DNA of 64,000 bases from a virus. Below, one piece after another: positions 1 to 64,000 of this stretch. The position numbers were made by a program, and so were the translations under genes. Positions within the stretch are counted from its first letter, which is position 1. Every line of letters starts with the position of its first letter. Under the pieces are notes generated by a model, which was not told the origin of the DNA, ran no database searches, and was given only the letters and a program-made list of their open reading frames with translations. The stretch lies in the UHGV virus genome UHGV-0279745. One strand, 5' to 3'.

Positions 1-180
1 TAGGTTATCTGTTGCACCAGATGTTTCATGTGTCTTTTCAGTTGCTGAAGAAACAGATTGCACCACAGTAGGGTTAGCAAAGTTGGTTTCAATTGGTATC
101 ACTTTTACCCGATCTGTACCACGGGGTTTGTCTTCCGCGACGATACCAATTGAGAAAAAATCAACACTGGATTTCTCCAT
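1..180 (-). CDS. hypothetical protein, 5' part only (continues past window start)
   Basis: ATG at 180..178 on minus strand with AAGGA about 9 nt upstream; 60 codons open to the window edge (MEKSSVDFFSIGIV...). Confidence 0.35.
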   Translation of the reverse strand, partial: MEKSSVDFFSIGIVAEDKPRGTDRVKVIPIETNFANPTVVQSVSSATEKTHETSGATDNL

Positions 181-210
181 CGGGACGTTCCTTAGATCGG
201 AATTGATTTC

Positions 211-231
211 AGATATATATTACTTAAGTGA
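211..231 (+). promoter_or_regulatory. candidate early-type phage promoter element, copy 1 (agatatatattacttaagtga)
   Basis: One of three near-identical AT-rich motifs in the window; followed by a 10-bp-stem hairpin at 234..260. Confidence 0.4.
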
Positions 232-313
232 ATAGGGGCTGAACTGGCACTTCAGCCCCTACGGACACGTTTCATTCGAAACGGATTGATTAAACCATTT
301 GGGGAGACAGATC

Positions 314-457
314 ATGTCTACTAAAAAGAAAGAAAGTCTCAATGAGCTGCTCAAACGGCTTAAAGACTACACTCCATTTAGTACCTGTTATCGGAAGGTA
401 CTAAAATTTTACAGTCTGCCCCTTTATTCTGCTACTCGGGATACCGGTAGGGGGTAG
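314..457 (+). CDS. small lysine-rich hypothetical protein (47 aa)
   Basis: ATG with GGAGA about 6 nt upstream; not in ORF track (under 60 aa); lies in the long leader downstream of promoter copy 1. Confidence 0.25.
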   Translation: MSTKKKESLNELLKRLKDYTPFSTCYRKVLKFYSLPLYSATRDTGRG

Positions 458-601
458 GGGGCATTATGTATACGGATATAAATAGCGGAGGTATACGTAG
501 TATACCGACATACTCTTCCCAGAGGAACGTAGTGACTTCCTTATACCTCTTTTACAATCCATAATAATAGACTCCCCTTTATTGAGATTAGCGAGTAAAT
601 C

Positions 602-1336
602 ATGAGAGAATTATTAGACGATATCTTTACTAACACCAATTTAGAACTTTCTTCTACGGTGGTTAATGAACTAATAGGGCAATCCCAACCTGCTAAGTTA
701 GTCTCTGCTGAAACAATTAAACCCGAAGATTATCCAGACAGTGACGTTATCGACAGCATGGTTGACGAATACACGATAAGCAGTCACGCCAACCGGTTCT
801 TCTTTGTTCTTAATACCGAAACCAGCGTCATTTTATTCTATAAATTGATCAGTGACGCCGAACTTGAAGTCGTAGCGGAACATGTTCGCCTCATTGCCAG
901 CACGCCTACCGTTTCCGATGTTACGTTTATTGGAGGAAGCAGTATGCTGACGCTATACTCTTACTTCCCACTGTTTAGACATGGGGTAGGGTTAATCAAG
1001 CATGTAGAAAACCTTCCCACTGATGTAGAATTAACGTTGCTCGGCCGGGACATCAGTCTTTATCCCTTAAAAGATAACGGTAAGTTATACGGTTTACGTA
1101 TCTATGTTTCTTGGTTAGAGGGATACCGCGTTATTGAACTGATTGCATCAGGCTTAACAAAACAAATCCCAGAGGCGGAAACGATTTCTAAAGCCACTCA
1201 CCTAGTTGAGATTAATCCAGACGATCCGTTTTTACAGTATCACACAGAAAATTCCCTTCGTGGTGTCGCTGCCGTAAAAGGGTGGAGTTGTGCTGAGATT
1301 ACGAAGGGCTATCTGCTGCTAATTAAAACCGCGTAA
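602..1336 (+). CDS. hypothetical protein, tandem paralog family A member 1
   Basis: ORF track; shares N-terminal LDDIF motif with 3166 ORF and the C-terminal GW..G..LL motif of the family. Confidence 0.6.
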   Translation: MRELLDDIFTNTNLELSSTVVNELIGQSQPAKLVSAETIKPEDYPDSDVIDSMVDEYTISSHANRFFFVLNTETSVILFYKLISDAELEVVAEHVRLIASTPTVSDVTFIGGSSMLTLYSYFPLFRHGVGLIKHVENLPTDVELTLLGRDISLYPLKDNGKLYGLRIYVSWLEGYRVIELIASGLTKQIPEAETISKATHLVEINPDDPFLQYHTENSLRGVAAVKGWSCAEITKGYLLLIKTA

Positions 1337-1362
1337 GTAAAAACCTAAAAGGAGAATATATC

Positions 1363-1917
1363 ATGTATCTGACTAAACTGAAAAATGAAATTATCCAATC
1401 CCTTGAAAAAGGTGTAGGTGAACATTTCTTTAACTGTCCCTATACCGTACTGACCAATACCATTATTCAGCCAGGTGCGATGATAGTAGGGGTGAGTGTA
1501 CAAGCTGTGGAGGAAACCCCGCTGCGTCGCAACATCACGCGTAAAACGCATATCCCATTTAGAACGGGCTTTACAGATTACCTTCAGAGCTTACTGAAAG
1601 ATAGCGTTTGGAAAACAGGCAGCTTCTTCCACGATGGGAAGACTTCCACGCTGGTTTATAAAGAGAACACCAAGTATCTGGTTGATTTTCTCTTAGCGCG
1701 TCAATACGATTTCTTTCCATCCCCTTCTGGCACCACCCCTGATAATCCAGGTAAGTTATTAAACCAAGACGAAGCCGAAGCACTCTTTACAAGACTTCGG
1801 AATGAGCACTGCGATGTTGATGACTGGGAAACGTTGATCGCTGTCGCCAAAGTACATGGTTGGTATACTGTACGTAAAATCGGTCAGCAGTTGTTGTTCT
1901 TAGCTTACCCTGCTTAA
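1363..1917 (+). CDS. hypothetical protein, paralog family A member 2
   Basis: ORF track; strong RBS (ctaaaaggag); C-terminal HGWYTVRKIGQQLLFLA motif. Confidence 0.65.
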   Translation: MYLTKLKNEIIQSLEKGVGEHFFNCPYTVLTNTIIQPGAMIVGVSVQAVEETPLRRNITRKTHIPFRTGFTDYLQSLLKDSVWKTGSFFHDGKTSTLVYKENTKYLVDFLLARQYDFFPSPSGTTPDNPGKLLNQDEAEALFTRLRNEHCDVDDWETLIAVAKVHGWYTVRKIGQQLLFLAYPA

Positions 1918-1946
1918 GTAACGAAAAACCCTAAAGGAGAGTAAAA

Positions 1947-3098
1947 ATGCGAAATATTATTTCTAAGCCAGGACATGCCAAGATCCTAAAAGAACTGATG
2001 GACAGATGCTATAATCGGACTTGGTCACTACCAAGCTTAACCATCGAGTCTTCATTACAACGTGAGTTGTTTGGTTATAACTTGGGCTGTTGTGTACTTA
2101 GTGAATACAACCAGGTTATCGCGCCTGTCGATGTCTGTACTTCCGATGAAGAAATTGAAGGTTACCAGTTCACAGCTTACACAAATTGTGGACTAAATTA
2201 CCGTAAACTCGTTGTTAGGGAAATGAGTAGCAACCGGAAGATTATGTTTAAGGTCTTCCCAAGTGGTAAAGTCAGTAATTTATGTTTTCAGCTTGAGAAA
2301 GTGCCCTTTCACGGTGCAGCCATTTTAACTAAACCAGAACTCCTGTTATTAAGCGGGTTAATTGGCTTTGAAGTAAAAACCATCAAAGTTGAGCAGGAAC
2401 TTACACGAAACGATTTCGGCTCAACTTGGTACGAAAGTTTCTTCCGCTACGAAATGTTAAGTGATAAAGCTATCAAACTCACTTACCGTTCTACCGACGA
2501 CATCGTTTACCACATTTTAATTAGCGGCGAACCCCACCAGATTATTGAAGTCGGAGGAGAAAAATCCGTGCGTACCTTAAAAGATGAATTAACTGATTTT
2601 GTTAACAAAATTGATAACGTGGGTATCAGTGAATTATTGTTCCCGATTCAACATCCAGAGCTGCTTGACGAGAAATCTGAAAACGTGGTTATGGGTGTGC
2701 ATTTACTTCCTGACCATCTTGCTATCTACCGTACACTTTCTAAGAATCAACTTAAAGTGTGGTGCCTGTTAAAAGACCTTTTAACAGAGGCGGGGTGGTC
2801 GTGTAGTGTAGATGTTAACTGTGAAGGAGTTGCGTTCTTCATCACAATAGGCAATCGTAGTTTTTCTGTCGATTTACCTACTCGCAGCTATTACAATTTC
2901 TTCCCGACCGCAGAAGGACGTACTGAAAAAGAACCCGCATTACTGCTCAGTGCTGAGGAGTCCAATGCGTTAATGGCGAAACTAAAGGCGAAAGACGAGA
3001 AGCTGGATGCTTTACATCTACCTATAATCGGGAAAGACTACGGTTGGGCTGACGTGCAAAAATACGGCAGTCAGCTGTTGTTTGTTGCTGACCTTTAA
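1947..3098 (+). CDS. hypothetical protein, paralog family A member 3
   Basis: ORF track; RBS ctaaaggag; C-terminal GWADVQKYGSQLLFVA motif. Confidence 0.65.
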   Translation: MRNIISKPGHAKILKELMDRCYNRTWSLPSLTIESSLQRELFGYNLGCCVLSEYNQVIAPVDVCTSDEEIEGYQFTAYTNCGLNYRKLVVREMSSNRKIMFKVFPSGKVSNLCFQLEKVPFHGAAILTKPELLLLSGLIGFEVKTIKVEQELTRNDFGSTWYESFFRYEMLSDKAIKLTYRSTDDIVYHILISGEPHQIIEVGGEKSVRTLKDELTDFVNKIDNVGISELLFPIQHPELLDEKSENVVMGVHLLPDHLAIYRTLSKNQLKVWCLLKDLLTEAGWSCSVDVNCEGVAFFITIGNRSFSVDLPTRSYYNFFPTAEGRTEKEPALLLSAEESNALMAKLKAKDEKLDALHLPIIGKDYGWADVQKYGSQLLFVADL

Positions 3099-3123
3099 TA
3101 AGTGAAACTACACTTTCTCTAAC

Positions 3124-3150
3124 TGCCGCGCTTTAGTCGCGGCTTTTGTT
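3124..3150 (+). terminator. putative intrinsic terminator
   Basis: gccgcg-loop-cgcggc hairpin followed by ttttgtt. Confidence 0.5.
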
Positions 3151-3165
3151 AAGAAGGAAATAGAA

Positions 3166-3939
3166 ATGAAAGTCCATTTAGACGACATCTTTAAAACCGA
3201 ACCGTATATGATCGAAGGTTCGCTAACATCACTACTATTTGCCGATAGATTAGATCGTACGCTGCAATTACAATCGGTCGAATCTGCACCCGTTGATGAT
3301 GTAGAGCGTTACGAGCGCATCAATCATACGCGGGGTGAGTATCGTCGCTATAAGCCAAATTCACTAAGCATCAAGCTCTGGCAAGTGAGCACAGGTAAAG
3401 TATTAACTTATCGCGCTGTCGGTAGTTATTACATTCAACAAGCCAAAGAATGGCTAGAGAAAGTTAAAGAACTGAACTTCGATCTACTGAGCAAAAAACT
3501 GCGCGATCATAACGCCAGTTTGCCGATACGTAATTATTTCTCCACGATTGAAAATAGTCGATGCTTCGTTTCACGTGAAACCACGATATTACCTGGGGCT
3601 GATGTTCAGACGACACTAAAAGATGTGGTTGTGAAGAAAATCTTTCATGAATCTGAACACGTTGGATTTCGTATCTATTTAACGCACAAGAGACCATTTA
3701 CCGTGATTCACGTTGTTACCGCACCCGAAGGCTCAGCGGTTATTCGAGAACTTCCTGATGCTCGAGACCGTTGCCCTAATGAGCCGCTTTATTTAATGTC
3801 AGGAACAAAATCAACCGCGTTGATGTCCCGTTACAGCATGTTAGATGTTGTTGACGCTGCTATGAAACTGGGTTGGAAAGAAGTGCAGCAACATGGTAAA
3901 CAATTGCTGTTTATTGCCGATGTAAAACTTAATCAATAG
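3166..3939 (+). CDS. hypothetical protein, paralog family A member 4
   Basis: ORF track; N-terminal LDDIF and C-terminal LGWKEVQQHGKQLLFIA motifs. Confidence 0.65.
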   Translation: MKVHLDDIFKTEPYMIEGSLTSLLFADRLDRTLQLQSVESAPVDDVERYERINHTRGEYRRYKPNSLSIKLWQVSTGKVLTYRAVGSYYIQQAKEWLEKVKELNFDLLSKKLRDHNASLPIRNYFSTIENSRCFVSRETTILPGADVQTTLKDVVVKKIFHESEHVGFRIYLTHKRPFTVIHVVTAPEGSAVIRELPDARDRCPNEPLYLMSGTKSTALMSRYSMLDVVDAAMKLGWKEVQQHGKQLLFIADVKLNQ

Positions 3940-3951
3940 TGAGGTGGTACC

Positions 3952-4530
3952 GTGTACCGATTAATAGAAATGCGAAAAGACGTTTGGTTGGAAAACCTCG
4001 TCGATGGGGAGCTTGAGGGAATAGAGCTTTCCTTACCAGAAAGAGCGGACACGGTATTGGTCTTTCTGATAAAACAGGCAGCGAAGGAACCGGTAGGAAT
4101 CTTCAGCGTGGACTATAAAGACCCACGAGGGATTCATTTACGGAACATTTGCAGTGGTTTGGAAAGCTTACCGGCTAATCCGTTCTTAAACTACGCAAAA
4201 CGTAAACTCCAGCCAGGGCAACATCTCTGGGTAGTTCTAGCGCCTGATACACGCATTATACGTGACGACCTGACTGCGTTTGTCCAAGCAACGAAAGTCA
4301 GTTTGTACAATCCTAATGCGGATCGTACCGATATGCCGTTTACAATCACCTTAGAAGACGATGGAACGCAAGAGGGTATTGAGGCAATTACGGAATTAGT
4401 AAACTCTTATCCGGTAGCGTCTATTGAGTTAGAAAACCCAAACCGATTACCGTTGGGTGATTTACTCGAATGGATTGAGCTGAATACCGAGTTCCTCATT
4501 AACTCCCGGCAGTACCGGTTCGATGTATAA
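3952..4530 (+). CDS. hypothetical protein
   Basis: ORF track; GTG start with GAGGTGG RBS. Confidence 0.55.
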   Translation: MYRLIEMRKDVWLENLVDGELEGIELSLPERADTVLVFLIKQAAKEPVGIFSVDYKDPRGIHLRNICSGLESLPANPFLNYAKRKLQPGQHLWVVLAPDTRIIRDDLTAFVQATKVSLYNPNADRTDMPFTITLEDDGTQEGIEAITELVNSYPVASIELENPNRLPLGDLLEWIELNTEFLINSRQYRFDV

Positions 4531-4532
4531 CA

Positions 4533-4570
4533 TCGGTGGGGGTAAACCCCCCACCTTTTATTTTTTTGTT
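4533..4570 (+). terminator. intrinsic terminator
   Basis: ggtggggg-taaa-cccccacc hairpin followed by a long T-run. Confidence 0.7.
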
Positions 4571-4592
4571 CGTTAATATTAAAAATAATTTC

Positions 4593-4614
4593 AGATATAT
4601 ATTACCTAGGTGAG
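4593..4614 (+). promoter_or_regulatory. candidate early-type phage promoter element, copy 2 (agatatatattacctaggtgag)
   Basis: Contains TATATTAC; lies between a terminator and the next gene; followed by a gtgagag/ctctcac hairpin (4610..4631). Confidence 0.45.
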
Positions 4615-4660
4615 AGTACAAAAGCTCTCACTTAATAAAACCATTTTAGGAGTATTAAAG

Positions 4661-5032
4661 ATGAAAAACGAATTATTTAAAGACCCGTTTGTTGTATTAA
4701 TGATCGTTACTCGCGCTGCCACTAACCCAGAAAACCTGAAACGTTTACTTACTAACGAAGCATACCTTATCGAACAGCGTGACGCGCAGTTAGCCAAACC
4801 GCACGCTGAAGGCCAGGCGAAAGACCTTATCTCTATTTTCCGTAACGAAGAATGGCGTAAAAACAACGAGCTGTCCGACAACTTGACGGTTGCAATTGCA
4901 AAACTCTTGACACTGTTCAATCTCGACAAAGACATTAACCAAAGCCTTTCTACAGAAGAACGTCTGGAAATGATAAGAGGTATCGGAGATAGTTATACAC
5001 AGATTAAAGCATTCCCCAACACAGTTATTTAA
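4661..5032 (+). CDS. hypothetical early protein, dispersed paralog of the 62129 gene
   Basis: ATG at 4661 with extended RBS ttaggagtattaaag; N-terminus MKNELFKDPFVVLMI identical to the 62129 ORF; first 44 coding nt identical. Confidence 0.7.
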   Translation: MKNELFKDPFVVLMIVTRAATNPENLKRLLTNEAYLIEQRDAQLAKPHAEGQAKDLISIFRNEEWRKNNELSDNLTVAIAKLLTLFNLDKDINQSLSTEERLEMIRGIGDSYTQIKAFPNTVI

Positions 5033-5078
5033 TTTCATAATTTGTGGGAATTTCCCCATAACCCGAAGGAGCATTTCA

Positions 5079-5540
5079 ATGAAAACCTTTATCACATTCT
5101 TAATAACCATTTTAACTTTCGGCCTCAATAGCGCACACGCCGCTATCAACAGCTGGGAACAAATACAAAACCCTGGGCAGGCAGTTTACGAAATCGAGGA
5201 CACCGCCGGAAACGGACTGTCTATCAACTGTGACACAGAAACTGCGAATCGCAAATTTTACGGTCGCATGGTTTGGTATTACGGTGAACCCGTAGGTGCA
5301 ACTAACGCGGAAGATAACACGATGGATATTGTCGTAAACGGCAAAACCTATAACATCCCTACCGTGGACGGTAGTGACAAAGCAGAACACGCTTGGGTTG
5401 CTTTCGTTAAAGCTATCGGTAATGCCAAAACTTTCAGTGTGAGTATCAATGGTAACGATGCCGCTAACTTTACCGTAGAAGGCGAACGTCTGTCTGAAAC
5501 TTTCTTCCAAAACTGTGGACACACCCGTCCTAACAAATAA
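5079..5540 (+). CDS. small secreted protein (predicted signal peptide)
   Basis: ORF track; hydrophobic N-terminus ending AHA; Cys residues. Confidence 0.65.
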   Translation: MKTFITFLITILTFGLNSAHAAINSWEQIQNPGQAVYEIEDTAGNGLSINCDTETANRKFYGRMVWYYGEPVGATNAEDNTMDIVVNGKTYNIPTVDGSDKAEHAWVAFVKAIGNAKTFSVSINGNDAANFTVEGERLSETFFQNCGHTRPNK

Positions 5541-5568
5541 CTATTAGTCTTTTTTAGAGTGCGTGAAA

Positions 5569-5955
5569 ATGAATATCAGAACTATACTTTATACCATCAT
5601 TATTTTCTGTGCGGTCGGAATTACTGGCACTTATGCTTTCGGTGATTCAGATGTCCGTTATTACGAACCGGCTCCTGACTCACCGATTATCAACCCGGAT
5701 GAGACGCCTACGTTAATGCGCAGTTTCGGTAAACTACAAGTTTATCGTTTAGTGCGTGGTGAAACGTGTACGGGATTACTCATTGCTGACACCCGTGCAC
5801 AAGTCTACCAACGTCTGACGGATATCGCCTGCGAACAACCAAAAGTCATGTCAGTTAGTATCCATCCGCTATCAGTTGGTAACTATACCGCTGTGGACTT
5901 CTTTCACAACGCCGAATTAATCGGACGTGTTACCTTAAATCGCCCTGCTGAATAA
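5569..5955 (+). CDS. small exported or membrane protein
   Basis: ORF track (5563 GTG alternative start); hydrophobic N-terminal segment. Confidence 0.5.
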   Translation: MNIRTILYTIIIFCAVGITGTYAFGDSDVRYYEPAPDSPIINPDETPTLMRSFGKLQVYRLVRGETCTGLLIADTRAQVYQRLTDIACEQPKVMSVSIHPLSVGNYTAVDFFHNAELIGRVTLNRPAE

Positions 5956-5973
5956 TCTAAAGGAGTAGTTATA

Positions 5974-6459
5974 ATGAAACGTTTACACACATTGATGTTC
6001 TTTCTGGTTTTCTTGTTTATCGGTGTCACGCCAACTGTAGATGCGGCCTCCGTAGACGAATTGCTTACCTGCGATGGAAACGCTTGGGAAGGTCAGCCAA
6101 ATGCGTGCCCAAACATCAACGACTTGTACGATACCGATAAGTCGTTTAAAGCCGTTGTTGATAAAACATTAGACCCTGTGGGACTGGATGGTATGTTCGG
6201 CTCTAAAGGTTACATGGATGGCCCTGGTGGTAACATGTATCCGGTAAACATCAACAACAAAATCTGGATTGAAAGTGGCGGTTGTAAAGCTAACGCTTGT
6301 GGTTGGGAATACATCGTAACGCTATACAACCCACACACCAAGAAACTCGTCGGCTATTACTACAACATCGACCCCGGTTATCTGATTTGGTTCGGTGATA
6401 TCGGTGTTGCCGAATTCGCTTACCTGGTTAAGAAATACGTAGAACAATCTAAATACTAA
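5974..6459 (+). CDS. small secreted cysteine-containing protein
   Basis: ORF track; signal peptide ending VDA; strong RBS ctaaaggag; multiple Cys. Confidence 0.65.
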   Translation: MKRLHTLMFFLVFLFIGVTPTVDAASVDELLTCDGNAWEGQPNACPNINDLYDTDKSFKAVVDKTLDPVGLDGMFGSKGYMDGPGGNMYPVNINNKIWIESGGCKANACGWEYIVTLYNPHTKKLVGYYYNIDPGYLIWFGDIGVAEFAYLVKKYVEQSKY

Positions 6460-6470
6460 GGACTTTTATC

Positions 6471-6881
6471 ATGAAAACTATCATCAATACTCTTCTCATT
6501 GCAATGGCTGTTCTGTTCTCTGTCAACGCTACAGCAAAAACAATACAGTTGCCAGACAATATTAAGTACGTCAATAGTACCGATGATTTCTATTGTACGG
6601 AAATTGACGGGTTGTACTGCCAGGCGAAAAGCCTGTTTAAATACAAAGGTAGCAGATACGTATTCATCGTTGAGCAAGGTGGTGCCTGGTGCTACGACAG
6701 CCCAATGTCCGTACTCAACCTCGAAACGTGGAAGGCTCAGCGTCTCGAATACAACGACAAACGTCTGTGCTCTGGTAATAACAAACCATTCTTCGAAGTC
6801 GTAGATGGTGTGCCAATGGTAGGGATATTAGACACTTCGGAAAAACCTATCGTTGTAGCTATGGATAAACTTAAAATTTAA
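6471..6881 (+). CDS. small secreted cysteine-containing protein
   Basis: ORF track; signal peptide ending ATA; 5 Cys. Confidence 0.65.
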   Translation: MKTIINTLLIAMAVLFSVNATAKTIQLPDNIKYVNSTDDFYCTEIDGLYCQAKSLFKYKGSRYVFIVEQGGAWCYDSPMSVLNLETWKAQRLEYNDKRLCSGNNKPFFEVVDGVPMVGILDTSEKPIVVAMDKLKI

Positions 6882-6891
6882 GGAGTAACTC

Positions 6892-7281
6892 ATGCGTCTC
6901 GTCTGCGTTTTAGCATTCTTCTTCTCCCTGAGTGTAGCAGCATCTACTCAAGTTAACGATTTACTGCTAACCCCAAACAACAATACCGATTACCAGTACA
7001 ATCCTCCGGGGTTTGAAGTTTGTGAAGTCGGTGAAACAATCTGCCAAGAAGTCGGCGCAGACGGGCGCTATATTCTGGTAAAAGCTGATGGTGGCACAAT
7101 GTGTCCCGCAGGTTATTACTTTCTGCTCGATTCCGTCGCAAGAGAGGTTCTTCCTATCACCACGAAAACGTGCGACCCTACCGTTGTCTTAACTCTCGCT
7201 AAAAGCAAATCTCGCGACCGTTATCTGATCGTTATCGAAGAACGGGGCAAGATGGCTGGTGCTATCGAATTAGATCATTGA
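6892..7281 (+). CDS. small secreted cysteine-containing protein
   Basis: ORF track; signal peptide ending AAS; 4 Cys. Confidence 0.65.
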   Translation: MRLVCVLAFFFSLSVAASTQVNDLLLTPNNNTDYQYNPPGFEVCEVGETICQEVGADGRYILVKADGGTMCPAGYYFLLDSVAREVLPITTKTCDPTVVLTLAKSKSRDRYLIVIEERGKMAGAIELDH

Positions 7282-7289
7282 GTGTAGTC

Positions 7290-7320
7290 TTGGCCCCGAT
7301 ACGTTCGGGGTCCTTTTTAC
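7290..7320 (+). terminator. intrinsic terminator
   Basis: ggccccga/tcggggtcc hairpin plus T-run. Confidence 0.6.
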
Positions 7321-7347
7321 GACATGTTTACCTAAAGGAGTATTAAA

Positions 7348-7824
7348 ATGCAATTATCTAACGTTTACCAAGCTGCGCAATTTCATCATGACCTGTCGGC
7401 TAAACCTGAACAAATTCGCCACAACTTAACGGTGGCCTGGAAACTGCTGCGTATCGCCGAAGCCTCGCGCCTTAACGATCAGTCGACGATTATCGAAACG
7501 GTGCGCACACTACATCCAGTCGACCTGGAAACAATCTGGACCTTTGATTTAACCCGAATTTATCACCGTCGTTTTAATGCGGCAGTTGATGCGATCCGTC
7601 CTTACTTTCACCACCTGCGGACAACACGCGAAAATGACACTGCACTTGAATGGGTATTGGTACAAAGCGTATGGAGCGACTACATTTATCTCCTTTCTTT
7701 AGAGACGGGTGAATGTATCGTTGCTAACGAAGTTTTTTCAAGTAACGCAGAAATGTATCGTTCCTTCGCGACGATTAAAGGTGAAACACAACCTATTTTA
7801 TCACTCACGCACTTAGGGCTGTAA
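7348..7824 (+). CDS. hypothetical protein
   Basis: ORF track; RBS cctaaaggagtattaaaatg. Confidence 0.65.
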   Translation: MQLSNVYQAAQFHHDLSAKPEQIRHNLTVAWKLLRIAEASRLNDQSTIIETVRTLHPVDLETIWTFDLTRIYHRRFNAAVDAIRPYFHHLRTTRENDTALEWVLVQSVWSDYIYLLSLETGECIVANEVFSSNAEMYRSFATIKGETQPILSLTHLGL

Positions 7825-7827
7825 TTA

Positions 7828-7861
7828 GCCCGGCCCCGTTTACTCGGGGCTTCTTTTTTTG
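7828..7861 (+). terminator. intrinsic terminator
   Basis: gccccg/cggggc hairpin plus T8. Confidence 0.65.
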
Positions 7862-7880
7862 ATCTAAAAGGAAAGACCAG

Positions 7881-8489
7881 ATGAACGAAATTACATTAGT
7901 TCGTTTTCTTGAAGCGATGCAAAATGCAGAGCGCTTTTCGCATACGCCTTTATTCATTGACTTAATGGAAGAAGAAGTAGAGGGATTCCTGGCATACCCT
8001 CGCTTACGGGAATATTTTAAACGTAAAACACCGACTGCTTACGAAAAGTTGGTTTACGCGCTTGAGAACAGTACAACATTGTTAACGTCACCTTTTAAGG
8101 CGTTGGAGGCTTTAGACCCGGCTGGTACCACAAGTATCCCACAACGTGTCGTGTTCTACTATATCGACCACGATCGAATCAAAGCCGATGTTGTTAACTG
8201 GATCTCTGAAAACGCAGTTCCTGAAACACGCACTTTTAATCTCTGTCCTGTAGAAGAAGGGTGGAAGGTCGGTAGCCACTATTCTTACCCGTACCAATCC
8301 ATTAAATCGCCGTTTTTATACCCGGTTTATCTGGATGACGTTACACCTGGAAATTGTATCCCGGTAACAAATCTGATCTGTACATTGACGATGGAAGTCT
8401 TAGCCACAAAGGCGGGACAGGTTTGGGTAGAAAACACGAAGAACGTCGATTATTGGACTTCAATGGGTTATCACCTGTACACCAAATAA
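7881..8489 (+). CDS. hypothetical protein
   Basis: ORF track; RBS aaaggaaaga. Confidence 0.65.
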   Translation: MNEITLVRFLEAMQNAERFSHTPLFIDLMEEEVEGFLAYPRLREYFKRKTPTAYEKLVYALENSTTLLTSPFKALEALDPAGTTSIPQRVVFYYIDHDRIKADVVNWISENAVPETRTFNLCPVEEGWKVGSHYSYPYQSIKSPFLYPVYLDDVTPGNCIPVTNLICTLTMEVLATKAGQVWVENTKNVDYWTSMGYHLYTK

Positions 8490-8492
8490 CGT

Positions 8493-8540
8493 TTGGGAGA
8501 ACCTTCGGGTTCTCCCTTTCTTTATTTTTTTTTCTTTTTA
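8493..8540 (+). terminator. intrinsic terminator
   Basis: gggagaacc-ttcg-ggttctccc hairpin plus long T-run. Confidence 0.7.
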
Positions 8541-8569
8541 CACCACACTCCGTCTTTATGGAGGTGGGT

Positions 8570-11074
8570 ATGCTAAAAGTTGAACGGATTATACTCAAAG
8601 GTTTTACGGGGATGGGATTACATGAAATTGAAACCTTCGATTTCACTATCCAGTCTCCGACAACAATTATCCTGGGTGGGAACGGCTGCGGGAAAACCAG
8701 TCTACTGTCTGTGTTCCTACCCTTAGCACCGGCTAAAACCGAATTCAGGGACGGCGGTTCTTACACAAACTACTGTTTAGTTGGCGATCAACGCTATCGT
8801 TTCAAAGTTGCCCGTAAAGGCAACTCTTTGGTTTGCGATATTGAGAACCTGACCACGGGGGCAAAGATCGTCGAGCAAGGTAATGCGAAAGTCTACAACT
8901 CCCGTGTTGAAGAAATCACAGGTATTACAAAAGAGATTAAAGAATTATTAAATGGTGAGGTGTTGTTAACCGATGCGGGAACCGAATTACGCCGCAAATG
9001 GTTTTACCGTTTAAGTACCTCTGATCTCACTTACGCGTTAGGGTTTTATCAACGTTTACGTAAAAACCTTACTGCCTTAAATGGGGGTATTGAAATCACC
9101 AGCCGTAAGATCGCCGAATTACGGACGCGTGTTATTGAGAACGAGGAAGAACGGCAGCAGTTAGCGACGAGATTAAAAGGTTTGGAATCGGATTTACGTG
9201 AACTGAACCGAGAAATCGAACAGTTACCAGGATTAAATCGTGCCGTCACCATCGAAACAATCCAAGCGTTATTAAACAGCTTGGGTCCAACCATCGACGC
9301 AATATTACAACATCGTGGTGGATTGCCTACTGATGAACAGATACTGGCCGCGCGACAAAACGAAGCGACGGCCCGCGAAGCCGTCGTGTCTACTGAAACA
9401 GAGGTATCGATGTTGAATAAAGACTTGTCGCTACTGATGGATGAGTCGACACGACAAGACTACCTGATGCGGAATCACGAAGGTCTCAAGAATACACTGG
9501 CACGTTTACGTGAGTTACTTACCAAATGGGACACCGAGCATCTCTTTCCGGGTTTATTTAACGACAACATCAATTTAGACCAACTTCGTGCGGCTACCGA
9601 CGCGCGTGTTTGGGGGCAACGGTTAGGAACAACACTGGACGCAATTCATTCAACCGAAAAACTTAATGTTTTGGAAGAACGGCTTCTGGTGATGGATCAA
9701 AAAACCGCAGGGTTGCGGGATAGACTCCAGCGAGTGGAGAACGTTTTACAGAATTTAAATCACGAACGTAATCACTACTTAGAAACAGCGGAAGTGGATT
9801 GCCCGCAGTGTCGGTTTAAGTTCCGTCCTGGCGTTACGCGTTCTTTACCTGAACTTGAGTCTTCGATTCGCGGACAACAACAGCAGCGCACGGAACTGCA
9901 AACGCAGTTAGAGACTCTATTACGCGATCGTGTTGAGTTAGAATCCGATGTAACTTATATGCGGCAGGTTCGTGAGATTGTACTGACGTATTCAAAGGAC
10001 CCGGTATTGAGCATGTTCTTTAAGCGTTTGCAAGAACGTAACGTTTTCACAGAATCACGTGAACAGTTCGGGAGTCTATGCGCAGCGTTTGACAGTGAGT
10101 TGTACTCTGCTATTGAGTACCATGAAACCCGTCAACGGTTAGTGAAGGCGGAAAAAGAATGGCAGGATGCCGTGGCGGCCGTTGGTAACGTCGATGGTGC
10201 TTTACAACAGAAAATTGCTTTCCAACAGTCACGATTAGGTAAAGCCACAGAGATGCTCTCAATGCGTCGTAGAGAGTACGAACTGGCTAACACGACACTT
10301 ACCTATCTGGTGAATGTTAAACGTGCTGTAGATGATTTCAGTGCGTTATTCGAACGGTTAGAGAGTGATGTTAAGGTTACGTTGACAAATACGGTCGTCG
10401 AGGAACTCTTACGTGCACGAGAAGGGAAGCTGGATGCTTTTACAACCGCACGCGAACGTTATCGTCAGATGGAAAATGAATTGAATCAGCTCAACAGTTT
10501 GGAACGCGAACTTGCTGACTTACAAGCCCAGCAATTCAATAACAAACTGATGATTCAAGCCTTCTCTCCAGAAAAGGGTGTACTTAGAAAGTATTTTTAC
10601 AACGCTATCGTTAGAATCACAGAGTTAATGACGCGTTATATCGAACAGGTCTGGACGTACCCCATGCGCGTTATGCCTTGTGACCTCACTGACGGCGATT
10701 TGGATTATACTTTTCCTGTCCAGCTAAAAACGCATCCTGAGCCTGTTCCTGACGTGCGTAAAGGGTCTAAGGCGCAGCGTGCGATATTTAATCTGATGTT
10801 CAGGCTGACTGCGTACAAAGCGCTGAAGTTGCATCAGTTTCCGTTGCTTTTGGATGAGCCTTCGGAAGGCATGGATGAGGAGCACCGTAACAACCTGGTC
10901 GGTTTTATTAAAACGTTAGCAAACTCGGGAGAATTTTCCCAACTGTTGGTAGTCTCCCACGAAGCCGAGGTTCATTCTAAACTTAATGAAGCATCGTACT
11001 GTGTCATCGAACCGGAAGGGGTGACATTGCCTGCGGTGTATAACGAAGGAGTAAAAATTGTTTATGCAAACTGA
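8570..11074 (+). CDS. SbcC/Rad50-like recombination ATPase
   Basis: Start moved to ATG 8570 (RBS GGAGGTGGG, downstream of terminator); Walker A GGNGCGKTS, long coiled-coil middle, CPQC zinc hook, C-terminal LLDEPSEGMD. Confidence 0.7.
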   Translation: MLKVERIILKGFTGMGLHEIETFDFTIQSPTTIILGGNGCGKTSLLSVFLPLAPAKTEFRDGGSYTNYCLVGDQRYRFKVARKGNSLVCDIENLTTGAKIVEQGNAKVYNSRVEEITGITKEIKELLNGEVLLTDAGTELRRKWFYRLSTSDLTYALGFYQRLRKNLTALNGGIEITSRKIAELRTRVIENEEERQQLATRLKGLESDLRELNREIEQLPGLNRAVTIETIQALLNSLGPTIDAILQHRGGLPTDEQILAARQNEATAREAVVSTETEVSMLNKDLSLLMDESTRQDYLMRNHEGLKNTLARLRELLTKWDTEHLFPGLFNDNINLDQLRAATDARVWGQRLGTTLDAIHSTEKLNVLEERLLVMDQKTAGLRDRLQRVENVLQNLNHERNHYLETAEVDCPQCRFKFRPGVTRSLPELESSIRGQQQQRTELQTQLETLLRDRVELESDVTYMRQVREIVLTYSKDPVLSMFFKRLQERNVFTESREQFGSLCAAFDSELYSAIEYHETRQRLVKAEKEWQDAVAAVGNVDGALQQKIAFQQSRLGKATEMLSMRRREYELANTTLTYLVNVKRAVDDFSALFERLESDVKVTLTNTVVEELLRAREGKLDAFTTARERYRQMENELNQLNSLERELADLQAQQFNNKLMIQAFSPEKGVLRKYFYNAIVRITELMTRYIEQVWTYPMRVMPCDLTDGDLDYTFPVQLKTHPEPVPDVRKGSKAQRAIFNLMFRLTAYKALKLHQFPLLLDEPSEGMDEEHRNNLVGFIKTLANSGEFSQLLVVSHEAEVHSKLNEASYCVIEPEGVTLPAVYNEGVKIVYAN

Positions 11075-11243
11075 TTGGTTCCGTCGTATTGTGGATGCGG
11101 TAGGGTTTGGCTTCATGTCCATTTTAGCGGTTCTTTATGTCATGTTTTGTGTGGTGATGATTTTATGGGTAGTTTCATCTTATCTGATTAAACTATCGTG
11201 GGGTTCAATTTGGCGTCAACGCGAATGCGAATGGCGGAATTAG
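11064..11243 (+). CDS. small membrane protein (59 aa), translationally coupled to the SbcC-like gene
   Basis: ATG at 11064 with GAAGGAG RBS inside the 3' end of the upstream gene; one hydrophobic helix. Confidence 0.5.
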   Translation: MQTDWFRRIVDAVGFGFMSILAVLYVMFCVVMILWVVSSYLIKLSWGSIWRQRECEWRN

Positions 11244-11253
11244 GAGAGGGAAT

Positions 11254-11352
11254 ATGGTTGTAGGGGTTCTGTTAACACTTGGCTCGTTGTGGTTAATTGG
11301 TAAAGGTTTAAACTGGCTGATTAAACGTCACCGTTGGGCGTTCGAAGATTAA
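11254..11352 (+). CDS. tiny membrane protein (32 aa)
   Basis: GGAGAGGG RBS then ATG; MVVGVLLTLGSLWLIGKG... single TM helix; not in ORF track. Confidence 0.3.
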   Translation: MVVGVLLTLGSLWLIGKGLNWLIKRHRWAFED

Positions 11353-11409
11353 CCACCCAAATAATCCAGAAGATACCCTCCGGTGTGAGGGTATTGACAG
11401 GAGCAGAAA

Positions 11410-11538
11410 ATGACCACGATAAACGCTACGAATGTAGCGATATCCGCACTATACGACGCGGAACTTTCATGGGGTGGATTAATAATCACCACAGCCATAT
11501 TAGCCGCTGCGGCTTTCGTCATCGCGCGTTGGTTTTAA
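11410..11538 (+). CDS. tiny membrane protein (42 aa)
   Basis: CAGGAG RBS then ATG; hydrophobic C-terminal helix; not in ORF track. Confidence 0.3.
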   Translation: MTTINATNVAISALYDAELSWGGLIITTAILAAAAFVIARWF

Positions 11539-11569
11539 TTTTACTTTTTTGCGTCTCTAAGGTTTGCAA

Positions 11570-12013
11570 ATGGAAATTTATTTGTTGAACGCATCTTCTA
11601 AAGTCGGTGAGCGACAAGCTGCCGATTTACTCAAACTACACTACCGTTACTTAGACCACCAGGCCACGTTACTGAAAATCAAAATGTCGGTGCCGAAGTT
11701 AAATGCGCGACAGCTGATCGAAGGTAACTGCATAGTTCTGGTGTATCAGGATGATGTCGCGGTAGGATACTGTAGTTATCGGAATCGTAACGGCTCACTT
11801 AAGATACGTTCGGTATACGTGCTCCCAGACCATCGTCAACGGGGTGTAATGAAAGAGATTTTCAAAGCAATTGCAGCTGATGAAGTTTTCGGCGAGATTG
11901 TTACTGGCATGTATGCGAAATGTAAAGAAGCAAAAGAGTATTTCATCCGACGCGGCTATCAGGCGGTTTACTCACGCGATCGTGAGTGGGTCGATTTTAG
12001 CAAAACATTCTAA
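11570..12013 (+). CDS. GNAT-family N-acetyltransferase (putative)
   Basis: ATG at 11570; GNAT motif A-like VLPDHRQRGVMKEIF. Confidence 0.55.
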   Translation: MEIYLLNASSKVGERQAADLLKLHYRYLDHQATLLKIKMSVPKLNARQLIEGNCIVLVYQDDVAVGYCSYRNRNGSLKIRSVYVLPDHRQRGVMKEIFKAIAADEVFGEIVTGMYAKCKEAKEYFIRRGYQAVYSRDREWVDFSKTF

Positions 12014-12079
12014 AAACAATAAAGCTCTCTTGGCGTACCTCACTATGAGTGTGAGAAATTTACGTCAGGAGAGCTAATT

Positions 12080-12325
12080 ATGTTAAAATCGTACGGAGTG
12101 GGTGGTTTGGATACGAGTATTTGTTGGAAAGAATACGAACGTGCGAAAGCGTTCTTACAGCATCCCAATGTGGGGACAATAGGTAAGGTCTGTTTCGGCA
12201 AACCTTCACTGACGGCTTGTATCCAAGGGGCTTTAGGGACGTTGCCACCCGAAACACATTTCGAGCCTGAGGAGAATATGAATGTTCACAGAGAACCCAT
12301 CAATTTACGGCATACCGTTGAATGA
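12080..12325 (+). CDS. hypothetical protein
   Basis: ORF track; RBS caggagagc; overlaps next gene by 44 nt. Confidence 0.45.
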   Translation: MLKSYGVGGLDTSICWKEYERAKAFLQHPNVGTIGKVCFGKPSLTACIQGALGTLPPETHFEPEENMNVHREPINLRHTVE

Positions 12326-12650
12326 AATTGATATTCTGCAAATTTGTTATCAGTGCGGCGACTTCGGTAAGACACAAGTAACGCCGTTAGTTAAGCTTTT
12401 AGGTTACTTGCCTGAAATCGAGTTACCTTTTGTTAAACCTAGCTTAGTTCGTCGCGCATCGTGTCGCGAAGCTTATTTGCTCTGGAAACACAATATTTCA
12501 GTAGAGAAGGTCTGGGACCGTATGAACGATCATCAGTTCCGTGAGCAGGTCGTGCACACGCTTAACTTGGCACTGACTATGCAACGCCTGGGCTTACAAC
12601 ACGAGGGTTTAGAAGCGGCGGTCAAGCAATGGATTACGAAAAATCGATAA
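12282..12650 (+). CDS. hypothetical protein
   Basis: ORF track; RBS gaggaga. Confidence 0.5.
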   Translation: MFTENPSIYGIPLNEIDILQICYQCGDFGKTQVTPLVKLLGYLPEIELPFVKPSLVRRASCREAYLLWKHNISVEKVWDRMNDHQFREQVVHTLNLALTMQRLGLQHEGLEAAVKQWITKNR

Positions 12651-12737
12651 TGGGTAAAACATATATCGCTATACTTGTCGAGCTATCAATCGGCGGTACA
12701 CGTTTTAATACTACACATCAACTCCGGGCGTTTCGTT

Positions 12738-13235
12738 ATGTTAACGGTACGTAAAGAATCTGAAATTGGTAACGATCTTTTTAATGCGCCCGAAGACTAT
12801 AAAGTCGTTACCATTAATTGCGTAGGAGCGATGGGTCGCGGTATTGCACTCGCGTGTCGTGAACGCTACCCCAACCTTTACCAGGATTATCGTAAGCGGT
12901 GTCGTGAAAACGAAATTAAGATTGGAAACGTTTACGTTTACTCTGACGAAAAGTGTATCTTGCTCCCCACGAAAACCCATTGGCGCTTAAAGTCCCAGGT
13001 TTCTTATGTTACTGCGGGCATTACCGCACTAGCGGATTGTGCTGAGGATCTGGATACCAGCGTTGCTATCCCTCCACTGGGAATGGCAAACGGGTGGTTA
13101 GATTCCTGGGAAAGACAAGAAATCTTTTTGTGGCTTTACAAAAAACTTGAATCAAGGAGACAACACTACACGTTATACTTACCTGATAAGTTGTACCAAG
13201 AAGCAGAGTCATTAATTCCAAACTCTTTTAAATAG
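12738..13235 (+). CDS. macro-domain-like protein (tentative; ADP-ribose binding/processing fold)
   Basis: ATG 12738 preferred over TTG 12675; motif VTINCVGAMGRGIALA resembles the macro-domain glycine-rich loop; assignment from motif only. Confidence 0.4.
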   Translation: MLTVRKESEIGNDLFNAPEDYKVVTINCVGAMGRGIALACRERYPNLYQDYRKRCRENEIKIGNVYVYSDEKCILLPTKTHWRLKSQVSYVTAGITALADCAEDLDTSVAIPPLGMANGWLDSWERQEIFLWLYKKLESRRQHYTLYLPDKLYQEAESLIPNSFK

Positions 13236-13253
13236 ATATTATCATTAGGGCAC
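13234..13253 (+). promoter_or_regulatory. candidate promoter-like element, variant class (agatattatcattagggcac)
   Basis: Shares the AGATAT..TTATC core with two other intergenic sites and resembles the early motif. Confidence 0.25.
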
Positions 13254-13335
13254 ACAACAAAGGAGTATTAGCTGTCCGCGCCGTCATTTCGTCTTACGGA
13301 ATACGGAAATGTATAAATCCAACTGGAGAAACAAA

Positions 13336-14034
13336 ATGTTTCGTATCTTCTTTCTTTTACTGGTAACACTTTTCGCGTTTAACGCACAGGCGTCAACGTC
13401 AACGCCACATTCTAAGCATCAGCGTGAGTTTGCACAAATCCAACATCGGTTCGAAAAAGTCAGCCCGTTAATTGTGGAAATCTCACGAAAGCAGGGCGTT
13501 GATCCCAAGCTGATGATTACGCTGATTTATCGTGAATCGCGTTTTGATCCCAAGGCTTACAACAAAAGCTCACGAGCACATAGCCTGGTACAAATGCTTC
13601 CAAGTACCAAACGTAATCTGCTAAAGCTTTATGGAAAAGAATTAGGTCTTAGTCAGAACGCCGATTTGTATAATCCGCGCAACGCTGTTTTGCTGGCTAC
13701 CGCGTATGTTAAACATCTTGAGAAGGGGTTAACCAAACGACTCAAACGCAAGCCCACCATGGCTGAAATTGCGTTAGCTTACCACTGGGGTGAAAGTGGC
13801 GCTCACACGCGAATCAAAAGCAAATCTCGAGCAGCACAACGAGAAATGGCAGGCTTTATGAAAGACGCCGCGTTCTATAGCGCGAAAATCGATGTGCCTG
13901 TTGTTGTGGGCTCGGCCCCACGTCAGCTTGCGTTTGCGAAGAAAACACCACGTCAGATTCAACTGGCGGAAGTTAGTAGAATTTGGGATACGATAAACAC
14001 GAGTTTTCCAATCAATAGAGGAGTTACCCTTTGA
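13336..14034 (+). CDS. secreted lytic transglycosylase (SLT domain)
   Basis: ATG 13336 with GGAGA RBS; signal peptide MFRIFFLLLVTLFAFNAQA; SLT motif ESRFDPKAYNKSSRAHSLVQMLPST. Confidence 0.6.
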   Translation: MFRIFFLLLVTLFAFNAQASTSTPHSKHQREFAQIQHRFEKVSPLIVEISRKQGVDPKLMITLIYRESRFDPKAYNKSSRAHSLVQMLPSTKRNLLKLYGKELGLSQNADLYNPRNAVLLATAYVKHLEKGLTKRLKRKPTMAEIALAYHWGESGAHTRIKSKSRAAQREMAGFMKDAAFYSAKIDVPVVVGSAPRQLAFAKKTPRQIQLAEVSRIWDTINTSFPINRGVTL

Positions 14035-14540
14035 GCATCGTAGTAACCGATTGGTATAAAGGCATTACAAAAGCCGCACAATTGACCGCGAAAGACGTTT
14101 ACAGTATCGTCCGAAGCAGTATCGAAGACGAGATTAAGTCGGATGAAGAATTCGCTGAGAAACACGAATTTTACGATGCTTTACCCACAGCATTCGGCGA
14201 CGACGAAGAAGAAGGTTTAGAGTTTGACTGGAACGTCAACCTTGCCTTACTGTGGATTTGTGGTTTACGGCCAACGGTAAAAGAAACCGAAGAAGGAAAA
14301 GTCTTGCTTTGGAATTTTACCGGGCAGTATAACCGTAATTTAGTCTTTAAACAGGCGTATATGGACGCTACTGTAGAACTTCAAAATCTACTGCTTGGCG
14401 AAAACACATACTGCCAACGCAGTTTCTTAACGATTCTGGAAAAACTTGTGTCGACACACAAAGTCTGGCGTAAAGAAGACGCCCCGGAACATATGTTCAT
14501 TTTAGAGTACGCTGTCATTCCAAATCAGCCGTTCTTCTAA
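14031..14540 (+). CDS. hypothetical protein
   Basis: ORF track; TTG start overlapping upstream stop, AGGAG 7 nt upstream. Confidence 0.5.
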   Translation: MSIVVTDWYKGITKAAQLTAKDVYSIVRSSIEDEIKSDEEFAEKHEFYDALPTAFGDDEEEGLEFDWNVNLALLWICGLRPTVKETEEGKVLLWNFTGQYNRNLVFKQAYMDATVELQNLLLGENTYCQRSFLTILEKLVSTHKVWRKEDAPEHMFILEYAVIPNQPFF

Positions 14541-14544
14541 TCCC

Positions 14545-14586
14545 TACCCCTTACCCTATACGGTGTAAGGGGTACTTTTATTTTCA
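14545..14586 (+). terminator. intrinsic terminator
   Basis: ccccttac/gtaagggg hairpin plus T-run. Confidence 0.6.
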
Positions 14587-14606
14587 TTCCCTAAAGGAGC
14601 AGAGTT

Positions 14607-15086
14607 ATGATAAAATTCATTTGGCGTTATCCAACGCGTTTTTGGTTTGTGGTACTTGAACTGTGTATGGTTCTTGTAGCGGTTACTTTTGTCGAAGCGC
14701 CCGCCTCGCAGTTGGCCATTTTCTGCCTTTTCGTGACTGTCCCTGTATGGGTGATTGCGAAGGCTATTAAGTTCGTCATGGTGTGTTGGGCGAATTATAC
14801 CTGTCCGTATAAGCCTAAACAAATCATGAAATGGCTGATGTATATTGAAGAACGTTTACCGGCGCAACATAAATTACTGGGCTGGTCGTCAATGTTGGAT
14901 ATTGCACTAGAAACCAATGCAAAGTTCCCCGGTGCGAAAAACCCTTATTTGTTGATGGCGGTAATTGTTGCACAACAAAAACTGGTGGGTGACCGTTGGT
15001 TGCCAGAAGAAGCGAAAGCGTATATCCGTAAACATCCAAAAGCTTTTTACTCGGTAGGACAATGGCGTAACTTGCCATTATTTTAA
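14607..15086 (+). CDS. membrane protein (multiple predicted TM helices)
   Basis: ORF track; RBS cctaaaggagc; hydrophobic N-terminal half. Confidence 0.65.
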   Translation: MIKFIWRYPTRFWFVVLELCMVLVAVTFVEAPASQLAIFCLFVTVPVWVIAKAIKFVMVCWANYTCPYKPKQIMKWLMYIEERLPAQHKLLGWSSMLDIALETNAKFPGAKNPYLLMAVIVAQQKLVGDRWLPEEAKAYIRKHPKAFYSVGQWRNLPLF

Positions 15087-15140
15087 CTTTTTTACATAAC
15101 CCTTAGTTGATTTGAACAAACCTAAAAGAGGACTATTAAA

Positions 15141-16076
15141 ATGACTTTTCCATCTGAAGTAATTCACGAACTGGCTAACACGCTACGTCGTTACCATAGC
15201 AGCAAGACGATGCAAACCAATGTGGGTGCGACCGCCGACTTTTTACGTGGTTATTTCCTGGGCAGAAATCCAACGTCGATTACACAGGAAACGGTTTTCT
15301 CTATCGAACGTACCTCCTTAATCCTTCCAATTGATAATTTCACTGCGTTTCAAGAAAGGAATACGTTCAACTTCTCTATGGGAATGCTGTATTCGACCAT
15401 CGCCATTAATCCCATCATGAGAGATGACCCATCTTTCGTGCCTTACCAACATACAACGGATCACGGTAATTGGTTCGTTGTGGTAGAACAAGGTGCGAAT
15501 CAGTATGATGTTGTTGCAGCTCGTGACGAAGCTTTCTTTGATTTAGGGCAGATTTATCGCCGTCAAGAAATTGCGTTTGACCTACGTCAAGGTAATATCG
15601 GATTAAGTGGGTCTGCTGTCTATTTCATCCTGAGTAGTTGGTCACATGTAGGTTTTGTGCTGATGAAAAAAGGACCGTTGTTCAACTCACCGTTGGTAAA
15701 ATACCATAACCCTGAGGAAGGAGATCATGACGAAGAAGAAACGGTACCTAGCACAGAAGTCGCCGTTTGTGAAAACTACGATGATCTGAAATCTGTACTC
15801 GTTAAGCGTGATGTTTTCGAATCGTTAAACCTGGATTTCCCCGGTGACGAAAATGAAATATCCGTAGCTGACCTGGTAGAAGCGTTGTGTCAGAAAGACC
15901 AAGCTAACGAAATTAGCGACGAAGAAGCAGAACTCTTCCAAGTTCAACAACTCGTCAGCAAGGTTATCGGTGGACAGGGAATCGTTGACACTCTTATGGC
16001 TCTACCGCCGAAGAAACGAACTCAGAAGTATATTCGTGAGCTGGTTCTTGAAAACCTGGGTCAAACCAAAAAGTAA
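15141..16076 (+). CDS. hypothetical protein
   Basis: ORF track; RBS aaaagaggac. Confidence 0.65.
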   Translation: MTFPSEVIHELANTLRRYHSSKTMQTNVGATADFLRGYFLGRNPTSITQETVFSIERTSLILPIDNFTAFQERNTFNFSMGMLYSTIAINPIMRDDPSFVPYQHTTDHGNWFVVVEQGANQYDVVAARDEAFFDLGQIYRRQEIAFDLRQGNIGLSGSAVYFILSSWSHVGFVLMKKGPLFNSPLVKYHNPEEGDHDEEETVPSTEVAVCENYDDLKSVLVKRDVFESLNLDFPGDENEISVADLVEALCQKDQANEISDEEAELFQVQQLVSKVIGGQGIVDTLMALPPKKRTQKYIRELVLENLGQTKK

Positions 16077-16083
16077 TTTAAAT

Positions 16084-16118
16084 CCCCTACTCCTCCGGGA
16101 GTAGGGTTAATTCTTTTT
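16084..16118 (+). terminator. intrinsic terminator (CCCTACTCC/GGAGTAGGG stem family)
   Basis: ccctactcc-tccg-ggagtaggg plus T-run. Confidence 0.7.
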
Positions 16119-16137
16119 CCACCTTAGGAGTATTAAA

Positions 16138-16689
16138 ATGTTTCCATCGTCTGAATATTTAACTCATCTGGCTTACGGTATTCGCCGTGGTTCTGTTTTC
16201 CGCACACGTTTAAAGGATATAAATTTCCTGGCTAATTTCTTATTTGATCGTTTGTGGGATGGCGATAGTGTTTACAAAAAGATCACCGTAACACAACTTT
16301 ATTCCCTTATAGCAGCATCTGAAATTGTGCCTACGGATATTCGTCGATTTAAACGACAGCATAACGGGGATGTTACAATCAGCTTTCTTGATCGTTCTCC
16401 TATTACCGTTGAAATCGACGATCGTATTGACGCTAATAGTGAAATGTCTGGTTGGAAGATTCTGTTTGATTGTGGCAATCGTTATGCGGTACTTGGTTCC
16501 TCTGATGAGCGCGACTTCCCATTCGACAAACCCTACTACTACCTCAGTGAAGACGATTTCCCGGATAAAGAATCCAACATCTTTTTAAACGGAGACACAG
16601 TTTACTTCATTTTTCGTACCTGGAACGATGTTGCTGCTATGATTGCTCAAGGCGTCATCGATTACCGTAAACTAGAAGTTGACATTTAA
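16138..16689 (+). CDS. hypothetical protein
   Basis: ORF track; RBS ccttaggagtattaaaatg. Confidence 0.65.
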   Translation: MFPSSEYLTHLAYGIRRGSVFRTRLKDINFLANFLFDRLWDGDSVYKKITVTQLYSLIAASEIVPTDIRRFKRQHNGDVTISFLDRSPITVEIDDRIDANSEMSGWKILFDCGNRYAVLGSSDERDFPFDKPYYYLSEDDFPDKESNIFLNGDTVYFIFRTWNDVAAMIAQGVIDYRKLEVDI

Positions 16690-16700
16690 AATAAAAGCTA

Positions 16701-16731
16701 CCCTACTCCCGAAGGAGTAGGGTAATCTTTT
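16701..16731. terminator. bidirectional intrinsic terminator between convergent genes
   Basis: ccctactcc-cgaa-ggagtaggg flanked by A-run upstream and T-run downstream. Confidence 0.7.
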
Positions 16732-17355
16732 TTAGTTAACTAACCCGTTAGCTTTAAGAATCTCTAACATTTGGTTGTTTAACTCTTTTAATTTTTTGTT
16801 CTCTTCTGTCAACGCAGCAACTTTCTCACCTAATGGAATAGATTCACGAATTTTATTTTTTCGTGCCGCTTCCATCTGCAAGTGTTGTTCCTCCGTTACC
16901 TTTCCTTCATACTCGAGCGTTGTAATTTCAACTTTCGGCTCAATCCCTAGTGTATGCGTGAGAATATCTGAAACGTCTTTTGTTATAGACGACACTTTCA
17001 CGTAATCCGGTACCAGTGCCAAATCTACCACTAACACATTTCGTTGATACGTGATCCCGGATAAACCTGGGTATGATTCCAGGTAGGTGTCAGGTATGTA
17101 TACAACTTGACCGTCCCGAGATTTAAATGTCAGAATCGATGCACTAACATTCGCATCTGCTAAATATTCTTCACGTCCTAGCCCTACTGGCTGGTAATAC
17201 GAGTTATAAACGTCAATATTCTGACGTACTAAATCTGGGAAGGTACGTGACGCTTCTACCGTATAAATGACCGTCTCGGCTAAAGTAAACGGTGTTTTTA
17301 CTTTAAACAGTCCCGTGGTGTTGACTGGTACCTGGAGTGGTAAACGCGTAGCCAT
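16732..17355 (-). CDS. hypothetical protein (possible virion protein)
   Basis: ORF track; minus-strand pair with 17359..18732. Confidence 0.6.
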   Translation of the reverse strand: MATRLPLQVPVNTTGLFKVKTPFTLAETVIYTVEASRTFPDLVRQNIDVYNSYYQPVGLGREEYLADANVSASILTFKSRDGQVVYIPDTYLESYPGLSGITYQRNVLVVDLALVPDYVKVSSITKDVSDILTHTLGIEPKVEITTLEYEGKVTEEQHLQMEAARKNKIRESIPLGEKVAALTEENKKLKELNNQMLEILKANGLVN

Positions 17356-17358
17356 TCA

Positions 17359-18732
17359 TTACTCCTCGTCTAACTCGGTGTACCATTTCGCTTTCCGAGA
17401 CAGGATACGATATTCTACGTTGTCGTATTCAAACACCCAGAAGTAGTTATCAGGGTCAGCCTCATCGACCAGTTTTACAACATCTAAGCTGGTTTGATAC
17501 GGGTGGTATTCTTCCGCAGCAATAAGTGCCTGGAAGAATAACGCCAACCATTCGGTCGTTGTTTTCGACATACGCGCAATATCAGGGTTAGTCGTCGCAA
17601 TTAACGCATAATCCGGGATAGTTTCGTGTAAGGTCGCTTTCCGTGTATCGTTTTCCGGTCCACTGATTACAACACAGTTTAATGATTTATAAACTGTTGG
17701 TAAGTCAGTTACGTCTGTTGTAGGTTTACTGATCGTTTTAGTATTTCTTTCTGCTACCGTCTGGTCTGCCCATTCTCCAAACCGACTGATAGCTTTGACC
17801 CAGAAATCATATGGAAGGATGGGGGAATAAAGCGCCGCCACATCTTCCTCATTGGGTATCCCACGAATTTTCCATCCAGGGACAATTGTAAATTTCGTGG
17901 TAGTGAAAATTTCGGGAAATACTTTTACCCCGATAGGGACAGTAAAGCTAGAATTAGCGAGAATATGTTCTCGCAACGCTTGCTTTATTTTCGTTGGGTT
18001 TTTTCCCGCACGTCCGTAGATAATAACCGACATTGGGACAACTAGGGTAGACTCGTAGTTTTCTTGATCGTGCCAAGTATAGTAGTTGGTTTGGATGGCG
18101 GTATAAGGAAACCCTGCCATTAACTCATTGATTTTCTTATGGTGTTCGGTAAGGTTAAACCCTTCCATCGCCTTTTCAACGACTGACTTGGTCGACAAAA
18201 ATGTGTCGATTGGTGAAATCGGCATCTGTACTTCGATTTCGAACCCTGTGTAATCTTGATCGAAGTCTTCATCCGAGAACCAAACAATGATCTGATTATC
18301 TACATCAGTGTCATCTTGTACTTGATCTGCCGTTACTTCATATTTCCAGCTCACCCAACGTGGGAACCAGTTACTGTTCGTCTGTATCATCGCACCAGAC
18401 TGAACACCAGAAATGGTTGATTGGAATTGGCCTAATAACAGGCGCTGGAATTCGAGTTCGTCATTTCTCAGATTCCCCAAGATGGCTTGCTGGTAAATCC
18501 ATTGAGAAACGGTTAGAATATGATCAGAAAATTCGGCTGGTACAACAACCGTCTGTTTTTCTCGTTTAGACGTAAAAGTCACCAATTGAACTTGCAAATT
18601 GGTTTTAGTAAACGTCTGTTTACTCTTCGCGTACGAGAGTGTCAAATCCGACAGCTCGCCCACCGGAGCGGTGACGCCGTCCTGATTGTCAAACAGTGCC
18701 GGTATCTGAATAAAACCTTGTAAGTCTAACAT
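17359..18732 (-). CDS. hypothetical protein (possible virion protein)
   Basis: ORF track; 457 aa. Confidence 0.6.
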   Translation of the reverse strand: MLDLQGFIQIPALFDNQDGVTAPVGELSDLTLSYAKSKQTFTKTNLQVQLVTFTSKREKQTVVVPAEFSDHILTVSQWIYQQAILGNLRNDELEFQRLLLGQFQSTISGVQSGAMIQTNSNWFPRWVSWKYEVTADQVQDDTDVDNQIIVWFSDEDFDQDYTGFEIEVQMPISPIDTFLSTKSVVEKAMEGFNLTEHHKKINELMAGFPYTAIQTNYYTWHDQENYESTLVVPMSVIIYGRAGKNPTKIKQALREHILANSSFTVPIGVKVFPEIFTTTKFTIVPGWKIRGIPNEEDVAALYSPILPYDFWVKAISRFGEWADQTVAERNTKTISKPTTDVTDLPTVYKSLNCVVISGPENDTRKATLHETIPDYALIATTNPDIARMSKTTTEWLALFFQALIAAEEYHPYQTSLDVVKLVDEADPDNYFWVFEYDNVEYRILSRKAKWYTELDEE

Positions 18733-18757
18733 AATTAAAAATACTCCGAGGTGAGCA

Positions 18758-19261
18758 ATGGGTTCATTTTTTAAAGTGCTTCCGTTCTTCCTTCAGATGT
18801 TAATGGAAGCATTTAAACCAGGAGAAGGAGAAAACGTATCAAGAGCAAGCAAGATAATGACTTTAATCATCACGATCTTGTTGTCGTATTCTGGCTTCGT
18901 CTCCTACGCCTATGTACAACAGTTTCACGCGCTCGTTGCAGTGCAGTCTCATGACACTTATATGTCGCAGTCTTACCAAGAGATGAAACAAGATCGAGAT
19001 AAACTAAAAGAAGATAATGGGAAGTTATACGACAGGCTCTTCGTTTGCCTCGGCCAGAAACCGCCATATGAAAGCACGTTTAATTCATCGAAAGCGAGCG
19101 GTACGGCGAAGGATCTGTCTTCGACAAAACCAGAAACTCCTGTTAATCCAGCTTCAACACCAGAACAACGTAAAGAGGCTTCGGCGAGACCTGTTGGCAA
19201 TTTAAATGCGAACAGTTTTCGACAGGAGATCATAAAGACGCTAACGTCTTCTAAGGAGTGA
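18758..19261 (+). CDS. membrane-anchored hypothetical protein
   Basis: ORF track; RBS GAGGTGA; N-terminal hydrophobic segments. Confidence 0.55.
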   Translation: MGSFFKVLPFFLQMLMEAFKPGEGENVSRASKIMTLIITILLSYSGFVSYAYVQQFHALVAVQSHDTYMSQSYQEMKQDRDKLKEDNGKLYDRLFVCLGQKPPYESTFNSSKASGTAKDLSSTKPETPVNPASTPEQRKEASARPVGNLNANSFRQEIIKTLTSSKE

Positions 19262-19264
19262 TTG

Positions 19265-19720
19265 ATGAAAATGCTGTTATTCATCATGATGGTGTTCGTG
19301 GGGTTGGTGAGTAATAGCTACGGCGACGAAGTTAAACGTCCAGCTTATAGGCCACTGGAACTTCCTCCTACACCACCAATAATGGTGAATTGGAAAATTG
19401 ACAATAATGCAATGCGTGAGTATGTTGCGGATGTCAACACCTATGCTTACTACGTTTATGTCTACACCCGAAATTTAAACCAACAAGCCGTTAAACGTGG
19501 CTGGAGCCCACCAATGCTGGCTCCACTTTGTGAGCGTTATGAGTTACCGAAGTTACATGTTGTACCTGAACGCTTATCTCTTGACGAAAGCTCTTTAACG
19601 CCCCAGGAGATTAGCCGTGACCTATCGCGTAAACTCAATAATTTGTTGTGGAATTACCGTTCCGACCGTCAGACACTACTCGATTCGTATAACCAATACT
19701 TGACATCGTGTTTGTACTGA
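19265..19720 (+). CDS. secreted hypothetical protein
   Basis: ATG 19265 with TAAGGAG RBS; N-terminal signal-like MKMLLFIMMVFVGLVSNSYG. Confidence 0.55.
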   Translation: MKMLLFIMMVFVGLVSNSYGDEVKRPAYRPLELPPTPPIMVNWKIDNNAMREYVADVNTYAYYVYVYTRNLNQQAVKRGWSPPMLAPLCERYELPKLHVVPERLSLDESSLTPQEISRDLSRKLNNLLWNYRSDRQTLLDSYNQYLTSCLY

Positions 19721-19722
19721 CA

Positions 19723-19768
19723 CCCCCTCCTGTACCCATTCGTGGTACAGGAGGGTCTTTCTTTTTAA
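19723..19768 (+). terminator. intrinsic terminator
   Basis: ccctcctgtacc/ggtacaggaggg 12-bp stem plus T-run. Confidence 0.65.
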
Positions 19769-19810
19769 CGTTTGCAACTATTTTAATGTAGACTAACAGG
19801 AGAATTCAAC

Positions 19811-20545
19811 ATGACCTACCCAAAAATTGTCACCCCGTACACACCGACGCTGGTTATTGGTGCTGATGCTGAAACCAAATCATTACGCCCCGATGCTTAT
19901 CTGTTAAGTGCGGGTTTAGTGGCTTTTGACGTCCCTACATTGAAAATGGTCGGTTCCTCATACATCAGGATCGATCCTAACGATCCTAAAGCAAAAGCCA
20001 TTTTCCACGAAGACCCACAAACCGTTGGTTGGTGGGAAGGTAAAGGCGAACCCGAATACGCACCGTCTCGTGAAGCCTATGCGGAAGCATGGGGTGGGAC
20101 GACAGCATTGCCAGACGCGCTCTGGGCGATGCAAAAATGGCTCGGGGAGATCACCGCAAAACACGAGTTTGTGATTACCATGCGTGGTCCTGACTTCGAT
20201 GCGCCGATTTTCATGAACGCATTCGCACAATGTGATATTCCGCCAGGGAAGTTCCGTAAATTCAGTGCACTGGATAGCGATCGTACCGCAGAACGTTTAG
20301 CCTTTGCATTTGGGTTCGAGCCTGACCTAACCGTAGAGCAAATTTACTGGACACGCGGTAAGCCCGCTTTTGAGCACCACGCTATGTGGGATGCGGCAAA
20401 AGAAGCCTACACCACGGCACGTATTTACCACCTCGCTTTGGTCACTCGCCAATACGGGTTTGAACGCGCCAAAGCCTGTCACGAAGAACTGAAAACGGGC
20501 GAGTATGTTGCGCCGCAGATTCGTGATCAATTAACCAGGGATTAA
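19811..20545 (+). CDS. DnaQ-like 3'-5' exonuclease (DEDDh)
   Basis: Exo I GADAET, Exo III HHAMWDA motifs; RBS caggagaa. Confidence 0.6.
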   Translation: MTYPKIVTPYTPTLVIGADAETKSLRPDAYLLSAGLVAFDVPTLKMVGSSYIRIDPNDPKAKAIFHEDPQTVGWWEGKGEPEYAPSREAYAEAWGGTTALPDALWAMQKWLGEITAKHEFVITMRGPDFDAPIFMNAFAQCDIPPGKFRKFSALDSDRTAERLAFAFGFEPDLTVEQIYWTRGKPAFEHHAMWDAAKEAYTTARIYHLALVTRQYGFERAKACHEELKTGEYVAPQIRDQLTRD

Positions 20546-20547
20546 GA

Positions 20548-22068
20548 ATGAAGAACGTTGATGTTGCAGTAATTTACACGGATGGTAGCCATTTGACCTC
20601 CCCGCTCGGTACAGGAGCGGGGATTCATGGATACTTATTTAATCGTGAAGCGATTGAGGATGGTCGGGTTTACCGTCATCCCTCTATTCCCGAGGGGATT
20701 ACGACGTCAGGATACCGCCAGATAAACAAGGATGAAAAACTTCCACCTTTACCAGAAACCGTGGAGTTTATTGACGGTGTTGTGCCTGTACCAAAAATGT
20801 CACACTCCGACGTTGCAGAACTCGTGGCTTTCCTGACCGTCTTCGAACACGCACCTTTCGTTGCCAAAAACTATGTTATCTATATCGATGCCTCTTACGT
20901 TGTCAACACGTATAACGATTGGATTGATGGTTGGGCTGCACGCGGTTGGCGTCGTGCAGACGGTACGCCTATTGCGAACTTGGAATTAATCCAACGGATG
21001 TGGGAGGTTAAACAGCGGTTAAAGAAAGAAGGGAAAGGTATTCGTGTCCTTAAAATTAAAGGGCACTCAGGACGCTATGGAAACGAGCGTGCCGACGAGT
21101 TAGCACGGAAAGGTTCAAGTATTTCGGCTCGAGGTGAGGGGTTAGACTATACACCGTATTGGTCAAAAGACGAGATGCCTGAGGAAGAACAGCAACCAGA
21201 AGTTGTTGGTGAAGGTGTCAATTTGTCTGCTTTTCCCGATATCTGTGTTACGAAGTTCTGTTACCCGATGGTGAACGAACCGCATCCCACTGTTACAGTT
21301 AACGGTAATAAACTTTATTACATGTTCGGTGGGAACCATGCAAAACAGAAGGACGATATCGTCTTCGTTGGTAAGTACATTCCAGATGCACAATTCTGCG
21401 TAATGTTTACCAAAGAACCATGGAACAACGTATACGAGTTGGTAAATACCCACTCTGCGAAAGCGTGGGAAGGGGTGCCCCGTTTACGTCAGTTTGATCC
21501 CATTGCCGTTGTTTTTAACTTATTCGTAAAACGTAAGAAGTTCGCAGAAGCCGCAGGTAACGGTATTCCTGTCGATCGGATGCATTTTAGCGAAGACAAA
21601 AACCTGTGGATGTTTGAAGATCTTTCGATTACACGAATTCTTCGTCCCGCGTTATTGTCTTATCGCTGCATTACGATTCGTGATGAGCTTGCAGGTTGGT
21701 TACGCGATGCCATGGAGGGGAAAAACTCAGTCGTAATGAACGACATTACTGACCTGCTTTACGATGAGAAAGGTAAGCCGAAGAAAGACTTTTATCGTAA
21801 CGTAGATAAAGGTTTTGACGTAACTATCCATATCCCTGGTAGTAAAAACAAGGTTAAAACCATCCTTACTCGAGGTATCGACATACCGACGCGTACGGAA
21901 ATCAACCGTATGAAAGAACCAGAAGGACGATTCTACGTGGCGGTACGGCGTCCAGAACGGCAGTATATCGAGTACGCGTTGGTTTATATTGGGGAAAAAT
22001 ATCATGGGTTGTGGTGTGGCTATTATTCAAACAAACGAATATTGACGGATAAGGAGCTTGAATGCTGA
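20548..22068 (+). CDS. RNase HI-domain protein with about 330-aa C-terminal extension
   Basis: N-terminal RNase H motifs YTDGS ... YIDASYV ... HSGRYGNERADELA; 506 aa total. Confidence 0.65.
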   Translation: MKNVDVAVIYTDGSHLTSPLGTGAGIHGYLFNREAIEDGRVYRHPSIPEGITTSGYRQINKDEKLPPLPETVEFIDGVVPVPKMSHSDVAELVAFLTVFEHAPFVAKNYVIYIDASYVVNTYNDWIDGWAARGWRRADGTPIANLELIQRMWEVKQRLKKEGKGIRVLKIKGHSGRYGNERADELARKGSSISARGEGLDYTPYWSKDEMPEEEQQPEVVGEGVNLSAFPDICVTKFCYPMVNEPHPTVTVNGNKLYYMFGGNHAKQKDDIVFVGKYIPDAQFCVMFTKEPWNNVYELVNTHSAKAWEGVPRLRQFDPIAVVFNLFVKRKKFAEAAGNGIPVDRMHFSEDKNLWMFEDLSITRILRPALLSYRCITIRDELAGWLRDAMEGKNSVVMNDITDLLYDEKGKPKKDFYRNVDKGFDVTIHIPGSKNKVKTILTRGIDIPTRTEINRMKEPEGRFYVAVRRPERQYIEYALVYIGEKYHGLWCGYYSNKRILTDKELEC

Positions 22069-22730
22069 TCGTTTATAGTGAGGTCTTGTCAAAAGCCCCC
22101 CGGTTTTTACAAACTCACTTTATGTATAACGCACGGCAGTATTGGGGCTTTAAAGCCCCTTACTCCGAAGATTGGGAAGTTGTGGAAAAGTTAGCATTTG
22201 TGTTTTCTCTTTCGTTGTTGTGGGAGATCATTGCACTATACAACGCGGGTTGTGATATCCCGGAGAACGGCTTTTTCCAACAACACCTATTCCAAAAATT
22301 CACAGCATCGGTAGAAAATCATGAAGTGCGCAAGGAGTGTATCGGCTACGCAGAGCATTCTGAAGAATTGAGAAAGATTTCCAAATTAGTTATCACGCGG
22401 ACATGGGCTGAATTCGAAACTTACCCCGAAAAAATAATTTGGTTTAATCGTGAACAGTTTATTAAAGAGGCAGTCAGTCAACATCCCGTTCGACTAATCG
22501 TGTTAAAGCCGTCAGATCTCGCCTTACGCCACATCTATTCGTCTCCAGAGGAAATCGTTTTTTCCTCTGGAACAACAGATTATGGTATTTTTAAACAAGG
22601 CGATTCTTGGATTCTTCCACACGATTTAGACGGGTATTTGCTCAGTAGCGATCAAATACATTCGGGTTATGACTCACAGGTGAAGGAGTTTACAGTCGAT
22701 CCTTTTTTCGCTAAAAATATTCTTAGATAG
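22062..22730 (+). CDS. hypothetical protein
   Basis: ORF track; start overlaps upstream stop (ATGCTGA). Confidence 0.55.
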   Translation: MLIVYSEVLSKAPRFLQTHFMYNARQYWGFKAPYSEDWEVVEKLAFVFSLSLLWEIIALYNAGCDIPENGFFQQHLFQKFTASVENHEVRKECIGYAEHSEELRKISKLVITRTWAEFETYPEKIIWFNREQFIKEAVSQHPVRLIVLKPSDLALRHIYSSPEEIVFSSGTTDYGIFKQGDSWILPHDLDGYLLSSDQIHSGYDSQVKEFTVDPFFAKNILR

Positions 22731-22745
22731 ATATTATCCAGGTGT
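22726..22745 (+). promoter_or_regulatory. candidate promoter-like element, variant class (agatagatattatccaggtg)
   Basis: AGATATTATC core upstream of the 22767 gene. Confidence 0.25.
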
Positions 22746-22766
22746 AACACCATTGGAGTTATTAAA

Positions 22767-23507
22767 ATGCTAAAAGTTTATGTCCCTCAATTACAACGTA
22801 TCAATCCCTCGTTGTTCGAGGGAATCTTTTATAAAATTTGGCCACAATACTTCAATGAACGTTTGAAAGACCCAAGGTGGTCGACCGTACAAGGAGAATT
22901 CTTTTATACCGCACAAACCGCCTGCACAGGTATTTTCACTCAGTTCATTGGAGAAATTATTAACGCCGTCAACACTAACCGAACTGTCGACCTACGTGAC
23001 GTTACAGTAGACCTCTCATCAATCTACGATAACTACGATTGTGATGATGCTGTGTTCGAACACTTTTCTGTTGAAGACGTTTGGGAAGCAGTGTACCAGT
23101 GGTTAGAGTATTACGTGAATTACCTACTCTCCCCAGAGATGTTAGAAACCTTCAACAAAGCACTCTTTCCTATTTATAACGACTTACTCAACGTTAAACA
23201 AACAAAGAACCTGGTTGGGTTCTGGTATTCGACCTACGACGCCGAATGTAAGTTGTGGGAAAAAGAAATGATTGCTTACGGGATAGAACGGGGAGACTAT
23301 GTTGAGATTCACTGTGGTTTCTGGCCATTCAGTCACTACGAGAACGCACGGCTTGGTATCTCACGATTGTGGTCGTTTTATCTCTGTGAAGCTACGGGCG
23401 TTATTTACCTTGAAGACAGCGGCGCACAAATCCCTAACGGTACTGTTGTAACATACTGCCAGATTCGTGAAGATCGGGGTCGGCCAATTTATCAGGAGTA
23501 CGTATAA
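22767..23507 (+). CDS. hypothetical protein
   Basis: ORF track; RBS cattggagttattaaaatg. Confidence 0.6.
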   Translation: MLKVYVPQLQRINPSLFEGIFYKIWPQYFNERLKDPRWSTVQGEFFYTAQTACTGIFTQFIGEIINAVNTNRTVDLRDVTVDLSSIYDNYDCDDAVFEHFSVEDVWEAVYQWLEYYVNYLLSPEMLETFNKALFPIYNDLLNVKQTKNLVGFWYSTYDAECKLWEKEMIAYGIERGDYVEIHCGFWPFSHYENARLGISRLWSFYLCEATGVIYLEDSGAQIPNGTVVTYCQIREDRGRPIYQEYV

Positions 23508-24049
23508 TGAAAATACTTATCGATTTCTCACTCAGCGAGTCACGGGGCAAATTAAACAAACTGTTAAGTGAGATGCGTAGCCGCGTTGCGTTTGAACTGC
23601 ACGACGCGATAGCAGTACATGAGAACAAGATTTCTGAAGAACACAGTGGGGTCGAAATTACTATCCTGGATTCAGAAGCGATGGTGAATAATCTCATTGA
23701 ACAGTTAGAGCGAAAAATCCATTCGGCCATGACATACCCACATCTAGTGCGGGTAACTGATCCCGATACGGATATTCACCTGATTCTTGAGAAAGCCTTT
23801 CTACATGCCGCGCATTACTTACAGAATAATGCTCCAGATACCCTCGATGAAGTGTATGTCGCCATATTGCAGCGACAATCTTCAACGACGGATATAATAG
23901 ACACAACGTGTTGGAGCGATATTCTTACCAACGAAACAATGTCCCGTATCCGGGATATTTTCCTTGAGACACTCGGGTTAGTTGAGAAAATCTGCCATGC
24001 TGAGCTCATCTACCTGTCATCAAAATACGGTCAACCTAAAGGAGTATAA
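23507..24049 (+). CDS. hypothetical protein
   Basis: ORF track; TAATG stop-start overlap. Confidence 0.6.
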   Translation: MKILIDFSLSESRGKLNKLLSEMRSRVAFELHDAIAVHENKISEEHSGVEITILDSEAMVNNLIEQLERKIHSAMTYPHLVRVTDPDTDIHLILEKAFLHAAHYLQNNAPDTLDEVYVAILQRQSSTTDIIDTTCWSDILTNETMSRIRDIFLETLGLVEKICHAELIYLSSKYGQPKGV

Positions 24050-24051
24050 TC

Positions 24052-24576
24052 GTGGATATTTTAATTCAGCTTCGCAAGAAAACAACCATTGCCACACCGA
24101 TAGCGCTAGAGGAGAAAATCTCTGGTGCGGTTGCACGCAAGCTCTGTGGTGCTCACGGCTTTAGCGACCATCAGGAGCGGGTCGTTACTGTCGCCACATT
24201 ACACAACTTACGACACACAGTACATTACTGTTTAGTTGACAACGTCACCATCACTCTTGATGATAACGTAAATGTCGACCAACTGCGGCGCGAAATTGTC
24301 CACAAGATCGAGGCTTACAATAGACGTTTCGAACGGGCATGTACGCGTTTAACTGATGACGAAGCACTACGAAAACGTTTGAAACTTGAAATTGAATATG
24401 CAGCGCAACGTTATGGGGTTGGCGGTACCGAACCGTGTCTGACCGAACAAGAAATCACGTTAGCAATCGAGGTTTATACCACTCTCTGCTGCGCCATCCT
24501 AAAAGAGACCAACCACGAAATTACAAAAGCGTTGTTAAACACCGCAGACAAAATCACCCCAATTTTAGGACAATAA
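24052..24576 (+). CDS. hypothetical protein
   Basis: ORF track; GTG start with cctaaaggagta RBS. Confidence 0.55.
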   Translation: MDILIQLRKKTTIATPIALEEKISGAVARKLCGAHGFSDHQERVVTVATLHNLRHTVHYCLVDNVTITLDDNVNVDQLRREIVHKIEAYNRRFERACTRLTDDEALRKRLKLEIEYAAQRYGVGGTEPCLTEQEITLAIEVYTTLCCAILKETNHEITKALLNTADKITPILGQ

Positions 24577-24577
24577 A

Positions 24578-25066
24578 ATGAACTTAAATCATAACTTCGA
24601 TATTCGTGACACCGATTTCGTACATGAATTTCTCAATAACGAAACGCGTGTACGAAAAGAAATTGAAGAAAAGTTGACTCCGTTGGTTGTAGACACTCCC
24701 TGGATGGCGGACTACGCCGCGTCCTACTTTTCTTCTCAGAGCTTATTTGGATACATATTTATCATACTTGACTTCTTCGATCCATCAAGCAAGCGCATAA
24801 CAGAAACATACGTTCGGCAACGCCTACGCCACGGTCGCAACGAGTTCTTAAAGAAAGTTTCTGATGCGTACCACATGGGTCGATTCCCTACTCCGCTAGT
24901 CCCTTATACAGAACCGGAATGGGATAAATTTTATACCCGGATTTGGGTTGAAGACTCTCTCTTGAACGAAATCGTAGAAATCATCAAGCGTAACGAAAAC
25001 CAACTTGCTCTGCAACTATGGGAGTGGCTAAAAGCTAATTATCCTGATTACGTCAAAATCGACTAA
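24578..25066 (+). CDS. hypothetical protein
   Basis: ORF track. Confidence 0.6.
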   Translation: MNLNHNFDIRDTDFVHEFLNNETRVRKEIEEKLTPLVVDTPWMADYAASYFSSQSLFGYIFIILDFFDPSSKRITETYVRQRLRHGRNEFLKKVSDAYHMGRFPTPLVPYTEPEWDKFYTRIWVEDSLLNEIVEIIKRNENQLALQLWEWLKANYPDYVKID

Positions 25067-25070
25067 TAGA

Positions 25071-25104
25071 CACCCTAGCTTCGGCTAGGGTTACTTTATT
25101 TTTA
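25071..25104 (+). terminator. intrinsic terminator
   Basis: ccctagc-ttcg-gctaggg plus T-run. Confidence 0.65.
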
Positions 25105-25125
25105 ACCATTTTAGGAGAATAAACC

Positions 25126-26052
25126 ATGTATTTGTACAAAAGTAAAAAAGTAAAAGGTATTAAAGACTGCCTTAGACAAATGGGGTCTCAGCATCTTGAA
25201 AATGTAATGGAAGAAAACCGAATAAAGGAAAATCCTGTCTCGAAATGGATAAAAAAGAATCGTAACCATTTAACCAATGCCTTTATACCTTACGACGCTG
25301 AGTTAGGTCTCAAAGATCCCCGTTCCCTTCACGCACAAACATTAGCAATTGGATGGCTATACGGTGGTGCTTCCTTAATATCCAACCAAGCACTTAGAGA
25401 ACTTGTTTTCGAGACTGAGATGCCCAGTAAATTCCCTGAAGAATGGTTGGACTTTATACCTACCTGGACTGTGGCAATCGACGTAGGTAAAGAGGATGAG
25501 ACTTTCTTTCTCGGCTATCGAAAAAACGGGAATAGAAGGTTTATCATAATTGCTACAAATACTGATTACGGGTTAACAGAAGGCGTTACCACAATTGCCA
25601 CTTGTTCGTTAGAGCTTCGTAGTGCAGGAAACGGGCTTGTGGAAATCGACTATGCCGACGGTGTGGAGAACGAACAAGAAAAGATGCTATGGTTATCTCT
25701 GGCCAAAGCCGCTACTTCGATGATATTTCTGTGCACGCTAATCCCGCCCAATTACAGGGAGTCTTTTAATGATATTAAGTTCAAGGAAATCAAAAAGAAC
25801 GGTAGTATTAGTTACGACGTTAAACCTCGTGAACGCGATGTTAAGATAGATATCACGCCAGGACAAGTGAATTATCTAAAAGGGTTTAACACTGACTTGA
25901 AAACCATGCAGGGTATCAAACATGCTAAGGCTGCCCACATCCGTCGCGCTCACTGGCGCAGATATTGGGTCGGCCCTAGAAATGGTGAAAGAAAAAGAAA
26001 ACTTTGTTGGATTCCACCTACATTTGTCCGTGGCTACGTACCCCACAATTAA
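25126..26052 (+). CDS. hypothetical protein, tandem paralog family B member 1
   Basis: ORF track; C-terminal AHIRRAHWRRYW..W.PP motif shared with next gene. Confidence 0.65.
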   Translation: MYLYKSKKVKGIKDCLRQMGSQHLENVMEENRIKENPVSKWIKKNRNHLTNAFIPYDAELGLKDPRSLHAQTLAIGWLYGGASLISNQALRELVFETEMPSKFPEEWLDFIPTWTVAIDVGKEDETFFLGYRKNGNRRFIIIATNTDYGLTEGVTTIATCSLELRSAGNGLVEIDYADGVENEQEKMLWLSLAKAATSMIFLCTLIPPNYRESFNDIKFKEIKKNGSISYDVKPRERDVKIDITPGQVNYLKGFNTDLKTMQGIKHAKAAHIRRAHWRRYWVGPRNGERKRKLCWIPPTFVRGYVPHN

Positions 26053-26076
26053 GCTAAAGTGTTTAGGAGTATTAAA

Positions 26077-26976
26077 ATGACAACGAATAATAGACTTTAC
26101 GGGAAAGCGCTAAGACGCATGAGCGAACAAATAGAAAAGGCACACCAAACAATTCACGGATTAGATCAGTGTCGTTTTATTCGGTTCATTAACGAGCATA
26201 AACGTCAAATACCCGTAACGTTTATACCAGTTAAAGATCCGACCTATCGTGAGTATGGCGTTACAGAACAGATTCCCAGACTGATTAAGCAGTCTCTGGG
26301 ACTAGGATGGCAATACGCTGCTGTTGAAATCATCTCGGATGAAGAACTGATGGCGCTCTTAGCAAAAACTGAGAGACTAAAAAATATCCCGTACTTCTGG
26401 ATAGAAACCATCCCTTCATTTACTTTCTCGGTTACTGTAAATCTCGACGAAAGTCCAATCACGTTATTTATCGGAAGACGTCTTTACGAAGGTGAAGAAG
26501 TTCTCTTTGTGATGTCATGCGAAGAACATGGCGAGTCGGTATACATGGAGTTTGAGATTTACACGATCGACAAAAGTAATGATGATTTCGTGGAGTTAAA
26601 GCCGCTCCTTACTTCGGTTAAGGAGAATCAACGACTACTCGACGCGGTCTACATCGGGCTATATCTTTCATCACGAATTAAGCGAACCGAACGTGAGAAG
26701 AAAGAATTTCGCGGAAGGTCCATTCGTTATGTTCCTGATACAGAAATTCGCCCACGTAGTGAAGCAGTCGTTTTAGATGTAAGTCCGGTACAATGGGAAG
26801 ATATAGAGCAGCAACGCAAGGAAGGACACGAGGTTTGTTTGGCGATTTATTGCGCCGCACATATCCGTCGTGCGCATTGGAAGCGTGTATGGTGTGGTAA
26901 AATGTCAGAAATGCGCTGGCGCGAATGGCGATGGATAGCGCCGAGTTACATTTCTGGATTTTATCGTGGGAAATAA
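26077..26976 (+). CDS. hypothetical protein, tandem paralog family B member 2
   Basis: ATG 26077 with gtttaggagtattaaa RBS; C-terminal AHIRRAHWKRVW motif. Confidence 0.65.
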   Translation: MTTNNRLYGKALRRMSEQIEKAHQTIHGLDQCRFIRFINEHKRQIPVTFIPVKDPTYREYGVTEQIPRLIKQSLGLGWQYAAVEIISDEELMALLAKTERLKNIPYFWIETIPSFTFSVTVNLDESPITLFIGRRLYEGEEVLFVMSCEEHGESVYMEFEIYTIDKSNDDFVELKPLLTSVKENQRLLDAVYIGLYLSSRIKRTEREKKEFRGRSIRYVPDTEIRPRSEAVVLDVSPVQWEDIEQQRKEGHEVCLAIYCAAHIRRAHWKRVWCGKMSEMRWREWRWIAPSYISGFYRGK

Positions 26977-26984
26977 ATAGTTTA

Positions 26985-27030
26985 CCCCTAGACCGTGTGG
27001 TCTAGGGGTAACTTTACTTTTTTATTTTTT
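26985..27030. terminator. bidirectional intrinsic terminator between convergent genes
   Basis: cccctagacc-gtgt-ggtctagggg with T-runs on both sides. Confidence 0.65.
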
Positions 27031-27777
27031 GTTTGCCTTAAGCGCTTTTAAGCGTTCGGCAGTAACGTTCAGGCATTCGATTAACTCGTTAACCTGTTTC
27101 ATGAACAGACCAAACAGCTCCACCCAATCGGATGCAAAATCTAACATCATCGTCAGTTCTTTTGCTACATTCGGATGAATGTTTTGTTCAGACAAGATTT
27201 CCGACGTAGTGCGAATGGACTCGATTGACTTGTCGATGTTCGTCCGTAAACGTTTCGTAATTTCAACGTTCAGGGCTTTAGCACGATTAAACGCAACGTC
27301 AATCTCAGACGCGCTGTGGTACGTCTTCTCAATTGGTCGCTGGTCAATAACGTTATTAGTGTACGATTTCGCTAATAAGTTAACCAGGTCTTTCGGGTTA
27401 ACATTACGTAACGGCAAATTAACGTTTTTGTAACGGAAACCAATCGGTAATGACAGTACCCCCACATCATGTGTAAGGGCCGAAAGTTGTTTATCGACCG
27501 GCAGCAGAATACCCGTATAGATGTTTTGTAGTGAACTCCATACGGATTCTAAGCGGTTCAAATGATCCATCACGTAGGTATTAAAACCAGGTGGGACGAT
27601 AACCAACATTCCCGCAAAGTGTAGGAATTTTTCTTGTTGCATCCACTTGGAAACGTCCGACATCTCGTCATAAGTGGTTAATGCAATCTCTTGTTGAGGG
27701 CCGCTAAACCCTTTCGGTAAGATTGCAGACGCTTTAGCGGCGAAGCTAGATAACGCTGCAAGTGGATTTACATTCAT
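27022..27777 (-). CDS. hypothetical protein
   Basis: ORF track; GAGGT RBS on minus strand. Confidence 0.6.
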   Translation of the reverse strand: MNVNPLAALSSFAAKASAILPKGFSGPQQEIALTTYDEMSDVSKWMQQEKFLHFAGMLVIVPPGFNTYVMDHLNRLESVWSSLQNIYTGILLPVDKQLSALTHDVGVLSLPIGFRYKNVNLPLRNVNPKDLVNLLAKSYTNNVIDQRPIEKTYHSASEIDVAFNRAKALNVEITKRLRTNIDKSIESIRTTSEILSEQNIHPNVAKELTMMLDFASDWVELFGLFMKQVNELIECLNVTAERLKALKANKK

Positions 27778-27875
27778 TCTAAAACCTCGGATTATAAGTC
27801 AGGGTTACATAGTAAAGTCTTTTTACAGTTCACCCAAACCTTATGACCGAGACTCTTCCATAAAGGTAAAGCTCG

Positions 27876-28175
27876 ATGAAAATCAAATTACTGACTCGAA
27901 ACACCACACCGCGTTTAGAACCGGAAATTTATCTGACGCCTGTTAAAAAAGGTCAGAACGGTAAACCTATTCAAGTTGGAAAAGTCTTGAGCGTAACGTC
28001 GTGCCCGAGCGGTAAACGTGTTATGGAACTGGAAATTGACGAGCGTAATAAACGCCGTTTCGAGTCTATTGAAAACCCTTATCCTGAAAATGCGGAAGAA
28101 GTTACTGAGTGGGTAGAGACCTACTTTGAATTCTGGCACAACCGCCGTCTTCTTCTTCCGACCAAGAATCGTTAA
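27876..28175 (+). CDS. hypothetical protein
   Basis: ORF track. Confidence 0.55.
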   Translation: MKIKLLTRNTTPRLEPEIYLTPVKKGQNGKPIQVGKVLSVTSCPSGKRVMELEIDERNKRRFESIENPYPENAEEVTEWVETYFEFWHNRRLLLPTKNR

Positions 28176-28190
28176 TTATCGGAGCGCTAA

Positions 28191-29687
28191 ATGGCAGGCC
28201 CAACTAAGCAAGTTATCGGTGAAGTAATTCGTCCACGTTTTAACGTTTACACCATCATGGATCATGCCTTAGGTAACTACGAAAAAGGTGAAGATGGTTT
28301 GTACTACCTTAACGGTGGTTTTGCCCACATCATGGGTTTCGCAGGTCGCGGTAACACTTTTAAATCCACCTTGTTAGATTTCTGTATCTTCCAAATCCTG
28401 CAACGTTATAAAGCAGAGTGGGGTTCTAAGTACGATACAGAAGTGTCCGCTGCCCTCGATCGTTTAGAAACTGGGTACATCTCTGCCATGAACGCCAACG
28501 GTATCGACGACGGAACATCTGTACTGGAGCTTATCCACGAAGGTCGTTATAACCTGGTCGGTTCTGACGTAATGCCTGGGGAACAGTATTACAGTGATTA
28601 TATTCGTGATGAAGTTGAAAAACGCTTCAAACAGTATATGTCTGGTAAGACCCGTGTAACACCGTTCCCCGATCCGGTTCGTCGTAAGTTAAAAGAAATC
28701 CTGGACCCCTGGCTTTATTCTATCGACTCCCTGTCAGAGTGGCATTCCAGTTCGCTGGAAGACAAACACGCAAAAACGGATATCGGGGATTCTGATCAGA
28801 ACATCCTGAACGCCCACGACGCACTGCAAAAATCGAATATGATGAGCCGCTGGCCGTCTGCGTTTGCACGCGGCGGTTTTTACATGGGCTTCGTGGCACA
28901 GATGGCCGATGACTCTGGGAAAGCGATGGCGGGTGGCCGACAGGCTCAAAAAGCAAATGCGAAAATTCTCGACGACGCCAACGACGATTTAAAATTCGCA
29001 GGTATTCCTCGACGTCAGCTTAGCTTTTTAACAAACTCTTTTATCGTCGCGACGAAATCAGGTGAGCTGAAGAAAGACCAGAGCTATAACGCACAGACCG
29101 GTGTTAACGAAGAACTTTATCCGACGTCACGTTCTAAAGCGATGAATGCGTCGGTAAACGACTTGAAGATTATCACCTTTACCCAGTATCGTGCGAAGGG
29201 TGGTCACACCGGTGTGAAATTCCAGATGATCTTCTCTCAGGAAATGGGTCTGTTGTATCACCTGAGCCTGTGGCATTATTTAAGTGACACGCTGAAGAAG
29301 TCAGACTTTGGTTTCACATCAAGCGGTAGTGGAGGTTCCATCAAAGAACTTGACATTCTACCTGGTGTGAAATTCCAACGCACGACAATCCGTGATATGA
29401 TTTCTGATAACGCACGCTTACGTCGCGCTTTAGAAATCACTGCGGCAATTGCGTATATGCAAAACAACTACCATCGTCTTGAAATGAAGTATCATCTCAG
29501 CATGGGTGAGATTTACAAACTGATTGACGAGAAGTGGGACTGGAATGAAATTCTGGATAACACGGTAGAATACTGGATGTTTAAAGACCAGGAAACCAAA
29601 GGCGGTAAACGTACACTGACTGCACGTACCATTCTGGGTATGGCTGTTGATGGGCTAGAACCGAAGTTCCTGACGAAAAAGAAATAA
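28191..29687 (+). CDS. RecA/UvsX-family ATPase (putative recombinase)
   Basis: Walker A-like FAGRGNTFKST and Walker B-like LYSIDSL, which I recall as resembling the T4 UvsX motifs; longer than typical UvsX. Confidence 0.45.
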   Translation: MAGPTKQVIGEVIRPRFNVYTIMDHALGNYEKGEDGLYYLNGGFAHIMGFAGRGNTFKSTLLDFCIFQILQRYKAEWGSKYDTEVSAALDRLETGYISAMNANGIDDGTSVLELIHEGRYNLVGSDVMPGEQYYSDYIRDEVEKRFKQYMSGKTRVTPFPDPVRRKLKEILDPWLYSIDSLSEWHSSSLEDKHAKTDIGDSDQNILNAHDALQKSNMMSRWPSAFARGGFYMGFVAQMADDSGKAMAGGRQAQKANAKILDDANDDLKFAGIPRRQLSFLTNSFIVATKSGELKKDQSYNAQTGVNEELYPTSRSKAMNASVNDLKIITFTQYRAKGGHTGVKFQMIFSQEMGLLYHLSLWHYLSDTLKKSDFGFTSSGSGGSIKELDILPGVKFQRTTIRDMISDNARLRRALEITAAIAYMQNNYHRLEMKYHLSMGEIYKLIDEKWDWNEILDNTVEYWMFKDQETKGGKRTLTARTILGMAVDGLEPKFLTKKK

Positions 29688-29731
29688 ATAGGCTCGGGTA
29701 GGGTAAACCCTACCCGACCTAAGGAGTCATC

Positions 29732-30031
29732 ATGCGTTATCAAACGGAGATTGTGGAACGCTTAAGTGAAGGATTGGCAAGTGTTAATTTAGAAACAGCG
29801 GCCGAATTTCGTGAAGCCTTCACTCACCCGTTTCCCGATCTGGAATCCTTTTGTTTAAAGGTCGCTGAGTATTACTCGAATCTATTAGTACGTTACGGGT
29901 ATGCGCCAGTACGTTCCGAACTTCCTGAAAACACGGAAGCTATCAGCTACTGGATTGACCTGCTTGAAGCAGAAACGTTATCCAATTTACGTAAGGCGGT
30001 AGACAATGAAACTCGAACCAGCGCGGCGTAA
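29732..30031 (+). CDS. hypothetical protein
   Basis: ORF track; RBS cctaaggagtc. Confidence 0.5.
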   Translation: MRYQTEIVERLSEGLASVNLETAAEFREAFTHPFPDLESFCLKVAEYYSNLLVRYGYAPVRSELPENTEAISYWIDLLEAETLSNLRKAVDNETRTSAA

Positions 30032-30674
30032 AAAGGCGGAAGCCTACGCCTTACAAATCTTAAAGTTGGTAGACCCTTCTGGCATTAATGCTGAAGCCGC
30101 GAAGAAAGCCTTCGCACGAATGACCGACGAACAGTTTAACCGACTTCGTAACGGTTTACCTATTTACAACCCGGTGGGAAGTAAAGTCGAAATTGACCAC
30201 CTGCGCAATATCGAGGTGTGCAAAATTCTCGGGGTAAACCTGGAGCAACGACTCTGGTTAACAGAACCAAAAACGGGTGTTTATCACCGTACTCGTTACC
30301 CTCACTTAGTCTTACGCTTGCCTGTCCGTCGTCAGACACAGATGCAAGAAAAGAAAATGGCGGTTGCGAAAAACGACAAAGTTCGCGATAAACTCTCCGG
30401 TCAAGTCGTCGGACCTTCCAAAGCATCCGGGGTGTCCTTCCCAGAGGCATACATCATGTATTCCGATGGTCACGACTGGACACTGAAAGAGTTCTTGTGG
30501 GCGCGTGGTGGTAACGACGCACTACAACGTGCTTTCTATCAATCTCTGCGCCAAACCGGTAAAGGGCGTATTGATTTGCCTGGAGCGGAGCGAACGAGTT
30601 CTAAAGCAACGCGTACGTGGTCAGCGTACCTAAAAGCGATGCATATCGGTAACAACATAGGCCATCCGTCATGA
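30006..30674 (+). CDS. hypothetical protein (start uncertain)
   Basis: ORF track; overlaps upstream gene by 26 nt in another frame. Confidence 0.45.
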   Translation: MKLEPARRKKAEAYALQILKLVDPSGINAEAAKKAFARMTDEQFNRLRNGLPIYNPVGSKVEIDHLRNIEVCKILGVNLEQRLWLTEPKTGVYHRTRYPHLVLRLPVRRQTQMQEKKMAVAKNDKVRDKLSGQVVGPSKASGVSFPEAYIMYSDGHDWTLKEFLWARGGNDALQRAFYQSLRQTGKGRIDLPGAERTSSKATRTWSAYLKAMHIGNNIGHPS

Positions 30675-31393
30675 GATTATCTCGGCGTTTCTTAATCGAT
30701 ATTGATACGTTATTTGATACGCGTTTAGGTTGGGTAAAAGCCGTTAAGCCTGAAAGCTTAGCATTGCTAGACTACGATGTTTATCGTCGTCGCTATACAG
30801 AAGCTTGGGCTGGCGTACTTGGATTTGAAAAATGGGATGAAGAGTGGCGGAAGCGGGATAAGCGCGCGTTGATTAATGCGCAACCTACTGAATTATTGGC
30901 AACAATGAAAAACGAATTCGAGTGTATGTTGCTTGAAATCGAAATGCATTCGCCAATTGAAAAACCCACTCTGACCATCAATACGTGGCCGTATACGGAT
31001 TTAACGGGCGAAGAACTTCAAGCCTTTTTGAATCTGTTTCGGATGTACTACAATAACGTACAAGTTGAATTGGTGTCTTGGTCGTTAGAAGATCTCACAC
31101 CGGGGAGATTGTCGTTGGCGTGGGATTGCTGGATAATGTACGATTGGTTCGAGTGGATTAAGCTTAACGCTACGCACTTGAAAAAACCGATTCCGAGCTT
31201 TACCATCACACACCCTGCCATGCTCACACCAGAACTGACCGGGGAATTGGTTGAACAAATCAAACAAGACGGCGTTAATCCGTTTAAGGAACATATCCGG
31301 TTTATGGCAGAGTGGGTCGGTGTCGACCCACGAGATGCCGCTTTATTTAGTCTTGCTCGCCCTGCTCAGGACGTGCAAACGCCGCCGTCATAA
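30671..31393 (+). CDS. hypothetical protein
   Basis: ORF track; ATGA stop-start overlap. Confidence 0.55.
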   Translation: MRLSRRFLIDIDTLFDTRLGWVKAVKPESLALLDYDVYRRRYTEAWAGVLGFEKWDEEWRKRDKRALINAQPTELLATMKNEFECMLLEIEMHSPIEKPTLTINTWPYTDLTGEELQAFLNLFRMYYNNVQVELVSWSLEDLTPGRLSLAWDCWIMYDWFEWIKLNATHLKKPIPSFTITHPAMLTPELTGELVEQIKQDGVNPFKEHIRFMAEWVGVDPRDAALFSLARPAQDVQTPPS

Positions 31394-31811
31394 TGGACTT
31401 AACATCGATTTGTTCGCCTACTGGTGCCAGCTCCCCTTCTGTTACTTCAACATCAGGAATAACAGGAACGGGGGGCTGGTAGCCCTGGGTTTCTTCGATT
31501 TCCTCATCGTGACGACGTATTTTGATATTACCGCGTTGCATGAGGATGCTATTAAGTGCATTCGCCAAATCTTGGTTAGCTTCGCTGTTTTTCTGTGCAG
31601 CAGCAACACGACGTTTGGAAATGATTTGTTTATCGACGTCGTTAAGCAAAGACCCCAGCCGGTCTACCGTTTTCAAGTCTTTGTGTGCTTGAGGATCGTC
31701 CAAGATGAGATTCACAATCCGTACACGGGCTTGTTGCGTTTGGCGGAGAAGCGATTCTTCGTCGTCCACATCTCCATCAAACGCCTGATATTTCACTTCT
31801 TCGTCAGCCAT
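31347..31811 (-). CDS. acidic hypothetical protein
   Basis: ORF track; GAGGT RBS 8 nt upstream on minus strand; 3' end overlaps the convergent 30671..31393 gene by 47 nt. Confidence 0.55.
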   Translation of the reverse strand: MADEEVKYQAFDGDVDDEESLLRQTQQARVRIVNLILDDPQAHKDLKTVDRLGSLLNDVDKQIISKRRVAAAQKNSEANQDLANALNSILMQRGNIKIRRHDEEIEETQGYQPPVPVIPDVEVTEGELAPVGEQIDVKSIMTAAFARPEQGEQD

Positions 31812-31844
31812 TCTTACTACCTCAATTTCAAAAAGAAGTCAGAC

Positions 31845-31862
31845 AGATATTATCTACGTGAG
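31845..31862 (+). promoter_or_regulatory. candidate promoter-like element, variant class (agatattatctacgtgag)
   Basis: In the divergent intergenic region, about 20 nt upstream of the RBS of the 31883 gene. Confidence 0.3.
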
Positions 31863-31882
31863 ACATTCTTTAGGAGTGAATT

Positions 31883-32431
31883 ATGTTAACAGGAATAATA
31901 ACTCGTTTTAAACAACGGTTAGAGAATAATCGTTTAAAAGCCCTCAGAGAGTCTCTGAAGCAGGAGTTCCATAAGAACACCCACAACCCCTATGTCAGAG
32001 TCTTTACCGGCTTACAATTGCTTACGTTGCCTTTAAACATAAACGAAGAACCCTTTCGTCCCAGCCTTCGCGGTTTCCTCGAATTGCGTGTTAATAACAT
32101 TGACCTCGTTTATCAACGTTTGGCATTTCTCATTAATGAATACCAACGAGCAATTAACAGGAGTTCAATAGAATGGCTACCATTACCTGATGCTTTAAAT
32201 AAACGAAACGACTTGGCGGAATACCGATGGCTAGACACTTATTTTGGGACGTCCAGTCCTGAGGTTGCCGCTTATAAGCTAGGTAAAATACTCGCGCTAA
32301 TTCAACCCTATGAATCAGCGTTCCTTAAACCGGAGTCCGACGAAGACAAAGCGCTGGTAAATCAAACTGCGCATTTATTCCGGGAGTTGGAAACGTTGAT
32401 TGAACACTACCTTTTAGAACGTCCTATTTAA
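31883..32431 (+). CDS. hypothetical protein
   Basis: ORF track; RBS ctttaggagtg. Confidence 0.6.
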   Translation: MLTGIITRFKQRLENNRLKALRESLKQEFHKNTHNPYVRVFTGLQLLTLPLNINEEPFRPSLRGFLELRVNNIDLVYQRLAFLINEYQRAINRSSIEWLPLPDALNKRNDLAEYRWLDTYFGTSSPEVAAYKLGKILALIQPYESAFLKPESDEDKALVNQTAHLFRELETLIEHYLLERPI

Positions 32432-32464
32432 TAAACCAGTAACCCCTTGTAACAAGGTGATGTG

Positions 32465-33307
32465 ATGGATAGCAAAAAAGTAAGTGTGGTCGTGGACGCT
32501 GAAGACGAACGTGCAGGCGGACCACTTCAAACACTATATTGGAATTATAAAGAATTGATCGGATGGAAGCCTTCGGATTATAAACTCGCCGTCGCCAAAC
32601 ATATTCTGTCTCCAGAATTTAAAACACGTTCAAAAGCAACGATGGACGATCGAATACAACGTATCTCCACGAAGCTGAGTTCAGGTAACATCCCTGCACT
32701 ACCTGTCGATCTTACCTGGCGAGGTTTTACAGAAGGGTTGGTGATTACCGGAGTGGAAACACTGCGGATTTGTGTAACCACTTACCGAGGACACTTCAAA
32801 ACAAAAACCGTATCTGAAATTACCACACGCGTGCGTGAAGATCTCGCTCGGGATTTGTTCGAAGATAACGACGAACGACCTAAAGAGTCTGCAACTGCGC
32901 AATTGAACCGTTATTTCCAGAACTGTGGTGAGACCGCAAAGATGATGGTGCATCCGTTATCTCGGCTAACTTGGACTATCTTCGCAAACATGAAAATGAA
33001 TGCGGACTGGTGGTACCGTCTTTCCACAAACTTCGTTAACGATCCTGCTAACTGTGAGCAAACGCCGTCGAAACGAAATGATTTGCGGCACAACATGCAG
33101 CACAATCTAAGGTTAAAAAAGAAGTTTTCCTGGAAATGGTTTATGAGGGTACTCAAGGCAATTGATGTTCGTAGTTTCGAAATCCTTCTGACCTTAAGGC
33201 GTCAGAAAGACAATAAAATCTACGAAGTTCAGGTCACGGTAAACCTTGACGAATACCAAATTGGAGACCAGAATGAAAATCGACCAAATAACCAGTCAGA
33301 TAAATAA
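32465..33307 (+). CDS. hypothetical protein
   Basis: ORF track (ATG one codon after the GTG at 32462). Confidence 0.55.
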   Translation: MDSKKVSVVVDAEDERAGGPLQTLYWNYKELIGWKPSDYKLAVAKHILSPEFKTRSKATMDDRIQRISTKLSSGNIPALPVDLTWRGFTEGLVITGVETLRICVTTYRGHFKTKTVSEITTRVREDLARDLFEDNDERPKESATAQLNRYFQNCGETAKMMVHPLSRLTWTIFANMKMNADWWYRLSTNFVNDPANCEQTPSKRNDLRHNMQHNLRLKKKFSWKWFMRVLKAIDVRSFEILLTLRRQKDNKIYEVQVTVNLDEYQIGDQNENRPNNQSDK

Positions 33308-34547
33308 AGGTCAGTCAGCAATCGATAATTCCGTTAATACGGCAAAGAACGCCGCAAACCGCGTACAATCGACGGTGGAGAATGCGGAGCGTGGTATTAA
33401 AAGCACGGTCGATAGCGTCAACCGATTGTCAGAACGTGCTGGTGAAACATTCAACAAACTGATTGGCGGTGGTAACGAACTGACCAGCAAAATTGGTAAC
33501 CTTTTTGGCGGTAGTGATACCGCCAGTGTTGGCGGAAGTAAGACTGCGGGGAGTTCGGCTTCCGGTGTATCTCCGGGACAAAAAGTTCCCGGGTTTGCAT
33601 CTAATACCAAAGAAACACTTCCTGTCCTCGATCCACAAAAGCGTGACGTTTCTGAACCTTTTAAGAAAAAGGACGAAGATGGTCTAAAAGCGCTAGACTA
33701 CCTAAGTCCGGGTGGGATGGGGAAACTGTTAAATAAAGGGTGGGACAGCATCGGCAGCTTAACCGACTCTGTTTTATCAGGTATCGGCACCGACTTTAAC
33801 TCAGTGAAAAAACGTCTCGAAGGGACGATGAACATTGCTGGGCAACTGGCTAAACTCCCCTCGGAAGTTAGTCAAGAAGTCAACGGCTTTATGTCCGAAG
33901 TCAACAGTATGCGTTATCAAATCACCTCGATCGTTGATGACGTACAGCATACTTTCGACAGCTACAAAGACTTAGACGACTTCTTAGCCATCGATAACCT
34001 GATTAACAGCTTTAAAGGCAGCAACAGTTTCTCCACGTTAGACATTAATACCTCTTCAGCATTGATTTATGGCCTGTCTACCAAACTGAACAGTTATGGT
34101 TTACCGGCTAAAATCGAACCGATGCTTCAAGCGATTACCGATGCGCAAGCGAAAGAGGTACTGTACGGCGAGCTGATGATTCAGGCAGCAGCGACAGGTA
34201 ATCTGGATTCAACGGAATACTATCTGGATAAACTCCAACCGGGGCAAGGGACTCAGATCGCAACCACCGTTATCCAGAACCTTATGGCTAACCTTCGGGT
34301 TGAACCCGGTGTCAGTTTCAAAACGTATGGCACTCGTCTATTAACGTTATTTAAAGGATTAGATGCAAAATGGGACAAAGCGAAAAACATCACGCCAGAA
34401 ATGACTGAACTTAAACTTTACACCTATGCAGGCGTAAATGCGATTCAGGCGCTACTGACCACCGAGAAACGTAATTACGTGATTGCTGCAGGTAGTGTAA
34501 GTTACCAGTCTACCGATAAAATCGTGGAAGACTATTTTGCAATTTAA
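33273..34547 (+). CDS. hypothetical protein with Gly/Ser/Asn-rich N-terminal region
   Basis: ATG 33273 with GGAGA RBS; low-complexity N-terminal third. Confidence 0.55.
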   Translation: MKIDQITSQINKGQSAIDNSVNTAKNAANRVQSTVENAERGIKSTVDSVNRLSERAGETFNKLIGGGNELTSKIGNLFGGSDTASVGGSKTAGSSASGVSPGQKVPGFASNTKETLPVLDPQKRDVSEPFKKKDEDGLKALDYLSPGGMGKLLNKGWDSIGSLTDSVLSGIGTDFNSVKKRLEGTMNIAGQLAKLPSEVSQEVNGFMSEVNSMRYQITSIVDDVQHTFDSYKDLDDFLAIDNLINSFKGSNSFSTLDINTSSALIYGLSTKLNSYGLPAKIEPMLQAITDAQAKEVLYGELMIQAAATGNLDSTEYYLDKLQPGQGTQIATTVIQNLMANLRVEPGVSFKTYGTRLLTLFKGLDAKWDKAKNITPEMTELKLYTYAGVNAIQALLTTEKRNYVIAAGSVSYQSTDKIVEDYFAI

Positions 34548-34557
34548 GAGGCCGGTT

Positions 34558-35379
34558 ATGTCCGAACCACAATTACTGCGTTCCGTATTAAAGAAGATCA
34601 AAAGCCAGGGTGAAGACAATCACGCTTTGGCATTAACGCTGGGTTATCAACCTGGGCGAAATAATCCTAATGGATACGTTAACGCGTCAAACATCGTGCT
34701 TACTCCTGATGAGCGCTTTGTTTATGTCCTATACCTTCGTCGTTTAGGCTACGTTTGTGCGTTACCCGAAAAACTCCCTTTTACCGATGGTATTAACCAT
34801 CTTAACCTTTACTCTAACGGTCGTACTACCGTAGGGAAGATGATCAGTAACTTCTACGCGCAACCTAACGGTGCGAAATTCGACACAATTCACGGTCAGT
34901 TTTTAACGTTAGAAGGCTACTATCATTATTTAAGGATCGTGGACTATCTGTTCTACAAAGGCTACGGAATAAACGCTTTGGGTCGTTTGGAAACTGAATA
35001 TCCTGACATCCGTTTATTACGCACCCTGACTGGGGCTGAATGTATACAACACGGTCGGCGATTAAAGGCGAGTATCTACGGGGGCACGGATTATCGGCCT
35101 GGCGAGTTTAGCAATTACGCAAGCGGTGCATTTCAAAACGCATTATTGCGTAAGCTCCGACTCTTGAAGTTTGACGGAAGCTGCTTAGGTAATGTGTTAT
35201 CGTACTGTCATTCGATGGGATTACCGTTCTTGCATTACTACGTTATGAACGGCCGGGTTATTACACCACCCCATTCGGAATGGCTTCCTAATCTGGTGGT
35301 TTCTATTGTAGAAAACATCGACTTTAACGACACAACGTTCGACATTACGAGCGTCAGTGAAAGTATGGGATTAATCTAA
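34558..35379 (+). CDS. hypothetical protein
   Basis: ATG 34558 with AGAGG RBS. Confidence 0.55.
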   Translation: MSEPQLLRSVLKKIKSQGEDNHALALTLGYQPGRNNPNGYVNASNIVLTPDERFVYVLYLRRLGYVCALPEKLPFTDGINHLNLYSNGRTTVGKMISNFYAQPNGAKFDTIHGQFLTLEGYYHYLRIVDYLFYKGYGINALGRLETEYPDIRLLRTLTGAECIQHGRRLKASIYGGTDYRPGEFSNYASGAFQNALLRKLRLLKFDGSCLGNVLSYCHSMGLPFLHYYVMNGRVITPPHSEWLPNLVVSIVENIDFNDTTFDITSVSESMGLI

Positions 35380-36038
35380 TGGGATTATTCGATACCCTTG
35401 CGCAATTGGAAAAAGCGCAGGAAGAAGAGGTTATTCGCGTTGCAGGCGAATCCATTAAACGTGAAGTGGAAAAGGAATATTGCGTCTGGGTTAAACCTAC
35501 GCAAGCGGGATGGGATTGGCTGCACGCACAGTCCGCCAAGATGTTCATGGACATTCTCATGCCGATAGAAGGTGGGCGTCGCCGTATCCGTATTAAAGAA
35601 GACGGTACAGCACAGCTAACGCTTAAGCGTAAATTCCTGGACGGAAAGGTTGAAGAGAATTCGGATATCGGTATTAGTTCTGCACTCTCTTTTTACAAGG
35701 ACGGTTATTTGGCACACCTGGTGAAACGTATTCACTTAGAACCGGGTGAATTAGCCGATAAAGGTGCTAAGCATTGGGATATTGATATTTTCAGTATCAC
35801 CACCGGACACCCCGCAATTGAAGTTTCGGGTGACTTTAACGATCTCCTCACTGAGATGCGTAGCAGTACCAGCGTCGGTGACTGGGTGAAAGTTGAACTG
35901 GAAGTCGAACGTTACGAGATTGCGGATGTTCTGTCTGTGATTCCGTTTGAGTTTGACGGCCATATTCCGGCTACGCCAAAAGATCCTGAAGACCAAGAAT
36001 ATCTTCGTGATTACTGGGATTCAGTTACCCGTATGTAA
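35379..36038 (+). CDS. hypothetical protein
   Basis: ORF track; TAATG overlap. Confidence 0.6.
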   Translation: MGLFDTLAQLEKAQEEEVIRVAGESIKREVEKEYCVWVKPTQAGWDWLHAQSAKMFMDILMPIEGGRRRIRIKEDGTAQLTLKRKFLDGKVEENSDIGISSALSFYKDGYLAHLVKRIHLEPGELADKGAKHWDIDIFSITTGHPAIEVSGDFNDLLTEMRSSTSVGDWVKVELEVERYEIADVLSVIPFEFDGHIPATPKDPEDQEYLRDYWDSVTRM

Positions 36039-36040
36039 CA

Positions 36041-36082
36041 CCCACCCTACTCCTGACTAGGAGTAGGGTATTTTCATTTTTT
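36041..36082 (+). terminator. intrinsic terminator (CCCTACTCC/GGAGTAGGG stem family)
   Basis: ccctactcc-tgacta-ggagtaggg plus T-run. Confidence 0.7.
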
Positions 36083-36101
36083 ACCCTAAAGGAGAATTAC
36101 C

Positions 36102-36470
36102 ATGCAAGCTCAGTTTTTTAGTACACCCAAAGGTTTCGGTTTTAAATTCCCTGAATTTGTTTTACCAAAACAAGTTATTGAAGTACCCTTCCCCCGTTAT
36201 GTGCAATTAGGACTGCGCACTGTACTTGCCAACTTTTCGGGAAAGACTGTGGAAATTCGTGTGTGGGAAGGTTCGGGAACTCCTGGCGGTGTTATGTTTG
36301 TTGATTACAATTGGATTAAAAGAACAGGTTTTCCGCTTGTACGAACAGTTGAGGCTGCTCGTGGATTACCCTTCCACGTTCTACTGGAAGATATAACGTT
36401 ACCTGTAACTGGCGATTATTCTTCTCCTGCGGATGACGAATACCAAATTCATCTTGTTTTGTTGAAATGA
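36102..36470 (+). CDS. hypothetical protein
   Basis: ORF track; RBS cctaaaggagaa. Confidence 0.6.
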   Translation: MQAQFFSTPKGFGFKFPEFVLPKQVIEVPFPRYVQLGLRTVLANFSGKTVEIRVWEGSGTPGGVMFVDYNWIKRTGFPLVRTVEAARGLPFHVLLEDITLPVTGDYSSPADDEYQIHLVLLK

Positions 36471-36530
36471 TTTTTACAGTTGGGAACAGACTTATGTCTC
36501 CCAAGACTGCGTTTAAGCGGAGAAACAATT

Positions 36531-37058
36531 ATGCGTGGATATATTCTCGATCTTGCAATTTCTGTAGAAGAACTTGTGGAAAAACTCGGCGGTACCGGTC
36601 GCGGACTTCATGAGAAGACCGAAAGCATAGCTCATCTTCTCGAACCAAAATACGTACGGAAACTCCACATGATTGCTTCCGTTCGCAACAAATCCAACCA
36701 CAGGAGAATTCTTCCTGATCGCATAGACGTCTATGAACAAGCTGTGGAAGAAACCAGGCTCTATTTAGAAGATCTGATTAGGAAAATTGAAGAACGGAAA
36801 CGTCAAAAGGCTGCGGAGATAAACGCCAAATACCTAAACCGCGAAGCGTTGTTGAAACAGGTAGAAGACGAAATCGAACGTAACAGTGTTGAAACAGAAC
36901 GCATGAGAACGCAAACCTCCACATCGAATACAGGCCCGTCTACTACGGAAGAGAAGAAATGGTCTGATTTGACTGTGATAGAAAAGATAGGTTGGGGTGC
37001 CGGTATTGCAATCATGGGAGCTGCGGTTGCGTACCTTAAAATAAAGTCTCGTGACTAA
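36531..37058 (+). CDS. coiled-coil protein with C-terminal membrane anchor
   Basis: ATG 36531 with GGAGAAA RBS; C-terminal IGWGAGIAIMGAAVAYL hydrophobic helix. Confidence 0.5.
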   Translation: MRGYILDLAISVEELVEKLGGTGRGLHEKTESIAHLLEPKYVRKLHMIASVRNKSNHRRILPDRIDVYEQAVEETRLYLEDLIRKIEERKRQKAAEINAKYLNREALLKQVEDEIERNSVETERMRTQTSTSNTGPSTTEEKKWSDLTVIEKIGWGAGIAIMGAAVAYLKIKSRD

Positions 37059-37072
37059 ATCGGGTATCGGAA

Positions 37073-37618
37073 ATGAAACAAATACAGTTAACTGATCACG
37101 TTAATGCGTTTAAACACTTTCTGGATAACGCGGGTATAAAACCTGGCGAACAGACAGACGCATGGACTGCACGTGTTTACGGAAGTATTGGCAAAGTCTG
37201 TGAATCCACGACAACACACGATGGGTTGTTTGTTGCTAAAGCAGTAGGTATTGCCTTGTGGGATCTTGCTGCTTTGGTTTACGTGATGAATAACGGGGAT
37301 TTACGCCCCCTTGAAAAATCGTTACACAGACTACTAGCCATTAAGAAATGGAAAAACGAACATCCTGAGACAATCGCGGTGACGTTGATGCCAGAAGCGG
37401 TACTTGCTATCAAAGCGGTACGCAGTTGTACCGCACGCGCACAAATGGAGCGTCGACTACACCTCACGACGCTCTTTTATCAGTTGGCTAGAATTGTAAA
37501 GATGAACGGCCTAATCTTCGACCGGGTTCTACAAAACGGACGTATAAGTTGGACAGAAGAACTAAGCAGTTCTCCGTTCTATACAAAACTAAAGCTTAAA
37601 GACATTTTGAAGGATTAA
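37073..37618 (+). CDS. hypothetical protein
   Basis: ORF track. Confidence 0.55.
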   Translation: MKQIQLTDHVNAFKHFLDNAGIKPGEQTDAWTARVYGSIGKVCESTTTHDGLFVAKAVGIALWDLAALVYVMNNGDLRPLEKSLHRLLAIKKWKNEHPETIAVTLMPEAVLAIKAVRSCTARAQMERRLHLTTLFYQLARIVKMNGLIFDRVLQNGRISWTEELSSSPFYTKLKLKDILKD

Positions 37619-37619
37619 C

Positions 37620-37928
37620 ATGGAAAACTATTCGGGTTGGGCAATTTCGCAGTGCATTGGTTATTCTTTACGTTCTTTAGTGCGTACACTTTATAACAAA
37701 AACTCAGGCGAAGCTATTACACCACAGTTACTGGGCAAATTGGAAGTCGAAGTTAACCACAAATTAAAGCAGTTACTCGACAGCCACGTAAGAACAATGC
37801 GTTGGGAGTTCTTGCTACGTGGTAAGAAGCCAACAATTACCGTTGTAGCAGAAGGCAGTGAAATCGTACTGCAATCCAACGCAGACCTATTTGAAATTTT
37901 AACTGAACTCGAAAGGGACAAAATCTGA
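37620..37928 (+). CDS. hypothetical protein
   Basis: ORF track. Confidence 0.55.
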   Translation: MENYSGWAISQCIGYSLRSLVRTLYNKNSGEAITPQLLGKLEVEVNHKLKQLLDSHVRTMRWEFLLRGKKPTITVVAEGSEIVLQSNADLFEILTELERDKI

Positions 37929-38248
37929 TGGTTACGAACGACAATATCAAGAAAAAGATTGACGAAATTATAAGCGTCAGTTTAGATAGAATCGAATTAA
38001 TTCCCGAAACTAAGGAGATCAAATATTACGTTCCTGCGGACGAACTATTTCCAGGTCTTCTTAGAATCTCACCAAAAAAGGTTGAAGAGGCTAAACGGCA
38101 ATTCGAAGTTCGTGGCCTTAAGGTTGACATTGTTAACAAAAAACATTTCCATGTAACGTATAGCCAGGAAAACATTATATTTAGTCCTGAACAAGCGCAA
38201 CGTAATTTAGATATTTTAACGAAACGAATGGGGAATAATAACAAATGA
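37928..38248 (+). CDS. hypothetical protein
   Basis: ORF track; ATGA overlaps. Confidence 0.55.
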
Positions 38249-39279
38249 AACAGTATTTAGCGTTAATGCAAGACATTCTGGATAACGGTGTTGTCAAGAA
38301 AGACCGCACAGGTGTAGGGACACTATCTGTATTTGGTCGTCAACTACGTTTTGATCTGAAAGAAGGTTTCCCATTAGTTACTACGAAGAAGGTTCACCTG
38401 AAAAGTATCATTCATGAACTGTTGTGGTTCTTAAACGGTGACACTAACGTGAAGTACCTGCAAGAGAACGGGGTAAAAATCTGGAACGAATGGAGTGATG
38501 AAGAGGGGAACTTAGGGCCAGTTTATGGTAAACAATGGCGCGAATGGCGCGACTGTAAAGTTGTGGAGTGTCATGACGTAAGACGTACACAACAACTAAT
38601 GCAGCGGGGTTACAAGTATATTGGGAATATGAAGGAAGATGGTACGACGTATTTGGTTTATGAAAAACCACATGACCAGATCAGCAAAGTTATCCAACAA
38701 CTTCGTGAAGACCCTGACTCCCGCCGTATTATCGTTAGCGCCTGGAATGTAAGTGACCTGGACGACATGGCACTTAATCCGTGTCATAACTACTTCCAGT
38801 TCTACACTACAGAAATGACACTGCTTGAGCGACTGGATTGGTACGAAGCAAATGAACCGGAAAAATTTGCGAACGCGCCACTTATTAATCACGAAGATAT
38901 TGATGATGAAGAACGACTTCATGAAACTTTGGATCGTGAAGGTATCCCTCGTCGTAAGCTTTCATGTTTTTACATGATGCGCAGCAACGATGTCGCATTA
39001 GGAAAACCGTTCAACATCGCGTCATACGCTCTGTTAACTCATATAGTTGCCCAACAAGTGAATATGGTTCCCGATGAGTTAGTTTATAGTGGGGTCGATG
39101 TGCATTTATATCTGAACCACATCGATCAAATAAAACTCCAGTTGACTCGTGAGCCGTACCCGTTACCTAAATTGGTTATTAAACGTAAACCCGAATCTAT
39201 CTTCGACTACAAATACGAGGACTTTGAAGTAGTCGGTTACCAATCACACCCACACATCGCTATGCCTGTCGCGGTGTAA
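38245..39279 (+). CDS. thyA: thymidylate synthase (ThyA family) with two insertions
   Basis: Near-identical blocks to bacterial ThyA as I recall it ([71 protein letters not shown]); 344 aa versus about 264 for E. coli ThyA. Confidence 0.85.
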
Positions 39280-39308
39280 ACTACCACTTAACTAAAAGGA
39301 ATGATGAA

Positions 39309-39755
39309 ATGTCTAAAACTCATGTTAACTATAACATCGTAGTAGAAGAATTATCAAAAGGTTTAACTGATCTGGATTCTAAAGATAATCCGTTTACCGA
39401 TCGTTATGGAGCCAAAGCTTTATCTGAGTTCCGTACTATCCGCTACGGTACAGGCAGACAGACAGGACTTACAGACTTTGCTGTCGAGTTAGCTAAGAAC
39501 CATAAAGGGAAGGTATTATTCGTTAATCCAAAAGGGTTCTTAGAAGACGATGTGCTGTTCCGTTTGGGTCTCGAAGACTTGCCGGAGAATATCACGCAAA
39601 TCATCGGTTACCAAATGGGTACAGAAAAAGAAAAATACAGCCTTGTTATTGTAGATAACGCTGGGGTTTTCTTTAGCATTTTCCGTTACATGAAGTTCTT
39701 TCGCTTACTGGCAAACTCAGTAACTAAAGACGTTGTAATCCATTTAATGGGTTAA
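39309..39755 (+). CDS. hypothetical protein
   Basis: ORF track; RBS aaaaggaatga. Confidence 0.55.
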   Translation: MSKTHVNYNIVVEELSKGLTDLDSKDNPFTDRYGAKALSEFRTIRYGTGRQTGLTDFAVELAKNHKGKVLFVNPKGFLEDDVLFRLGLEDLPENITQIIGYQMGTEKEKYSLVIVDNAGVFFSIFRYMKFFRLLANSVTKDVVIHLMG

Positions 39756-39776
39756 TTAATGATGAGGGAATTCTTT

Positions 39777-39926
39777 ATGACGAATGATGTCATTAAAGTT
39801 ACTATAAAGTATATCAATCTGAATAAGAGAATCCGTTGCAAAGTAAATCGTAAAGCTATCGCTAGTCGCTGGCGTAAAGGTCCACACAAGGGTCGTAAAC
39901 GCTTTCTGGCTTTTGGGGATGTCTGA
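39777..39926 (+). CDS. small basic protein (49 aa)
   Basis: ATG with GAGGG RBS; RWRKGPHKGRKRF motif; not in ORF track. Confidence 0.35.
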   Translation: MTNDVIKVTIKYINLNKRIRCKVNRKAIASRWRKGPHKGRKRFLAFGDV

Positions 39927-40288
39927 TGAAAAAACCACGATTTCACAGCCTGAGATTCTTTACAGGTGCTCTATATTTTGTTGGCTACAACCGTGTACGT
40001 AAGGGTCCTGGTAAATCGAAGATGCGCATCGTGCGATATAAAGAAACGCCACCAGGTCTAGCACCGATGGCGAAACTTCTGTCGCCGTTCGCTAACCTTA
40101 AAATCAAAACTGTTAACCCCTTTGTAAGAAATTTGGGAACTAAAATGTCTGAAGAAGTTAAAGTAGAAACCGTTAAAGAAACTGATGAATTTGCAATCCC
40201 TGGCTTAGACCCGGAAGCTACCGTAGAGAAGGGTGCTGACCCAACTACGGAAGACGATAACTGCTCAGGTGGGGCTTGCAAAATTTAA
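39926..40288 (+). CDS. hypothetical protein with basic N-terminus and acidic C-terminus
   Basis: ORF track; RVRKGPGKSKMRI motif similar to upstream small ORF. Confidence 0.45.
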   Translation: MKKPRFHSLRFFTGALYFVGYNRVRKGPGKSKMRIVRYKETPPGLAPMAKLLSPFANLKIKTVNPFVRNLGTKMSEEVKVETVKETDEFAIPGLDPEATVEKGADPTTEDDNCSGGACKI

Positions 40289-40294
40289 CAGTTC

Positions 40295-40338
40295 CTGGGG
40301 TGCTTATGTAGCACCCCTAATCCTTATTCTTTTTGTTT
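40295..40338 (+). terminator. intrinsic terminator
   Basis: ggggtgc/gcacccc hairpin plus T-rich tail. Confidence 0.6.
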
Positions 40339-40357
40339 AAACTAATGGAGTTTTAAA

Positions 40358-41191
40358 ATGGGCGAACGTTTTGACATCAACACTATTTACAACATCGTAG
40401 TTAATCCTGGTCAACACCTGGAAGAAGTTAACGCGCAACTGCGCGCTCTGAATGAGAATGCAGTACAGTTCGATGCTATTTACACAATTGGTGTAAACCC
40501 TGGCACCAACCGTATTCGTGTAGAAGGTAAACGCCACACCGGTAATCAAGAACTGGACATCGAAACAATTGTAGCGCCTATTAAGCTTACCGATGCTGTT
40601 TACAACGGCACGGTAATGCATACAGAATCTGTTCCGGTCTACTCTATTGAAAACTGTGTAGAACGTGTTAAAGGTTGGTCTAAAGAACGTGGTATTCTCG
40701 ATAACGGTAAACTGGAAACCCAAATCACGAAGTTCTTTGAAGAGTTAGGTGAAATTGCGGCGGGTATCAGTAAAAACAAACCTGAGTTGATCATGGATGG
40801 TATTGGTGATGCGTTGGTGGTTCTGGTAAACATCATCGAATTAGGGGATGCTTATTCTGGTCACCTTACAGTGGCAGAAGACTGCATCGAGTCTGGTCTA
40901 CGCTTAGGTGTGGAAGATGTAGCTGAAGTTGAAGAAAATTTAAACAACGCTGGATACCCACATCAACAATACCTTCACGCTATTGAAAGTTTTGCCACAA
41001 CCTTTATGGAAGGCAAAGATCATGGTTTCGATTTCGTTAGCCTGGGTTTAGCTCATCTTGCTCGTATCGCCTTGTATTACAAACTGGACATTCGTCATTG
41101 TTTCTCTTTGGCCTGGCACGAAATCAAAGACCGTAAAGGTTACCTGAACGCCGACGGTATCTTTGTAAAAGAAGCAGACCTGGCGAAATAA
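40358..41191 (+). CDS. MazG-like nucleoside triphosphate pyrophosphohydrolase domain protein
   Basis: C-terminal half shows EELGEIA ... DGIGDALVVL ... WHEIKDRKG pattern typical of MazG/all-alpha NTP-PPase. Confidence 0.55.
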   Translation: MGERFDINTIYNIVVNPGQHLEEVNAQLRALNENAVQFDAIYTIGVNPGTNRIRVEGKRHTGNQELDIETIVAPIKLTDAVYNGTVMHTESVPVYSIENCVERVKGWSKERGILDNGKLETQITKFFEELGEIAAGISKNKPELIMDGIGDALVVLVNIIELGDAYSGHLTVAEDCIESGLRLGVEDVAEVEENLNNAGYPHQQYLHAIESFATTFMEGKDHGFDFVSLGLAHLARIALYYKLDIRHCFSLAWHEIKDRKGYLNADGIFVKEADLAK

Positions 41192-41197
41192 ATAAAA

Positions 41198-41250
41198 GTA
41201 CCTACCTCCTTTCGGAGGTAGGTAGACTTTCTTATTTTTTTTTCTTTTTT
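41198..41250. terminator. bidirectional intrinsic terminator between convergent genes
   Basis: cctacctcc-tttc-ggaggtagg with long T-run downstream and A-run upstream. Confidence 0.7.
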
Positions 41251-41813
41251 TAAGCGCCTGGAACAATCCCAGAAGAGATATACGTCAAACCGTCAAGTTC
41301 AGTGACTTTAATCAACTTCGAAATATCCTTACCATCGGACGGCAGCTCCGTTAAGTACACCTCCAGCCGCCCTGTCCATGCCAAAGACGTCCCATTCATG
41401 GTAATGATGGTTTTATCTTTGCTGTCTGGTGCAGCTGTTGGGTTCTTAACTTCGTCGTCAGTAATCTGTAAATTGTACTTATTGCGGAAAAGCTGTAGTA
41501 CCTCAGATACCGTAGCCGCATTAACACCCGCAACAGAAACTACAAAATCACCTAAGAGGTGCTCTAAATCCAAACGACGATAAATAACGTCGATTTTACC
41601 AAACGTTTTCTGTTCAATAATTCCCTGGACGCTAAGTTGGGTATTTAATCGCGTAAATTGAGTTTCTGGTGTTTCTACCGCAGGAATATGTGACGGTGTA
41701 CCAAAATTCAACTTATCGATTGTAATACCTTTCTCTACCAAACCAGGATTCTTTTTTACTAATAACTCATAAACCAGTTGTTTTCCTGATTTACCTAATA
41801 GCGTATTAGCCAT
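41250..41813 (-). CDS. hypothetical protein (probable virion-module protein)
   Basis: ORF track; downstream of the giant gene in the same minus-strand block. Confidence 0.6.
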   Translation of the reverse strand: MANTLLGKSGKQLVYELLVKKNPGLVEKGITIDKLNFGTPSHIPAVETPETQFTRLNTQLSVQGIIEQKTFGKIDVIYRRLDLEHLLGDFVVSVAGVNAATVSEVLQLFRNKYNLQITDDEVKNPTAAPDSKDKTIITMNGTSLAWTGRLEVYLTELPSDGKDISKLIKVTELDGLTYISSGIVPGA

Positions 41814-41829
41814 TATTTCCTCTCAAACA

Positions 41830-44001
41830 TTAACGTGCTTGCGGCAAGAAGATGTTCGCGATCTGGCGTGCTGGAAGCACATCAAACGCAGAGTTAATAA
41901 AACTGCCCTGTGACCACGCAGATGCCCAGTTCTGCGCCCAAATGCTTCCTTGGATCTTGGCACGCTCTATACCGTTCGTACGTTCGTACAACGTCGCTGC
42001 GCCCAAACACGCCATAAACTCACTGAATTTATTATCGTCGTCCCAAACACCTGTGTCTGTAACGATGGGCATATACATCACACGGGACAAATCACGGATG
42101 GTAACATTGATATCACAAGACAGTGGAACAGAATCACCTGGTCGCCAACCTAAACCACCCACACCGAATTGTAAAGACAAAGACGTTACGATAGCGTTAC
42201 GGAACGAGAATCGACCTTGTGAGTAACACTCCAGATAAAACGGATGAGTGAATGATTGCTTACCCGTCGCAATTGGACATACTGCGGCGATCCAGAAGGA
42301 CAGTGGGACTAGAATTTCCTGGAAGATATCCAGGTCACTTCCCGACCATGCACGTAAAGGTATTGTCAAGTTAATATCATCGCCCGAGGCATCTGAACTG
42401 TCCCACACCTCTGGGAAGTCAATGACGGATGAATTATATAACGACATAATCCCCGTTAGATGCAACGTATCTGCTAACCCACGCATTACGGACTTAAAGC
42501 CCGTAATTAATGAATCGACCGCGTTGAAGCCGGTTTGCCCGCCGGACAAGTTTACTTCAAGTTGACGAGCTTTCGCCGTCATTGAGTTAACTGTGCTAGA
42601 GATCTCCGGCTCTTTTGTAGAATTAGAGAACGAACGAGAGACGGTGTCCTTCCCATCGATTCTCCAGGTTACCCACTGAGAACCGTTGTAGATTTCGGAC
42701 AGCGCCTGTGCTTTAATCCCTTCAATCTGTTCGCCAACCACTTTAACAAAGTCGCCGAAGAACGTCTCCATAGTCGATTCTTTACCTTTATCCGCCCAGG
42801 ACTGTATCGTATTCTGTTGTCCCTCGGTGAGGTTACTCGCATCGGCATTTTCCAAATCCTCATTCATTTTGTTTTGGATTTCTGCCGCCTGCGCCTCTAG
42901 GTCGCTTGCCGTTCCCCCAGTTTGTAACCCGGAACTAAACGCATCGAGAACCCCTTTCTCCAGTTCATCAACGCTGTTAATATCTTTACCCGACGCGTCT
43001 TTCGCCGCATAACCACCGCGTTCGGAAGCGGCTAACCGTTCCATGTCTTGCAAAGAAACTTCGTAATTTCTCACATCGTCAGAATACGAAGCTGCACCAT
43101 ACGTGCTATCCAGATAGAAATTTCGTATCCGCTCGGCGAGTTCGTCGTCACTTGAGGACTGCTTACGAAGCTCTTTTAAACGTTGATTCTGATAGTTCGC
43201 CAAAGTTTGATAACGGTTGATCATCTTAAAGACATCGAATTCACCGCCCTTTTTCCAAACCTCCGGTAACGCTTCAAAAGCCTCATCGCGTGCTTTTTTG
43301 TTCCCTTTTCCATCTCCGTCTTGACTGACCTGGAAGGTACCTAAGATACCCGTAGGAACCAAACGACGATAAACAAGTTGCGTATTCAAGATGTTCTGTA
43401 CAGCACGCAAATACAGATGCATCGTCGGTTTAACGTAATAATAACGCGACGTTTCTTTATTCAACGCTGCCGCGAGAATGCGTGGAGTAATTAAAATTAC
43501 CGCAAAAGCGACAGTACCCACCGTTGCCCATATCGCTGCCGCGCCGATATAACTTGCTATCGTACGGATCATTCCCGGATAGTCACCCGTACGCGCTAAA
43601 TATGCTAAGTTGGAATCGTACATATTCGCAAAGAACGCGGCCATGCCCAGATATTTCGGCTTTCCGAAACGGCAATGTACGTAAAACGAATTTTGGTTAA
43701 TACTTTCGTAATAATACGTCCCTAAGCGATAAGAAGCGGTTGGCATACCGTTAGCCAACGCCTTTTTCTCCGCCTCACGATTACCGGGTCGTGCAAATGC
43801 CCCAGTTGATGGGGGGTCTGCAAACCACGTAAACTGCGGAGGGCTATTAATCGCTTTACTACCGCCCATGGTCGTATCTTCAAAAGACATCATACCGTTA
43901 GAGTAGCGTCGCAAGGCCAGAAAACGTTCATCTCGGCCTTCCAACTCTCCCTTAAATAGATTTCTGACCCAGCTTGAGTCGTTAGCTGATCTAGCGTCCA
44001 C
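41830..44001 (-). CDS. hypothetical large protein (probable virion protein)
   Basis: ORF track; GTG start with AGAGG RBS; 723 aa. Confidence 0.65.
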   Translation of the reverse strand: MDARSANDSSWVRNLFKGELEGRDERFLALRRYSNGMMSFEDTTMGGSKAINSPPQFTWFADPPSTGAFARPGNREAEKKALANGMPTASYRLGTYYYESINQNSFYVHCRFGKPKYLGMAAFFANMYDSNLAYLARTGDYPGMIRTIASYIGAAAIWATVGTVAFAVILITPRILAAALNKETSRYYYVKPTMHLYLRAVQNILNTQLVYRRLVPTGILGTFQVSQDGDGKGNKKARDEAFEALPEVWKKGGEFDVFKMINRYQTLANYQNQRLKELRKQSSSDDELAERIRNFYLDSTYGAASYSDDVRNYEVSLQDMERLAASERGGYAAKDASGKDINSVDELEKGVLDAFSSGLQTGGTASDLEAQAAEIQNKMNEDLENADASNLTEGQQNTIQSWADKGKESTMETFFGDFVKVVGEQIEGIKAQALSEIYNGSQWVTWRIDGKDTVSRSFSNSTKEPEISSTVNSMTAKARQLEVNLSGGQTGFNAVDSLITGFKSVMRGLADTLHLTGIMSLYNSSVIDFPEVWDSSDASGDDINLTIPLRAWSGSDLDIFQEILVPLSFWIAAVCPIATGKQSFTHPFYLECYSQGRFSFRNAIVTSLSLQFGVGGLGWRPGDSVPLSCDINVTIRDLSRVMYMPIVTDTGVWDDDNKFSEFMACLGAATLYERTNGIERAKIQGSIWAQNWASAWSQGSFINSAFDVLPARQIANIFLPQAR

Positions 44002-44007
44002 GTTTTA

Positions 44008-44040
44008 CCTCTAAAAAAACGGGGGTAGTTTCCTACCCCC
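44008..44040 (-). terminator. putative intra-operon terminator/attenuator on minus strand
   Basis: On the minus strand: gggggtag/ctaccccc hairpin followed by T7, located between the giant gene and the 723-aa gene. Confidence 0.45.
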
Positions 44041-44049
44041 CTGTTGTTA

Positions 44050-47000
44050 TTACGCCGATTTACGACTAACGTCGAGTTGTGGCGCTGGTTGGGTTATTGA
44101 CACGTTACGTGACGCCGAACCCGGAGCGGTTGACGCAGGGTTAGCCGGTCCGTTTTGCATAGCCTGTGGTCGCTGACGAAGAATTGTTACAATCTCTTTC
44201 AGGTAGCCCGCAGACTCTTTTGCAACCGCCAGCTGCTGTACGCTGATCGGATCACCGCTGTTCACTGTAGAGCCGGTCTGTGCATCGGAAGTTACTGTTG
44301 GTGCAGGGCGGACTGATTTCTCCATCTGCTGTCTAGCACCTTCTTTTACTTTAGCAACATCCTCTTCGGCCAGGCCGTCAGCACGAGCATTTTGACCCAC
44401 CGTATCTACAACAACTGACGCATCACTCGGTGTCACGTCGCCGCCGGGGCTCGGCACCGCCGGACCACCGCCCGTCGCAGCTTTAATGTCATCGGCCCCC
44501 ATTGCACCTTTATCTGCTAAGGCTGTGTCACGATTCGCCTCGTTCGCAGCTGGCAGGTTATCTGCCGGGCCTGTGATGGACGGATCGTTAGCAGCGCCCG
44601 CAGCGATGGCTGGGGATGACGGCATTGGCGTTACGCCAGTCGTCAAGTCTTTCACCGATGCCTGATTGCCCGCAATTGCGTTTGTTCCTACTGCACCAAT
44701 CTTACCACCCATGATGCTGAGCACTTCATCCAAACTACGCAATTTTCCATTCTTGTAGAAAATTGTGCTGTTTGCCGCGATTTGATCGGCCGATGCACCA
44801 CGCGATGACGGACCGTTCGGATCACGCTTCCATTCTTGCAGGAATTTCTTACCGCCACCTTGTCCTAAGAAGTGGTAGAGGTAAACTGCCGCACCGGGAG
44901 GATCGATGCCACCTAAATCCTTTCTGGCTTTCTCGATATTGTCACGAATATGGCGGACACCAAGCAGGGCATTCGCCCACGGGTCATACTGGTCGGTTTG
45001 CGGGATACCGTAACGTCTAGCGTAAGCTTTCATCTGCTCACTCCAGGTACCGTTGATGAACTGGAACAAGCCAGCTGCAGAACTTCCTTTAGCTTTGATG
45101 CCGTATCTAAGTCCTGATTCTGCTTGTGCCATTCCCAGCGCTAACGCTGGAGGAACACCCATCATCTTCGCTACGTCTATAATCAGTGCTGCGACCGCAT
45201 TCAGGTTAGGCTTCAATCCGTCACCCAACGTTGAAATTGGATACTTAGCCGCTAACGTTTTATAATCACCGTCTTGCATCTCGCCAAGCTTCACACCGAA
45301 GTTACCGGTACTAAACGCGGCGTAATTCTTAGCCCCCATCTGACCATAAGCACCAGCCAAATCGTTTGGCGTGCCGTAATTACCACCGTCATTCGCTGCC
45401 GGTTGAAGCAGATCGCGATAAGAGGAGGAAGTATTCATCTGTTGCCGAGGTGGTTGGTCCTTCTCGTCATCGGTCAAGAACATCTGAGTCGCACGATCTT
45501 TTCGCTGCCAGTTCACACGGAAACCAGCAGAAGGCGTAGCACGCAGCGTTTTACGTACTGCCAAATCAGCTTCCTTAGACAGTTCTTTCAGGTTCTCTAA
45601 CTCCGTTGCAACTGAACCAGCGTCAGTGTTAGCATCACCCCCTAACGGGTTAAACGGTACCTCCCACACCGATTGGCGAATACCCCCTTTCAGGTTGTAC
45701 GCACCACGCATCATCAGTGCGATTTCATACAAGAACCCGCCTGTAACGCGTAGGTCCATCGGATCGGCAGCAGGGACATAACGTTTCACCCCAACCACGT
45801 ACGTCATGAAGACAGGTAAGAAGCGGTTATAGAACCAGTTCTTGTACCGATCTTCTTTTGGTCCACCAATAGCGTCAGGTGCAATCACTGCAATCGCACG
45901 TTTCCAGTCTCCTTTATACGTACAACTTTTCACATCAGTGTCTTGCAACACTTGACGTTCTAGGAGCGTATAGAGGTTACGGGTTGTTTGAGTAATGCTC
46001 ACCGCACCATAAGCTTTCAACCTTACAGATTCCAAATCACGGAGATCGGTTTCTTTAGGTAAGCTTCTCCAGTCAACTTGAACCTGAACTTGTTCGGTGC
46101 CGTCTTCCCAACCTTCAACCTTTGCAACCTCTTTGTTGCGTTCCGCATCCGCTTGAGCCAACGCTTGGGTCGATTCCGCCACAGAAGCAACTTTGTGTCC
46201 TTCGGCCACGCTGCCCGTAGCATTTACATCCTTACGTTTTTCATCACGACGCATGTTAATCGAACGAAGCACGCGTTCTTGTGCTTCAACGACTTCTTCA
46301 CCTGACAAAAACTCGGCCGGGGTAAACGTTACGAAATCCCACGCTTTAGAGAACCAACCTTGGTTAACCTTGCGGGGGTCTTCTAATGCACGGAATGCAG
46401 GTGCGTCTTTCGACATCTTCATTTTGTTAAAGATGTTCAACATGTCTGCTTTCGACACTTTCGCTGGATTACCGACGTCTGCTAACGCGATATCGTTATC
46501 CATCGATTTCAGTGCCGTAATCCAACGTAAGTAAATAGGCACAAAACGTTGTAGCATAAACGCACTAAACGCCAGCATTTCGCCTTTGTCTTCTACGTTA
46601 GTACCAAACCCTTCGGCCAGTTTCTTCACATCGTCACCAGACAAACCACGCAGCTGCGCTTGACCGTTCTCTGTATAAGAGATATACGGTTTCAAGTTGT
46701 CTTCTAAATAACGTGCTTTTGCACCGTCGTCGGAAGACCATTCATCATGGTCTCTAAAACCGTACTGCGCCAATCGCATGTTATCTAGGTACTGGGCATT
46801 TACACGATCTTTAGTTTTATAATAAAACCACGTTAACCCTGCGCCAGCGGCTACCAAACCGATAATCGGCCAGCCAACCGCAGTTACCACTGCAGATGCA
46901 GCTGTCGCGACAGCACTCACCGCAGGGACAGCCAAACGGGTCACGGCAAACTTACCAACGTTCCACAACGCTTTGCCTGCAAATCCGACCGGCTTGAAGA

Positions 47001-50000
47001 TTCCCCATTTTGCAAGTTTACCTAAGATTGAACCCACTGTGCCTAAAATACTCACGATTGGTCCTACCAACGGCAATCCTTTAAGGAAATCCATTACCCC
47101 ACGTTTACCACCTTTCTTCTCAGCCTCTTTCTTAGCCTTTTCCTCTTCCTTAGAACGCCGACGGCGTCGGAAGAACTGGAAGTAATCGCGTTTTTCATCA
47201 CTGGCAGGCGGCTTATTGCGTTGGCCGAACTTACTGAACATAGTTCTTAACAAACCTTCCGAAGCACCTGCTTTTTCCGCAGAATCACGCATGGTGTTAA
47301 ACCATGACATTTCCTGAAGATTAACCATTCGGTTCAGGCGTTCCAGTAAAGCTGACCCAACGCTACGGGCTTTCTGTTTCCCTTTATTAATCACACGTCC
47401 AGCGCTATCCGTTACGGTGTCTAAGTCTTCTTTTGCCGCATCGATGATACGTGTTTTAGACACCTTGCCTCTTGCGTAGATGTGCTGACGATAAAACTCA
47501 GCAACATCGTCATCGCGTCCTGCTAAACGACTCTCCATTCGATAACGTGTGCCGATATCGTAACGTGGGTCTCGGAAAGTATCGACCATATCGCTTGCAC
47601 GGCCACGGAAACGATCAAACCAACCACGTGCGGCACCGCCCCAACGAGAAAGACGACCACCTACCGCACTGCGATAACGGGACATTCTGTCACGCATCCG
47701 ACCACGCCAATCCCGGAACCCCTGAAAATGTTCACGGAACCCATCACGTATGTCTTTAGCACGTTGGAATAATCCTTTAACTGAGCTGGCTCCCGTATTC
47801 CGTTCCATCTGTTCTGTCCAGGTATCATCTTCTGGTTCACCTGGCAATCTCCGGTTAAGGAGTTTGTAGATACGGATTAAGATGTGGTTAGTTTTACGGC
47901 CGTTCGACCATGAGAACACACTAAACCCACCACCAGAACCCCCTTCCTTACGGTTCTGCCACCAACGTGTCAGAGGGTTATCAGAAGCCAACTCTTTGAG
48001 CTTCTCAAATCCGCGTTTTGCATTGTTCCACAAACGTGCTGGCATTCCCGTTACACGGGAAATCATGCTTTGTAAACGGGTTTTCTCTGCACCCTCTGGA
48101 ACCTCATTTAACCACTCGCGTGCTTTCTCGAACAACGAAGCCGCTTTAGGCGAAATGAAACCCAGAAGTTTCTTCGGTAAAGTCACAGCTTTGTTTACCG
48201 CCGTTCCTGCTTTCCCAGAAATGTACTGGAAAAGCGCTTGAACTTTACCACCTTTGTAGAAACGCAGTTTACCTGCGGCAGCCAAATCAGCAGCAGCTAA
48301 GATTAAATTACCCGCTTCATCGACGATGTCACGTCCCAGTTTAATATCGTCGAGAGTTTTAAGTTGAATCAGCTTCTCAGTTTTCGGGTCAGCCTGGTAA
48401 TATTCCCCAGCTTCTAAACGACTTCCTTGTAATACGACGTTGCCACGTTCATCGTAGATGTCGCGAACGCCTAAAACACCTTTACCGAAAGCTACGGCAG
48501 AATTCCAACCCGTCGATAATGTACCGGTTACTAACCCTTTCAGTCGGCTAAATACGCCGGGACCTTCGGAGGAACCGCCTGAGAATTTCCCACGAATAAA
48601 ACCACCTAATGCTTGTAGGCGATCTTTCCCACGTAGGAACAGATTCTTACCAAACCGTCCTACACCAGAACCGGTATCCCAAAGCACTCCAGCCCAGCGA
48701 CGTAACAAACCTGTCTCGCCTAGTACAATACGTTTGCGCTTACGACGACGTTTACGGCCCGATTCACTCGAACTTTCAGGTTCGTCGCCGTCATCACGAC
48801 TACCGCCTAAACTGGCTAGAAGAATACCTTCCTCATCCATGTTCTTAACGTGTTTGAGGATATCTTGCACGGTGCTAGATTCAGGCTGTTTACGTACGGC
48901 ATCAATCAATCGATCGAACTGTTGTTCCAGCCCGGCGTTCGTATCTGGACGGCTGCTTAAGAGCTCAACAAAGTTGGTAGATTTCTCTCCATAAAGTACC
49001 GCAGCGAGTTGACGGGCGCTTAAACCACGACCGCGACCACCTTTTCCACCACCACGTACGTTGGACAGTTCTTTGTCTTCAAAGCTCGGCTCTGCTCCTG
49101 CACCCATCCGACGCAAGTAATCACCCAACGCAGAACCATTTTGCAGCTTACGTTGAATCTCTTGCTCACGGGTTAACGAACGGCCAGAACGGGTCTTACC
49201 CATCGACAGGTCGTTAAATAGCGTATAGGGATCGTTAATGTCCTTATCGACTTCGAAAATGTCGTTCTTCGCATCGTATTTAAAAATACCGGAATCGCGA
49301 AGTGCGTTCTCGCCGTAAATCACAGACGCAGCATCAACCGTGTCTTGACGTGCACGAATCGTTGACTGAATAGCGGCTATTTTGTTTGAAATCGCATTAC
49401 TCAGTTCATGGTGACCGCCAACCAGTTCCGCAGAACGGGCTTCTAAAACACCCTGAATCGCTTCCACAGCGTTTGCGTTCATGTAACGATACATGTGCAT
49501 CGGGTCTTTCAATAAAGACCCTACATCGAACGCTTTCCCTTCCGAGGCACGAGACTCGATGTAGTCCGCTAACGCCTGACGTGTTTTCCTATCGAGCGTT
49601 TTATCTTTATCGATAAAGTCGACAGTGTCGTTGATGTACGTCTGTAAACGTTTGCGCTGATCGTCATTAGCAACGGCCTTACGTACACGATTACCAATAA
49701 CTTTGCGATCAACCATACCGCGCGTGGTCAGGTCGTATACCTGATCGTGGTGTTCGCCATACCCACGACGAATAGATTTGTTAATCTCGGACAGTAACGT
49801 CGGAATAACTTCGGTGATACTAAGGTAAGCTTTACGATCGAATTTCGCTGCGGCAGAAAGAGATTCCGCAGAGCGATCGTCTAATGCTAAGGTTTCGCGA
49901 CGTAGCGGGTTAACTAGCCCCAATTCGTGCATTAGTCGAAACAGATCAGCTAACGGACCGCTTGTTTCTCCCGCTATTGCCGAGTTAGAAATAGACGACA

Positions 50001-51174
50001 AATTTCCAAAGCCATACTTCGCCAACTGTAGGCGTTTCATGACTTCTGGGTTTTTCTCTAACTCGCCACGGGTCCAGTTCTGAAGACGCTCGATCTGGGG
50101 TTGTAAGAGACGTTTTGCTAACCAACCACCTGCAAAACCTGCCGCTTTATTACGCGAGTTTGTGTTACGACGGTCAGGAGACAACGATGAGCTGTCCGAC
50201 ATGTCAAAGTCATCTTCCTGAGCCATCCCTAGAACTTGTTCTAGAATCCCACGACCATCACTAAAGATGTTCGAGATTTTCTTCTTCGCGTTTTCGCGAA
50301 TCTGACCAATGAAATTATCTGCGTAGTGTAAGGGGTTCATCCACTCCGCAGCTTTACGTTTTACATTAGCCCAACGAATTTCAGAAAACTCTTCCTTCGC
50401 GTAGTCGGGTAGTGCCGTGTTCTTAACGATGGCTTCTAATGCCGGGGTGTTGCGTGCAAACTCGTCTTGTTTGAGTTTCGCAATATCCTGCAAAGCAAAC
50501 AATGTCCGATATTGCAGCTCTAACTGCTTACGCTGAACATTCAACAACACGCCACGACTTAAGCTAGTCGTTAAGTTGACGTCTTTTGCAATACCGATTA
50601 CGGTCTGGAACAGCGCGTCGGACTTCATGTCCTTAATCGTGTCGCGCAAGCGGTCTTCAACCATCCCCTCTTGCGCCTCACGTTGCTGGTCCGCTGTTTG
50701 CGGTGCACCTGAGAACACGCTGTCCAGCTCACGATCCATCATCGCTTGTTTAGGATCGTAATTCCCATAGTCGATTTGATCGTTACGTGCCCACTTGTCG
50801 ATTTTCCGTGTTACGGATTCCGGTAAATACCGTTTCAGTGTTGGGCCTAACTGTCTCGCTTGCATCTTAACGACGCGAGACGTCTTTTCAATCTCGTCTT
50901 TCGTATGGGCCAGAATGTCTTGACCTGCGGCTTTAACGTTTTGATAGCCTTCGTAGGCTTCTGCCGCAGGTTTAGGCATCCCTTTTAAAATAACCTGATC
51001 ACGTTTGTTTTCGGGCCAGATAGTCGACAACGCCGACTTACGGGCAGCACGAAATGTGTCCATGACCGGGTTACGCGATTGGTCTTGTTGACGAGGGGGC
51101 TCATCAAAATCGTCCCAGTCGTCCATGTTATCAAGATCGATTTCATCGAAATCATCTTTACCTTTTTTAGCCAT
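44050..51174 (-). CDS. giant virion-type protein (2374 aa) with transmembrane segments and C-terminal lytic transglycosylase (SLT) domain
   Basis: Uninterrupted 7.1-kb ORF; SLT motif GMAQAESGLRYG...GLFQF encoded about 44830..45160; Gly/Ala-rich hydrophobic helices about 46800..47090; acidic N-terminus. Confidence 0.8.
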   Translation of the reverse strand: MAKKGKDDFDEIDLDNMDDWDDFDEPPRQQDQSRNPVMDTFRAARKSALSTIWPENKRDQVILKGMPKPAAEAYEGYQNVKAAGQDILAHTKDEIEKTSRVVKMQARQLGPTLKRYLPESVTRKIDKWARNDQIDYGNYDPKQAMMDRELDSVFSGAPQTADQQREAQEGMVEDRLRDTIKDMKSDALFQTVIGIAKDVNLTTSLSRGVLLNVQRKQLELQYRTLFALQDIAKLKQDEFARNTPALEAIVKNTALPDYAKEEFSEIRWANVKRKAAEWMNPLHYADNFIGQIRENAKKKISNIFSDGRGILEQVLGMAQEDDFDMSDSSSLSPDRRNTNSRNKAAGFAGGWLAKRLLQPQIERLQNWTRGELEKNPEVMKRLQLAKYGFGNLSSISNSAIAGETSGPLADLFRLMHELGLVNPLRRETLALDDRSAESLSAAAKFDRKAYLSITEVIPTLLSEINKSIRRGYGEHHDQVYDLTTRGMVDRKVIGNRVRKAVANDDQRKRLQTYINDTVDFIDKDKTLDRKTRQALADYIESRASEGKAFDVGSLLKDPMHMYRYMNANAVEAIQGVLEARSAELVGGHHELSNAISNKIAAIQSTIRARQDTVDAASVIYGENALRDSGIFKYDAKNDIFEVDKDINDPYTLFNDLSMGKTRSGRSLTREQEIQRKLQNGSALGDYLRRMGAGAEPSFEDKELSNVRGGGKGGRGRGLSARQLAAVLYGEKSTNFVELLSSRPDTNAGLEQQFDRLIDAVRKQPESSTVQDILKHVKNMDEEGILLASLGGSRDDGDEPESSSESGRKRRRKRKRIVLGETGLLRRWAGVLWDTGSGVGRFGKNLFLRGKDRLQALGGFIRGKFSGGSSEGPGVFSRLKGLVTGTLSTGWNSAVAFGKGVLGVRDIYDERGNVVLQGSRLEAGEYYQADPKTEKLIQLKTLDDIKLGRDIVDEAGNLILAAADLAAAGKLRFYKGGKVQALFQYISGKAGTAVNKAVTLPKKLLGFISPKAASLFEKAREWLNEVPEGAEKTRLQSMISRVTGMPARLWNNAKRGFEKLKELASDNPLTRWWQNRKEGGSGGGFSVFSWSNGRKTNHILIRIYKLLNRRLPGEPEDDTWTEQMERNTGASSVKGLFQRAKDIRDGFREHFQGFRDWRGRMRDRMSRYRSAVGGRLSRWGGAARGWFDRFRGRASDMVDTFRDPRYDIGTRYRMESRLAGRDDDVAEFYRQHIYARGKVSKTRIIDAAKEDLDTVTDSAGRVINKGKQKARSVGSALLERLNRMVNLQEMSWFNTMRDSAEKAGASEGLLRTMFSKFGQRNKPPASDEKRDYFQFFRRRRRSKEEEKAKKEAEKKGGKRGVMDFLKGLPLVGPIVSILGTVGSILGKLAKWGIFKPVGFAGKALWNVGKFAVTRLAVPAVSAVATAASAVVTAVGWPIIGLVAAGAGLTWFYYKTKDRVNAQYLDNMRLAQYGFRDHDEWSSDDGAKARYLEDNLKPYISYTENGQAQLRGLSGDDVKKLAEGFGTNVEDKGEMLAFSAFMLQRFVPIYLRWITALKSMDNDIALADVGNPAKVSKADMLNIFNKMKMSKDAPAFRALEDPRKVNQGWFSKAWDFVTFTPAEFLSGEEVVEAQERVLRSINMRRDEKRKDVNATGSVAEGHKVASVAESTQALAQADAERNKEVAKVEGWEDGTEQVQVQVDWRSLPKETDLRDLESVRLKAYGAVSITQTTRNLYTLLERQVLQDTDVKSCTYKGDWKRAIAVIAPDAIGGPKEDRYKNWFYNRFLPVFMTYVVGVKRYVPAADPMDLRVTGGFLYEIALMMRGAYNLKGGIRQSVWEVPFNPLGGDANTDAGSVATELENLKELSKEADLAVRKTLRATPSAGFRVNWQRKDRATQMFLTDDEKDQPPRQQMNTSSSYRDLLQPAANDGGNYGTPNDLAGAYGQMGAKNYAAFSTGNFGVKLGEMQDGDYKTLAAKYPISTLGDGLKPNLNAVAALIIDVAKMMGVPPALALGMAQAESGLRYGIKAKGSSAAGLFQFINGTWSEQMKAYARRYGIPQTDQYDPWANALLGVRHIRDNIEKARKDLGGIDPPGAAVYLYHFLGQGGGKKFLQEWKRDPNGPSSRGASADQIAANSTIFYKNGKLRSLDEVLSIMGGKIGAVGTNAIAGNQASVKDLTTGVTPMPSSPAIAAGAANDPSITGPADNLPAANEANRDTALADKGAMGADDIKAATGGGPAVPSPGGDVTPSDASVVVDTVGQNARADGLAEEDVAKVKEGARQQMEKSVRPAPTVTSDAQTGSTVNSGDPISVQQLAVAKESAGYLKEIVTILRQRPQAMQNGPANPASTAPGSASRNVSITQPAPQLDVSRKSA

Positions 51175-51203
51175 AACGTTTAATCCGTATCAGGAGATTT
51201 AGC

Positions 51204-52823
51204 GTGAATAAACTTAATTGGGTTGACTTTTATCTGCTCAATGTAAACAAGTCTCTTGTGTCGCGATTACGACCCGTCACGACCACGGATACTTTCCAGG
51301 GGTTAACAAAAAACTTTCACCCCGAAGGTCTTTACTCTACAGAGATATTTGGACTCACGGGGAGTGAAGCGCGAGACTCTACTTTCTCTTATATCGATAT
51401 TAAACTCGATATCATTTCGCCGACGGTGTGTTTGGCGTTATTCCAACTCAAACAACTCTACGAAGAAATTTGTTCTGGAAAACGCTACGCAACGTGGAGC
51501 GAAAAAGAAAAAGATTTCGAACCGGCCTTGCCGGGAGACCCAGGCGCAGATACCGGTTTTAACTTCTTCCTCAGTCACTATAACGATTTAAAACCTAAGC
51601 GTAACGAGTCCCTACAACGTGACGAAACCGTGGATTTCTTTTTGAAATTCCGTCCCGTTAGTCTTAGTCGATACGTTCTCGTGTTACCCGCGGGTTTACG
51701 CGATTTAGTAATTCGACAAGATGGTAGAGAACAGGAAGAAGAAATCGGCGGGATGTATCGTCGGTTGGTATCACTCGCCAGGGCGATCCCTGACCGAGCA
51801 ACCCGTGTTGAATTAACTAACCCCGTACGCTGGAAGCTGCAACAAACCTTCAACGATATCTGGATGTATTTCTTTAACATCCAAGACGGTAAAGGGGGTT
51901 TCCAACGTCGTAAAGTGACGTCTCGTAAATTAATGAACGGGACACGTAACGTACTGTCCTCATTCTCGACGGGGTCTAAGTGCATGGGTCGTGAAGACGC
52001 TATTCGTCCCACCGACACCAAAATTGGTTTATACCAGGGCTTAAAAGCGTTACTCCCCGTTGCGCAATACCAGATACGTGAACGTTACCTCGGTAACATC
52101 CGTGCTGGTGACGGCAACCTTTACGGCGTAAACACCAAAACCCTTAAACGTGAATTCTTGGAAGTAGGTGGTCGTGTATACGACACATTCACCACCGACG
52201 ATGGGATTGAATCCTTAATCAACCGAATGGAAGCTCGCGAGCTTCGCCATCAGCCGATTATGTTGGACGACACCCACTACGTTGCGTTGGTTTACCAAGA
52301 CACCAAACATTTTAAGGTGTTCTACGATATTGAAGAACTTCCTAAAACGTTTGACCGAAAATTCGTCCACGGTATGACGCTCGTCGAATTGCTTTATTTG
52401 TCGGGCTACGAGCTTTGGAACGATTATTTCGGTTTCGTTACACGTTATCCCGTTACAGGCCGAGGCTCGACGTATTCATCGACCATAAGATTGGAGACCA
52501 CCACATCATCTTTATACTTAAAAGAACTGGAAGATGACTGGGAAACTGAAAAACCCCGAGGGGCTATCAGCTACCCTGACCGGTCGGTTCCTACCTTCGT
52601 TGAGTCGATGGCACCACACCCTTCACGCTTAGGTGGCTTAGGGGGTGACTACGACGGCGATACCGGGTCGTTTAACGCGCCTATGTCCCAGGAAGCACTC
52701 GAGGAAAACCGGAATTGGATACACTCGAAAAACTACTGGTTCGATTCTGATGGGAACTTTAAAATCAATCCTATCAACAACGTGATTAAACGTGCAACGC
52801 AAGCGTTATTAAAGAACCCATAA
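51204..52823 (+). CDS. multisubunit RNA polymerase beta-prime-like subunit (N-terminal catalytic fragment), putative
   Basis: GTG start with CAGGAG RBS; aa 482-486 DYDGD (nt 52647..52661) followed by NAPMSQEALEE, matching the beta-prime NADFDGD...PL..EA..EA active-site region. Confidence 0.5.
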   Translation: MNKLNWVDFYLLNVNKSLVSRLRPVTTTDTFQGLTKNFHPEGLYSTEIFGLTGSEARDSTFSYIDIKLDIISPTVCLALFQLKQLYEEICSGKRYATWSEKEKDFEPALPGDPGADTGFNFFLSHYNDLKPKRNESLQRDETVDFFLKFRPVSLSRYVLVLPAGLRDLVIRQDGREQEEEIGGMYRRLVSLARAIPDRATRVELTNPVRWKLQQTFNDIWMYFFNIQDGKGGFQRRKVTSRKLMNGTRNVLSSFSTGSKCMGREDAIRPTDTKIGLYQGLKALLPVAQYQIRERYLGNIRAGDGNLYGVNTKTLKREFLEVGGRVYDTFTTDDGIESLINRMEARELRHQPIMLDDTHYVALVYQDTKHFKVFYDIEELPKTFDRKFVHGMTLVELLYLSGYELWNDYFGFVTRYPVTGRGSTYSSTIRLETTTSSLYLKELEDDWETEKPRGAISYPDRSVPTFVESMAPHPSRLGGLGGDYDGDTGSFNAPMSQEALEENRNWIHSKNYWFDSDGNFKINPINNVIKRATQALLKNP

Positions 52824-52832
52824 GGCTAAGCA

Positions 52833-55800
52833 ATGCTGCTCATTAAACAGTTTAACCAACGCTTCTCGGTGCGTAAAACTGACGAGTTTGGTAATCCGAG
52901 GATTATCCCGCTCGAGAAGCTACAGATACCACGTGGTTCTGTACTCCATGTCATTGATCTCGACCAGGTGGTATTAGCGCCACCTGCAACACTCGAGATT
53001 ATTCAACCGTTAGAAAAACCTGCACAGGTTCGTCACCACTTTAAATTACCGGAAGACGGTATTAGCGGTCATCCGCGCAACAAACCTGTTCAGGGGCAAG
53101 AACGTGCTATCTTTGCTTACCACCGTGCAAACCGCCCGATGCGTCGTCTTACCTCAGACGATCTGGTTCGCAAAGACTTAAAAGTTCTCCTGGTCGAGAA
53201 CTACACACCGATGCTATCGCACTACTACTATCCTGACACCCAGTTAGCCTGGTACGATAGACTGCGTAACATCCAACTGTTGATGATTAACCAGTTCAAA
53301 TACGACACGCAAGAATACATGCGTCAGAACTATTTCGTTATTGAACTGGGTTCGACTCTACCTTCGTTCCAGAAGTTTCAAACAACCTATAACGACCGCG
53401 TTAAGAGCAAGATTGAGAAGTTCCAGGACTTCAACTTGCTGTGGTTATTGGAGTTGTTTGCTTGGGCTTATGGAAAACAATCCGATTCCCTATTCTCGGG
53501 AATGGATTTAACTCAGCTGTCACGAATGAACTTTATCTTCACCCACAACACGGGCTTTACGTCCATGAACATGGGTGTTGTAGAGAAAATGCGTAAGTCG
53601 TCCGGCGGTCGTTTAAGTGATGACCAAATGGCCAGGATGTTCTACCGTACGCTGGTGCGTGTAATGACACAAGCACCGTCTAACGCGTACGAAGCTGAAT
53701 TCCTAACGCCTGAAGGCGACGAGCGTGTTTTCCTTAAAGACGTCGAAGAAGAAACCGTTGATGTTGTCGACGATGACGATGTTGTTAATGACGCTGTGGT
53801 GGAATCCGATAACACCTTCGATGAAAAAGAAGACGTTGTTATTGAAGAACCGAAGGAAGACGTCAAACCGACGACCATCGTCGTCGAGAAAGTCATTCCA
53901 CATGACGAGATTATTAAACAGGAAGCACAACGCTTAGCTGAAGCGGGCCGCTTAAGTTCTAAAGCATATCAGTTCCTGTCAGAATCGTCTAAACGTTTCG
54001 TTCAGCTACCTAACCCGTATAACCCGAAAGAAACCTACGGGGAAGCACTGACTGTTCACGAGAAAGATATTGTCGTTAAAGCCGAACCGAAAAAAGTTCA
54101 GCGGCTTGTTACCGATGAAGGGTGGGCAGAGAACGTCACCGACCAGATGGTGAAACAATACAACCAGACCATGATGACCAAAGACGTACTGGCGGCGGTC
54201 GCCAGTTCACAACGTTTGGGTCTGGCGGTTCACAACCACACGGTGGAAAAAGAAGTTTCTGTTACAGGAACTATCGAGCACCACACTTTACGTGTTCAGC
54301 CAGTCGGTGGTGAGCCAACAACCGTTCGCTTCTCTATCCCAGGCTTGACCGAGGACGGTACTTGGGTCGCTAATGGTGTCGAATACACCATGCGTCGCCA
54401 ACGTGTGGACTTACCGATTCGTAAAGTTGCACCGGATACTGTCGCACTGACTACCGCTTACGGTAAAAACTTTGTCCGTCGTAGTGATAAGGTCGCGAAC
54501 GATTACGGTCGTTGGTTAACCAACGCGATTATCACACGCGCTGTTGACCCAACAAACACCGAAGTCACCGATGCACGTTTAGCAAATGTGTTCGATCCTA
54601 CGCAACATCTGCCTCGTCAGTATACGGAGATTGCACGCCGTATTGCCAGCTTTAATGCGAACGGCTATATGTGGAACTTCGACTACAAAGAAGCCGTTAA
54701 CTTCTTTAACGACGAGCAACTCAGAGACGCCGATGCTGCCAAACTTCTGCCAGTGGCGAAACGTCCGCGTAGTGAAACAATCCTGGCAATGGATGACAAA
54801 TCCATGCTTTACGGTGTGAACGGAAACAAAGTTGAACCGGTGGGGACTATCGCAGAGGTACTGGGCTTTAATAACCAGAAAGTGCCTCGCGAAATGACCG
54901 AGCTGTCTTTGATGGGTAAATCTTTGTCGCTTGGTTTTATCTTCTCGTTCTATCTTGGACTCCAGGGAATGTTGAAACATTTCGGTATCCAGTACGAGTT
55001 GGTTCCTACAGGACAGCGTGTTGATAAGAATGCCTACGACAGTATTATTCGACTACAAGACTGTAAACTTTTAGTTACTTGCGATAACGATCAGCAGAGG
55101 ATGATTCTGCATGGTTTGGATCGCTATCTCAAACACCTGGTTGCTTATACCGAATCAGAAGCAGACCGCGAAGACATTTACCTGAACTTATTACGTGAAG
55201 CAGATGGCCTAACGCCACGGTACATCAACGAGCTGAAACAGATGCGGTCCGCGTTTGTTGACGACATGCACGCACGTATCCTCAGGAAAATGGGTGAGCC
55301 GGAAACCTTTATTGGCTTGCTGGAACGTTCTAACGAACTGTTACAAACCGACCACTCTTTACCAGAGATTAACGGCGATGAAATGATGTTCTTAGGAAAT
55401 CAGAGGATTGCCTACCACATCTATACTGCGATGGTCAGAGCGATGCGTAACTACAATAACGCACCGGGCAGTAACCGTAAGTTCGAACTGACGCAAGATA
55501 TGGTTTGGGGTGCTATTAACTCCGACCCGTCGGTACTTTTGGCACCAGGCGCTAACCCTATCCAGTCAATTAAAGAAAAAGACGTTATTACGATGGGGGG
55601 TACAGGTGGTCGTAATCGTAAAACGATGGTCTACCACACACGTGAGTTCCAACCCAGTGATATCGGGATAGTCTCGGGTAACACCGTAGATAACGGCGAC
55701 GTAGGGATTACTGCTTTCGTCACCAATAACCCACGTTTTGACACCGTTGACGGTACTACGTTTAAGCGTGAAGAGAAAACCCCGAAACCGAGCGATACCC

Positions 55801-56999
55801 TTTCGTTTATTGACGGGTTAGTACCCGATACGTTAATGGACGATGCAAAACGTCAAAACTTCGTTGGGATTCAGTTAGGTTCTGCCACCAGTTGTAATGG
55901 GGCAACCACAACCCCGTATCGTACTGAACAGGAGAAATTCGTCGCTCACCGTACTTCGGTGAAACATGCACGCGTTATTGATAAAGCAGGTAAGATTACT
56001 GGTCTGTCGAAAGACCACATTGAAATTACGTACGAAGATGGAAGTAAAGAAGCCTTTCCTCTAGGGCGCTGGTTCGGCCCCCACGAAGGTACCTTCTATC
56101 CGCACACCTTGGTAACACGCTGGAAAGCCGGTGACAAGCTCCCGGCCGGAGCAGTGATTACGTACAACGAGCAACACTTTGAACCTGATATTTACGATCC
56201 TACTCAGGTTTCCTGGAAAAACGGGGTGCTGGCCACCGTTGCTTTATTAGAAGCTGAAGAAGTTATCGAAGACTCCAACGCAATTTCTGAACGGTTCGCG
56301 AAGAAAATGGTGGGGCAGGTAACAAAGCTGAAAGAAGTGACGATTAACAGCAACCAGATGCTTTTGGAAATCGTGAATGAGGGCGACCACGTAGACGTCG
56401 ATACAATCCTATGCACGTTTACTGACGACTTGACGGGCGATATGAGTGCCTTTAGTCAGGAAGCAGCCGCAACGTTGCAAAGTTTAAGTTCGTACGCACC
56501 TCGTGCAGGGGTACGTGGTATCGTGGATAAAATCGAAGTGGTGTATCACGGTGAAACCGAAGACATGACACCAAGCCTTGCTGAACTGGTGCGTAAATAC
56601 GACAGAATTCGTCGTAAAGCCGCACTGGCAGTCGGACGTGGTGATCCGGTTTCAGGCAGTGTAAACGGCGACTACCGTGTCGAAGGTGTACCCTTGGCCT
56701 TTAACTCACTTTGTGTTCGATTCTTTATTACACACGACGTTGAGATGGCCGCTGCGGATAAGATGGTTATTGCTAACCAGCTAAAAACCACCGTACAAGA
56801 AGTCATGTACGGCGACAACAAAACAGAGGATGGCGATGACCTGGACGTGTTGTTCGGTCGCGATTCCGTCGATGCGCGTATCGTAGGTTCAATCCAACGT
56901 ATCGGTACCGCGAATGCTGTAGGTGAACAAGCCGGGATTCTCATCGGGCGTATACTCGATGGGGAGGCTGTGCCTGATTTACCCGCGACACTTAAATAA
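52833..56999 (+). CDS. large hypothetical protein (1388 aa), possibly a further RNAP subunit or virion protein
   Basis: ORF track; immediately downstream of the beta-prime-like gene; no motif recognised with confidence. Confidence 0.7.
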   Translation: MLLIKQFNQRFSVRKTDEFGNPRIIPLEKLQIPRGSVLHVIDLDQVVLAPPATLEIIQPLEKPAQVRHHFKLPEDGISGHPRNKPVQGQERAIFAYHRANRPMRRLTSDDLVRKDLKVLLVENYTPMLSHYYYPDTQLAWYDRLRNIQLLMINQFKYDTQEYMRQNYFVIELGSTLPSFQKFQTTYNDRVKSKIEKFQDFNLLWLLELFAWAYGKQSDSLFSGMDLTQLSRMNFIFTHNTGFTSMNMGVVEKMRKSSGGRLSDDQMARMFYRTLVRVMTQAPSNAYEAEFLTPEGDERVFLKDVEEETVDVVDDDDVVNDAVVESDNTFDEKEDVVIEEPKEDVKPTTIVVEKVIPHDEIIKQEAQRLAEAGRLSSKAYQFLSESSKRFVQLPNPYNPKETYGEALTVHEKDIVVKAEPKKVQRLVTDEGWAENVTDQMVKQYNQTMMTKDVLAAVASSQRLGLAVHNHTVEKEVSVTGTIEHHTLRVQPVGGEPTTVRFSIPGLTEDGTWVANGVEYTMRRQRVDLPIRKVAPDTVALTTAYGKNFVRRSDKVANDYGRWLTNAIITRAVDPTNTEVTDARLANVFDPTQHLPRQYTEIARRIASFNANGYMWNFDYKEAVNFFNDEQLRDADAAKLLPVAKRPRSETILAMDDKSMLYGVNGNKVEPVGTIAEVLGFNNQKVPREMTELSLMGKSLSLGFIFSFYLGLQGMLKHFGIQYELVPTGQRVDKNAYDSIIRLQDCKLLVTCDNDQQRMILHGLDRYLKHLVAYTESEADREDIYLNLLREADGLTPRYINELKQMRSAFVDDMHARILRKMGEPETFIGLLERSNELLQTDHSLPEINGDEMMFLGNQRIAYHIYTAMVRAMRNYNNAPGSNRKFELTQDMVWGAINSDPSVLLAPGANPIQSIKEKDVITMGGTGGRNRKTMVYHTREFQPSDIGIVSGNTVDNGDVGITAFVTNNPRFDTVDGTTFKREEKTPKPSDTLSFIDGLVPDTLMDDAKRQNFVGIQLGSATSCNGATTTPYRTEQEKFVAHRTSVKHARVIDKAGKITGLSKDHIEITYEDGSKEAFPLGRWFGPHEGTFYPHTLVTRWKAGDKLPAGAVITYNEQHFEPDIYDPTQVSWKNGVLATVALLEAEEVIEDSNAISERFAKKMVGQVTKLKEVTINSNQMLLEIVNEGDHVDVDTILCTFTDDLTGDMSAFSQEAAATLQSLSSYAPRAGVRGIVDKIEVVYHGETEDMTPSLAELVRKYDRIRRKAALAVGRGDPVSGSVNGDYRVEGVPLAFNSLCVRFFITHDVEMAAADKMVIANQLKTTVQEVMYGDNKTEDGDDLDVLFGRDSVDARIVGSIQRIGTANAVGEQAGILIGRILDGEAVPDLPATLK

Positions 57000-57002
57000 T
57001 CT

Positions 57003-57030
57003 CGAGGGGTGGGTCGCTCCCACCCTTGTA
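57003..57030 (+). terminator. hairpin, possible weak terminator
   Basis: ggggtggg-tcgct-cccaccc but poor T-run. Confidence 0.35.
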
Positions 57031-57046
57031 AACTCCGGAGAAGAGA

Positions 57047-57340
57047 ATGTCTATTCTAGATAAAATCAAACAGCGGCACGGTATTCCGACTGGGAAAAAT
57101 ATTACCCAGCAAAACGTGGAGGGATACAGTCCCATTCAACGTACCAACTACGTGTCTTTAGGTAATACTGTCGAATTAGCAACGGAGATTGTGCATGGTC
57201 TGATTCGCGGTAACTCAGGAATGTCTGACCGTATCGGTGATCAGAAACTGCTGAAACGTGATATCGCAGATCTGGTGGGCGCGCGTTTGTACGCGATGCT
57301 TCAGGCGAACATCAGCACGAATAAAGAGGTTAAACAATGA
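57047..57340 (+). CDS. hypothetical protein
   Basis: ORF track; RBS ccggagaagaga. Confidence 0.55.
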   Translation: MSILDKIKQRHGIPTGKNITQQNVEGYSPIQRTNYVSLGNTVELATEIVHGLIRGNSGMSDRIGDQKLLKRDIADLVGARLYAMLQANISTNKEVKQ

Positions 57341-58797
57341 TCAGTTTATACTCGCTGAATGCGGTTACTAACGCCATGAAACTGTGCAAACAGCATAATG
57401 TTCAGCTTGGCACAGACGTTGACTCTCCGGTTGATTTGCTCAACCGCGCGGTCGACCCTACCCGCGTTTTCGATACCACAATCACCGACGAACAGTTCTT
57501 CCAGGAACTGCCCGCGATTACGCAGCTTAAACGTCCTGTAGACGGTACGGCGGAAGCTTCGATTATTCATGACGGTGCTGTTGAAGTTGAAGCACTGCGT
57601 GTTGACGATCATGAAACCACGCTATTCGAACTGAAGAACATGGCCATTCAGCGTTGCAACGGGATGCTGGATTTTGCCCGTAACGTTGTTCAACCATTTG
57701 TGCAGCTGGTTATCCAAAATAACACGATTGAAGATGTCAAACCGTTGGTTGAAGACTGGAACCTGATTCCGGTAGGTATCGATCCGTGTGTGGATTCCCC
57801 AGTTGTCCAGGCGCTGATTCAAGAAATCGCCAACCCGATGGGCAACGGTACGACTTACGACCCGATCAAGTTCGATGTACCGGCCGACATCGAGATTCCG
57901 GAAACAGGTGTAAAAGCGTATGATGAACTGGTGCGTAAATTACTGAATGACCTGAATCTCAGCATGTACGATGCAGCAAAACTGCTGCTGGCAGGTAACT
58001 ACACCGTACCTGTTGCAGATAAAGCACCGGAGATGGTAAAAGAACGTGTTCTGGTACTGCTGTTGTCTTCGTTCTTCATTGAACGTCCGTGGCCTGACTC
58101 AGGTGTTGACGCCCTGAAATGGAAAGCGGAAATGGGCCGTGCCTATTACACGTCTATCGGTTGGGTATACGGTTTCGAAAAAGCGGTGGCTAACCGTGTC
58201 GCCACAGGTAACATCGTTTACTCTTACGATACCAACGAGAAAAACGTCTATATCTGTCAGGAAACGATGGACGACTACCTGGAAAAAGGCGGTATCGTTG
58301 AAGCCCTGTTGGGTGCCATTTACCTGATGGACGAAGGCGACTATAACGTTTCCGCACGTGTCGCGTCTCTGCTGGAAAACCAGAAAGCCTACGTTGAAGC
58401 TTACAATCGTCGTGCGATTATCGTTCAGAAACGAAATGAACTCGATTGGGTAAGTCGTAACCGTCAGGCACTGAAAACTGCGTTCTCGATTGCAATCGAC
58501 CAGCTCGACCAGGGCTACCTGACTGTTGGCGAGCTGACGCGCACTCGCGAAGAAGTCAAACAGGTTGTTATGGGGATTTGTGATGATTTCTTTGTCAACG
58601 CAGACGAAGACATTACGTTGTTTATCATCCGGACTGCATGTAACTCCGTATTCTGCGCCTACGAAATTGATCCGCTGATGCGTGCGATTCATACCGCGAT
58701 GATTGAGAACACCGATCCGGCAGAAGCCGCAACCAGTTGGATGATTGACTATGTACTGAACTGGATCGCAGGTTCAGTATTTGTCGATAAACTTTAA
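57337..58797 (+). CDS. hypothetical protein
   Basis: ORF track; ATGA overlap with upstream gene. Confidence 0.65.
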   Translation: MISLYSLNAVTNAMKLCKQHNVQLGTDVDSPVDLLNRAVDPTRVFDTTITDEQFFQELPAITQLKRPVDGTAEASIIHDGAVEVEALRVDDHETTLFELKNMAIQRCNGMLDFARNVVQPFVQLVIQNNTIEDVKPLVEDWNLIPVGIDPCVDSPVVQALIQEIANPMGNGTTYDPIKFDVPADIEIPETGVKAYDELVRKLLNDLNLSMYDAAKLLLAGNYTVPVADKAPEMVKERVLVLLLSSFFIERPWPDSGVDALKWKAEMGRAYYTSIGWVYGFEKAVANRVATGNIVYSYDTNEKNVYICQETMDDYLEKGGIVEALLGAIYLMDEGDYNVSARVASLLENQKAYVEAYNRRAIIVQKRNELDWVSRNRQALKTAFSIAIDQLDQGYLTVGELTRTREEVKQVVMGICDDFFVNADEDITLFIIRTACNSVFCAYEIDPLMRAIHTAMIENTDPAEAATSWMIDYVLNWIAGSVFVDKL

Positions 58798-58815
58798 CGC
58801 GCTTAGGAGGTGATC

Positions 58816-59544
58816 GTGAGTGCGATTGAAACAGCCCGTCGTGACCCTACTAAGGTTCATGCGGACTTGGTAAATAACGGCACGGTCACCACTACCAAAG
58901 GGGGATGTTACATTTACATCCCCGTTGGGTTTGTGGCGAAAGAGTTGGCGGTTATTTCTTCTACGGTAACAATTGTAGGGATCTTTGCGATTTCTACCGA
59001 CCGTAAAACATATGGGGTGTCCAGCGTTACAACGCTTATGGAGATTACCCCAACGGCGTTTGAAGAGATCGACGTCTTTGGTGTTCCTTATTACGAATTT
59101 CGTTTTGATCCCGGTACAGTGGTTTTCCCCAACCGCAATTTACAGGTGTTGTCTCACCCTATTTACAACATTGCGTCGTATATTTACGACTTTGGTAATC
59201 GTCCTTTCTGGTTTACTGCAGCGGATGATGCTGAACTCTTGGCACCTGATAAAGTCAAGAAATGGAACGGTTTTACTGTATTTGCCGATCAGATTACCGC
59301 TGACGTTTACGCAGCACACACACAGCGTAAAGTAGGTGATCCGAGAACGTTCTTCCGTTACACGCTGAAGAAAGATAGCGATCTTAACAACCCTGTGCAG
59401 TTTATTCCATTGCGCAGTGGTTCACTTAACAAAACGTCGAGACTGGCGAAGCTTGCGGACGTGGAACTTAAACGTGGTATTCGTTCTGCGCTACAGGTTG
59501 ACCCGGTGCGTGCCGAACCGCTCGAAGATTTGTTTATGAGGTAA
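58816..59544 (+). CDS. hypothetical protein
   Basis: GTG 58816 with AGGAGG RBS (58810 GTG is too close to the RBS). Confidence 0.55.
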   Translation: MSAIETARRDPTKVHADLVNNGTVTTTKGGCYIYIPVGFVAKELAVISSTVTIVGIFAISTDRKTYGVSSVTTLMEITPTAFEEIDVFGVPYYEFRFDPGTVVFPNRNLQVLSHPIYNIASYIYDFGNRPFWFTAADDAELLAPDKVKKWNGFTVFADQITADVYAAHTQRKVGDPRTFFRYTLKKDSDLNNPVQFIPLRSGSLNKTSRLAKLADVELKRGIRSALQVDPVRAEPLEDLFMR

Positions 59545-59575
59545 TCTTACCTTTTACTTTTACTCGGGGAAAACA

Positions 59576-60379
59576 ATGGACAATTTAACACTGCGTTACA
59601 ACTGCGTAGCGTTAGCCGGTGTTAACGCTCCAGCCACACTGGAGAAAGACGCGGATGGTTATTACCGCGTACTATTGGGTGCTTTGAATATCTTTAACTC
59701 GGAAGGGATTTTTTACGCCTATAACGAGTCTAAGCACGTATTCGAACGCTCGAACATCTTTATGCGTAAAGTGAAAGCAGGGAATCTGTTCGGGGAAGAA
59801 GATCACCCGGCACCAGAACCCGGTATGACCGAAGCGCAATGGATCGATCGCAACGAATGGATTGAGACGAAAAACGTCTGTATGCACATTCGTGAAGTTG
59901 AAGTGATTCCAACCGACCAAACCTGTAACGGGTTACCGGTTATGGAAATCTGGGGCTGGGTTAAGCCGAACCGCGAACGTGGTCCGTACTTAGCAGAAGC
60001 ACTCGAAAACCCACACCAGAACGTGTGTTTCTCTCTGCGTGCAATCGTACGTGAAGGTTATGTAGGTGGTGTGAAAACACGTCGCCTGGATCGCCTGGTA
60101 ACGTTTGACTGGGTTATCGAAGACGGGTTGCAGATTTGTAACAAATACTCTGCGATTCAACGCGGTAGTAAAGTGGCTCAAGAATCCACACGCGTTCTGT
60201 TGGACCGTCGCGTCTCTCTCCAGGCGCTGGAGGACATTCTGCGAAATCCTAACACCACGTCTACCATCGCGACAGAATCTCGTCGTGGTGAAGTTCGTGC
60301 GTTAGCGCAGGAGTACCTGGCCATCGCTAATAAGAAAACTAACCTGCGTGTTATGGGTTTAGGTAACGGGAAGTGGTAA
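59576..60379 (+). CDS. hypothetical protein
   Basis: ORF track. Confidence 0.6.
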   Translation: MDNLTLRYNCVALAGVNAPATLEKDADGYYRVLLGALNIFNSEGIFYAYNESKHVFERSNIFMRKVKAGNLFGEEDHPAPEPGMTEAQWIDRNEWIETKNVCMHIREVEVIPTDQTCNGLPVMEIWGWVKPNRERGPYLAEALENPHQNVCFSLRAIVREGYVGGVKTRRLDRLVTFDWVIEDGLQICNKYSAIQRGSKVAQESTRVLLDRRVSLQALEDILRNPNTTSTIATESRRGEVRALAQEYLAIANKKTNLRVMGLGNGKW

Positions 60380-61018
60380 ATGGCTGATACTATTGAACCT
60401 TCGTTGGTGAAGTGGTTAGAGCAACAACTGCCGCGCACCGCAAAGAAAGTTTCTTTGAAAAAGTTAGATAGCGCCCCGTTGCATATCAGCGATCGAAAGA
60501 TTTCGGTTTTCACGCCTCGGATTCCTTATAGCGTTTACAGAGACGAAGACAAAACGGTACCCCGTATTTGCTGCTCTGTCGATTTAGAACGTTGCCTGCG
60601 TGGTGTCCGTCGCTACTTTACACCTGCGGAAACCGCAACCGCCGTGCCACGTTTTTATCTGTATGGGTTCGACGAACGTGATGTTGTACAGCCCTCGATA
60701 GAACTGTCGGCTGAACCCTACCGCGCTAATGAAGTGTGGATTGTTCCTCACCGCTTATCGAACTGGGAAATTAAACCCAGTTTAGTCGGTGAACTGCGTT
60801 TAGTTCGACTGGCAAACAACGGATACACCCACACGTTAGCAGTAGCGCTTAACCAAGACGTTCGTTTGAATGCTAACCAGCTATTAAAAGGTGGTTCATT
60901 CTACGAACTTACTGTAACGTGTAGTGAACGGGAACCTCAGATTACGATTTCTGATGCAAAAGAAATCTCTCGGGGTATTTTTGACGCTGCGTTAAACGAA
61001 TACACTGTAACTCCATAA
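60380..61018 (+). CDS. hypothetical protein
   Basis: ORF track; abuts upstream stop. Confidence 0.6.
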   Translation: MADTIEPSLVKWLEQQLPRTAKKVSLKKLDSAPLHISDRKISVFTPRIPYSVYRDEDKTVPRICCSVDLERCLRGVRRYFTPAETATAVPRFYLYGFDERDVVQPSIELSAEPYRANEVWIVPHRLSNWEIKPSLVGELRLVRLANNGYTHTLAVALNQDVRLNANQLLKGGSFYELTVTCSEREPQITISDAKEISRGIFDAALNEYTVTP

Positions 61019-61067
61019 TCGCCCAGTTCATGGTCTGCAACCCGAATTTGTCGATTGTGAGGGAAGC

Positions 61068-61367
61068 ATGAAAGTGGTTAACATTGCCATACCTCCGACT
61101 TTGCAAACTTTAACGCCTGAGGAATTGAAAGCACTAACAATCTATGCCGTTCAAGAGCATGCTGGAAAGGAAGTGCTTTCTTCGATACTCGCTGAACGTT
61201 TTGACACCAAACGTAAAGTCAACAACATTGTCGCAGGTATTTCACAACAAGATATCGCGAAATTTTATTGCGATGTGCGTCAAGCCGGTACCGAAATCGA
61301 CTTTACACGTACTTACCTCTTGTTAACTGAACCGTTTCGGTTCATTCTTTCGATTAAGCAGTCCTAA
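61068..61367 (+). CDS. hypothetical protein
   Basis: ORF track. Confidence 0.55.
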   Translation: MKVVNIAIPPTLQTLTPEELKALTIYAVQEHAGKEVLSSILAERFDTKRKVNNIVAGISQQDIAKFYCDVRQAGTEIDFTRTYLLLTEPFRFILSIKQS

Positions 61368-61433
61368 TTTTTTTATTTTACAATTTCTACCGTTATTGTG
61401 TCGGAGGAACTTCTACAAAAAGGATAATCAAAA

Positions 61434-61985
61434 ATGTTCAATTTAGATAGTGACGGCGTGTTCGCGAGTTGGCGTAAATACGTGTTGACCCACCACTTTC
61501 AAGGAATGTCCATACAAGAATTTCATGGAATGCCGGAATTGCACCGCCGTGCACTGGTCCGGGAAATGTATTTAAAGGACCCGGATCTTTTCTATAAACT
61601 AGACCCTATACCCGAGGCTGCAAAAATCCTCGAAACGGTAGAAAGTCTGGGGGAATGCTGGGCGATATTAACGTCGGGTTCGGAAGACCATTTCGATCAC
61701 GACCGTGTTGTTGAGTGTAAAAAATTATTCTTCGAGAAACACTTTGGTGTGCCTGGTCACAAAGTTATCGTAACCACAAGCTCTGCAGAAAAAGCGACTT
61801 ACGCTGATAAGGGGAGATTGTTAGTGGATGACTATGGCCGGAATTGCCGTGAGTGGGTGTTAAAGAACGGGACCGCGATCTATACGCGGACGGATGAGCC
61901 TGACGTTGACGCCATTTGCCGACAACTCAGAACATTCGCAGAAAATCCCTTCGAATACTCAGGTCAGATTTTGTGCGTGCAGTAA
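61434..61985 (+). CDS. HAD-superfamily 5'(3')-deoxyribonucleotidase-like protein (putative)
   Basis: N-terminal FNLDSDGVF matches the HAD motif I (DxDGV) as found in NT5C-type nucleotidases. Confidence 0.45.
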   Translation: MFNLDSDGVFASWRKYVLTHHFQGMSIQEFHGMPELHRRALVREMYLKDPDLFYKLDPIPEAAKILETVESLGECWAILTSGSEDHFDHDRVVECKKLFFEKHFGVPGHKVIVTTSSAEKATYADKGRLLVDDYGRNCREWVLKNGTAIYTRTDEPDVDAICRQLRTFAENPFEYSGQILCVQ

Positions 61986-61992
61986 AACCATT

Positions 61993-62036
61993 CGGCTAGT
62001 CTATTCATCGAATAGACTAGCCCACCTTTATTTTAA
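61993..62036 (+). terminator. intrinsic terminator
   Basis: gctagtctattc-atcg-gaatagactagc 12-bp stem plus T-run. Confidence 0.7.
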
Positions 62037-62055
62037 CCCTATTGAAAATTATCTT

Positions 62056-62077
62056 AGATATATTTTACTTAGGTGAG
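62056..62077 (+). promoter_or_regulatory. candidate early-type phage promoter element, copy 3 (agatatattttacttaggtgag)
   Basis: Same motif and same terminator-promoter-gene arrangement as copy 2. Confidence 0.4.
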
Positions 62078-62128
62078 CGTTGTAGAATTACACGCTATTC
62101 GACTGTTTAACCTAAAGGAGTATTAAGA

Positions 62129-62518
62129 ATGAAAAACGAATTATTTAAAGACCCGTTTGTTGTATTAATGATTTCTACTCGTGCTATCACACGTCAAGAT
62201 GACCTGGAACGATTAATTACAGATGAAACTTATCTGTGCGAGCAACGTGACAAACTACTGAACAAAGAATGTTCTTGTGAAGATATCGGTCCTCTAGTGA
62301 CTATCGTCCATAACCCAGAGTGGCGTAGAAACAACGAATTGTCTGATATCTTGAGTGTTTCGCTTGCAAAACTGGCAATGTTGTTCTCTCTCGATAAAGA
62401 CCTTAAACAATGTCTTACTACGCCAGAGCGCATCAAAATGTTTGAAGGCATTCGGGAATCAGTTAAACAAATTAACGCTATCAAAAGCAATTGGATACTC
62501 TCTAGCGTAGGTAGCTAA
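62129..62518 (+). CDS. hypothetical early protein, dispersed paralog of the 4661 gene
   Basis: RBS cctaaaggagtattaaga; first 44 nt of CDS identical to 4661..4704; protein similar along full length. Confidence 0.7.
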   Translation: MKNELFKDPFVVLMISTRAITRQDDLERLITDETYLCEQRDKLLNKECSCEDIGPLVTIVHNPEWRRNNELSDILSVSLAKLAMLFSLDKDLKQCLTTPERIKMFEGIRESVKQINAIKSNWILSSVGS

Positions 62519-62519
62519 G

Positions 62520-62909
62520 ATGGAATGGCCAAAAGAACTTATCAAAGTCTGTCGTGACCCCTTCACCTTATGGATTCTGTGTAGCTTACGTCGTGATGAC
62601 AGATTCTATACTTTCGTAACAGACCCACAAGCACTTGAGCTCCACGTAAAACGCGTTGAGGCGCATTTAGAGACGTTAAAAGAGGAAAGCAATACCATCG
62701 TACCTAAAGATGCGTTTTTGTGCCGTATGGCGTCTCCTAAGTGGCGTGAAGCGCATCGACTAAAAGCACCTACGCTCCCGGATATGGTGCAAGAGCTTGC
62801 AAGGGTAGTAAGCGCTGACCATATCCTTTATCGAAACATTATCCAAGAACCTGACGATTGGAAAAACCATCGTATTCTGTTGGCACGCTGTCAGTTCACA
62901 TTCTCTTAA
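62520..62909 (+). CDS. hypothetical protein
   Basis: ORF track. Confidence 0.55.
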   Translation: MEWPKELIKVCRDPFTLWILCSLRRDDRFYTFVTDPQALELHVKRVEAHLETLKEESNTIVPKDAFLCRMASPKWREAHRLKAPTLPDMVQELARVVSADHILYRNIIQEPDDWKNHRILLARCQFTFS

Positions 62910-62930
62910 TCGACTTGTAAGGTATTATCA

Positions 62931-63602
62931 ATGGAAGCTACTGAAATTAATAAATTCTGGGAACGTGTACTTAGCCACTTCCGCGATTTCTATCGCTATA
63001 CCGATAGCGCACATCGACTAGACCACATTCTTTCTGTGAAGTCGAACGCTGTTCGTATCGCTTACCTGTTGAACGAAACTCAACACTTAAAGAATGTTCT
63101 GGTTGCTGTGGCAGCGCACGATATTTTCTCCACACCTGCTGACCGTGCCTCCCACCACATCAAAGCATTCAATTACGTGCTTGATTCTGCACCTATTCTC
63201 AGACGTCGCTTTAAACTTACCTCCGACGATGTAACCGAGGTAGCGTATGCAGTATTAGAACATCGGAGTTCCCACAAAGGTGGTTATAATTCCATTGTTT
63301 CTGAAATTGTCGCTGCCGCCGATCGCGGTATCCCTACCGTCGAAGAAGTTAAAAATTACATGCACCGCTCTTACTTATACGCACGTGACCATGGAAAATC
63401 CGTTACCGATTCAAAATTCCATGCAATCAGTCACGTGCAAAATAAGTTCGGTCGTAATGGTAAATCTCGTGTTCCTGATTGGTATAACGCATTGTTTGCG
63501 AAAGAAATCTTGGAACGCCAAGAGTACGTTGAAATGCTCGACTTAGCGTATTTCACCGACGAAATCATCACTGGCTTAGAAAGCCGTCTTCAACAACAGT
63601 AA
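62931..63602 (+). CDS. hypothetical protein, possible HD-domain phosphohydrolase
   Basis: ORF track; H...HD pattern (AHRLDH ... VAAHDIF); weak. Confidence 0.5.
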   Translation: MEATEINKFWERVLSHFRDFYRYTDSAHRLDHILSVKSNAVRIAYLLNETQHLKNVLVAVAAHDIFSTPADRASHHIKAFNYVLDSAPILRRRFKLTSDDVTEVAYAVLEHRSSHKGGYNSIVSEIVAAADRGIPTVEEVKNYMHRSYLYARDHGKSVTDSKFHAISHVQNKFGRNGKSRVPDWYNALFAKEILERQEYVEMLDLAYFTDEIITGLESRLQQQ

Positions 63603-63621
63603 ACCTTAAGGAATAAATCAA

Positions 63622-64000
63622 ATGGCACAAGTAATGTCTACTAAAGAACTGGCTGCAATGATCGACGCGCTGGAAACTCCGGCAATGACTCTGGACGAAA
63701 GCGCGGTACTTAACGCAGACCCGTTAATCAAAATCTACGAAGAATCACTTCCGGTCATCAAAGTGAACGACACCGATTATCGTCTAACGCTACAGGATGC
63801 GGATGCGGTTCGCCAACACGATGCGAACTTCCTGGAAGTCTACGGTAAGGTTGCATCAGAACTTATCGTTGAGAAAGCGAAAGCAGACGACGAACTGGTC
63901 GCACTGGACCTTACCACGAATATTGGTAATGCGTCGTTCTCTACGGTGTTCTCACGTCCAACTGGGGAAACAGTAGGGGCGTCTGAATGGGCAGCTTCTA
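63622..64000 (+). CDS. hypothetical protein, 5' part only (runs off window end)
   Basis: ATG with AAGGAA RBS; open frame to the end of the window; not in ORF track because truncated. Confidence 0.5.
   Translation, partial: MAQVMSTKELAAMIDALETPAMTLDESAVLNADPLIKIYEESLPVIKVNDTDYRLTLQDADAVRQHDANFLEVYGKVASELIVEKAKADDELVALDLTTNIGNASFSTVFSRPTGETVGASEWAAS

Follow-up and report, generated by a model that had tools for sequence, protein, structure and literature searches.

Organization of the locus

The window analysed here is the whole 64,000-nt stretch of DNA from virus genome UHGV-0279745, and it carries two adjacent plus-strand genes, hereafter copy A and copy B, that encode members of the AcrVA2-like/FinQ protein family. 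According to the open reading frame list and homology, copy A (25126..26052, +) starts at an ATG and encodes 308 aa, with a Shine-Dalgarno AGGAG (25113..25117, +) lying 8 nt upstream. The longest reading frame of copy B (26059..26976, +) opens with a GTG and would give a protein of 305 aa; the most likely start is instead the ATG at 26077 (26077..26976, +; 299 aa), because an AGGAG (26065..26069, +) is found 7 nt upstream of it. Gene callers also picked the equivalent start in related contigs, where the copy B proteins are 299 aa (P0004) and 294 aa (P0005) long.

The upstream gene (24578..25066) is closed by an intrinsic-terminator-like hairpin (25072..25091, +), with an 8-bp stem that includes 5 GC pairs and is followed by a T-run, and this hairpin sets the 5' limit of the two-gene unit. 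The 3' limit is set by a bidirectional terminator hairpin (26982..27011; 13-bp stem, 7 GC pairs, T-runs on both strands), which also serves the convergent gene at 27022..27777. Between these predicted terminators lie the two paralogs and nothing else, and copies A and B thus appear to form one bicistronic, terminator-bracketed unit.

Paralogy and shared motifs

A first-pass annotation of this DNA had described the two genes as a tandem paralog pair, which is borne out: both reading frames are present on the plus strand, and BLASTP aligns the two proteins at 25% identity over 283 columns (E = 1e-22), well past chance. The N-terminal motifs that it listed, LGWLYGG and LGWQYAA, are both found as well, except that copy A actually reads LAIGWLYGG, with an I before the G; the counterpart in copy B is LGLGWQYAA. 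The tryptophans within these motifs, W77 of copy A (25354..25356, +) and W78 of copy B (ATG numbering; 26308..26310, +), correspond to W79 of AcrVA2.

The C-terminal segments are shared as described, reading AAHIRRAHWRRYWVGP...CWIPP in copy A and AAHIRRAHWKRVWCGK...RWIAP in copy B, and each contains the core HIRRAHW (25936..25956, + in copy A; 26860..26880, + in copy B). The basic, Trp-rich character ascribed to this region also holds, as the 46-residue tails have a pI of 11.8 in copy A (residues 263-308; 25912..26049, +; four predicted β-strands) and 10.3 in copy B and contain three and five Trp, respectively, while the pI values for the remaining parts of the two proteins are neutral to acidic (6.9 and 5.6). 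A search of all window ORFs with the family profile and the pattern H.R..H[WFY] returned no further matches besides A and B.

Assignment to the AcrVA2-like/FinQ family

Profile homology and a His/Arg/His (H/R/H) triad place both proteins, for which no family could previously be assigned, in the AcrVA2-like/FinQ family (PF26125), an outcome that the first-pass annotation had itself named as refuting its observation. With copy A alone, phmmer retrieved AcrVA2 (7ci1) from the PDB sequences (E = 1.3e-4); copy B alone matched no PDB sequence, so its link to AcrVA2 runs through profiles. A 13-sequence jumbo-phage profile matched AcrVA2 7ci1 over ~200 residues (profile positions 100-296; E = 1.8e-7), and a 93-sequence family profile matched AcrVA2 end to end (positions 9-310 of 315; E = 1.2e-46). 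In addition, a leave-out profile made from 82 distant members, each ≤23% identical to A or B, scored AcrVA2 at 164 bits, copy A at 93 bits, and copy B at 62 bits. These comparisons indicate that copies A and B are full-length AcrVA2 homologs.

The extent of the family became visible in an exhaustive representative search, which yielded 2,559 cluster representatives; word-indexed protein searches had given just 3, 2, and 7 relatives. Both copies also match PHROG 6160 (E = 5.6e-36 for A and 1.8e-18 for B). Precomputed PF26125 tags are carried by P0001 (95% identical to A) and P0004 (98% identical to B), as well as by both pair genes in the related contigs L007 and L010-L014, and, being unmarked, these tags carry E ≤ 1e-5. 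The local Pfam scan gave nothing meaningful for A or B, and since nine other family members likewise had no PF26125 match, the model is apparently absent from the local Pfam copy. Scans against NCBIfam and PADLOC were likewise uninformative for both proteins; matches to AAA_19 (E = 0.26) and Csx19 (E = 0.019) were discarded as noise. Searches of PubMed Central and bioRxiv found no text under PF26125.

The weight that the first-pass annotation gave to the C-terminal motif was well placed, as the only invariant columns among the 93 family sequences are H271, R273, and H276 (copy A numbering), which correspond to H262, R264, and H267 of copy B (ATG numbering) and to H286, R288, and H291 of AcrVA2. 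The column of copy A W77 is W in 90 of the 93 sequences. The position of AcrVA2 D89 is occupied by D88 in B, ten residues downstream of W78, and by N87 in A; of the 93 sequences, 62 have D in this column and 10 have N. Both copies have thus kept the conserved Trp, and the Asp is kept in B and conservatively replaced in A.

Structure prediction, which had been proposed as a check, succeeded for one of the two proteins. The model of copy A, of moderate confidence (pLDDT 73), is helical in its N-terminal part, followed by a central β-sheet domain and, at the C-terminus, a small domain of four β-strands, and as modelled it has the three-domain fold of AcrVA2, with an identity of ~13% in the structural alignment. 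The central β-sheet (MID) domain (residues 121-215; 25486..25770, +) is the putative target-recognition region. A Foldseek search of the PDB with this model did not recover 7ci1. The AlphaFold model of copy B, built from a shallow alignment, is unusable (pLDDT 48), and its fold is therefore assigned from sequence evidence alone.

Comparison with characterised relatives

AcrVA2 is an anti-CRISPR from a Moraxella bovoculi prophage (PDB 7ci1/7ci2). The proteins described here are like it in length (about 300-323 aa), in collinear full-length homology, in a layout that runs from N-terminal helices through a central β-sheet to a small C-terminal domain with four predicted β-strands, and in an identical HIRR[AG]HW core, with H286, R288, H291, and W79 all conserved. 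Four C-terminal strands are also found in a modelled AcrVA2 homolog in the literature. By contrast, sequence identity is low, AcrVA2 D129 and D195 are not conserved in either copy, and D89 is N in A. The genomic settings differ too: AcrVA2 is a prophage gene of Moraxella, whereas A and B form a diverged tandem pair, without an adjacent acrVA1 or aca gene, in a lytic phiKZ-like jumbo phage with a probable Enterobacterales host, and their target is probably not Cas12a.

Marino et al. (bioRxiv 10.1101/2022.11.29.518452) report that FinQ, a fertility-inhibition protein encoded by IncI1 and F-like plasmids such as R820a, is homologous to AcrVA2, shares its conserved HxR motif, and resembles it in the C-terminal domain. 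FinQ cuts the transcript levels of a competitor element's genes, those of the F tra operon. Compared here by its published description only, FinQ differs from A and B in residing on plasmids and in targeting genes for conjugation; the genome that carries A and B instead encodes phage RNA polymerase (RNAP), virion, and tail genes.

Phage context and host

The window derives from a phiKZ-like jumbo phage, with split multisubunit RNAP genes in addition to virion and tail genes, and this phage is probably nucleus-forming. No chimallin was found within the window. A 723-aa ORF (41830-44001) was considered for this role and ruled out, as it is a phiKZ gp182-like/tail-tube-initiator homolog.

Copy A has syntenic orthologs among the single-copy genes of Asesino and SPN3US-like phages, and it corresponds in this way to Asesino gp235, EC001 MGA_211, and ChrisDB gp236. 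The shared gene order comprises RNase H, several small genes, the family gene, a convergent 251-aa gene, a 99-aa gene, and a UvsX-like gene, and in Asesino, EC001, ChrisDB, and SNUABM4 the ortholog is syntenic and single-copy. These PHROG 6160 orthologs, which include the pEa_SNUABM genes, thus agree with the locus in matches and gene order but are present in one copy each, as opposed to two here, and are all annotated as hypothetical. Another jumbo-phage homolog, gp231 of Special G, already bears the annotation 'putative protein FinQ'. A Pfam scan of the neighbours of A and B detected no HTH or aca domains; these neighbours are conserved jumbo-phage genes.

Among the matches listed, the homolog-bearing phage records (n = 78) are all Enterobacterales jumbo phages, with hosts in Erwinia, Dickeya, Serratia, Klebsiella, Salmonella, and Escherichia. 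The closest isolate-linked relative sits in an Enterobacter ludwigii assembly, and a host within the Enterobacterales is probable for the phage in the window. A megablast search of the phage collection with the locus returned no match, so that collection holds no close sequenced relative. Among plasmids, tblastn with copy A gave a sole strong match, to a jumbo phage whose 222-kb genome had been wrongly filed among plasmids, and two marginal ones.

Duplication, selection, and allelic mosaicism

The pair is kept in the related contigs L007, L010-L014, and L017, and copy B is present in every related contig examined. In a neighbour-joining tree, copy B falls outside the group formed by A and its orthologs (bootstrap 84); given the method and the long branches, the duplication cannot be dated with confidence. 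Judging from these sequences, copy B is a divergent extra paralog, which none of the phages examined outside this lineage carries.

Both copies are maintained by purifying selection, with a dN/dS of 0.08-0.11 for copy A and, for copy B compared with L015, 33 synonymous and 7 nonsynonymous codon differences. At the same time, both genes are allelically mosaic. Copy A is 70% identical to its counterparts in some relatives vs. 95% in others, and copy B 62% vs. 98%, with most allelic differences falling in the N-terminal domain and the central β-sheet. The central domain of copy A (residues 121-215) is the most variable part, being 48% identical to the L007 allele compared with 98% for the tail, and central-domain identity between alleles is 48-49%. 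The tail of copy B is less conserved between alleles than that of copy A (67% vs. 98%).

Proposed function and alternative explanations

AcrVA2 silences one target gene by recognising the nascent protein and destroying its mRNA. Its H286, R288, and H291 are needed for downregulation of Cas12a mRNA and protein and are dispensable for Cas12a binding; mutation of D89 causes a moderate loss of function, and the phenotype of a W79A mutant has been described (Marino et al., bioRxiv 10.1101/2022.11.29.518452). Plasmids and megaphages also carry members of the family, mostly in settings that lack Cas12a (Marino et al., bioRxiv 10.1101/2022.11.29.518452). Taken as a whole, the observations are best explained, with moderate probability, if A and B are a diverged AcrVA2-like/FinQ pair that silences specific targets co-translationally. 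By analogy with AcrVA2 and FinQ, each protein would act in the host cytoplasm, where its variable N-terminal and central part may read a specific target polypeptide as it leaves the ribosome, and the conserved basic H/R/H tail may then set off the loss of the target's mRNA. Two paralogs would silence two different targets; Cas12a is unlikely to be among them, and likelier candidates are proteins of the host, whether for defence or otherwise, or those encoded by competing mobile elements. The likely role is thus to silence two targets other than Cas12a, specifically and at the mRNA level, in a manner coupled to translation, with a mechanism borrowed from one characterised protein, AcrVA2, as described in a preprint. 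The AcrVA2 mutational data are compatible with an RNA- or ribosome-directed tail.

A further reading, which we regard as a tentative possibility, is that the pair constitutes a retargetable nascent-peptide silencing system in a nucleus-forming phage, with a role other than anti-CRISPR and with domain exchange supplying new specificities. On the ribosome, the variable N-terminal and central domains of the two paralogs would recognise distinct host or competitor polypeptides, whose mRNAs would then be lost through the action of the invariant H/R/H tail, and duplication together with cassette-like exchange of recognition domains between phages would generate new specificities, in a phage whose DNA the nucleus would already shield from DNA-targeting immunity.

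The first-pass annotation had suggested nucleic-acid binding, which is also the classical view of FinQ. Proteins of this kind would act through a tail that binds DNA or RNA and causes sequence-specific premature termination or decay without recognising a nascent peptide. The tail pI of 10.3-11.8 and its several aromatic residues are in keeping with such regulators, as is the finding that the AcrVA2 H/R/H tail is needed for the mRNA effect and unneeded for protein binding, but the family's defining activity is polypeptide recognition, and we consider this explanation unlikely. Slightly less likely still is regulation of the phage's own genes, in which particular phage proteins, for example early ones, would be shut off co-translationally in the course of infection, in place of host or competitor genes. 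The position of copy A among genes for replication and recombination (RNase H and UvsX-like) is conserved in several jumbo-phage genera, and translation in nucleus-forming phages is described as cytoplasmic and uncoupled from transcription (PMC12908238), so that a translation-coupled control step is conceivable on that account. The strong mosaicism of both genes among otherwise similar genomes, however, is more typical of conflict genes than of housekeeping regulators, and both AcrVA2 and FinQ act on other genetic elements or host defence.

Homology to AcrVA2, with retention of W79 and the essential H/R/H triad, also raises the question of whether A and/or B are true type V-A anti-CRISPRs that bind nascent host Cas12a and destroy its mRNA; huge-phage proteins that cluster with AcrVA2 may be Acrs (Al-Shayeb et al.). 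We judge this improbable on several grounds. Cas12a is typically missing where orthologs are found (Marino et al., bioRxiv 10.1101/2022.11.29.518452). Only ~13% of positions are identical to AcrVA2 in the structural alignment, and of the residues in contact with the Cas12a 620-636 peptide, E98 alone is retained, with D129 falling in a gap and D195 replaced by A in copy A and by L in copy B. The homolog-bearing phages among the matches listed infect Enterobacterales, in which CRISPR systems are typically type I, not Cas12a. Moreover, no HTH/aca-like gene was found among the neighbours, and the gene belongs to a conserved syntenic backbone, not to an accessory acr island. In AcrVA2 itself, the E98/D129/D195 interface is reported to be dispensable in vivo (Marino et al., bioRxiv 10.1101/2022.11.29.518452). 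Finally, it is very improbable that either gene, with B the likelier candidate, is a duplicate in decay without function. Copy B is the more divergent of the two, lies outside the ortholog group in the tree, and has neither a direct PDB sequence match nor a good AlphaFold fold, the latter from a shallow alignment. Its frame is nevertheless intact, with its own AGGAG and ATG; it keeps the H/R/H triad, the W, and the D, and it is retained across all related contigs examined. The excess of synonymous over nonsynonymous differences from L015 (33 vs. 7) has already largely refuted decay.

Implications

In terms of annotation, A and B belong to a family that has an existing Pfam entry and was already noted in huge phages. 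AcrVA2 is the only prokaryotic protein reported so far to silence a specific gene through its nascent polypeptide and mRNA elimination, and thousands of family members occur outside Cas12a hosts. The A/B pair, being conserved, duplicated, and variable between alleles, is a tractable place to seek non-Cas12a targets. The comparison of A with B, and of alleles whose differences lie mainly in the central domain, would allow the specificity domain to be mapped. If the retargetable reading is true, this type of silencing would be a general phage strategy of counter-defence or host takeover, with two natural specificity variants lying next to each other at this locus.

Identification of an AcrVA2-like/FinQ Gene Pair

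Copy A (25126..26052, 308 aa) and copy B (26059..26976 when read from a GTG codon, 305 aa) lie on the plus strand, exactly where the first-pass annotation had placed a tandem pair with a basic, Trp-rich tail and no assignable family. The two proteins share 25% identity over 283 columns (BLASTP, E = 1e-22), which marks them as true paralogs. The motifs described earlier were also recovered, namely LAIGWLYGG and LGLGWQYAA in the N-terminal halves and AAHIRRAHW(R/K)R.W.G...W(I)(P/A)P in the tails. Each protein ends in a 46-residue stretch that is Trp-rich and strongly basic (pI 11.8 in copy A and 10.3 in copy B), and the part preceding it has a neutral to acidic pI. That observation is correct and non-random; the missing family, however, can now be supplied.

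Both copies belong, with very little room for doubt, to the AcrVA2-like/FinQ family (PF26125), founded by the anti-CRISPR protein AcrVA2 of a Moraxella bovoculi prophage. Local Pfam, NCBIfam, and PADLOC scans returned nothing for either copy, and nine other family members likewise gave no PF26125 match, so the local Pfam copy apparently lacks this model; a PHROGs search assigned both to phrog_6160, of unknown function. In a sequence search of the PDB, residues 262-302 of copy A matched residues 278-317 of AcrVA2 (7ci1; E = 1.3e-4), pairing HIRRAHWRRYWVG...CWIPPTFV with HIRRGHWHGYWQG...RWQPAVFV, and a profile of 13 jumbo-phage homologs matched AcrVA2 over ~200 residues (E = 1.8e-7). With the window proteins and their close relatives as seeds, an exhaustive HMM search retrieved 2,559 cluster representatives (E ≤ 1e-3), most of them 300-350 aa long, and a 93-sequence alignment of the hits matched AcrVA2 end to end (E = 1.2e-46). 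As a guard against circularity, a leave-out profile was built from 82 members outside the jumbo-phage clade, each ≤23% identical to copy A or B; the scores were 93 bits for copy A, 62 for copy B, and 164 for AcrVA2, and the profile matched no further ORF in the window. The gene tables of related contigs also carry a precomputed PF26125 ("AcrVA2-like") tag on both genes of the pair.

The only invariant columns of the 93-sequence alignment are H271, R273, and H276 of copy A, which align with H286, R288, and H291 of AcrVA2, while W77 aligns with W79 (PDB chain numbering is the published numbering + 1); at the D89 position, Asp is kept in copy B and Asn is found in copy A. In AcrVA2, H286A, R288A, and H291A abolish downregulation of Cas12a mRNA and protein but leave stable Cas12a binding intact, and W79A and D89A cause partial loss of function (Marino et al., bioRxiv 10.1101/2022.11.29.518452). 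Together, the invariance of these residues and the AcrVA2 mutant phenotypes identify the tail as the effector signature of the family; the first-pass annotation was right to single out the motif.

Organization of the Pair

Copy B most likely begins at ATG 26077 rather than GTG 26059 (26077..26976, plus strand, 299 aa), since an AGGAG lies 7 nt upstream (26065-26069) and gene callers place the start of its homologs in related contigs at the same ATG. Only 24 nt then separate it from the copy A stop. A scan for consensus terminators found a hairpin with a T-run 5′ of copy A (25072-25091) and a strong bidirectional hairpin 3′ of copy B (26982-27011); as sites from this simple scan did not exceed shuffled expectation over the whole region, the hairpins are suggestive as boundaries. 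With the short gap, they make the copies look like a single bicistronic unit.

Phage Context and Distribution

Judging from its gene content, the window is from a phiKZ-like jumbo phage: it encodes split multisubunit RNAP β subunits, a UvsX-like recombinase, an SbcC-like protein, thymidylate synthase, a 2,374-aa tail protein, a phiKZ gp182-like virion protein, an RNase H fusion protein, and a 3′-5′ exoribonuclease-like gene. The two adjoining RNAP β-type genes (51204-56999; PHROG 2986 and 3148) sit beside the gene for the 2,374-aa tail-fiber/transglycosylase protein (44050-51174, minus strand); these genes are phiKZ-like hallmarks. A 722-aa virion-type protein (41830-44001, minus strand; PHROG 3181, "unknown function") was considered as a chimallin candidate and rejected, as its matches are solved virion proteins: tail tube initiator complex protein gp203 (E = 6e-59), capsid decorator gp77, and PHIKZ182. 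The exoribonuclease gene (Rv2179c-like, PF16473; 19811-20545) and the gene for the RNase H protein (20548-22068; 506 aa), whose long C-terminal extension has no known function, lie ~3-5 kb 5′ of the pair and keep their synteny in relatives.

The order RNase H, small genes, AcrVA2-like gene, convergent 251-aa gene, 99-aa gene, UvsX-like gene is common to the window and the phages Asesino, EC001 (SPN3US-like), ChrisDB, and pEa_SNUABM_4, although these four carry one AcrVA2-like gene and the window two. The Erwinia phage Asesino is a chimallivirus for which nucleus formation was shown experimentally, and we infer that the window phage would form a nucleus as well. A tblastn search with Asesino gp235 found homologs in 78 phage records, and all records listed are Enterobacterales phages of 235-305 kb. 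The tandem pair is present in all close relatives examined, namely the metagenomic contigs L007 and L010-L014 plus a 222-kb Enterobacter ludwigii "plasmid." The latter (strain 51A:C, gull cloaca; NZ_CP134650.1, 28517-39434), a circular "plasmid unnamed1" of 222,441 bp, keeps the order from RNase H through the pair to the UvsX-like gene, with copy A 69% identical; it resembles a jumbo-phage genome that was deposited as a plasmid, and it offers a hint to the host of the window's phage lineage.

Elsewhere, the homolog gp231 (342 aa) of the jumbo Erwinia phage Special G (Agricanvirus; locus L016, 3194-4222) is labelled "putative protein FinQ" in its record and occupies a different neighbourhood, close to an RNAP β subunit gene. 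The RisingSun homolog is labelled "putative mycothiosynthase," probably a mis-annotation.

Duplication and Allelic Mosaicism

In a neighbour-joining tree with long branches, copy A and the single-copy orthologs at the syntenic position form a group (bootstrap 84) that excludes copy B. Given these branch lengths, the duplication may be old, with copy B lost elsewhere, or copy B may be a fast-evolving duplicate.

In contigs whose copy A is 94-95% identical to that of the window, identity in copy B is as low as 62-63% and dS is saturated; copy A itself drops to 70% in L007. Against a backbone of ~80-93% DNA identity, variable alleles show 57-72% over the 5′ two-thirds and rise again toward their 3′ ends, a pattern by which both genes are mosaic. 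Between alleles, no domain varies more than the central β-sheet region (48-49% identity), and the tails are 98% (copy A) and 67% (copy B) identical. The crystal complex and predictions place AcrVA2 peptide binding in the region that matches this variable part, so variation is concentrated there.

Around copy A (25051-25950), DNA identity to L012, L013, and L010 is 93-96% with dS ~0.3, above the flanking conserved genes, while dS is ~1.0 for the downstream 251-aa gene, which suggests recent exchange of this allele among these phages by recombination. Immediately 5′ of the pair, three small genes without known function (22051-22650, 23551-23950, and 24601-25000) are likewise hypervariable among genomes that are similar elsewhere (47-68% DNA identity vs. 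80-93% for the backbone). The 162-aa gene has 40-65% protein identity, and a 174-aa gene (24052-24576) is missing from L010.

Possible Function

AcrVA2 reads the N-terminal polypeptide of Cas12a (LSKT motif) and causes translation-dependent loss of cas12a mRNA, independent of promoter and codon usage. Its homolog FinQ, from IncI1 and F-like plasmids, lowers F tra-operon transcripts. By analogy, we consider it reasonably likely that the variable N-terminal and central part of each paralog would recognise a particular polypeptide, probably co-translationally and in the cytoplasm, that the invariant basic H/R/H tail would trigger loss of the mRNA encoding it, and that the two paralogs, and their alleles, would differ in targets.

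A Cas12a target is itself unlikely, because the hosts are Enterobacterales, the genes lie outside any acr/aca locus, the residues by which AcrVA2 contacts the Cas12a peptide are not conserved, and AcrVA2 orthologs, reported on plasmids and "megaphages," usually occur without Cas12a. Less likely rivals to polypeptide-guided mRNA loss are that the proteins would bind nucleic acid directly, as the first-pass annotation had suggested from the tail, and cause transcript termination, or that they would regulate the phage's own genes. A further rival, that one copy is a decaying duplicate, is very unlikely; dN/dS for copy A is 0.08-0.11 against relatives 94-95% identical, copy B differs from a 98%-identical allele (L015) by 33 synonymous and 7 nonsynonymous codons, and by these measures both are under purifying selection.

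Huge-phage proteins clustering with AcrVA2 were previously reported by Al-Shayeb et al., and copies A and B are new members of a family already noted in such phages. What is added here is a conserved tandem pair, its apparent bicistronic structure, and allelic variation localised by domain.

Follow-up and report, generated by a model that had tools for sequence, protein, structure and literature searches.

A divergent UvsX/RecA-like recombinase of a jumbo phage with dispersed core insertions and a conserved C-terminal extension

The window analysed here is the whole 64,000-nucleotide stretch of the virus genome UHGV-0279745. On its plus strand, which carries all the features described below, a gene at 28191–29687 opens with ATG and encodes a protein of 498 amino acids followed by a stop codon; homology and gene order mark it as a UvsX/RecA-like recombinase gene. 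As read from the sequence, a Shine-Dalgarno-like GGAG (28181–28184) is positioned 6 nt 5' of the ATG, and the upstream open reading frame reaches its stop at 28175. The start codon is well supported, because the homologues also open with MAGP. The DNA around the gene is approximately 73% identical to that of the nearest sequenced phages, namely Erwinia phage Asesino, phiEaH2/Stratton and the Salmonella phages STsAS and SPAsTU. The gene order at the locus corresponds to gp236–gp241 of Asesino and gp214–gp219 of SPN3US, with matching flanking genes. The same window encodes split RNA-polymerase beta-subunit genes, an RNase H-like ribonuclease, an SbcC/Rad50-like protein, a thymidylate synthase and a 2374-aa tail protein, a gene set that we take to be consistent with a phiKZ-like jumbo phage. 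The window is part of an SPN3US/Asesino-like jumbo phage. For the nine open reading frames flanking the gene, PHROG matches are limited to families of unknown function or to an RNA polymerase subunit.

The best PHROG match of the protein is phrog_97, 'UvsX-like recombinase' (E 1.1e-55, 190.8 bits), with residues 10–468 aligned to profile positions 43–351. The same PHROG ranks first for T4 UvsX (9.4e-105) and for E. coli RecA (2.6e-91). An AlphaFold (AF2) model of the 498-aa protein, built with 25 homologues, is confident (pLDDT 85.9, pTM 0.88), and its pLDDT drops below 50 only at residues 242–263. In a Foldseek comparison of this model with the PDB, the best 50 matches are all RecA, in alignments of about 420 columns, with 4twz in the lead (E 1.4e-9, probability 1.00, TM 0.64 normalised on RecA). 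In the viral library BFVD, jumbo-phage homologues come first, including the 'UvsX protein' of Aeromonas phage D6, followed by phage RecA/UvsX proteins; DnaB-type helicases match more weakly, with E around 1e-6 and TM around 0.3. Profile-profile alignment by hhalign of a 185-sequence family profile with a UvsX/RecA alignment of 10 sequences reaches a probability of 88% (E 3.2e-6), with the catalytic motifs in register. With smaller inputs hhalign is weak: a 25-sequence family alignment reaches 38% against the same 10-sequence alignment, and 10% over 48 columns against T4 UvsX alone. Membership in RecA/UvsX therefore rests on three independent and agreeing lines, namely the PHROG match, the AF2/Foldseek comparison and the profile-profile alignment. 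The preliminary description, made from the letters of the sequence, had proposed such a relationship, and the leading PHROG is indeed the one of T4 UvsX and RecA rather than that of an unrelated P-loop family.

A Pfam scan of the 498-aa protein detects neither RecA (PF00154) nor T4_UVSX_C (PF21134), and the sole hint is AAA_25 at E 0.23; T4 UvsX passes both models, with 47.1 bits for RecA and 132.5 bits for T4_UVSX_C. The distant family members P0045, P0048 and P0036 likewise have no match to Pfam RecA or T4_UVSX_C, and precomputed Pfam domains are present in 0 of 48 database homologues. Sequence searches of the PDB, with the single protein and with a 25-sequence profile, return nothing relevant; the family is too divergent for detection by sequence alone. 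The UvsX family of nucleus-forming jumbo phages is thus a deep, divergent branch of RecA/UvsX that is invisible to Pfam.

The catalytic motifs of the ATPase core are retained in order along the protein. The Walker A motif, or P-loop, FAGRGNTFKST occupies residues 50–60 (28338–28370), and G52, G54, N55 and K58 are invariant in the alignment. It is followed by D82-T-E84 (28434–28442), in which D82 and E84 are invariant and E84 is aligned with the catalytic Glu. The Walker B strand WLYSIDSL spans residues 174–181 (28710–28733), with LYSIDSL at 175–181, and its invariant D179/S180 correspond to D143/S144 of T4 UvsX. The preliminary description had compared FAGRGNTFKST and LYSIDSL with the motifs of T4 UvsX, and both are present and in register with that protein. 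Strand beta5 (residues 230–238, 28878–28904), as placed by the model and the alignment, ends in Q236. The R334-A-K336 element (29190–29198) has invariant R334 and K336 and aligns with the trans-acting basic pair. In the profile alignment, the Walker A Lys is K58 here, K66 in T4 UvsX and K72 in E. coli RecA; the catalytic Glu is E84, E92 and E96, and the Walker B Asp is D179, D143 and D144, respectively. The gamma-phosphate sensor is Q236 here, H195 in T4 UvsX and Q194 in E. coli RecA, and is His in most members of the family, while the basic pair R334/K336 equates with K246/R248 of T4 UvsX and K248/K250 of RecA. Apart from the sensor, the catalytic positions are invariant in the 25-sequence alignment and conserved to at least 85% in 185 sequences. 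In the filament, K248/K250 of RecA and K246/R248 of UvsX reach the ATP of the neighbouring subunit. By analogy with the RecA literature, the kept R334/K336 pair argues that the protein may act as a filament.

Loops L1 and L2 lie at the positions expected from the alignment and are putative DNA-binding elements. The L1 region (residues 196–207, 28776–28811) contains an IGDS motif with invariant G199 and N204. The L2 loop (residues 239–273, 28905–29009) is enlarged and basic; residues 242–263 are predicted to be disordered (pLDDT < 50), and K258, L260 and K268 are invariant.

At 498 aa, the protein exceeds T4 UvsX (391 aa) by 107 aa, in agreement with the figure of about 100 given in the preliminary description; the T4 UvsX sequence used for the comparison was verified at 100% over 391 aa against T4 records. 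The wider motif spacing noted there is also confirmed. From the Walker A Lys to the Walker B Asp there are 121 residues (K58–D179), compared with 77 in T4 UvsX (K66–D143) and 72 in E. coli RecA (K72–D144). Within this interval, E84 and D179 are separated by 95 residues (51 in UvsX), and further on Q236 and R334 are separated by 98 (51 in UvsX). The profile alignment to T4 UvsX contains 126 inserted and 23 deleted residues.

The insertions are distributed along the core and the C-terminal domain. Insertion 1 (residues 98–112, 15 aa, 28482–28526) lies past the catalytic Glu and is variable, with 40% gaps by weight in the 185-sequence alignment. Insertion 2 (residues 148–173, 28632–28709) is a predicted beta-hairpin, with strands at 154–161 and 166–171, directly before the Walker B strand; relative to T4 UvsX it comprises residues 148–163 and 168–173, a length of 22, with P158, F159 and P173 conserved. 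Both DNA-binding loop regions are extended relative to T4 UvsX, L1 by residues 201–207 (7 aa, within 28776–28811) and L2 by an insertion of length 17 at residues 249–267 (within 28905–29009). Insertion 5 (residues 297–326, 29079–29168) falls in the beta6–beta7 interval, which exceeds its T4 UvsX counterpart by about 21 aa, and carries conserved P311, D324 and L325. A further 13 aa (residues 390–402) are inserted within the C-terminal domain, again relative to T4 UvsX. The 107 extra residues thus consist of about six dispersed insertions of 7–26 aa, in the form of loops, hairpins or helices, and a C-terminal helical extension, with no single inserted domain. The suggestion of inserted domains in the preliminary description stands in so far as extra residues occur inside the core and at the C-terminus, but these residues are small dispersed insertions and an extension.

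The N-terminal segment (residues 1–24, 28191–28262), with conserved MAGP and RPxFN, occupies the place of the N-terminal polymerisation helix of RecA/UvsX. In the AF2 model, residues 1–16 are coil and no helix is predicted before residue 21, leaving 24 residues ahead of the core; a low-stringency hhalign run places residues 9–24 on UvsX 12–27. At the other end, the first half of the C-terminal domain (residues 356–426, 29256–29468), as delimited in the model, has the order helix-strand-strand-strand-helix-helix. This we take to be the order of the RecA C-terminal domain, the likeness being one of secondary-structure order and not of superposition. It is followed by the family-specific C-terminal helical extension (residues 427–498, 29469–29684), which is modelled very confidently and matches the ATPase core in conservation. 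When residues 356–498 are modelled alone, the pLDDT is 93.3. A fold search of the PDB with these residues alone finds no neighbour (best E 4.9), and the C-terminal module has no match to Pfam T4_UVSX_C.

Searched with the family profile, a set of 1.84 billion representative proteins yields 845 clusters at E <= 0.001, 505 of them at <= 1e-30. Among the best 148 of the 845 cluster representatives, the median length is 485 aa and most fall between 460 and 520 aa. The insertions are common to the family down to its phiKZ-like members. The length of the protein is therefore typical of its own family, and the label 'unusually long' of the preliminary description applies only against T4 UvsX and RecA.

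A protein search matches 281 phage records, and among the matches listed all come from phage genomes of at least 167 kb. Identity is 81% to Asesino gp238 and to SPN3US gp216, and 77–80% to Erwinia phage proteins annotated 'putative UvsX'. The more distant PHIKZ152 of phiKZ (gp152/Nlp1) is 27% identical over 98% of the length (E 6e-31). A natural fusion, P0061 (773 aa), joins an ATP-dependent DNA ligase to a UvsX/RecA-like protein. An apparent paralogue in SPFM Salmonella phages (P0030, P0031, P0034, P0038 and P0039), with high HMMER scores and tiny BLAST coverage, was rejected; the order of 20-aa (60-nt) blocks is reversed in these entries, which otherwise represent the same protein, and this is an artefact of the records. 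The 498-aa protein is thus a further member of a named and partly characterised family of jumbo-phage 'UvsX/RecA homologues'. It shares with phiKZ gp152, Asesino gp238, SPN3US gp216, RAY gp150 and PCH45 gp72 the length class (about 455–500 aa), the insertions, the C-terminal extension and the gene neighbourhood, and, known here from its sequence, it differs from the gp152-like family by sequence divergence only. Its subclade has Gln at the sensor, where most gp152-like members have His, and a slightly longer insertion 1.

Several members of this family have been located in infected cells. GFP-tagged Asesino gp238 is found in the phage nucleus (PMC11724907), and RAY gp150 is nuclear (10.1101/2023.02.24.529968). 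The 'RecA' proteins of phiKZ and PhiPA3 each enter the nucleus of the other phage, and phiKZ RecA-sfGFP is prone to form cytoplasmic foci ahead of import (PMC11087766). In phiKZ, gp152 (Nlp1) brings EcoRI into the nucleus, and its import requires Imp1 and a dedicated factor, Imp2 (10.1101/2024.03.27.586873). Deletion of nlp1 in phiKZ leads to slow replication, small plaques and a competitive index of 0.05, as well as to sensitivity to the CBASS nuclease NucC, read by the authors as a loss of recombinational repair (PMC12676376). The UvsX of PCH45 is nuclear and non-essential, and has served as a vehicle for carrying a transposase into the nucleus (10.64898/2025.12.19.695335). In the literature consulted on UvsX of nucleus-forming jumbo phages, we found no ATPase, strand-exchange, filament or structural study of any family member; the cytoplasmic foci of phiKZ RecA-sfGFP and the nlp1 deletion phenotype are indirect hints of such activities. 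From its 81% identity to Asesino gp238, the 498-aa protein would be expected to enter the phage nucleus as well.

Compared with T4 UvsX (which we take to be PDB entry 3IO5), the protein has in common the P-loop variant in which an aromatic residue precedes the Lys (GRGNTFKS here, GPSKSFKS in T4, GPESSGKT in RecA), the YD(S/T)E catalytic-Glu motif, the IDSL Walker B and the K/R pair after beta7, and the same role would be expected in recombination-dependent replication and repair. Unlike T4 UvsX, it lacks the Pfam RecA and T4_UVSX_C matches and a predicted N-terminal helix in addition to its greater length, and its C-terminus is basic (KFLTKKK) whereas the T4 tail is acidic. No UvsY/DprA-type mediator is seen among the nine flanking and ten large open reading frames scanned, which is a further difference from T4, and the protein would act inside a protein-bounded nucleus after import. 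Bacterial RecA proteins (E. coli, M. tuberculosis and others) provide the nearest structures, at E 1e-9 and TM about 0.64 on the target. Their L1 sequence IGDSHMG resembles the IGDS found here, the Gln at the Q194 position is common to this subclade and RecA, and the topology of the C-terminal domain is alike in its order of elements. Identity to RecA is about 12–13%, and the 498-aa protein is 145 aa longer; its P-loop is without the second Gly (FKS against GKT), and its additional C-terminal helical extension has no PDB neighbour.

Taken together, the gene most probably encodes a RecA-superfamily recombinase of a phiKZ/SPN3US-like (chimallivirus-type) jumbo phage, orthologous to gp152, gp238 and gp216, with a probability that we put at roughly 0.85. 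The recombinase would be translated in the cytoplasm and then enter the phage nucleus by import, where it would bind ATP via the UvsX-type P-loop (K58) and, using loops L1 and L2, polymerise on single-stranded phage DNA. ATP would be hydrolysed with E84 acting in cis and R334/K336 supplied across the subunit interface, and the recombinase would catalyse homology search and strand invasion. As with T4 UvsX, this would be expected to sustain recombination-dependent replication and the repair of broken phage DNA. We infer filament formation, strand exchange and any role of the insertions; the homology seen by sequence, the RecA fold predicted by the model, the conservation of the motifs and the insertion map come from this analysis. 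The ligase fusion P0061, together with the SbcC/Rad50-like end-processing protein and the RNase H-like nuclease in the window, lends extra support to a recombinase role.

Two other functions were weighed against a recombinase. It is very unlikely that the protein is a RecA-fold ATPase of another class, such as a DnaB/gp4 helicase, a KaiC/RadB/Sak4-type protein or a clamp or packaging ATPase, with a superficial likeness to UvsX. The AAA_25 hint in Pfam and the DnaB-like helicases among the weaker BFVD matches point in that direction, as does the weak match of RecA itself to DnaB and primase-helicase PHROGs; however, the BFVD helicase matches are about 1000-fold weaker and reach a TM of around 0.3, while the 50 best PDB neighbours are RecA throughout, over some 420 columns. 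The recombinase-specific features are also in place, namely the L1 IGDS, the disordered basic L2, the R334/K336 pair and the RecA-like C-terminal topology, and the phiKZ deletion phenotype resembles that of T4 uvsX. That the recombinase core is a relic, in a protein kept mainly as a structural or adaptor part of the phage nucleus or of its import pathway, is likewise very unlikely. K58, E84, D179, the Q/H sensor and R334/K336 are invariant or nearly so in 185 diverse sequences, and selection on ATPase chemistry is therefore indicated. The loss of the protein in phiKZ yields a DNA-replication and repair phenotype with NucC sensitivity, and the fusion to a DNA ligase in P0061 indicates DNA transactions. 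An adaptor function would agree with the use of the family as an experimental import tag, the need for the dedicated factor Imp2 in phiKZ, the non-essential status of the gene in PCH45 and a C-terminal extension whose conservation equals that of the core and for which no fold relative is known.

A separate question concerns the extra length only, which could represent loop expansions that are neutral and tolerated and serve no particular function. As a general account this is rather unlikely, and the information content differs between the segments of the 185-sequence alignment. Insertion 1 carries 0.58 bits per position and is missing from family members that make up about 40% of the weight, and the L2 insertion is predicted to be disordered, as neutral expansion would allow. 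The hairpin at 148–173, L2 and residues 297–326 have about 1.4 bits per position and each contain near-invariant residues, and the L1 insertion at 201–207 reaches 2.05. The C-terminal extension (427–498) has 1.99 bits per position, compared with about 1.9 for the core, in which segments range from 1.5 to 2.2. Against neutral expansion, the C-terminal extension and the insertions other than insertion 1 are family-wide, with near-invariant P158, P173, N204, K258, L260, P311, D324, L325, W451 and T458. Neutral loop expansion thus fits insertion 1, but not the conserved hairpin or the C-terminal extension. A speculative and, in our estimate, unlikely role for the family-specific additions is that they form a surface that licenses nuclear import, through Imp1/PicA-type and Imp2-type recognition, or that binds a chimallivirus-specific mediator in the place of UvsY. 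The main candidates for such a surface are the C-terminal extension (residues 427–498) and the beta-hairpin (residues 148–173).

In conclusion, the value for annotation is small: the gene is a further example of a recombinase already known. What is added is a map of the differences between this family and T4 UvsX and RecA, of which we found no published counterpart. The family is a standard cargo for studying and exploiting import into the phage nucleus, and the separation of core from family-specific segments narrows the search for the surface recognised during import. If the import or mediator reading is true, the extra 100-odd residues would be an adaptation that fits a RecA-type recombinase for activity within a compartment bounded by protein, and the import code of phage nuclei could be tested directly on a protein whose core is well understood.

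The 498-aa UvsX-like recombinase encoded at 28191-29687 (+) is identical to a database homologue, P0001, carried on an 11.3-kb contig of a public metagenome assembly (ENA), and the cluster of P0001 comprises 123 member sequences at an identity of at least 90%. Among sequenced phages in the phage collection, the nearest relative reaches only ~81% at the protein level and ~73% at the DNA level. Since no closer sequenced phage is found there, the window appears, from these sequence identities, to come from a phage species missing from the searched collection.

Several members of the recombinase family carry N-terminal fusions: P0061 (773 aa), P0068 (716 aa), and P0022-P0024 together with P0026 (635-636 aa). 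In P0061, an ATP-dependent DNA ligase (PF01068 and PF14743), occupying residues 11-261, is joined to the UvsX-like protein. Pfam searches return no match for the extensions of P0022 (~140 aa) and P0068 (~236 aa). Another group of homologues, P0030, P0031, P0034, P0038 and P0039, originates from Salmonella phages SPFM8, SPFM12, SPFM15/5, SPFM1 and SPFM9 (records LR5359xx), where the proteins are labelled as hypothetical. These entries contain the UvsX-like orthologue divided into blocks of 20 aa (60 nt) arranged in reversed order. The pattern looks like a database artefact, with sequence lines reversed in the public records, rather than biology.

Upstream of the recombinase lie two tandem paralogues of phrog_6160, a PHROG family of unknown function, at 25126-26052 (+, 308 aa) and 26059-26976 (+, 305 aa), both bearing a conserved AAHIRRAHW(R/K)R.W ... 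W(I)(P/A)P motif at the end. Erwinia phage Asesino has a single gene of comparable size at this position (gp235, 927 nt), whereas Salmonella phage SPN3US has no gene of such size at the corresponding position. Because of this difference, judged by gene size and position in the two phages, the pair may represent a lineage-specific duplication.

Three separate genes for RNA polymerase beta-type subunits are distributed along the plus strand at 30006-30674 (phrog_3233), 51204-52823 (phrog_2986) and 52833-56999 (phrog_3148). By their family matches, these predicted subunits make up a split multisubunit RNA polymerase of the kind that phiKZ-like phages typically encode. In SPN3US, the counterpart of the gene at 30006-30674 carries the annotation "virion structural protein". 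On the opposite strand, a 2374-aa ORF at 44050-51174 (-) combines tail-fibre-like and transglycosylase-like regions (phrog_3201 and phrog_4067); it is located in the stretch of highest G+C content in the window, where the GC skew is negative.

A ribonuclease gene with an RNase H-like region (20548-22068, +, 506 aa; phrog_3265 and phrog_531) lies a few genes upstream of the recombinase. This proximity resembles the arrangement in phiKZ, where gp155 (Nlp2), an RNase H-like protein that is also a nuclear import cargo, is three gene numbers away from gp152 (Nlp1), the recombinase orthologue. Further upstream, the 906-aa ORF at 8354-11074 (+) matches phrog_77 (E 8e-92), a family for the SbcC-like subunit (Rad50/T4 gp46 type) of an endonuclease specific for palindromes; its listed TTG start falls inside the preceding ORF at 7881-8489, leaving the true start uncertain. 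Based on this match, the SbcC-like protein would be a likely candidate for an end-resection partner of the recombinase.

What the first reader, a model, noticed from the sequence alone, without database searches (positions are those of the whole stretch)
38245..39279. Thymidylate synthase with a host-like core plus two insertions
The conserved ThyA blocks are nearly identical to enterobacterial ThyA as I recall it, which argues for a host-derived gene and an enterobacterial host. The protein carries an insertion of about 30 aa after GKQWREW and about 45 aa after PCHNYFQFY. The catalytic Cys and the Asn of PFNIASY are retained, so dUMP is the likely substrate. The inserts might alter partner interactions or activity (for example hydroxymethylation versus methylation).
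Basis: partly seen in the sequence, partly recalled or inferred. Interest (0 to 1): 0.55.

Follow-up and report, generated by a model that had tools for sequence, protein, structure and literature searches.

The report
Jumbo-phage thymidylate synthase with two inserts
This is an ordinary dTMP-making thymidylate synthase gene of a large "nucleus-forming" phage of Salmonella/E. coli; its two extra surface segments are real but shared by many phage enzymes, one even by a solved bacterial enzyme, and nothing suggests new chemistry.

Summary
ORF 38245..39279 (+, 344 aa) is a full-length ThyA: Pfam PF00303 E=1e-110, and three NCBIfam thymidylate-synthase equivalog cut-offs passed. Against E. coli ThyA it aligns in three gapless blocks (67% identity). 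Insert 1 is aa 103-142 (net +34) and insert 2 is aa 190-236 (net +46). Both are in frame in 174 natural variants, under purifying selection, and fold confidently (AlphaFold pLDDT 92.9).

Neither insert is peculiar to this gene.
- Both occur in SPN3US, Goslar, Erwinia and phiKZ-like jumbo phages, in SSU5-like phage-plasmids and in many metagenomic phage contigs.
- Insert 2, an acidic helical hairpin, has no solved counterpart and looks phage-associated.

The residues that distinguish methylation from hydroxymethylation (L143) and dUMP from dCMP (N177) are retained, as are the catalytic and folate-binding residues I checked and the C-terminus. The hydroxymethylase idea is therefore not supported.

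The core is no closer to E. coli than to a Bacteroidota ThyA (68.5% each), so a host origin is not shown. The window is a ~223 kb Chimalliviridae phage, probably the proposed genus "Bapsvirus". The role of the inserts remains inferred.

The parts
38245..39279 (+). thyA coding sequence (344 aa plus TAA). Its ATG overlaps the TGA of the upstream ORF 37928..38248 (ATGA).
   Evidence: ORF list and sequence. Pfam PF00303, 369.6 bits over aa 2-344. NCBIfam thymidylate-synthase equivalogs NF002499, NF002497 and TIGR03284 all above their cut-offs.
38245..38550 (+). Core block 1, aa 1-102 (includes R21, K48, E58, I79, W80, W83, Y94).
   Evidence: Gapless alignment to E. coli ThyA 1-102, 72% identity.
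38551..38670 (+). Insert 1, aa 103-142: a small alpha/beta subdomain. Model elements spanning it and its flanks are strand 100-108, helix 112-120 and hairpin 124-131/134-144.
38671..38811 (+). Core block 2, aa 143-189 (R160/R161 = Ec R126/R127; L177 = Ec L143; C180-H181 = Ec C146-H147; Q185 = Ec Q151).
   Evidence: Alignment to Ec 109-155, 68% identity.
38812..38952 (+). Insert 2, aa 190-236: an acidic helical hairpin (helices 193-203, 205-210 and 222-231; loop 211-221) at the tip of the beta-hairpin that carries C180 and R246.
   Evidence: AlphaFold2 secondary structure, with pLDDT about 64 only in the loop. Net charge is -10 over 47 aa. tblastn with this segment alone finds 70 phage records, all jumbo phages of 197-322 kb. 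No PDB or Pfam match.
38953..39276 (+). Core block 3, aa 237-344 (R246, S247, D249, G253, F256, N257, H287, Y289, C-terminal PVAV). M245 replaces Ec Q165.
   Evidence: Alignment to Ec 157-264, 63% identity. All 174 family variants carry M at Ec position 165.
38782..38784 (+). Codon TGT for the catalytic nucleophile Cys180 (Ec C146).
   Evidence: Sequence and alignment.
38773..38775 (+). Codon CTT for Leu177 (Ec L143), the bulky hydrophobic residue thought to exclude water; it is Asp/Glu in hydroxymethylases.
   Evidence: Sequence. Criterion taken from PMC13326640, section 24.
39013..39015 (+). Codon AAC for Asn257 (Ec N177), which selects dUMP; it is Asp in dCMP-using homologs.
   Evidence: Sequence. 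Criterion taken from PMC13326640.

Best explanation
The gene encodes a canonical folate-dependent thymidylate synthase (ThyA, EC 2.1.1.45) of a ~223 kb phiKZ-like (Chimalliviridae) jumbo phage of Enterobacteriaceae. The phage is most likely a member of the proposed genus 'Bapsvirus'.

Inferred from the conserved residues and established ThyA chemistry:
- The enzyme acts as a homodimer.
- Cys180 attacks C6 of dUMP, which is held by R21, R246, S247, N257 and R160'/R161' from the partner subunit.
- The methylene of 5,10-methylene-tetrahydrofolate is transferred to C5.
- With L177 keeping water out, a hydride from the folate then gives dTMP plus dihydrofolate.
- A phage DHFR recycles the dihydrofolate; a DHFR gene is annotated in a closely related genome.

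By analogy with PhiPA3, the enzyme would work in the cytoplasm, outside the phage nucleus, and feed phage DNA synthesis.

The two inserts are folded surface subdomains that leave the chemistry unchanged.
- Insert 1 is an alpha/beta mini-domain in the variable loop that follows the GKQWR segment (Ec 100-108). It also occurs in the chromosomal ThyA of Burkholderia.
- Insert 2 is an acidic helical hairpin at the far end (about 30 A by strand length) of the Cys180/Arg246 beta-hairpin. So far it is seen only in phage or phage-plasmid ThyAs.
- Their most likely role (inferred, not shown) is in protein contacts, either stabilising the dimer or docking partner proteins.
For: Identity as a thymidylate synthase:
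- Pfam and NCBIfam equivalog cut-offs are passed.
- Core identity to E. coli ThyA is 67%.
- The AlphaFold2 model has pLDDT 92.9 and pTM 0.91.

Chemistry:
- L143 and N177 are kept.
- All the catalytic and folate-binding residues I checked, and the C-terminal PVAV, are kept; the only exception is Q165M.

The inserts are real and constrained:
- They are in frame in 174 variants.
- Window versus the E. coli 'plasmid' copy gives dN/dS of 0.07 for the core, 0.11 for insert 1 and 0.03 for insert 2.
- They are conserved from phiKZ-like phages to SSU5-like phage-plasmids.
- The 201phi2-1 thymidylate-synthase model matches with a query-normalised TM-score (TMq) of 0.92.

Insert 1 equals the subdomain in 3V8H. 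That ThyA comes from a gene listed as putatively essential in B. thailandensis (PMC3561365).

Phage identity:
- Split RNA polymerase beta genes lie in the window.
- Gene order matches SPN3US.
- The contig sizes and hosts fit the description of 'Bapsvirus' (PMC12768965).

Supporting context:
- A DHFR is annotated in the related NZ_CP173450.1.
- PhiPA3 TS-GFP is excluded from the phage nucleus.
- phiKZ DNA is cut by HindIII, EcoRI, KpnI and NcoI in vitro. Together with both inserts in the phiKZ-like SL2 ThyA, this shows the insert-bearing enzyme type coexists with DNA that ordinary restriction enzymes can cut.
Against: - No activity data exist for any two-insert ThyA that I could find.
- Gln165 (Ec numbering) is Met here. 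From memory only, this Gln helps orient Asn177; I did not check that against any source. Its loss could in principle relax substrate discrimination.
- The position of the inserts relative to the partner subunit is unknown. Only a monomer model was available, and no coordinates were returned.
- The proposed contact role for the inserts rests on analogy only.
- Cytoplasmic localisation and use of a phage DHFR are extrapolated from relatives.
Confidence: 0.85

Rival explanations
1. The inserts are functionally neutral structural baggage. They were fixed early in a ThyA lineage, possibly as remnants of in-frame mobile-element insertions at sites that tolerate them, and are now conserved only because they must fold without disturbing the enzyme. 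On this view they have no partner or regulatory role.
For: - Insert 1 sits in a housekeeping bacterial ThyA.
- Insert lengths and sequences vary widely among relatives. Insert 1 ranges from 0 to about +50 aa, and insert 2 occurs with or without insert 1.
- Site 1 also hosts 170-270 aa in-frame insertions, some with an I-HmuI-like homing-endonuclease domain.
- The inserts alone match no known domain.
Against: - Purifying selection on the inserts is as strong as on the core.
- Motifs are conserved: T-x-E-L-T/S-x-x-E-R ... L-D-x-x-G-I/V-P-x-R in insert 2, and D-x-K/R-I/V-V ... R/K-G-Y in insert 1, across 40-50% identity clusters.
- The fold prediction is confident.
- Insert 2 persists across very distant phage groups.
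Confidence: 0.25
2. The enzyme is a dUMP hydroxymethylase, or another C5-modifying thymidylate-synthase homolog that makes a precursor for modified thymidine. The inserts would adapt it to that chemistry.
For: - Phage thymidylate-synthase homologs with altered chemistry exist: T4 gp42, and the 5-hydroxy-dCMP synthases of RB69 and DLP3 (PMC13326640).
- Q165M is a deviation near the pyrimidine-binding network.
Against: - L143 and N177 are of the thymidylate-synthase type.
- The folate-binding residues I checked and the C-terminus are intact.
- The protein passes thymidylate-synthase equivalog cut-offs.
- It is 38-59% identical to solved thymidylate synthases but only 18-23% identical to hydroxymethylases and hydroxylases.
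- Insert 1 occurs in a bacterial housekeeping ThyA.
- phiKZ DNA is digestible by T-containing restriction sites, and the phiKZ-like phage SL2 carries a ThyA with both inserts.
- A DHFR gene is present in the related genome. DHFR is needed only if dihydrofolate is produced, that is by the methylation reaction.
Confidence: 0.03
3. Loss of Gln165 (Met245) relaxes pyrimidine discrimination, so the enzyme also methylates dCMP or accepts other substrates.
For: - Met is fixed at this position in all 174 family variants.
- A residue other than Gln (M, I, L, A, V or C) recurs in 48 of 257 related, mostly phage-like, ThyAs.
- The role of this Gln in orienting Asn177 is recalled from the L. casei Q217/N229 literature and was not checked here.
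Against: - Asn177 itself is retained in 255 of 257 relatives and in this protein.
- SPN3US keeps Gln with the same inserts, so the change is not linked to the inserts.
- There is no evidence of 5-methyl-dC in these phages.
Confidence: 0.03

Closest known systems
E. coli ThyA (264 aa; e.g. PDB 2TSC, 1TYS)
   Same: Same fold and the same catalytic, nucleotide-binding and folate-binding residues that I checked. The three core blocks are 67% identical and align without gaps. Foldseek target-normalised TM-score (TMt) is 0.96.
   Different: Lacks both inserts: the loop TPDGRH stands in place of insert 1 and a single Asp in place of insert 2. It has Gln165 where this protein has Met245.
Burkholderia thailandensis ThyA (BTH_I1680, PDB 3V8H; NCBIfam NF010393 type). 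A Pseudomonas megaplasmid thyA is of the same type.
ThyA of other Chimalliviridae: SPN3US gp037, Goslar gp141, Erwinia jumbo phages, phiKZ-like SL2, 201phi2-1
   Same: SPN3US, Goslar and SL2 carry both inserts at the same sites. Whole-protein identity is 58-64% for SPN3US, Goslar and the closest Erwinia phages. Gene order around thyA matches SPN3US (thyA ... mazG). The 201phi2-1 model matches with TMq 0.92.
   Different: Insert sequences are only 23-49% identical to the window's. phiKZ-like enzymes have a further insertion of roughly 100 aa upstream of Tyr94, and in SL2 a sequence carrying a GIY-YIG endonuclease gene interrupts the gene. The Erwinia phage Deimos-Minion lacks insert 1 but has the upstream insertion. 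Most of these keep Gln165.
ThyA of SSU5-like phage-plasmids (e.g. pSTM_Phi, 367 aa)
   Same: Has both inserts at the same two sites, with the same boundary motifs (RELxxxxR ... LDxLGIPRR). It lies in a nucleotide-metabolism module with nrdB, a MazG-family gene and DHFR.
   Different: Core identity is only about 41% and insert 2 is longer. The phage group is unrelated. The neighbouring MazG-family proteins show no detectable similarity to those of the window.
Lactobacillus casei TS and T4 Td (classical 'TS with inserts')
   Same: Both are thymidylate synthases with extra surface segments. For T4 Td the segments have been proposed to mediate contacts within the dNTP-synthesising complex (recalled from the T4 TS structure paper, not checked here).
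   Different: Their insertions lie upstream of Tyr94 (Ec numbering), at a different site. L. casei numbering is already offset by 52 at Tyr146/Tyr94 (established numbering; the offset of 52 at the DQI motif is visible). Neither has an insertion at the Cys146-Arg166 hairpin tip.

Membership tests
Thymidylate synthase ThyA (PF00303 / TIGR03284; EC 2.1.1.45) | Full-length match to curated family models above their cut-offs | tested here: met
   PF00303: 369.6 bits (cut-off 24.3), aa 2-344 matching profile positions 1-266. NF002499: 407.5 (cut-off 405). NF002497: 394.6 (327). TIGR03284: 339.8 (108).
Thymidylate synthase ThyA (PF00303 / TIGR03284; EC 2.1.1.45) | Catalytic Cys in the P-C-H motif, plus the phosphate-binding arginines (Ec R21, R166, R126', R127') and S167 | tested here: met
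   C180-H181, R21, R246, S247 and R160/R161 all align to the E. coli residues.
Thymidylate synthase ThyA (PF00303 / TIGR03284; EC 2.1.1.45) | Asn at Ec 177 (dUMP rather than dCMP) and a bulky hydrophobic residue at Ec 143 (methyl rather than hydroxymethyl product) | tested here: met
   N257 and L177 are present. The criteria are as stated in PMC13326640, section 24.
Thymidylate synthase ThyA (PF00303 / TIGR03284; EC 2.1.1.45) | Folate-binding residues and closing C-terminus (Ec I79, W80, W83, D169, G173, F176, C-terminal A-x-V-A-I/V) | tested here: met
   I79, W80, W83, D249, G253, F256 and the C-terminal MPVAV are present.
Thymidylate synthase ThyA (PF00303 / TIGR03284; EC 2.1.1.45) | ThyA fold | tested here: met
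Thymidylate synthase ThyA (PF00303 / TIGR03284; EC 2.1.1.45) | dUMP + CH2-H4folate -> dTMP + H2folate activity; complementation of a thyA mutant | not testable with these tools
   Needs an enzyme assay or a genetic test.
Pyrimidine hydroxymethylases / hydroxylases of the TS superfamily (T4 gp42, MilA, dUMP hydroxymethylases, 5-hydroxy-dCMP synthases) | Acidic residue at Ec 143 (admits water). For dCMP/CMP enzymes, Asp at Ec 177. | tested here: not met
Two-insert phage ThyA subgroup (Chimalliviridae, SSU5-like phage-plasmids, related phage contigs); not a named family | Alpha/beta insert after QWRxW, plus a helical insert after FQFYT with the boundary motifs T-x-E-L/M-T/S-x-x-E-R and L-D-x-x-G-I/V-P-x-R | tested here: met
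   Alignments A1, A3 and A4. tblastn with insert 2 alone finds 70 jumbo-phage records. 45 of 110 measurable 50%-identity cluster representatives carry both inserts.
Chimalliviridae / proposed genus 'Bapsvirus' (identity of the phage in the window) | phiKZ-type multisubunit RNA polymerase genes; ~220-226 kb genome; found in Salmonella, E. coli and Shigella assemblies; gene order like Seoulvirus with low nucleotide similarity; chimallin gene | tested here: inconclusive
   RNA polymerase beta-subunit PHROGs hit at 51204..52823 and 52833..56999. Identical ThyA lies on 222-225 kb contigs from those hosts. Gene order matches SPN3US. There is no megablast match to any deposited phage. All of this fits the description in PMC12768965. 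Chimallin was not looked for, and no Bapsvirus reference genome was compared.

The most novel reading that the evidence does not exclude
Insert 2 is a phage-specific docking or shielding module. It is unusually acidic here (net -10). It would recruit ThyA into a phage nucleotide-synthesis assembly (for example with DHFR, MazG-type pyrophosphatases or ribonucleotide reductase), or it would protect the enzyme from a host factor.

The cassette-like replacement of insert 1 and of the insert 2 loop between otherwise 93-100% identical genomes would then reflect selection on these surfaces rather than neutral mosaicism.
Probability: 0.2. Interest if true: 0.5.

Novelty: new member of a known kind. 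Interest (0 to 1): 0.25.

Why it matters
The gene itself is ordinary: a phage-encoded thymidylate synthase that RefSeq already annotates as such in sister genomes.

Two things are worth keeping. First, a large and mostly phage-borne ThyA subgroup carries a conserved helical subdomain at the tip of the active-site beta-hairpin. It spans nucleus-forming jumbo phages, SSU5-like phage-plasmids and many metagenomic phage contigs. I found no structure and no literature for this subdomain. If it mediates protein contacts, it would be a handle on how large phages organise dNTP supply.

Second, the work is a caution. High similarity to E. coli ThyA does not indicate host origin, and inserts in a thymidylate synthase do not by themselves indicate modified-base chemistry.

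Tried and rejected
- **Megablast of the gene against deposited phages:** no match. The lineage is known only from bacterial assemblies and 'plasmid' records.
- **The inserts alone against PDB sequences and Pfam:** nothing for insert 2. Insert 1 alone also gave nothing, and was recognised only when queried together with its conserved flanks.
- **AFDB50 fold search:** the library was not available.
- **Introns as an explanation for the inserts:** rejected. The ORF is continuous, the inserts are under purifying selection, and Rfam finds no intron model in 38000..39500; the only hit is a sub-threshold CRISPR-repeat match (E=0.72), which I take as noise.
- **A shared ThyA-MazG module between SSU5-like elements and the window:** the neighbouring proteins show no pairwise similarity.
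- **DHFR in the window:** not found by tblastn or by Pfam on a sample of ORFs. A DHFR is annotated about 95 kb away in the related NZ_CP173450.1.
- **Neighbour-joining tree on core columns, to test a single origin of the inserts:** insert-bearing and insert-less sequences interleave. The tree is too poorly resolved, or too mosaic, to decide.
- **Second protein search with profile A1:** it returned almost only near-identical family members. A profile of environmental sequences (A2) was needed to get a diverse alignment for the structure prediction.
- **Placing the inserts relative to the partner subunit:** not possible. The tool returns no coordinates and models only a monomer.

Full report
**Observation.** The window has an ATG..TAA ORF at exactly 38245..39279 (+), encoding 344 aa. 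Its start overlaps the stop of the upstream ORF (ATGA). Pfam PF00303 matches aa 2-344 over the whole 266-position profile (369.6 bits, E=1e-110).

HMMER against PDB sequences aligns the protein to E. coli ThyA in three gapless blocks: 1-102 = Ec 1-102, 143-189 = Ec 109-155, 237-344 = Ec 157-264. Block identities are 72%, 68% and 63%, which is 173/257 = 67% overall.
- Insert 1 is aa 103-142 (nt 38551-38670). It is 40 aa replacing six E. coli residues, net +34.
- Insert 2 is aa 190-236 (nt 38812-38952). It is 47 aa replacing one residue, net +46.

**What genome this is.** The window carries split RNA polymerase beta-subunit genes of the phiKZ type (51204..52823 and 52833..56999). It also has a 2374-aa tail-fibre/transglycosylase protein, a UvsX-like recombinase and virion proteins. 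Around thyA the gene order matches Salmonella phage SPN3US, including a MazG gene at 40358..41191.

The thyA DNA has no megablast match among 50,697 deposited phages. However, proteins 93-100% identical to it sit on contigs of up to ~222-225 kb in Salmonella, E. coli and Shigella assemblies. Related copies (83-88% nucleotide identity) are deposited as circular ~222 kb 'plasmids' of E. coli 98232 and Enterobacter ludwigii.

This fits the jumbo phages recently described from bacterial assemblies. In particular it fits the proposed Chimalliviridae genus 'Bapsvirus': ~220-226 kb, found in Salmonella, E. coli and Shigella, with gene order like Seoulvirus (PMC12768965; see also 10.1101/2024.12.31.630880). 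I did not look for chimallin and did not compare a Bapsvirus reference genome, so the genus assignment is probable, not proven.

**Are the inserts real protein?** Yes.
- All 174 family variants retrieved are in frame. Lengths are 344 or 339 aa, and the 5-aa difference lies in the loop of insert 2.
- Between the window and the E. coli 'plasmid' copy, dN/dS is 0.07 for the core, 0.11 for insert 1 and 0.03 for insert 2.
- AlphaFold2, run on a diverse 60-sequence alignment, gives mean pLDDT 92.9 and pTM 0.91.
- In the model, insert 1 and its flanks form strand 100-108, helix 112-120 and hairpin 124-131/134-144, with pLDDT 93-96.
- Insert 2 forms helices 193-203, 205-210 and 222-231, joined by a lower-confidence loop (211-221, pLDDT about 64).
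- Insert 2 sits at the tip of the hairpin formed by strands 181-190 and 237-249. Those strands begin at Cys180 and end near Arg246. By strand length the tip is roughly 30 A from that subunit's active site (inference).
- Rfam finds no intron model in the region. The window's insert 2 is strongly acidic, net -10.

**Distribution of the inserts.**
- tblastn with the whole protein shows that SPN3US-like, Goslar, Proteus and Erwinia jumbo phages match over 100% of the length at 58-64% identity.
- tblastn with insert 2 plus only a few flanking residues finds 70 records. All are jumbo phages of 197-322 kb, and they include phiKZ-like Pseudomonas phages.
- The translated SL2 (phiKZ-like) enzyme carries both inserts.
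- The predicted structure of 201phi2-1 thymidylate synthase matches the model with a query-normalised TM-score (TMq) of 0.92.
- An exhaustive HMMER search of 50%-identity cluster representatives gave 110 measurable top hits. Of these, 45 have both inserts, 33 have insert 2 with little or no insert 1, 10 have insert 1 only, and 12 have neither. The list is biased towards the query.
- Two metagenomic contigs with insert-2 ThyAs are phage-like nucleotide-metabolism modules (nrdA-nrdB ... thyA-DHFR), one of them also with a MazG-family gene.
- The ThyA of an SSU5-like phage-plasmid (pSTM_Phi, 367 aa) also has both inserts.

**Insert 2 has no counterpart in PDB sequences or Pfam**. I scanned 185,579 species-representative genomes with a DNA pattern for its N-terminal boundary motif. 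This found 5 loci: three on short MAG contigs and two on longer contigs whose neighbouring genes look phage-like. The pattern detects only about 16% of known insert-2 ThyAs. The result therefore indicates rarity in cellular genomes, not absence.

**Chemistry.** All the catalytic and binding residues I checked align with those of E. coli ThyA: R21, K48, E58, I79, W80, W83, Y94, R160/R161 (Ec 126/127), C180-H181, Q185, R246, S247, D249, G253, F256, N257, H287, Y289 and the C-terminal PVAV.

The one deviation is Ec Q165, which is Met245 here. Met is fixed in all 174 variants. A residue other than Gln (M, I, L, A, V or C) recurs at this position in 48 of 257 related ThyAs. From memory only, this Gln helps orient Asn177, so I keep relaxed specificity as a low-probability rival.

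Three pieces of context fit the methylation cycle:
- A DHFR gene is annotated in the related genome NZ_CP173450.1.
- phiKZ DNA is cut by HindIII, EcoRI, KpnI and NcoI in vitro (10.1101/370791), and the phiKZ-like phage SL2 has a ThyA with both inserts.
- PhiPA3 thymidylate synthase-GFP is excluded from the phage nucleus. This suggests, but does not show, that the enzyme works in the cytoplasm.

**Origin.** Core identity to E. coli ThyA (68.5%) equals that to a Bacteroidota ThyA (Fulvivirga, 68.5%). It is lower than to SPN3US or Goslar (74-75%). The similarity reflects the general conservation of ThyA, so it does not show an enterobacterial origin. A neighbour-joining tree on core columns interleaves insert-bearing and insert-less sequences and cannot decide how often the inserts were gained or lost.

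**Mosaicism.** The window and its two 'plasmid' relatives are 93-100% identical in the flanking genes, but identity drops sharply inside thyA.
- Window versus Enterobacter copy: identity falls to 45-55% exactly over insert 1 (35% at the protein level, against 96% in the core).
- Window versus Enterobacter copy: identity falls to 50-62% over the insert 2 loop.
- Window versus E. coli copy: identity falls to 65-80% over the C-terminal third.

Both synonymous and non-synonymous sites are saturated in insert 1. That points to exchange with a divergent allele rather than rapid point evolution. I could not identify the donor.

**Verdict.** This is a genuine thymidylate synthase of a phiKZ-like jumbo phage. 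It belongs to a widespread, largely phage-borne subgroup with two surface subdomains.
- Insert 1 already has a solved structure in a bacterial enzyme.
- Insert 2 is uncharacterised and apparently phage-associated.

The role of the inserts (contacts or dimer stability versus neutral baggage) remains an inference and needs a dimer structure, deletion variants and interaction data.

Noticed in passing
window 38464-39270 (within thyA), compared with L003 and L004: thyA is a local mosaic hot spot. Flanking genes are 93-100% identical among the window, the E. coli 'plasmid' NZ_CP173450.1 and the Enterobacter 'plasmid' NZ_CP134650.1. Identity falls to 45-55% over insert 1 and 50-62% over the insert 2 loop (versus Enterobacter), and to 65-80% over the C-terminal third (versus E. 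coli). This looks like allele or cassette exchange; the donor is unknown.
   Followed up: partly
window 37073..37618 and 37620..37928 (+): Two adjacent ORFs (181 and 102 aa) match the N-terminal and C-terminal parts of a single PHROG (phrog_10269, 299 positions). The window's MazG-family protein (40358..41191) also hits this PHROG weakly. In SPN3US a single 289-aa gene (gp038) occupies the corresponding position directly upstream of thyA. The same split is annotated in both 'plasmid' relatives, so it is a conserved split rather than a sequencing error.
   Followed up: partly
whole window; NZ_CP173450.1 (E. coli 98232) and NZ_CP134650.1 (Enterobacter ludwigii): Relatives of this ~223 kb jumbo phage are deposited as complete circular 'plasmids' of about 222 kb in RefSeq and PLSDB. 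Hundreds of assemblies of Salmonella, E. coli and Shigella carry the phage. This matches the recently described assembly-associated or 'persistent' lytic jumbo phages (proposed genus Bapsvirus).
   Followed up: partly
L007 (Pseudomonas phage SL2) 1598-4068: In this phiKZ-like phage the annotated thyA CDS stops right after '...LSCQLYQR'. A GIY-YIG nuclease gene follows. The rest of ThyA ('...FLGKPFNITFY...GKVAV') continues about 1.1 kb downstream, partly annotated as a hypothetical protein. The gene appears to be interrupted by an intron-like element carrying a homing endonuclease.
   Followed up: partly
proteins P0143, P0162, P0168 (and P0156, P0160, P0201, P0263, P0268): Some metagenomic ThyAs have 170-270 extra residues in frame at the insert 1 site. 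Three of them contain an I-HmuI-like NUMOD homing-endonuclease domain. This may be read-through of mobile elements or true domain insertions. Either way, site 1 is an insertion hot spot.
   Followed up: partly
window 39926..40288 (+), C-terminal ~35 aa: The last 31-35 residues of this ORF (ending ...DDNCSGGACKI) match three small PHROGs of unknown function. In both 'plasmid' relatives only a 47-aa CDS is annotated here, with the same protein accession in both (WP_156670481.1). It is a highly conserved small Cys-containing peptide of unknown role.
   Followed up: no
window 38974-38979 (codons 244-245): Ec Y164-Q165 is replaced by Met-Met (FYMM in place of QLYQ). Met at Ec position 165 is fixed in all 174 family variants. 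A residue other than Gln (M, I, L, A, V or C) recurs at this position in 48 of 257 other, mostly phage-like, ThyAs.
   Followed up: partly
L013 (NZ_CP173450.1) 28603-30724: The related phage genome encodes two adjacent radical SAM proteins. In L014 (11340-13134) it encodes a DNA adenine methylase next to a GNAT acetyltransferase. Both lie outside the part equivalent to this finding.
   Followed up: no
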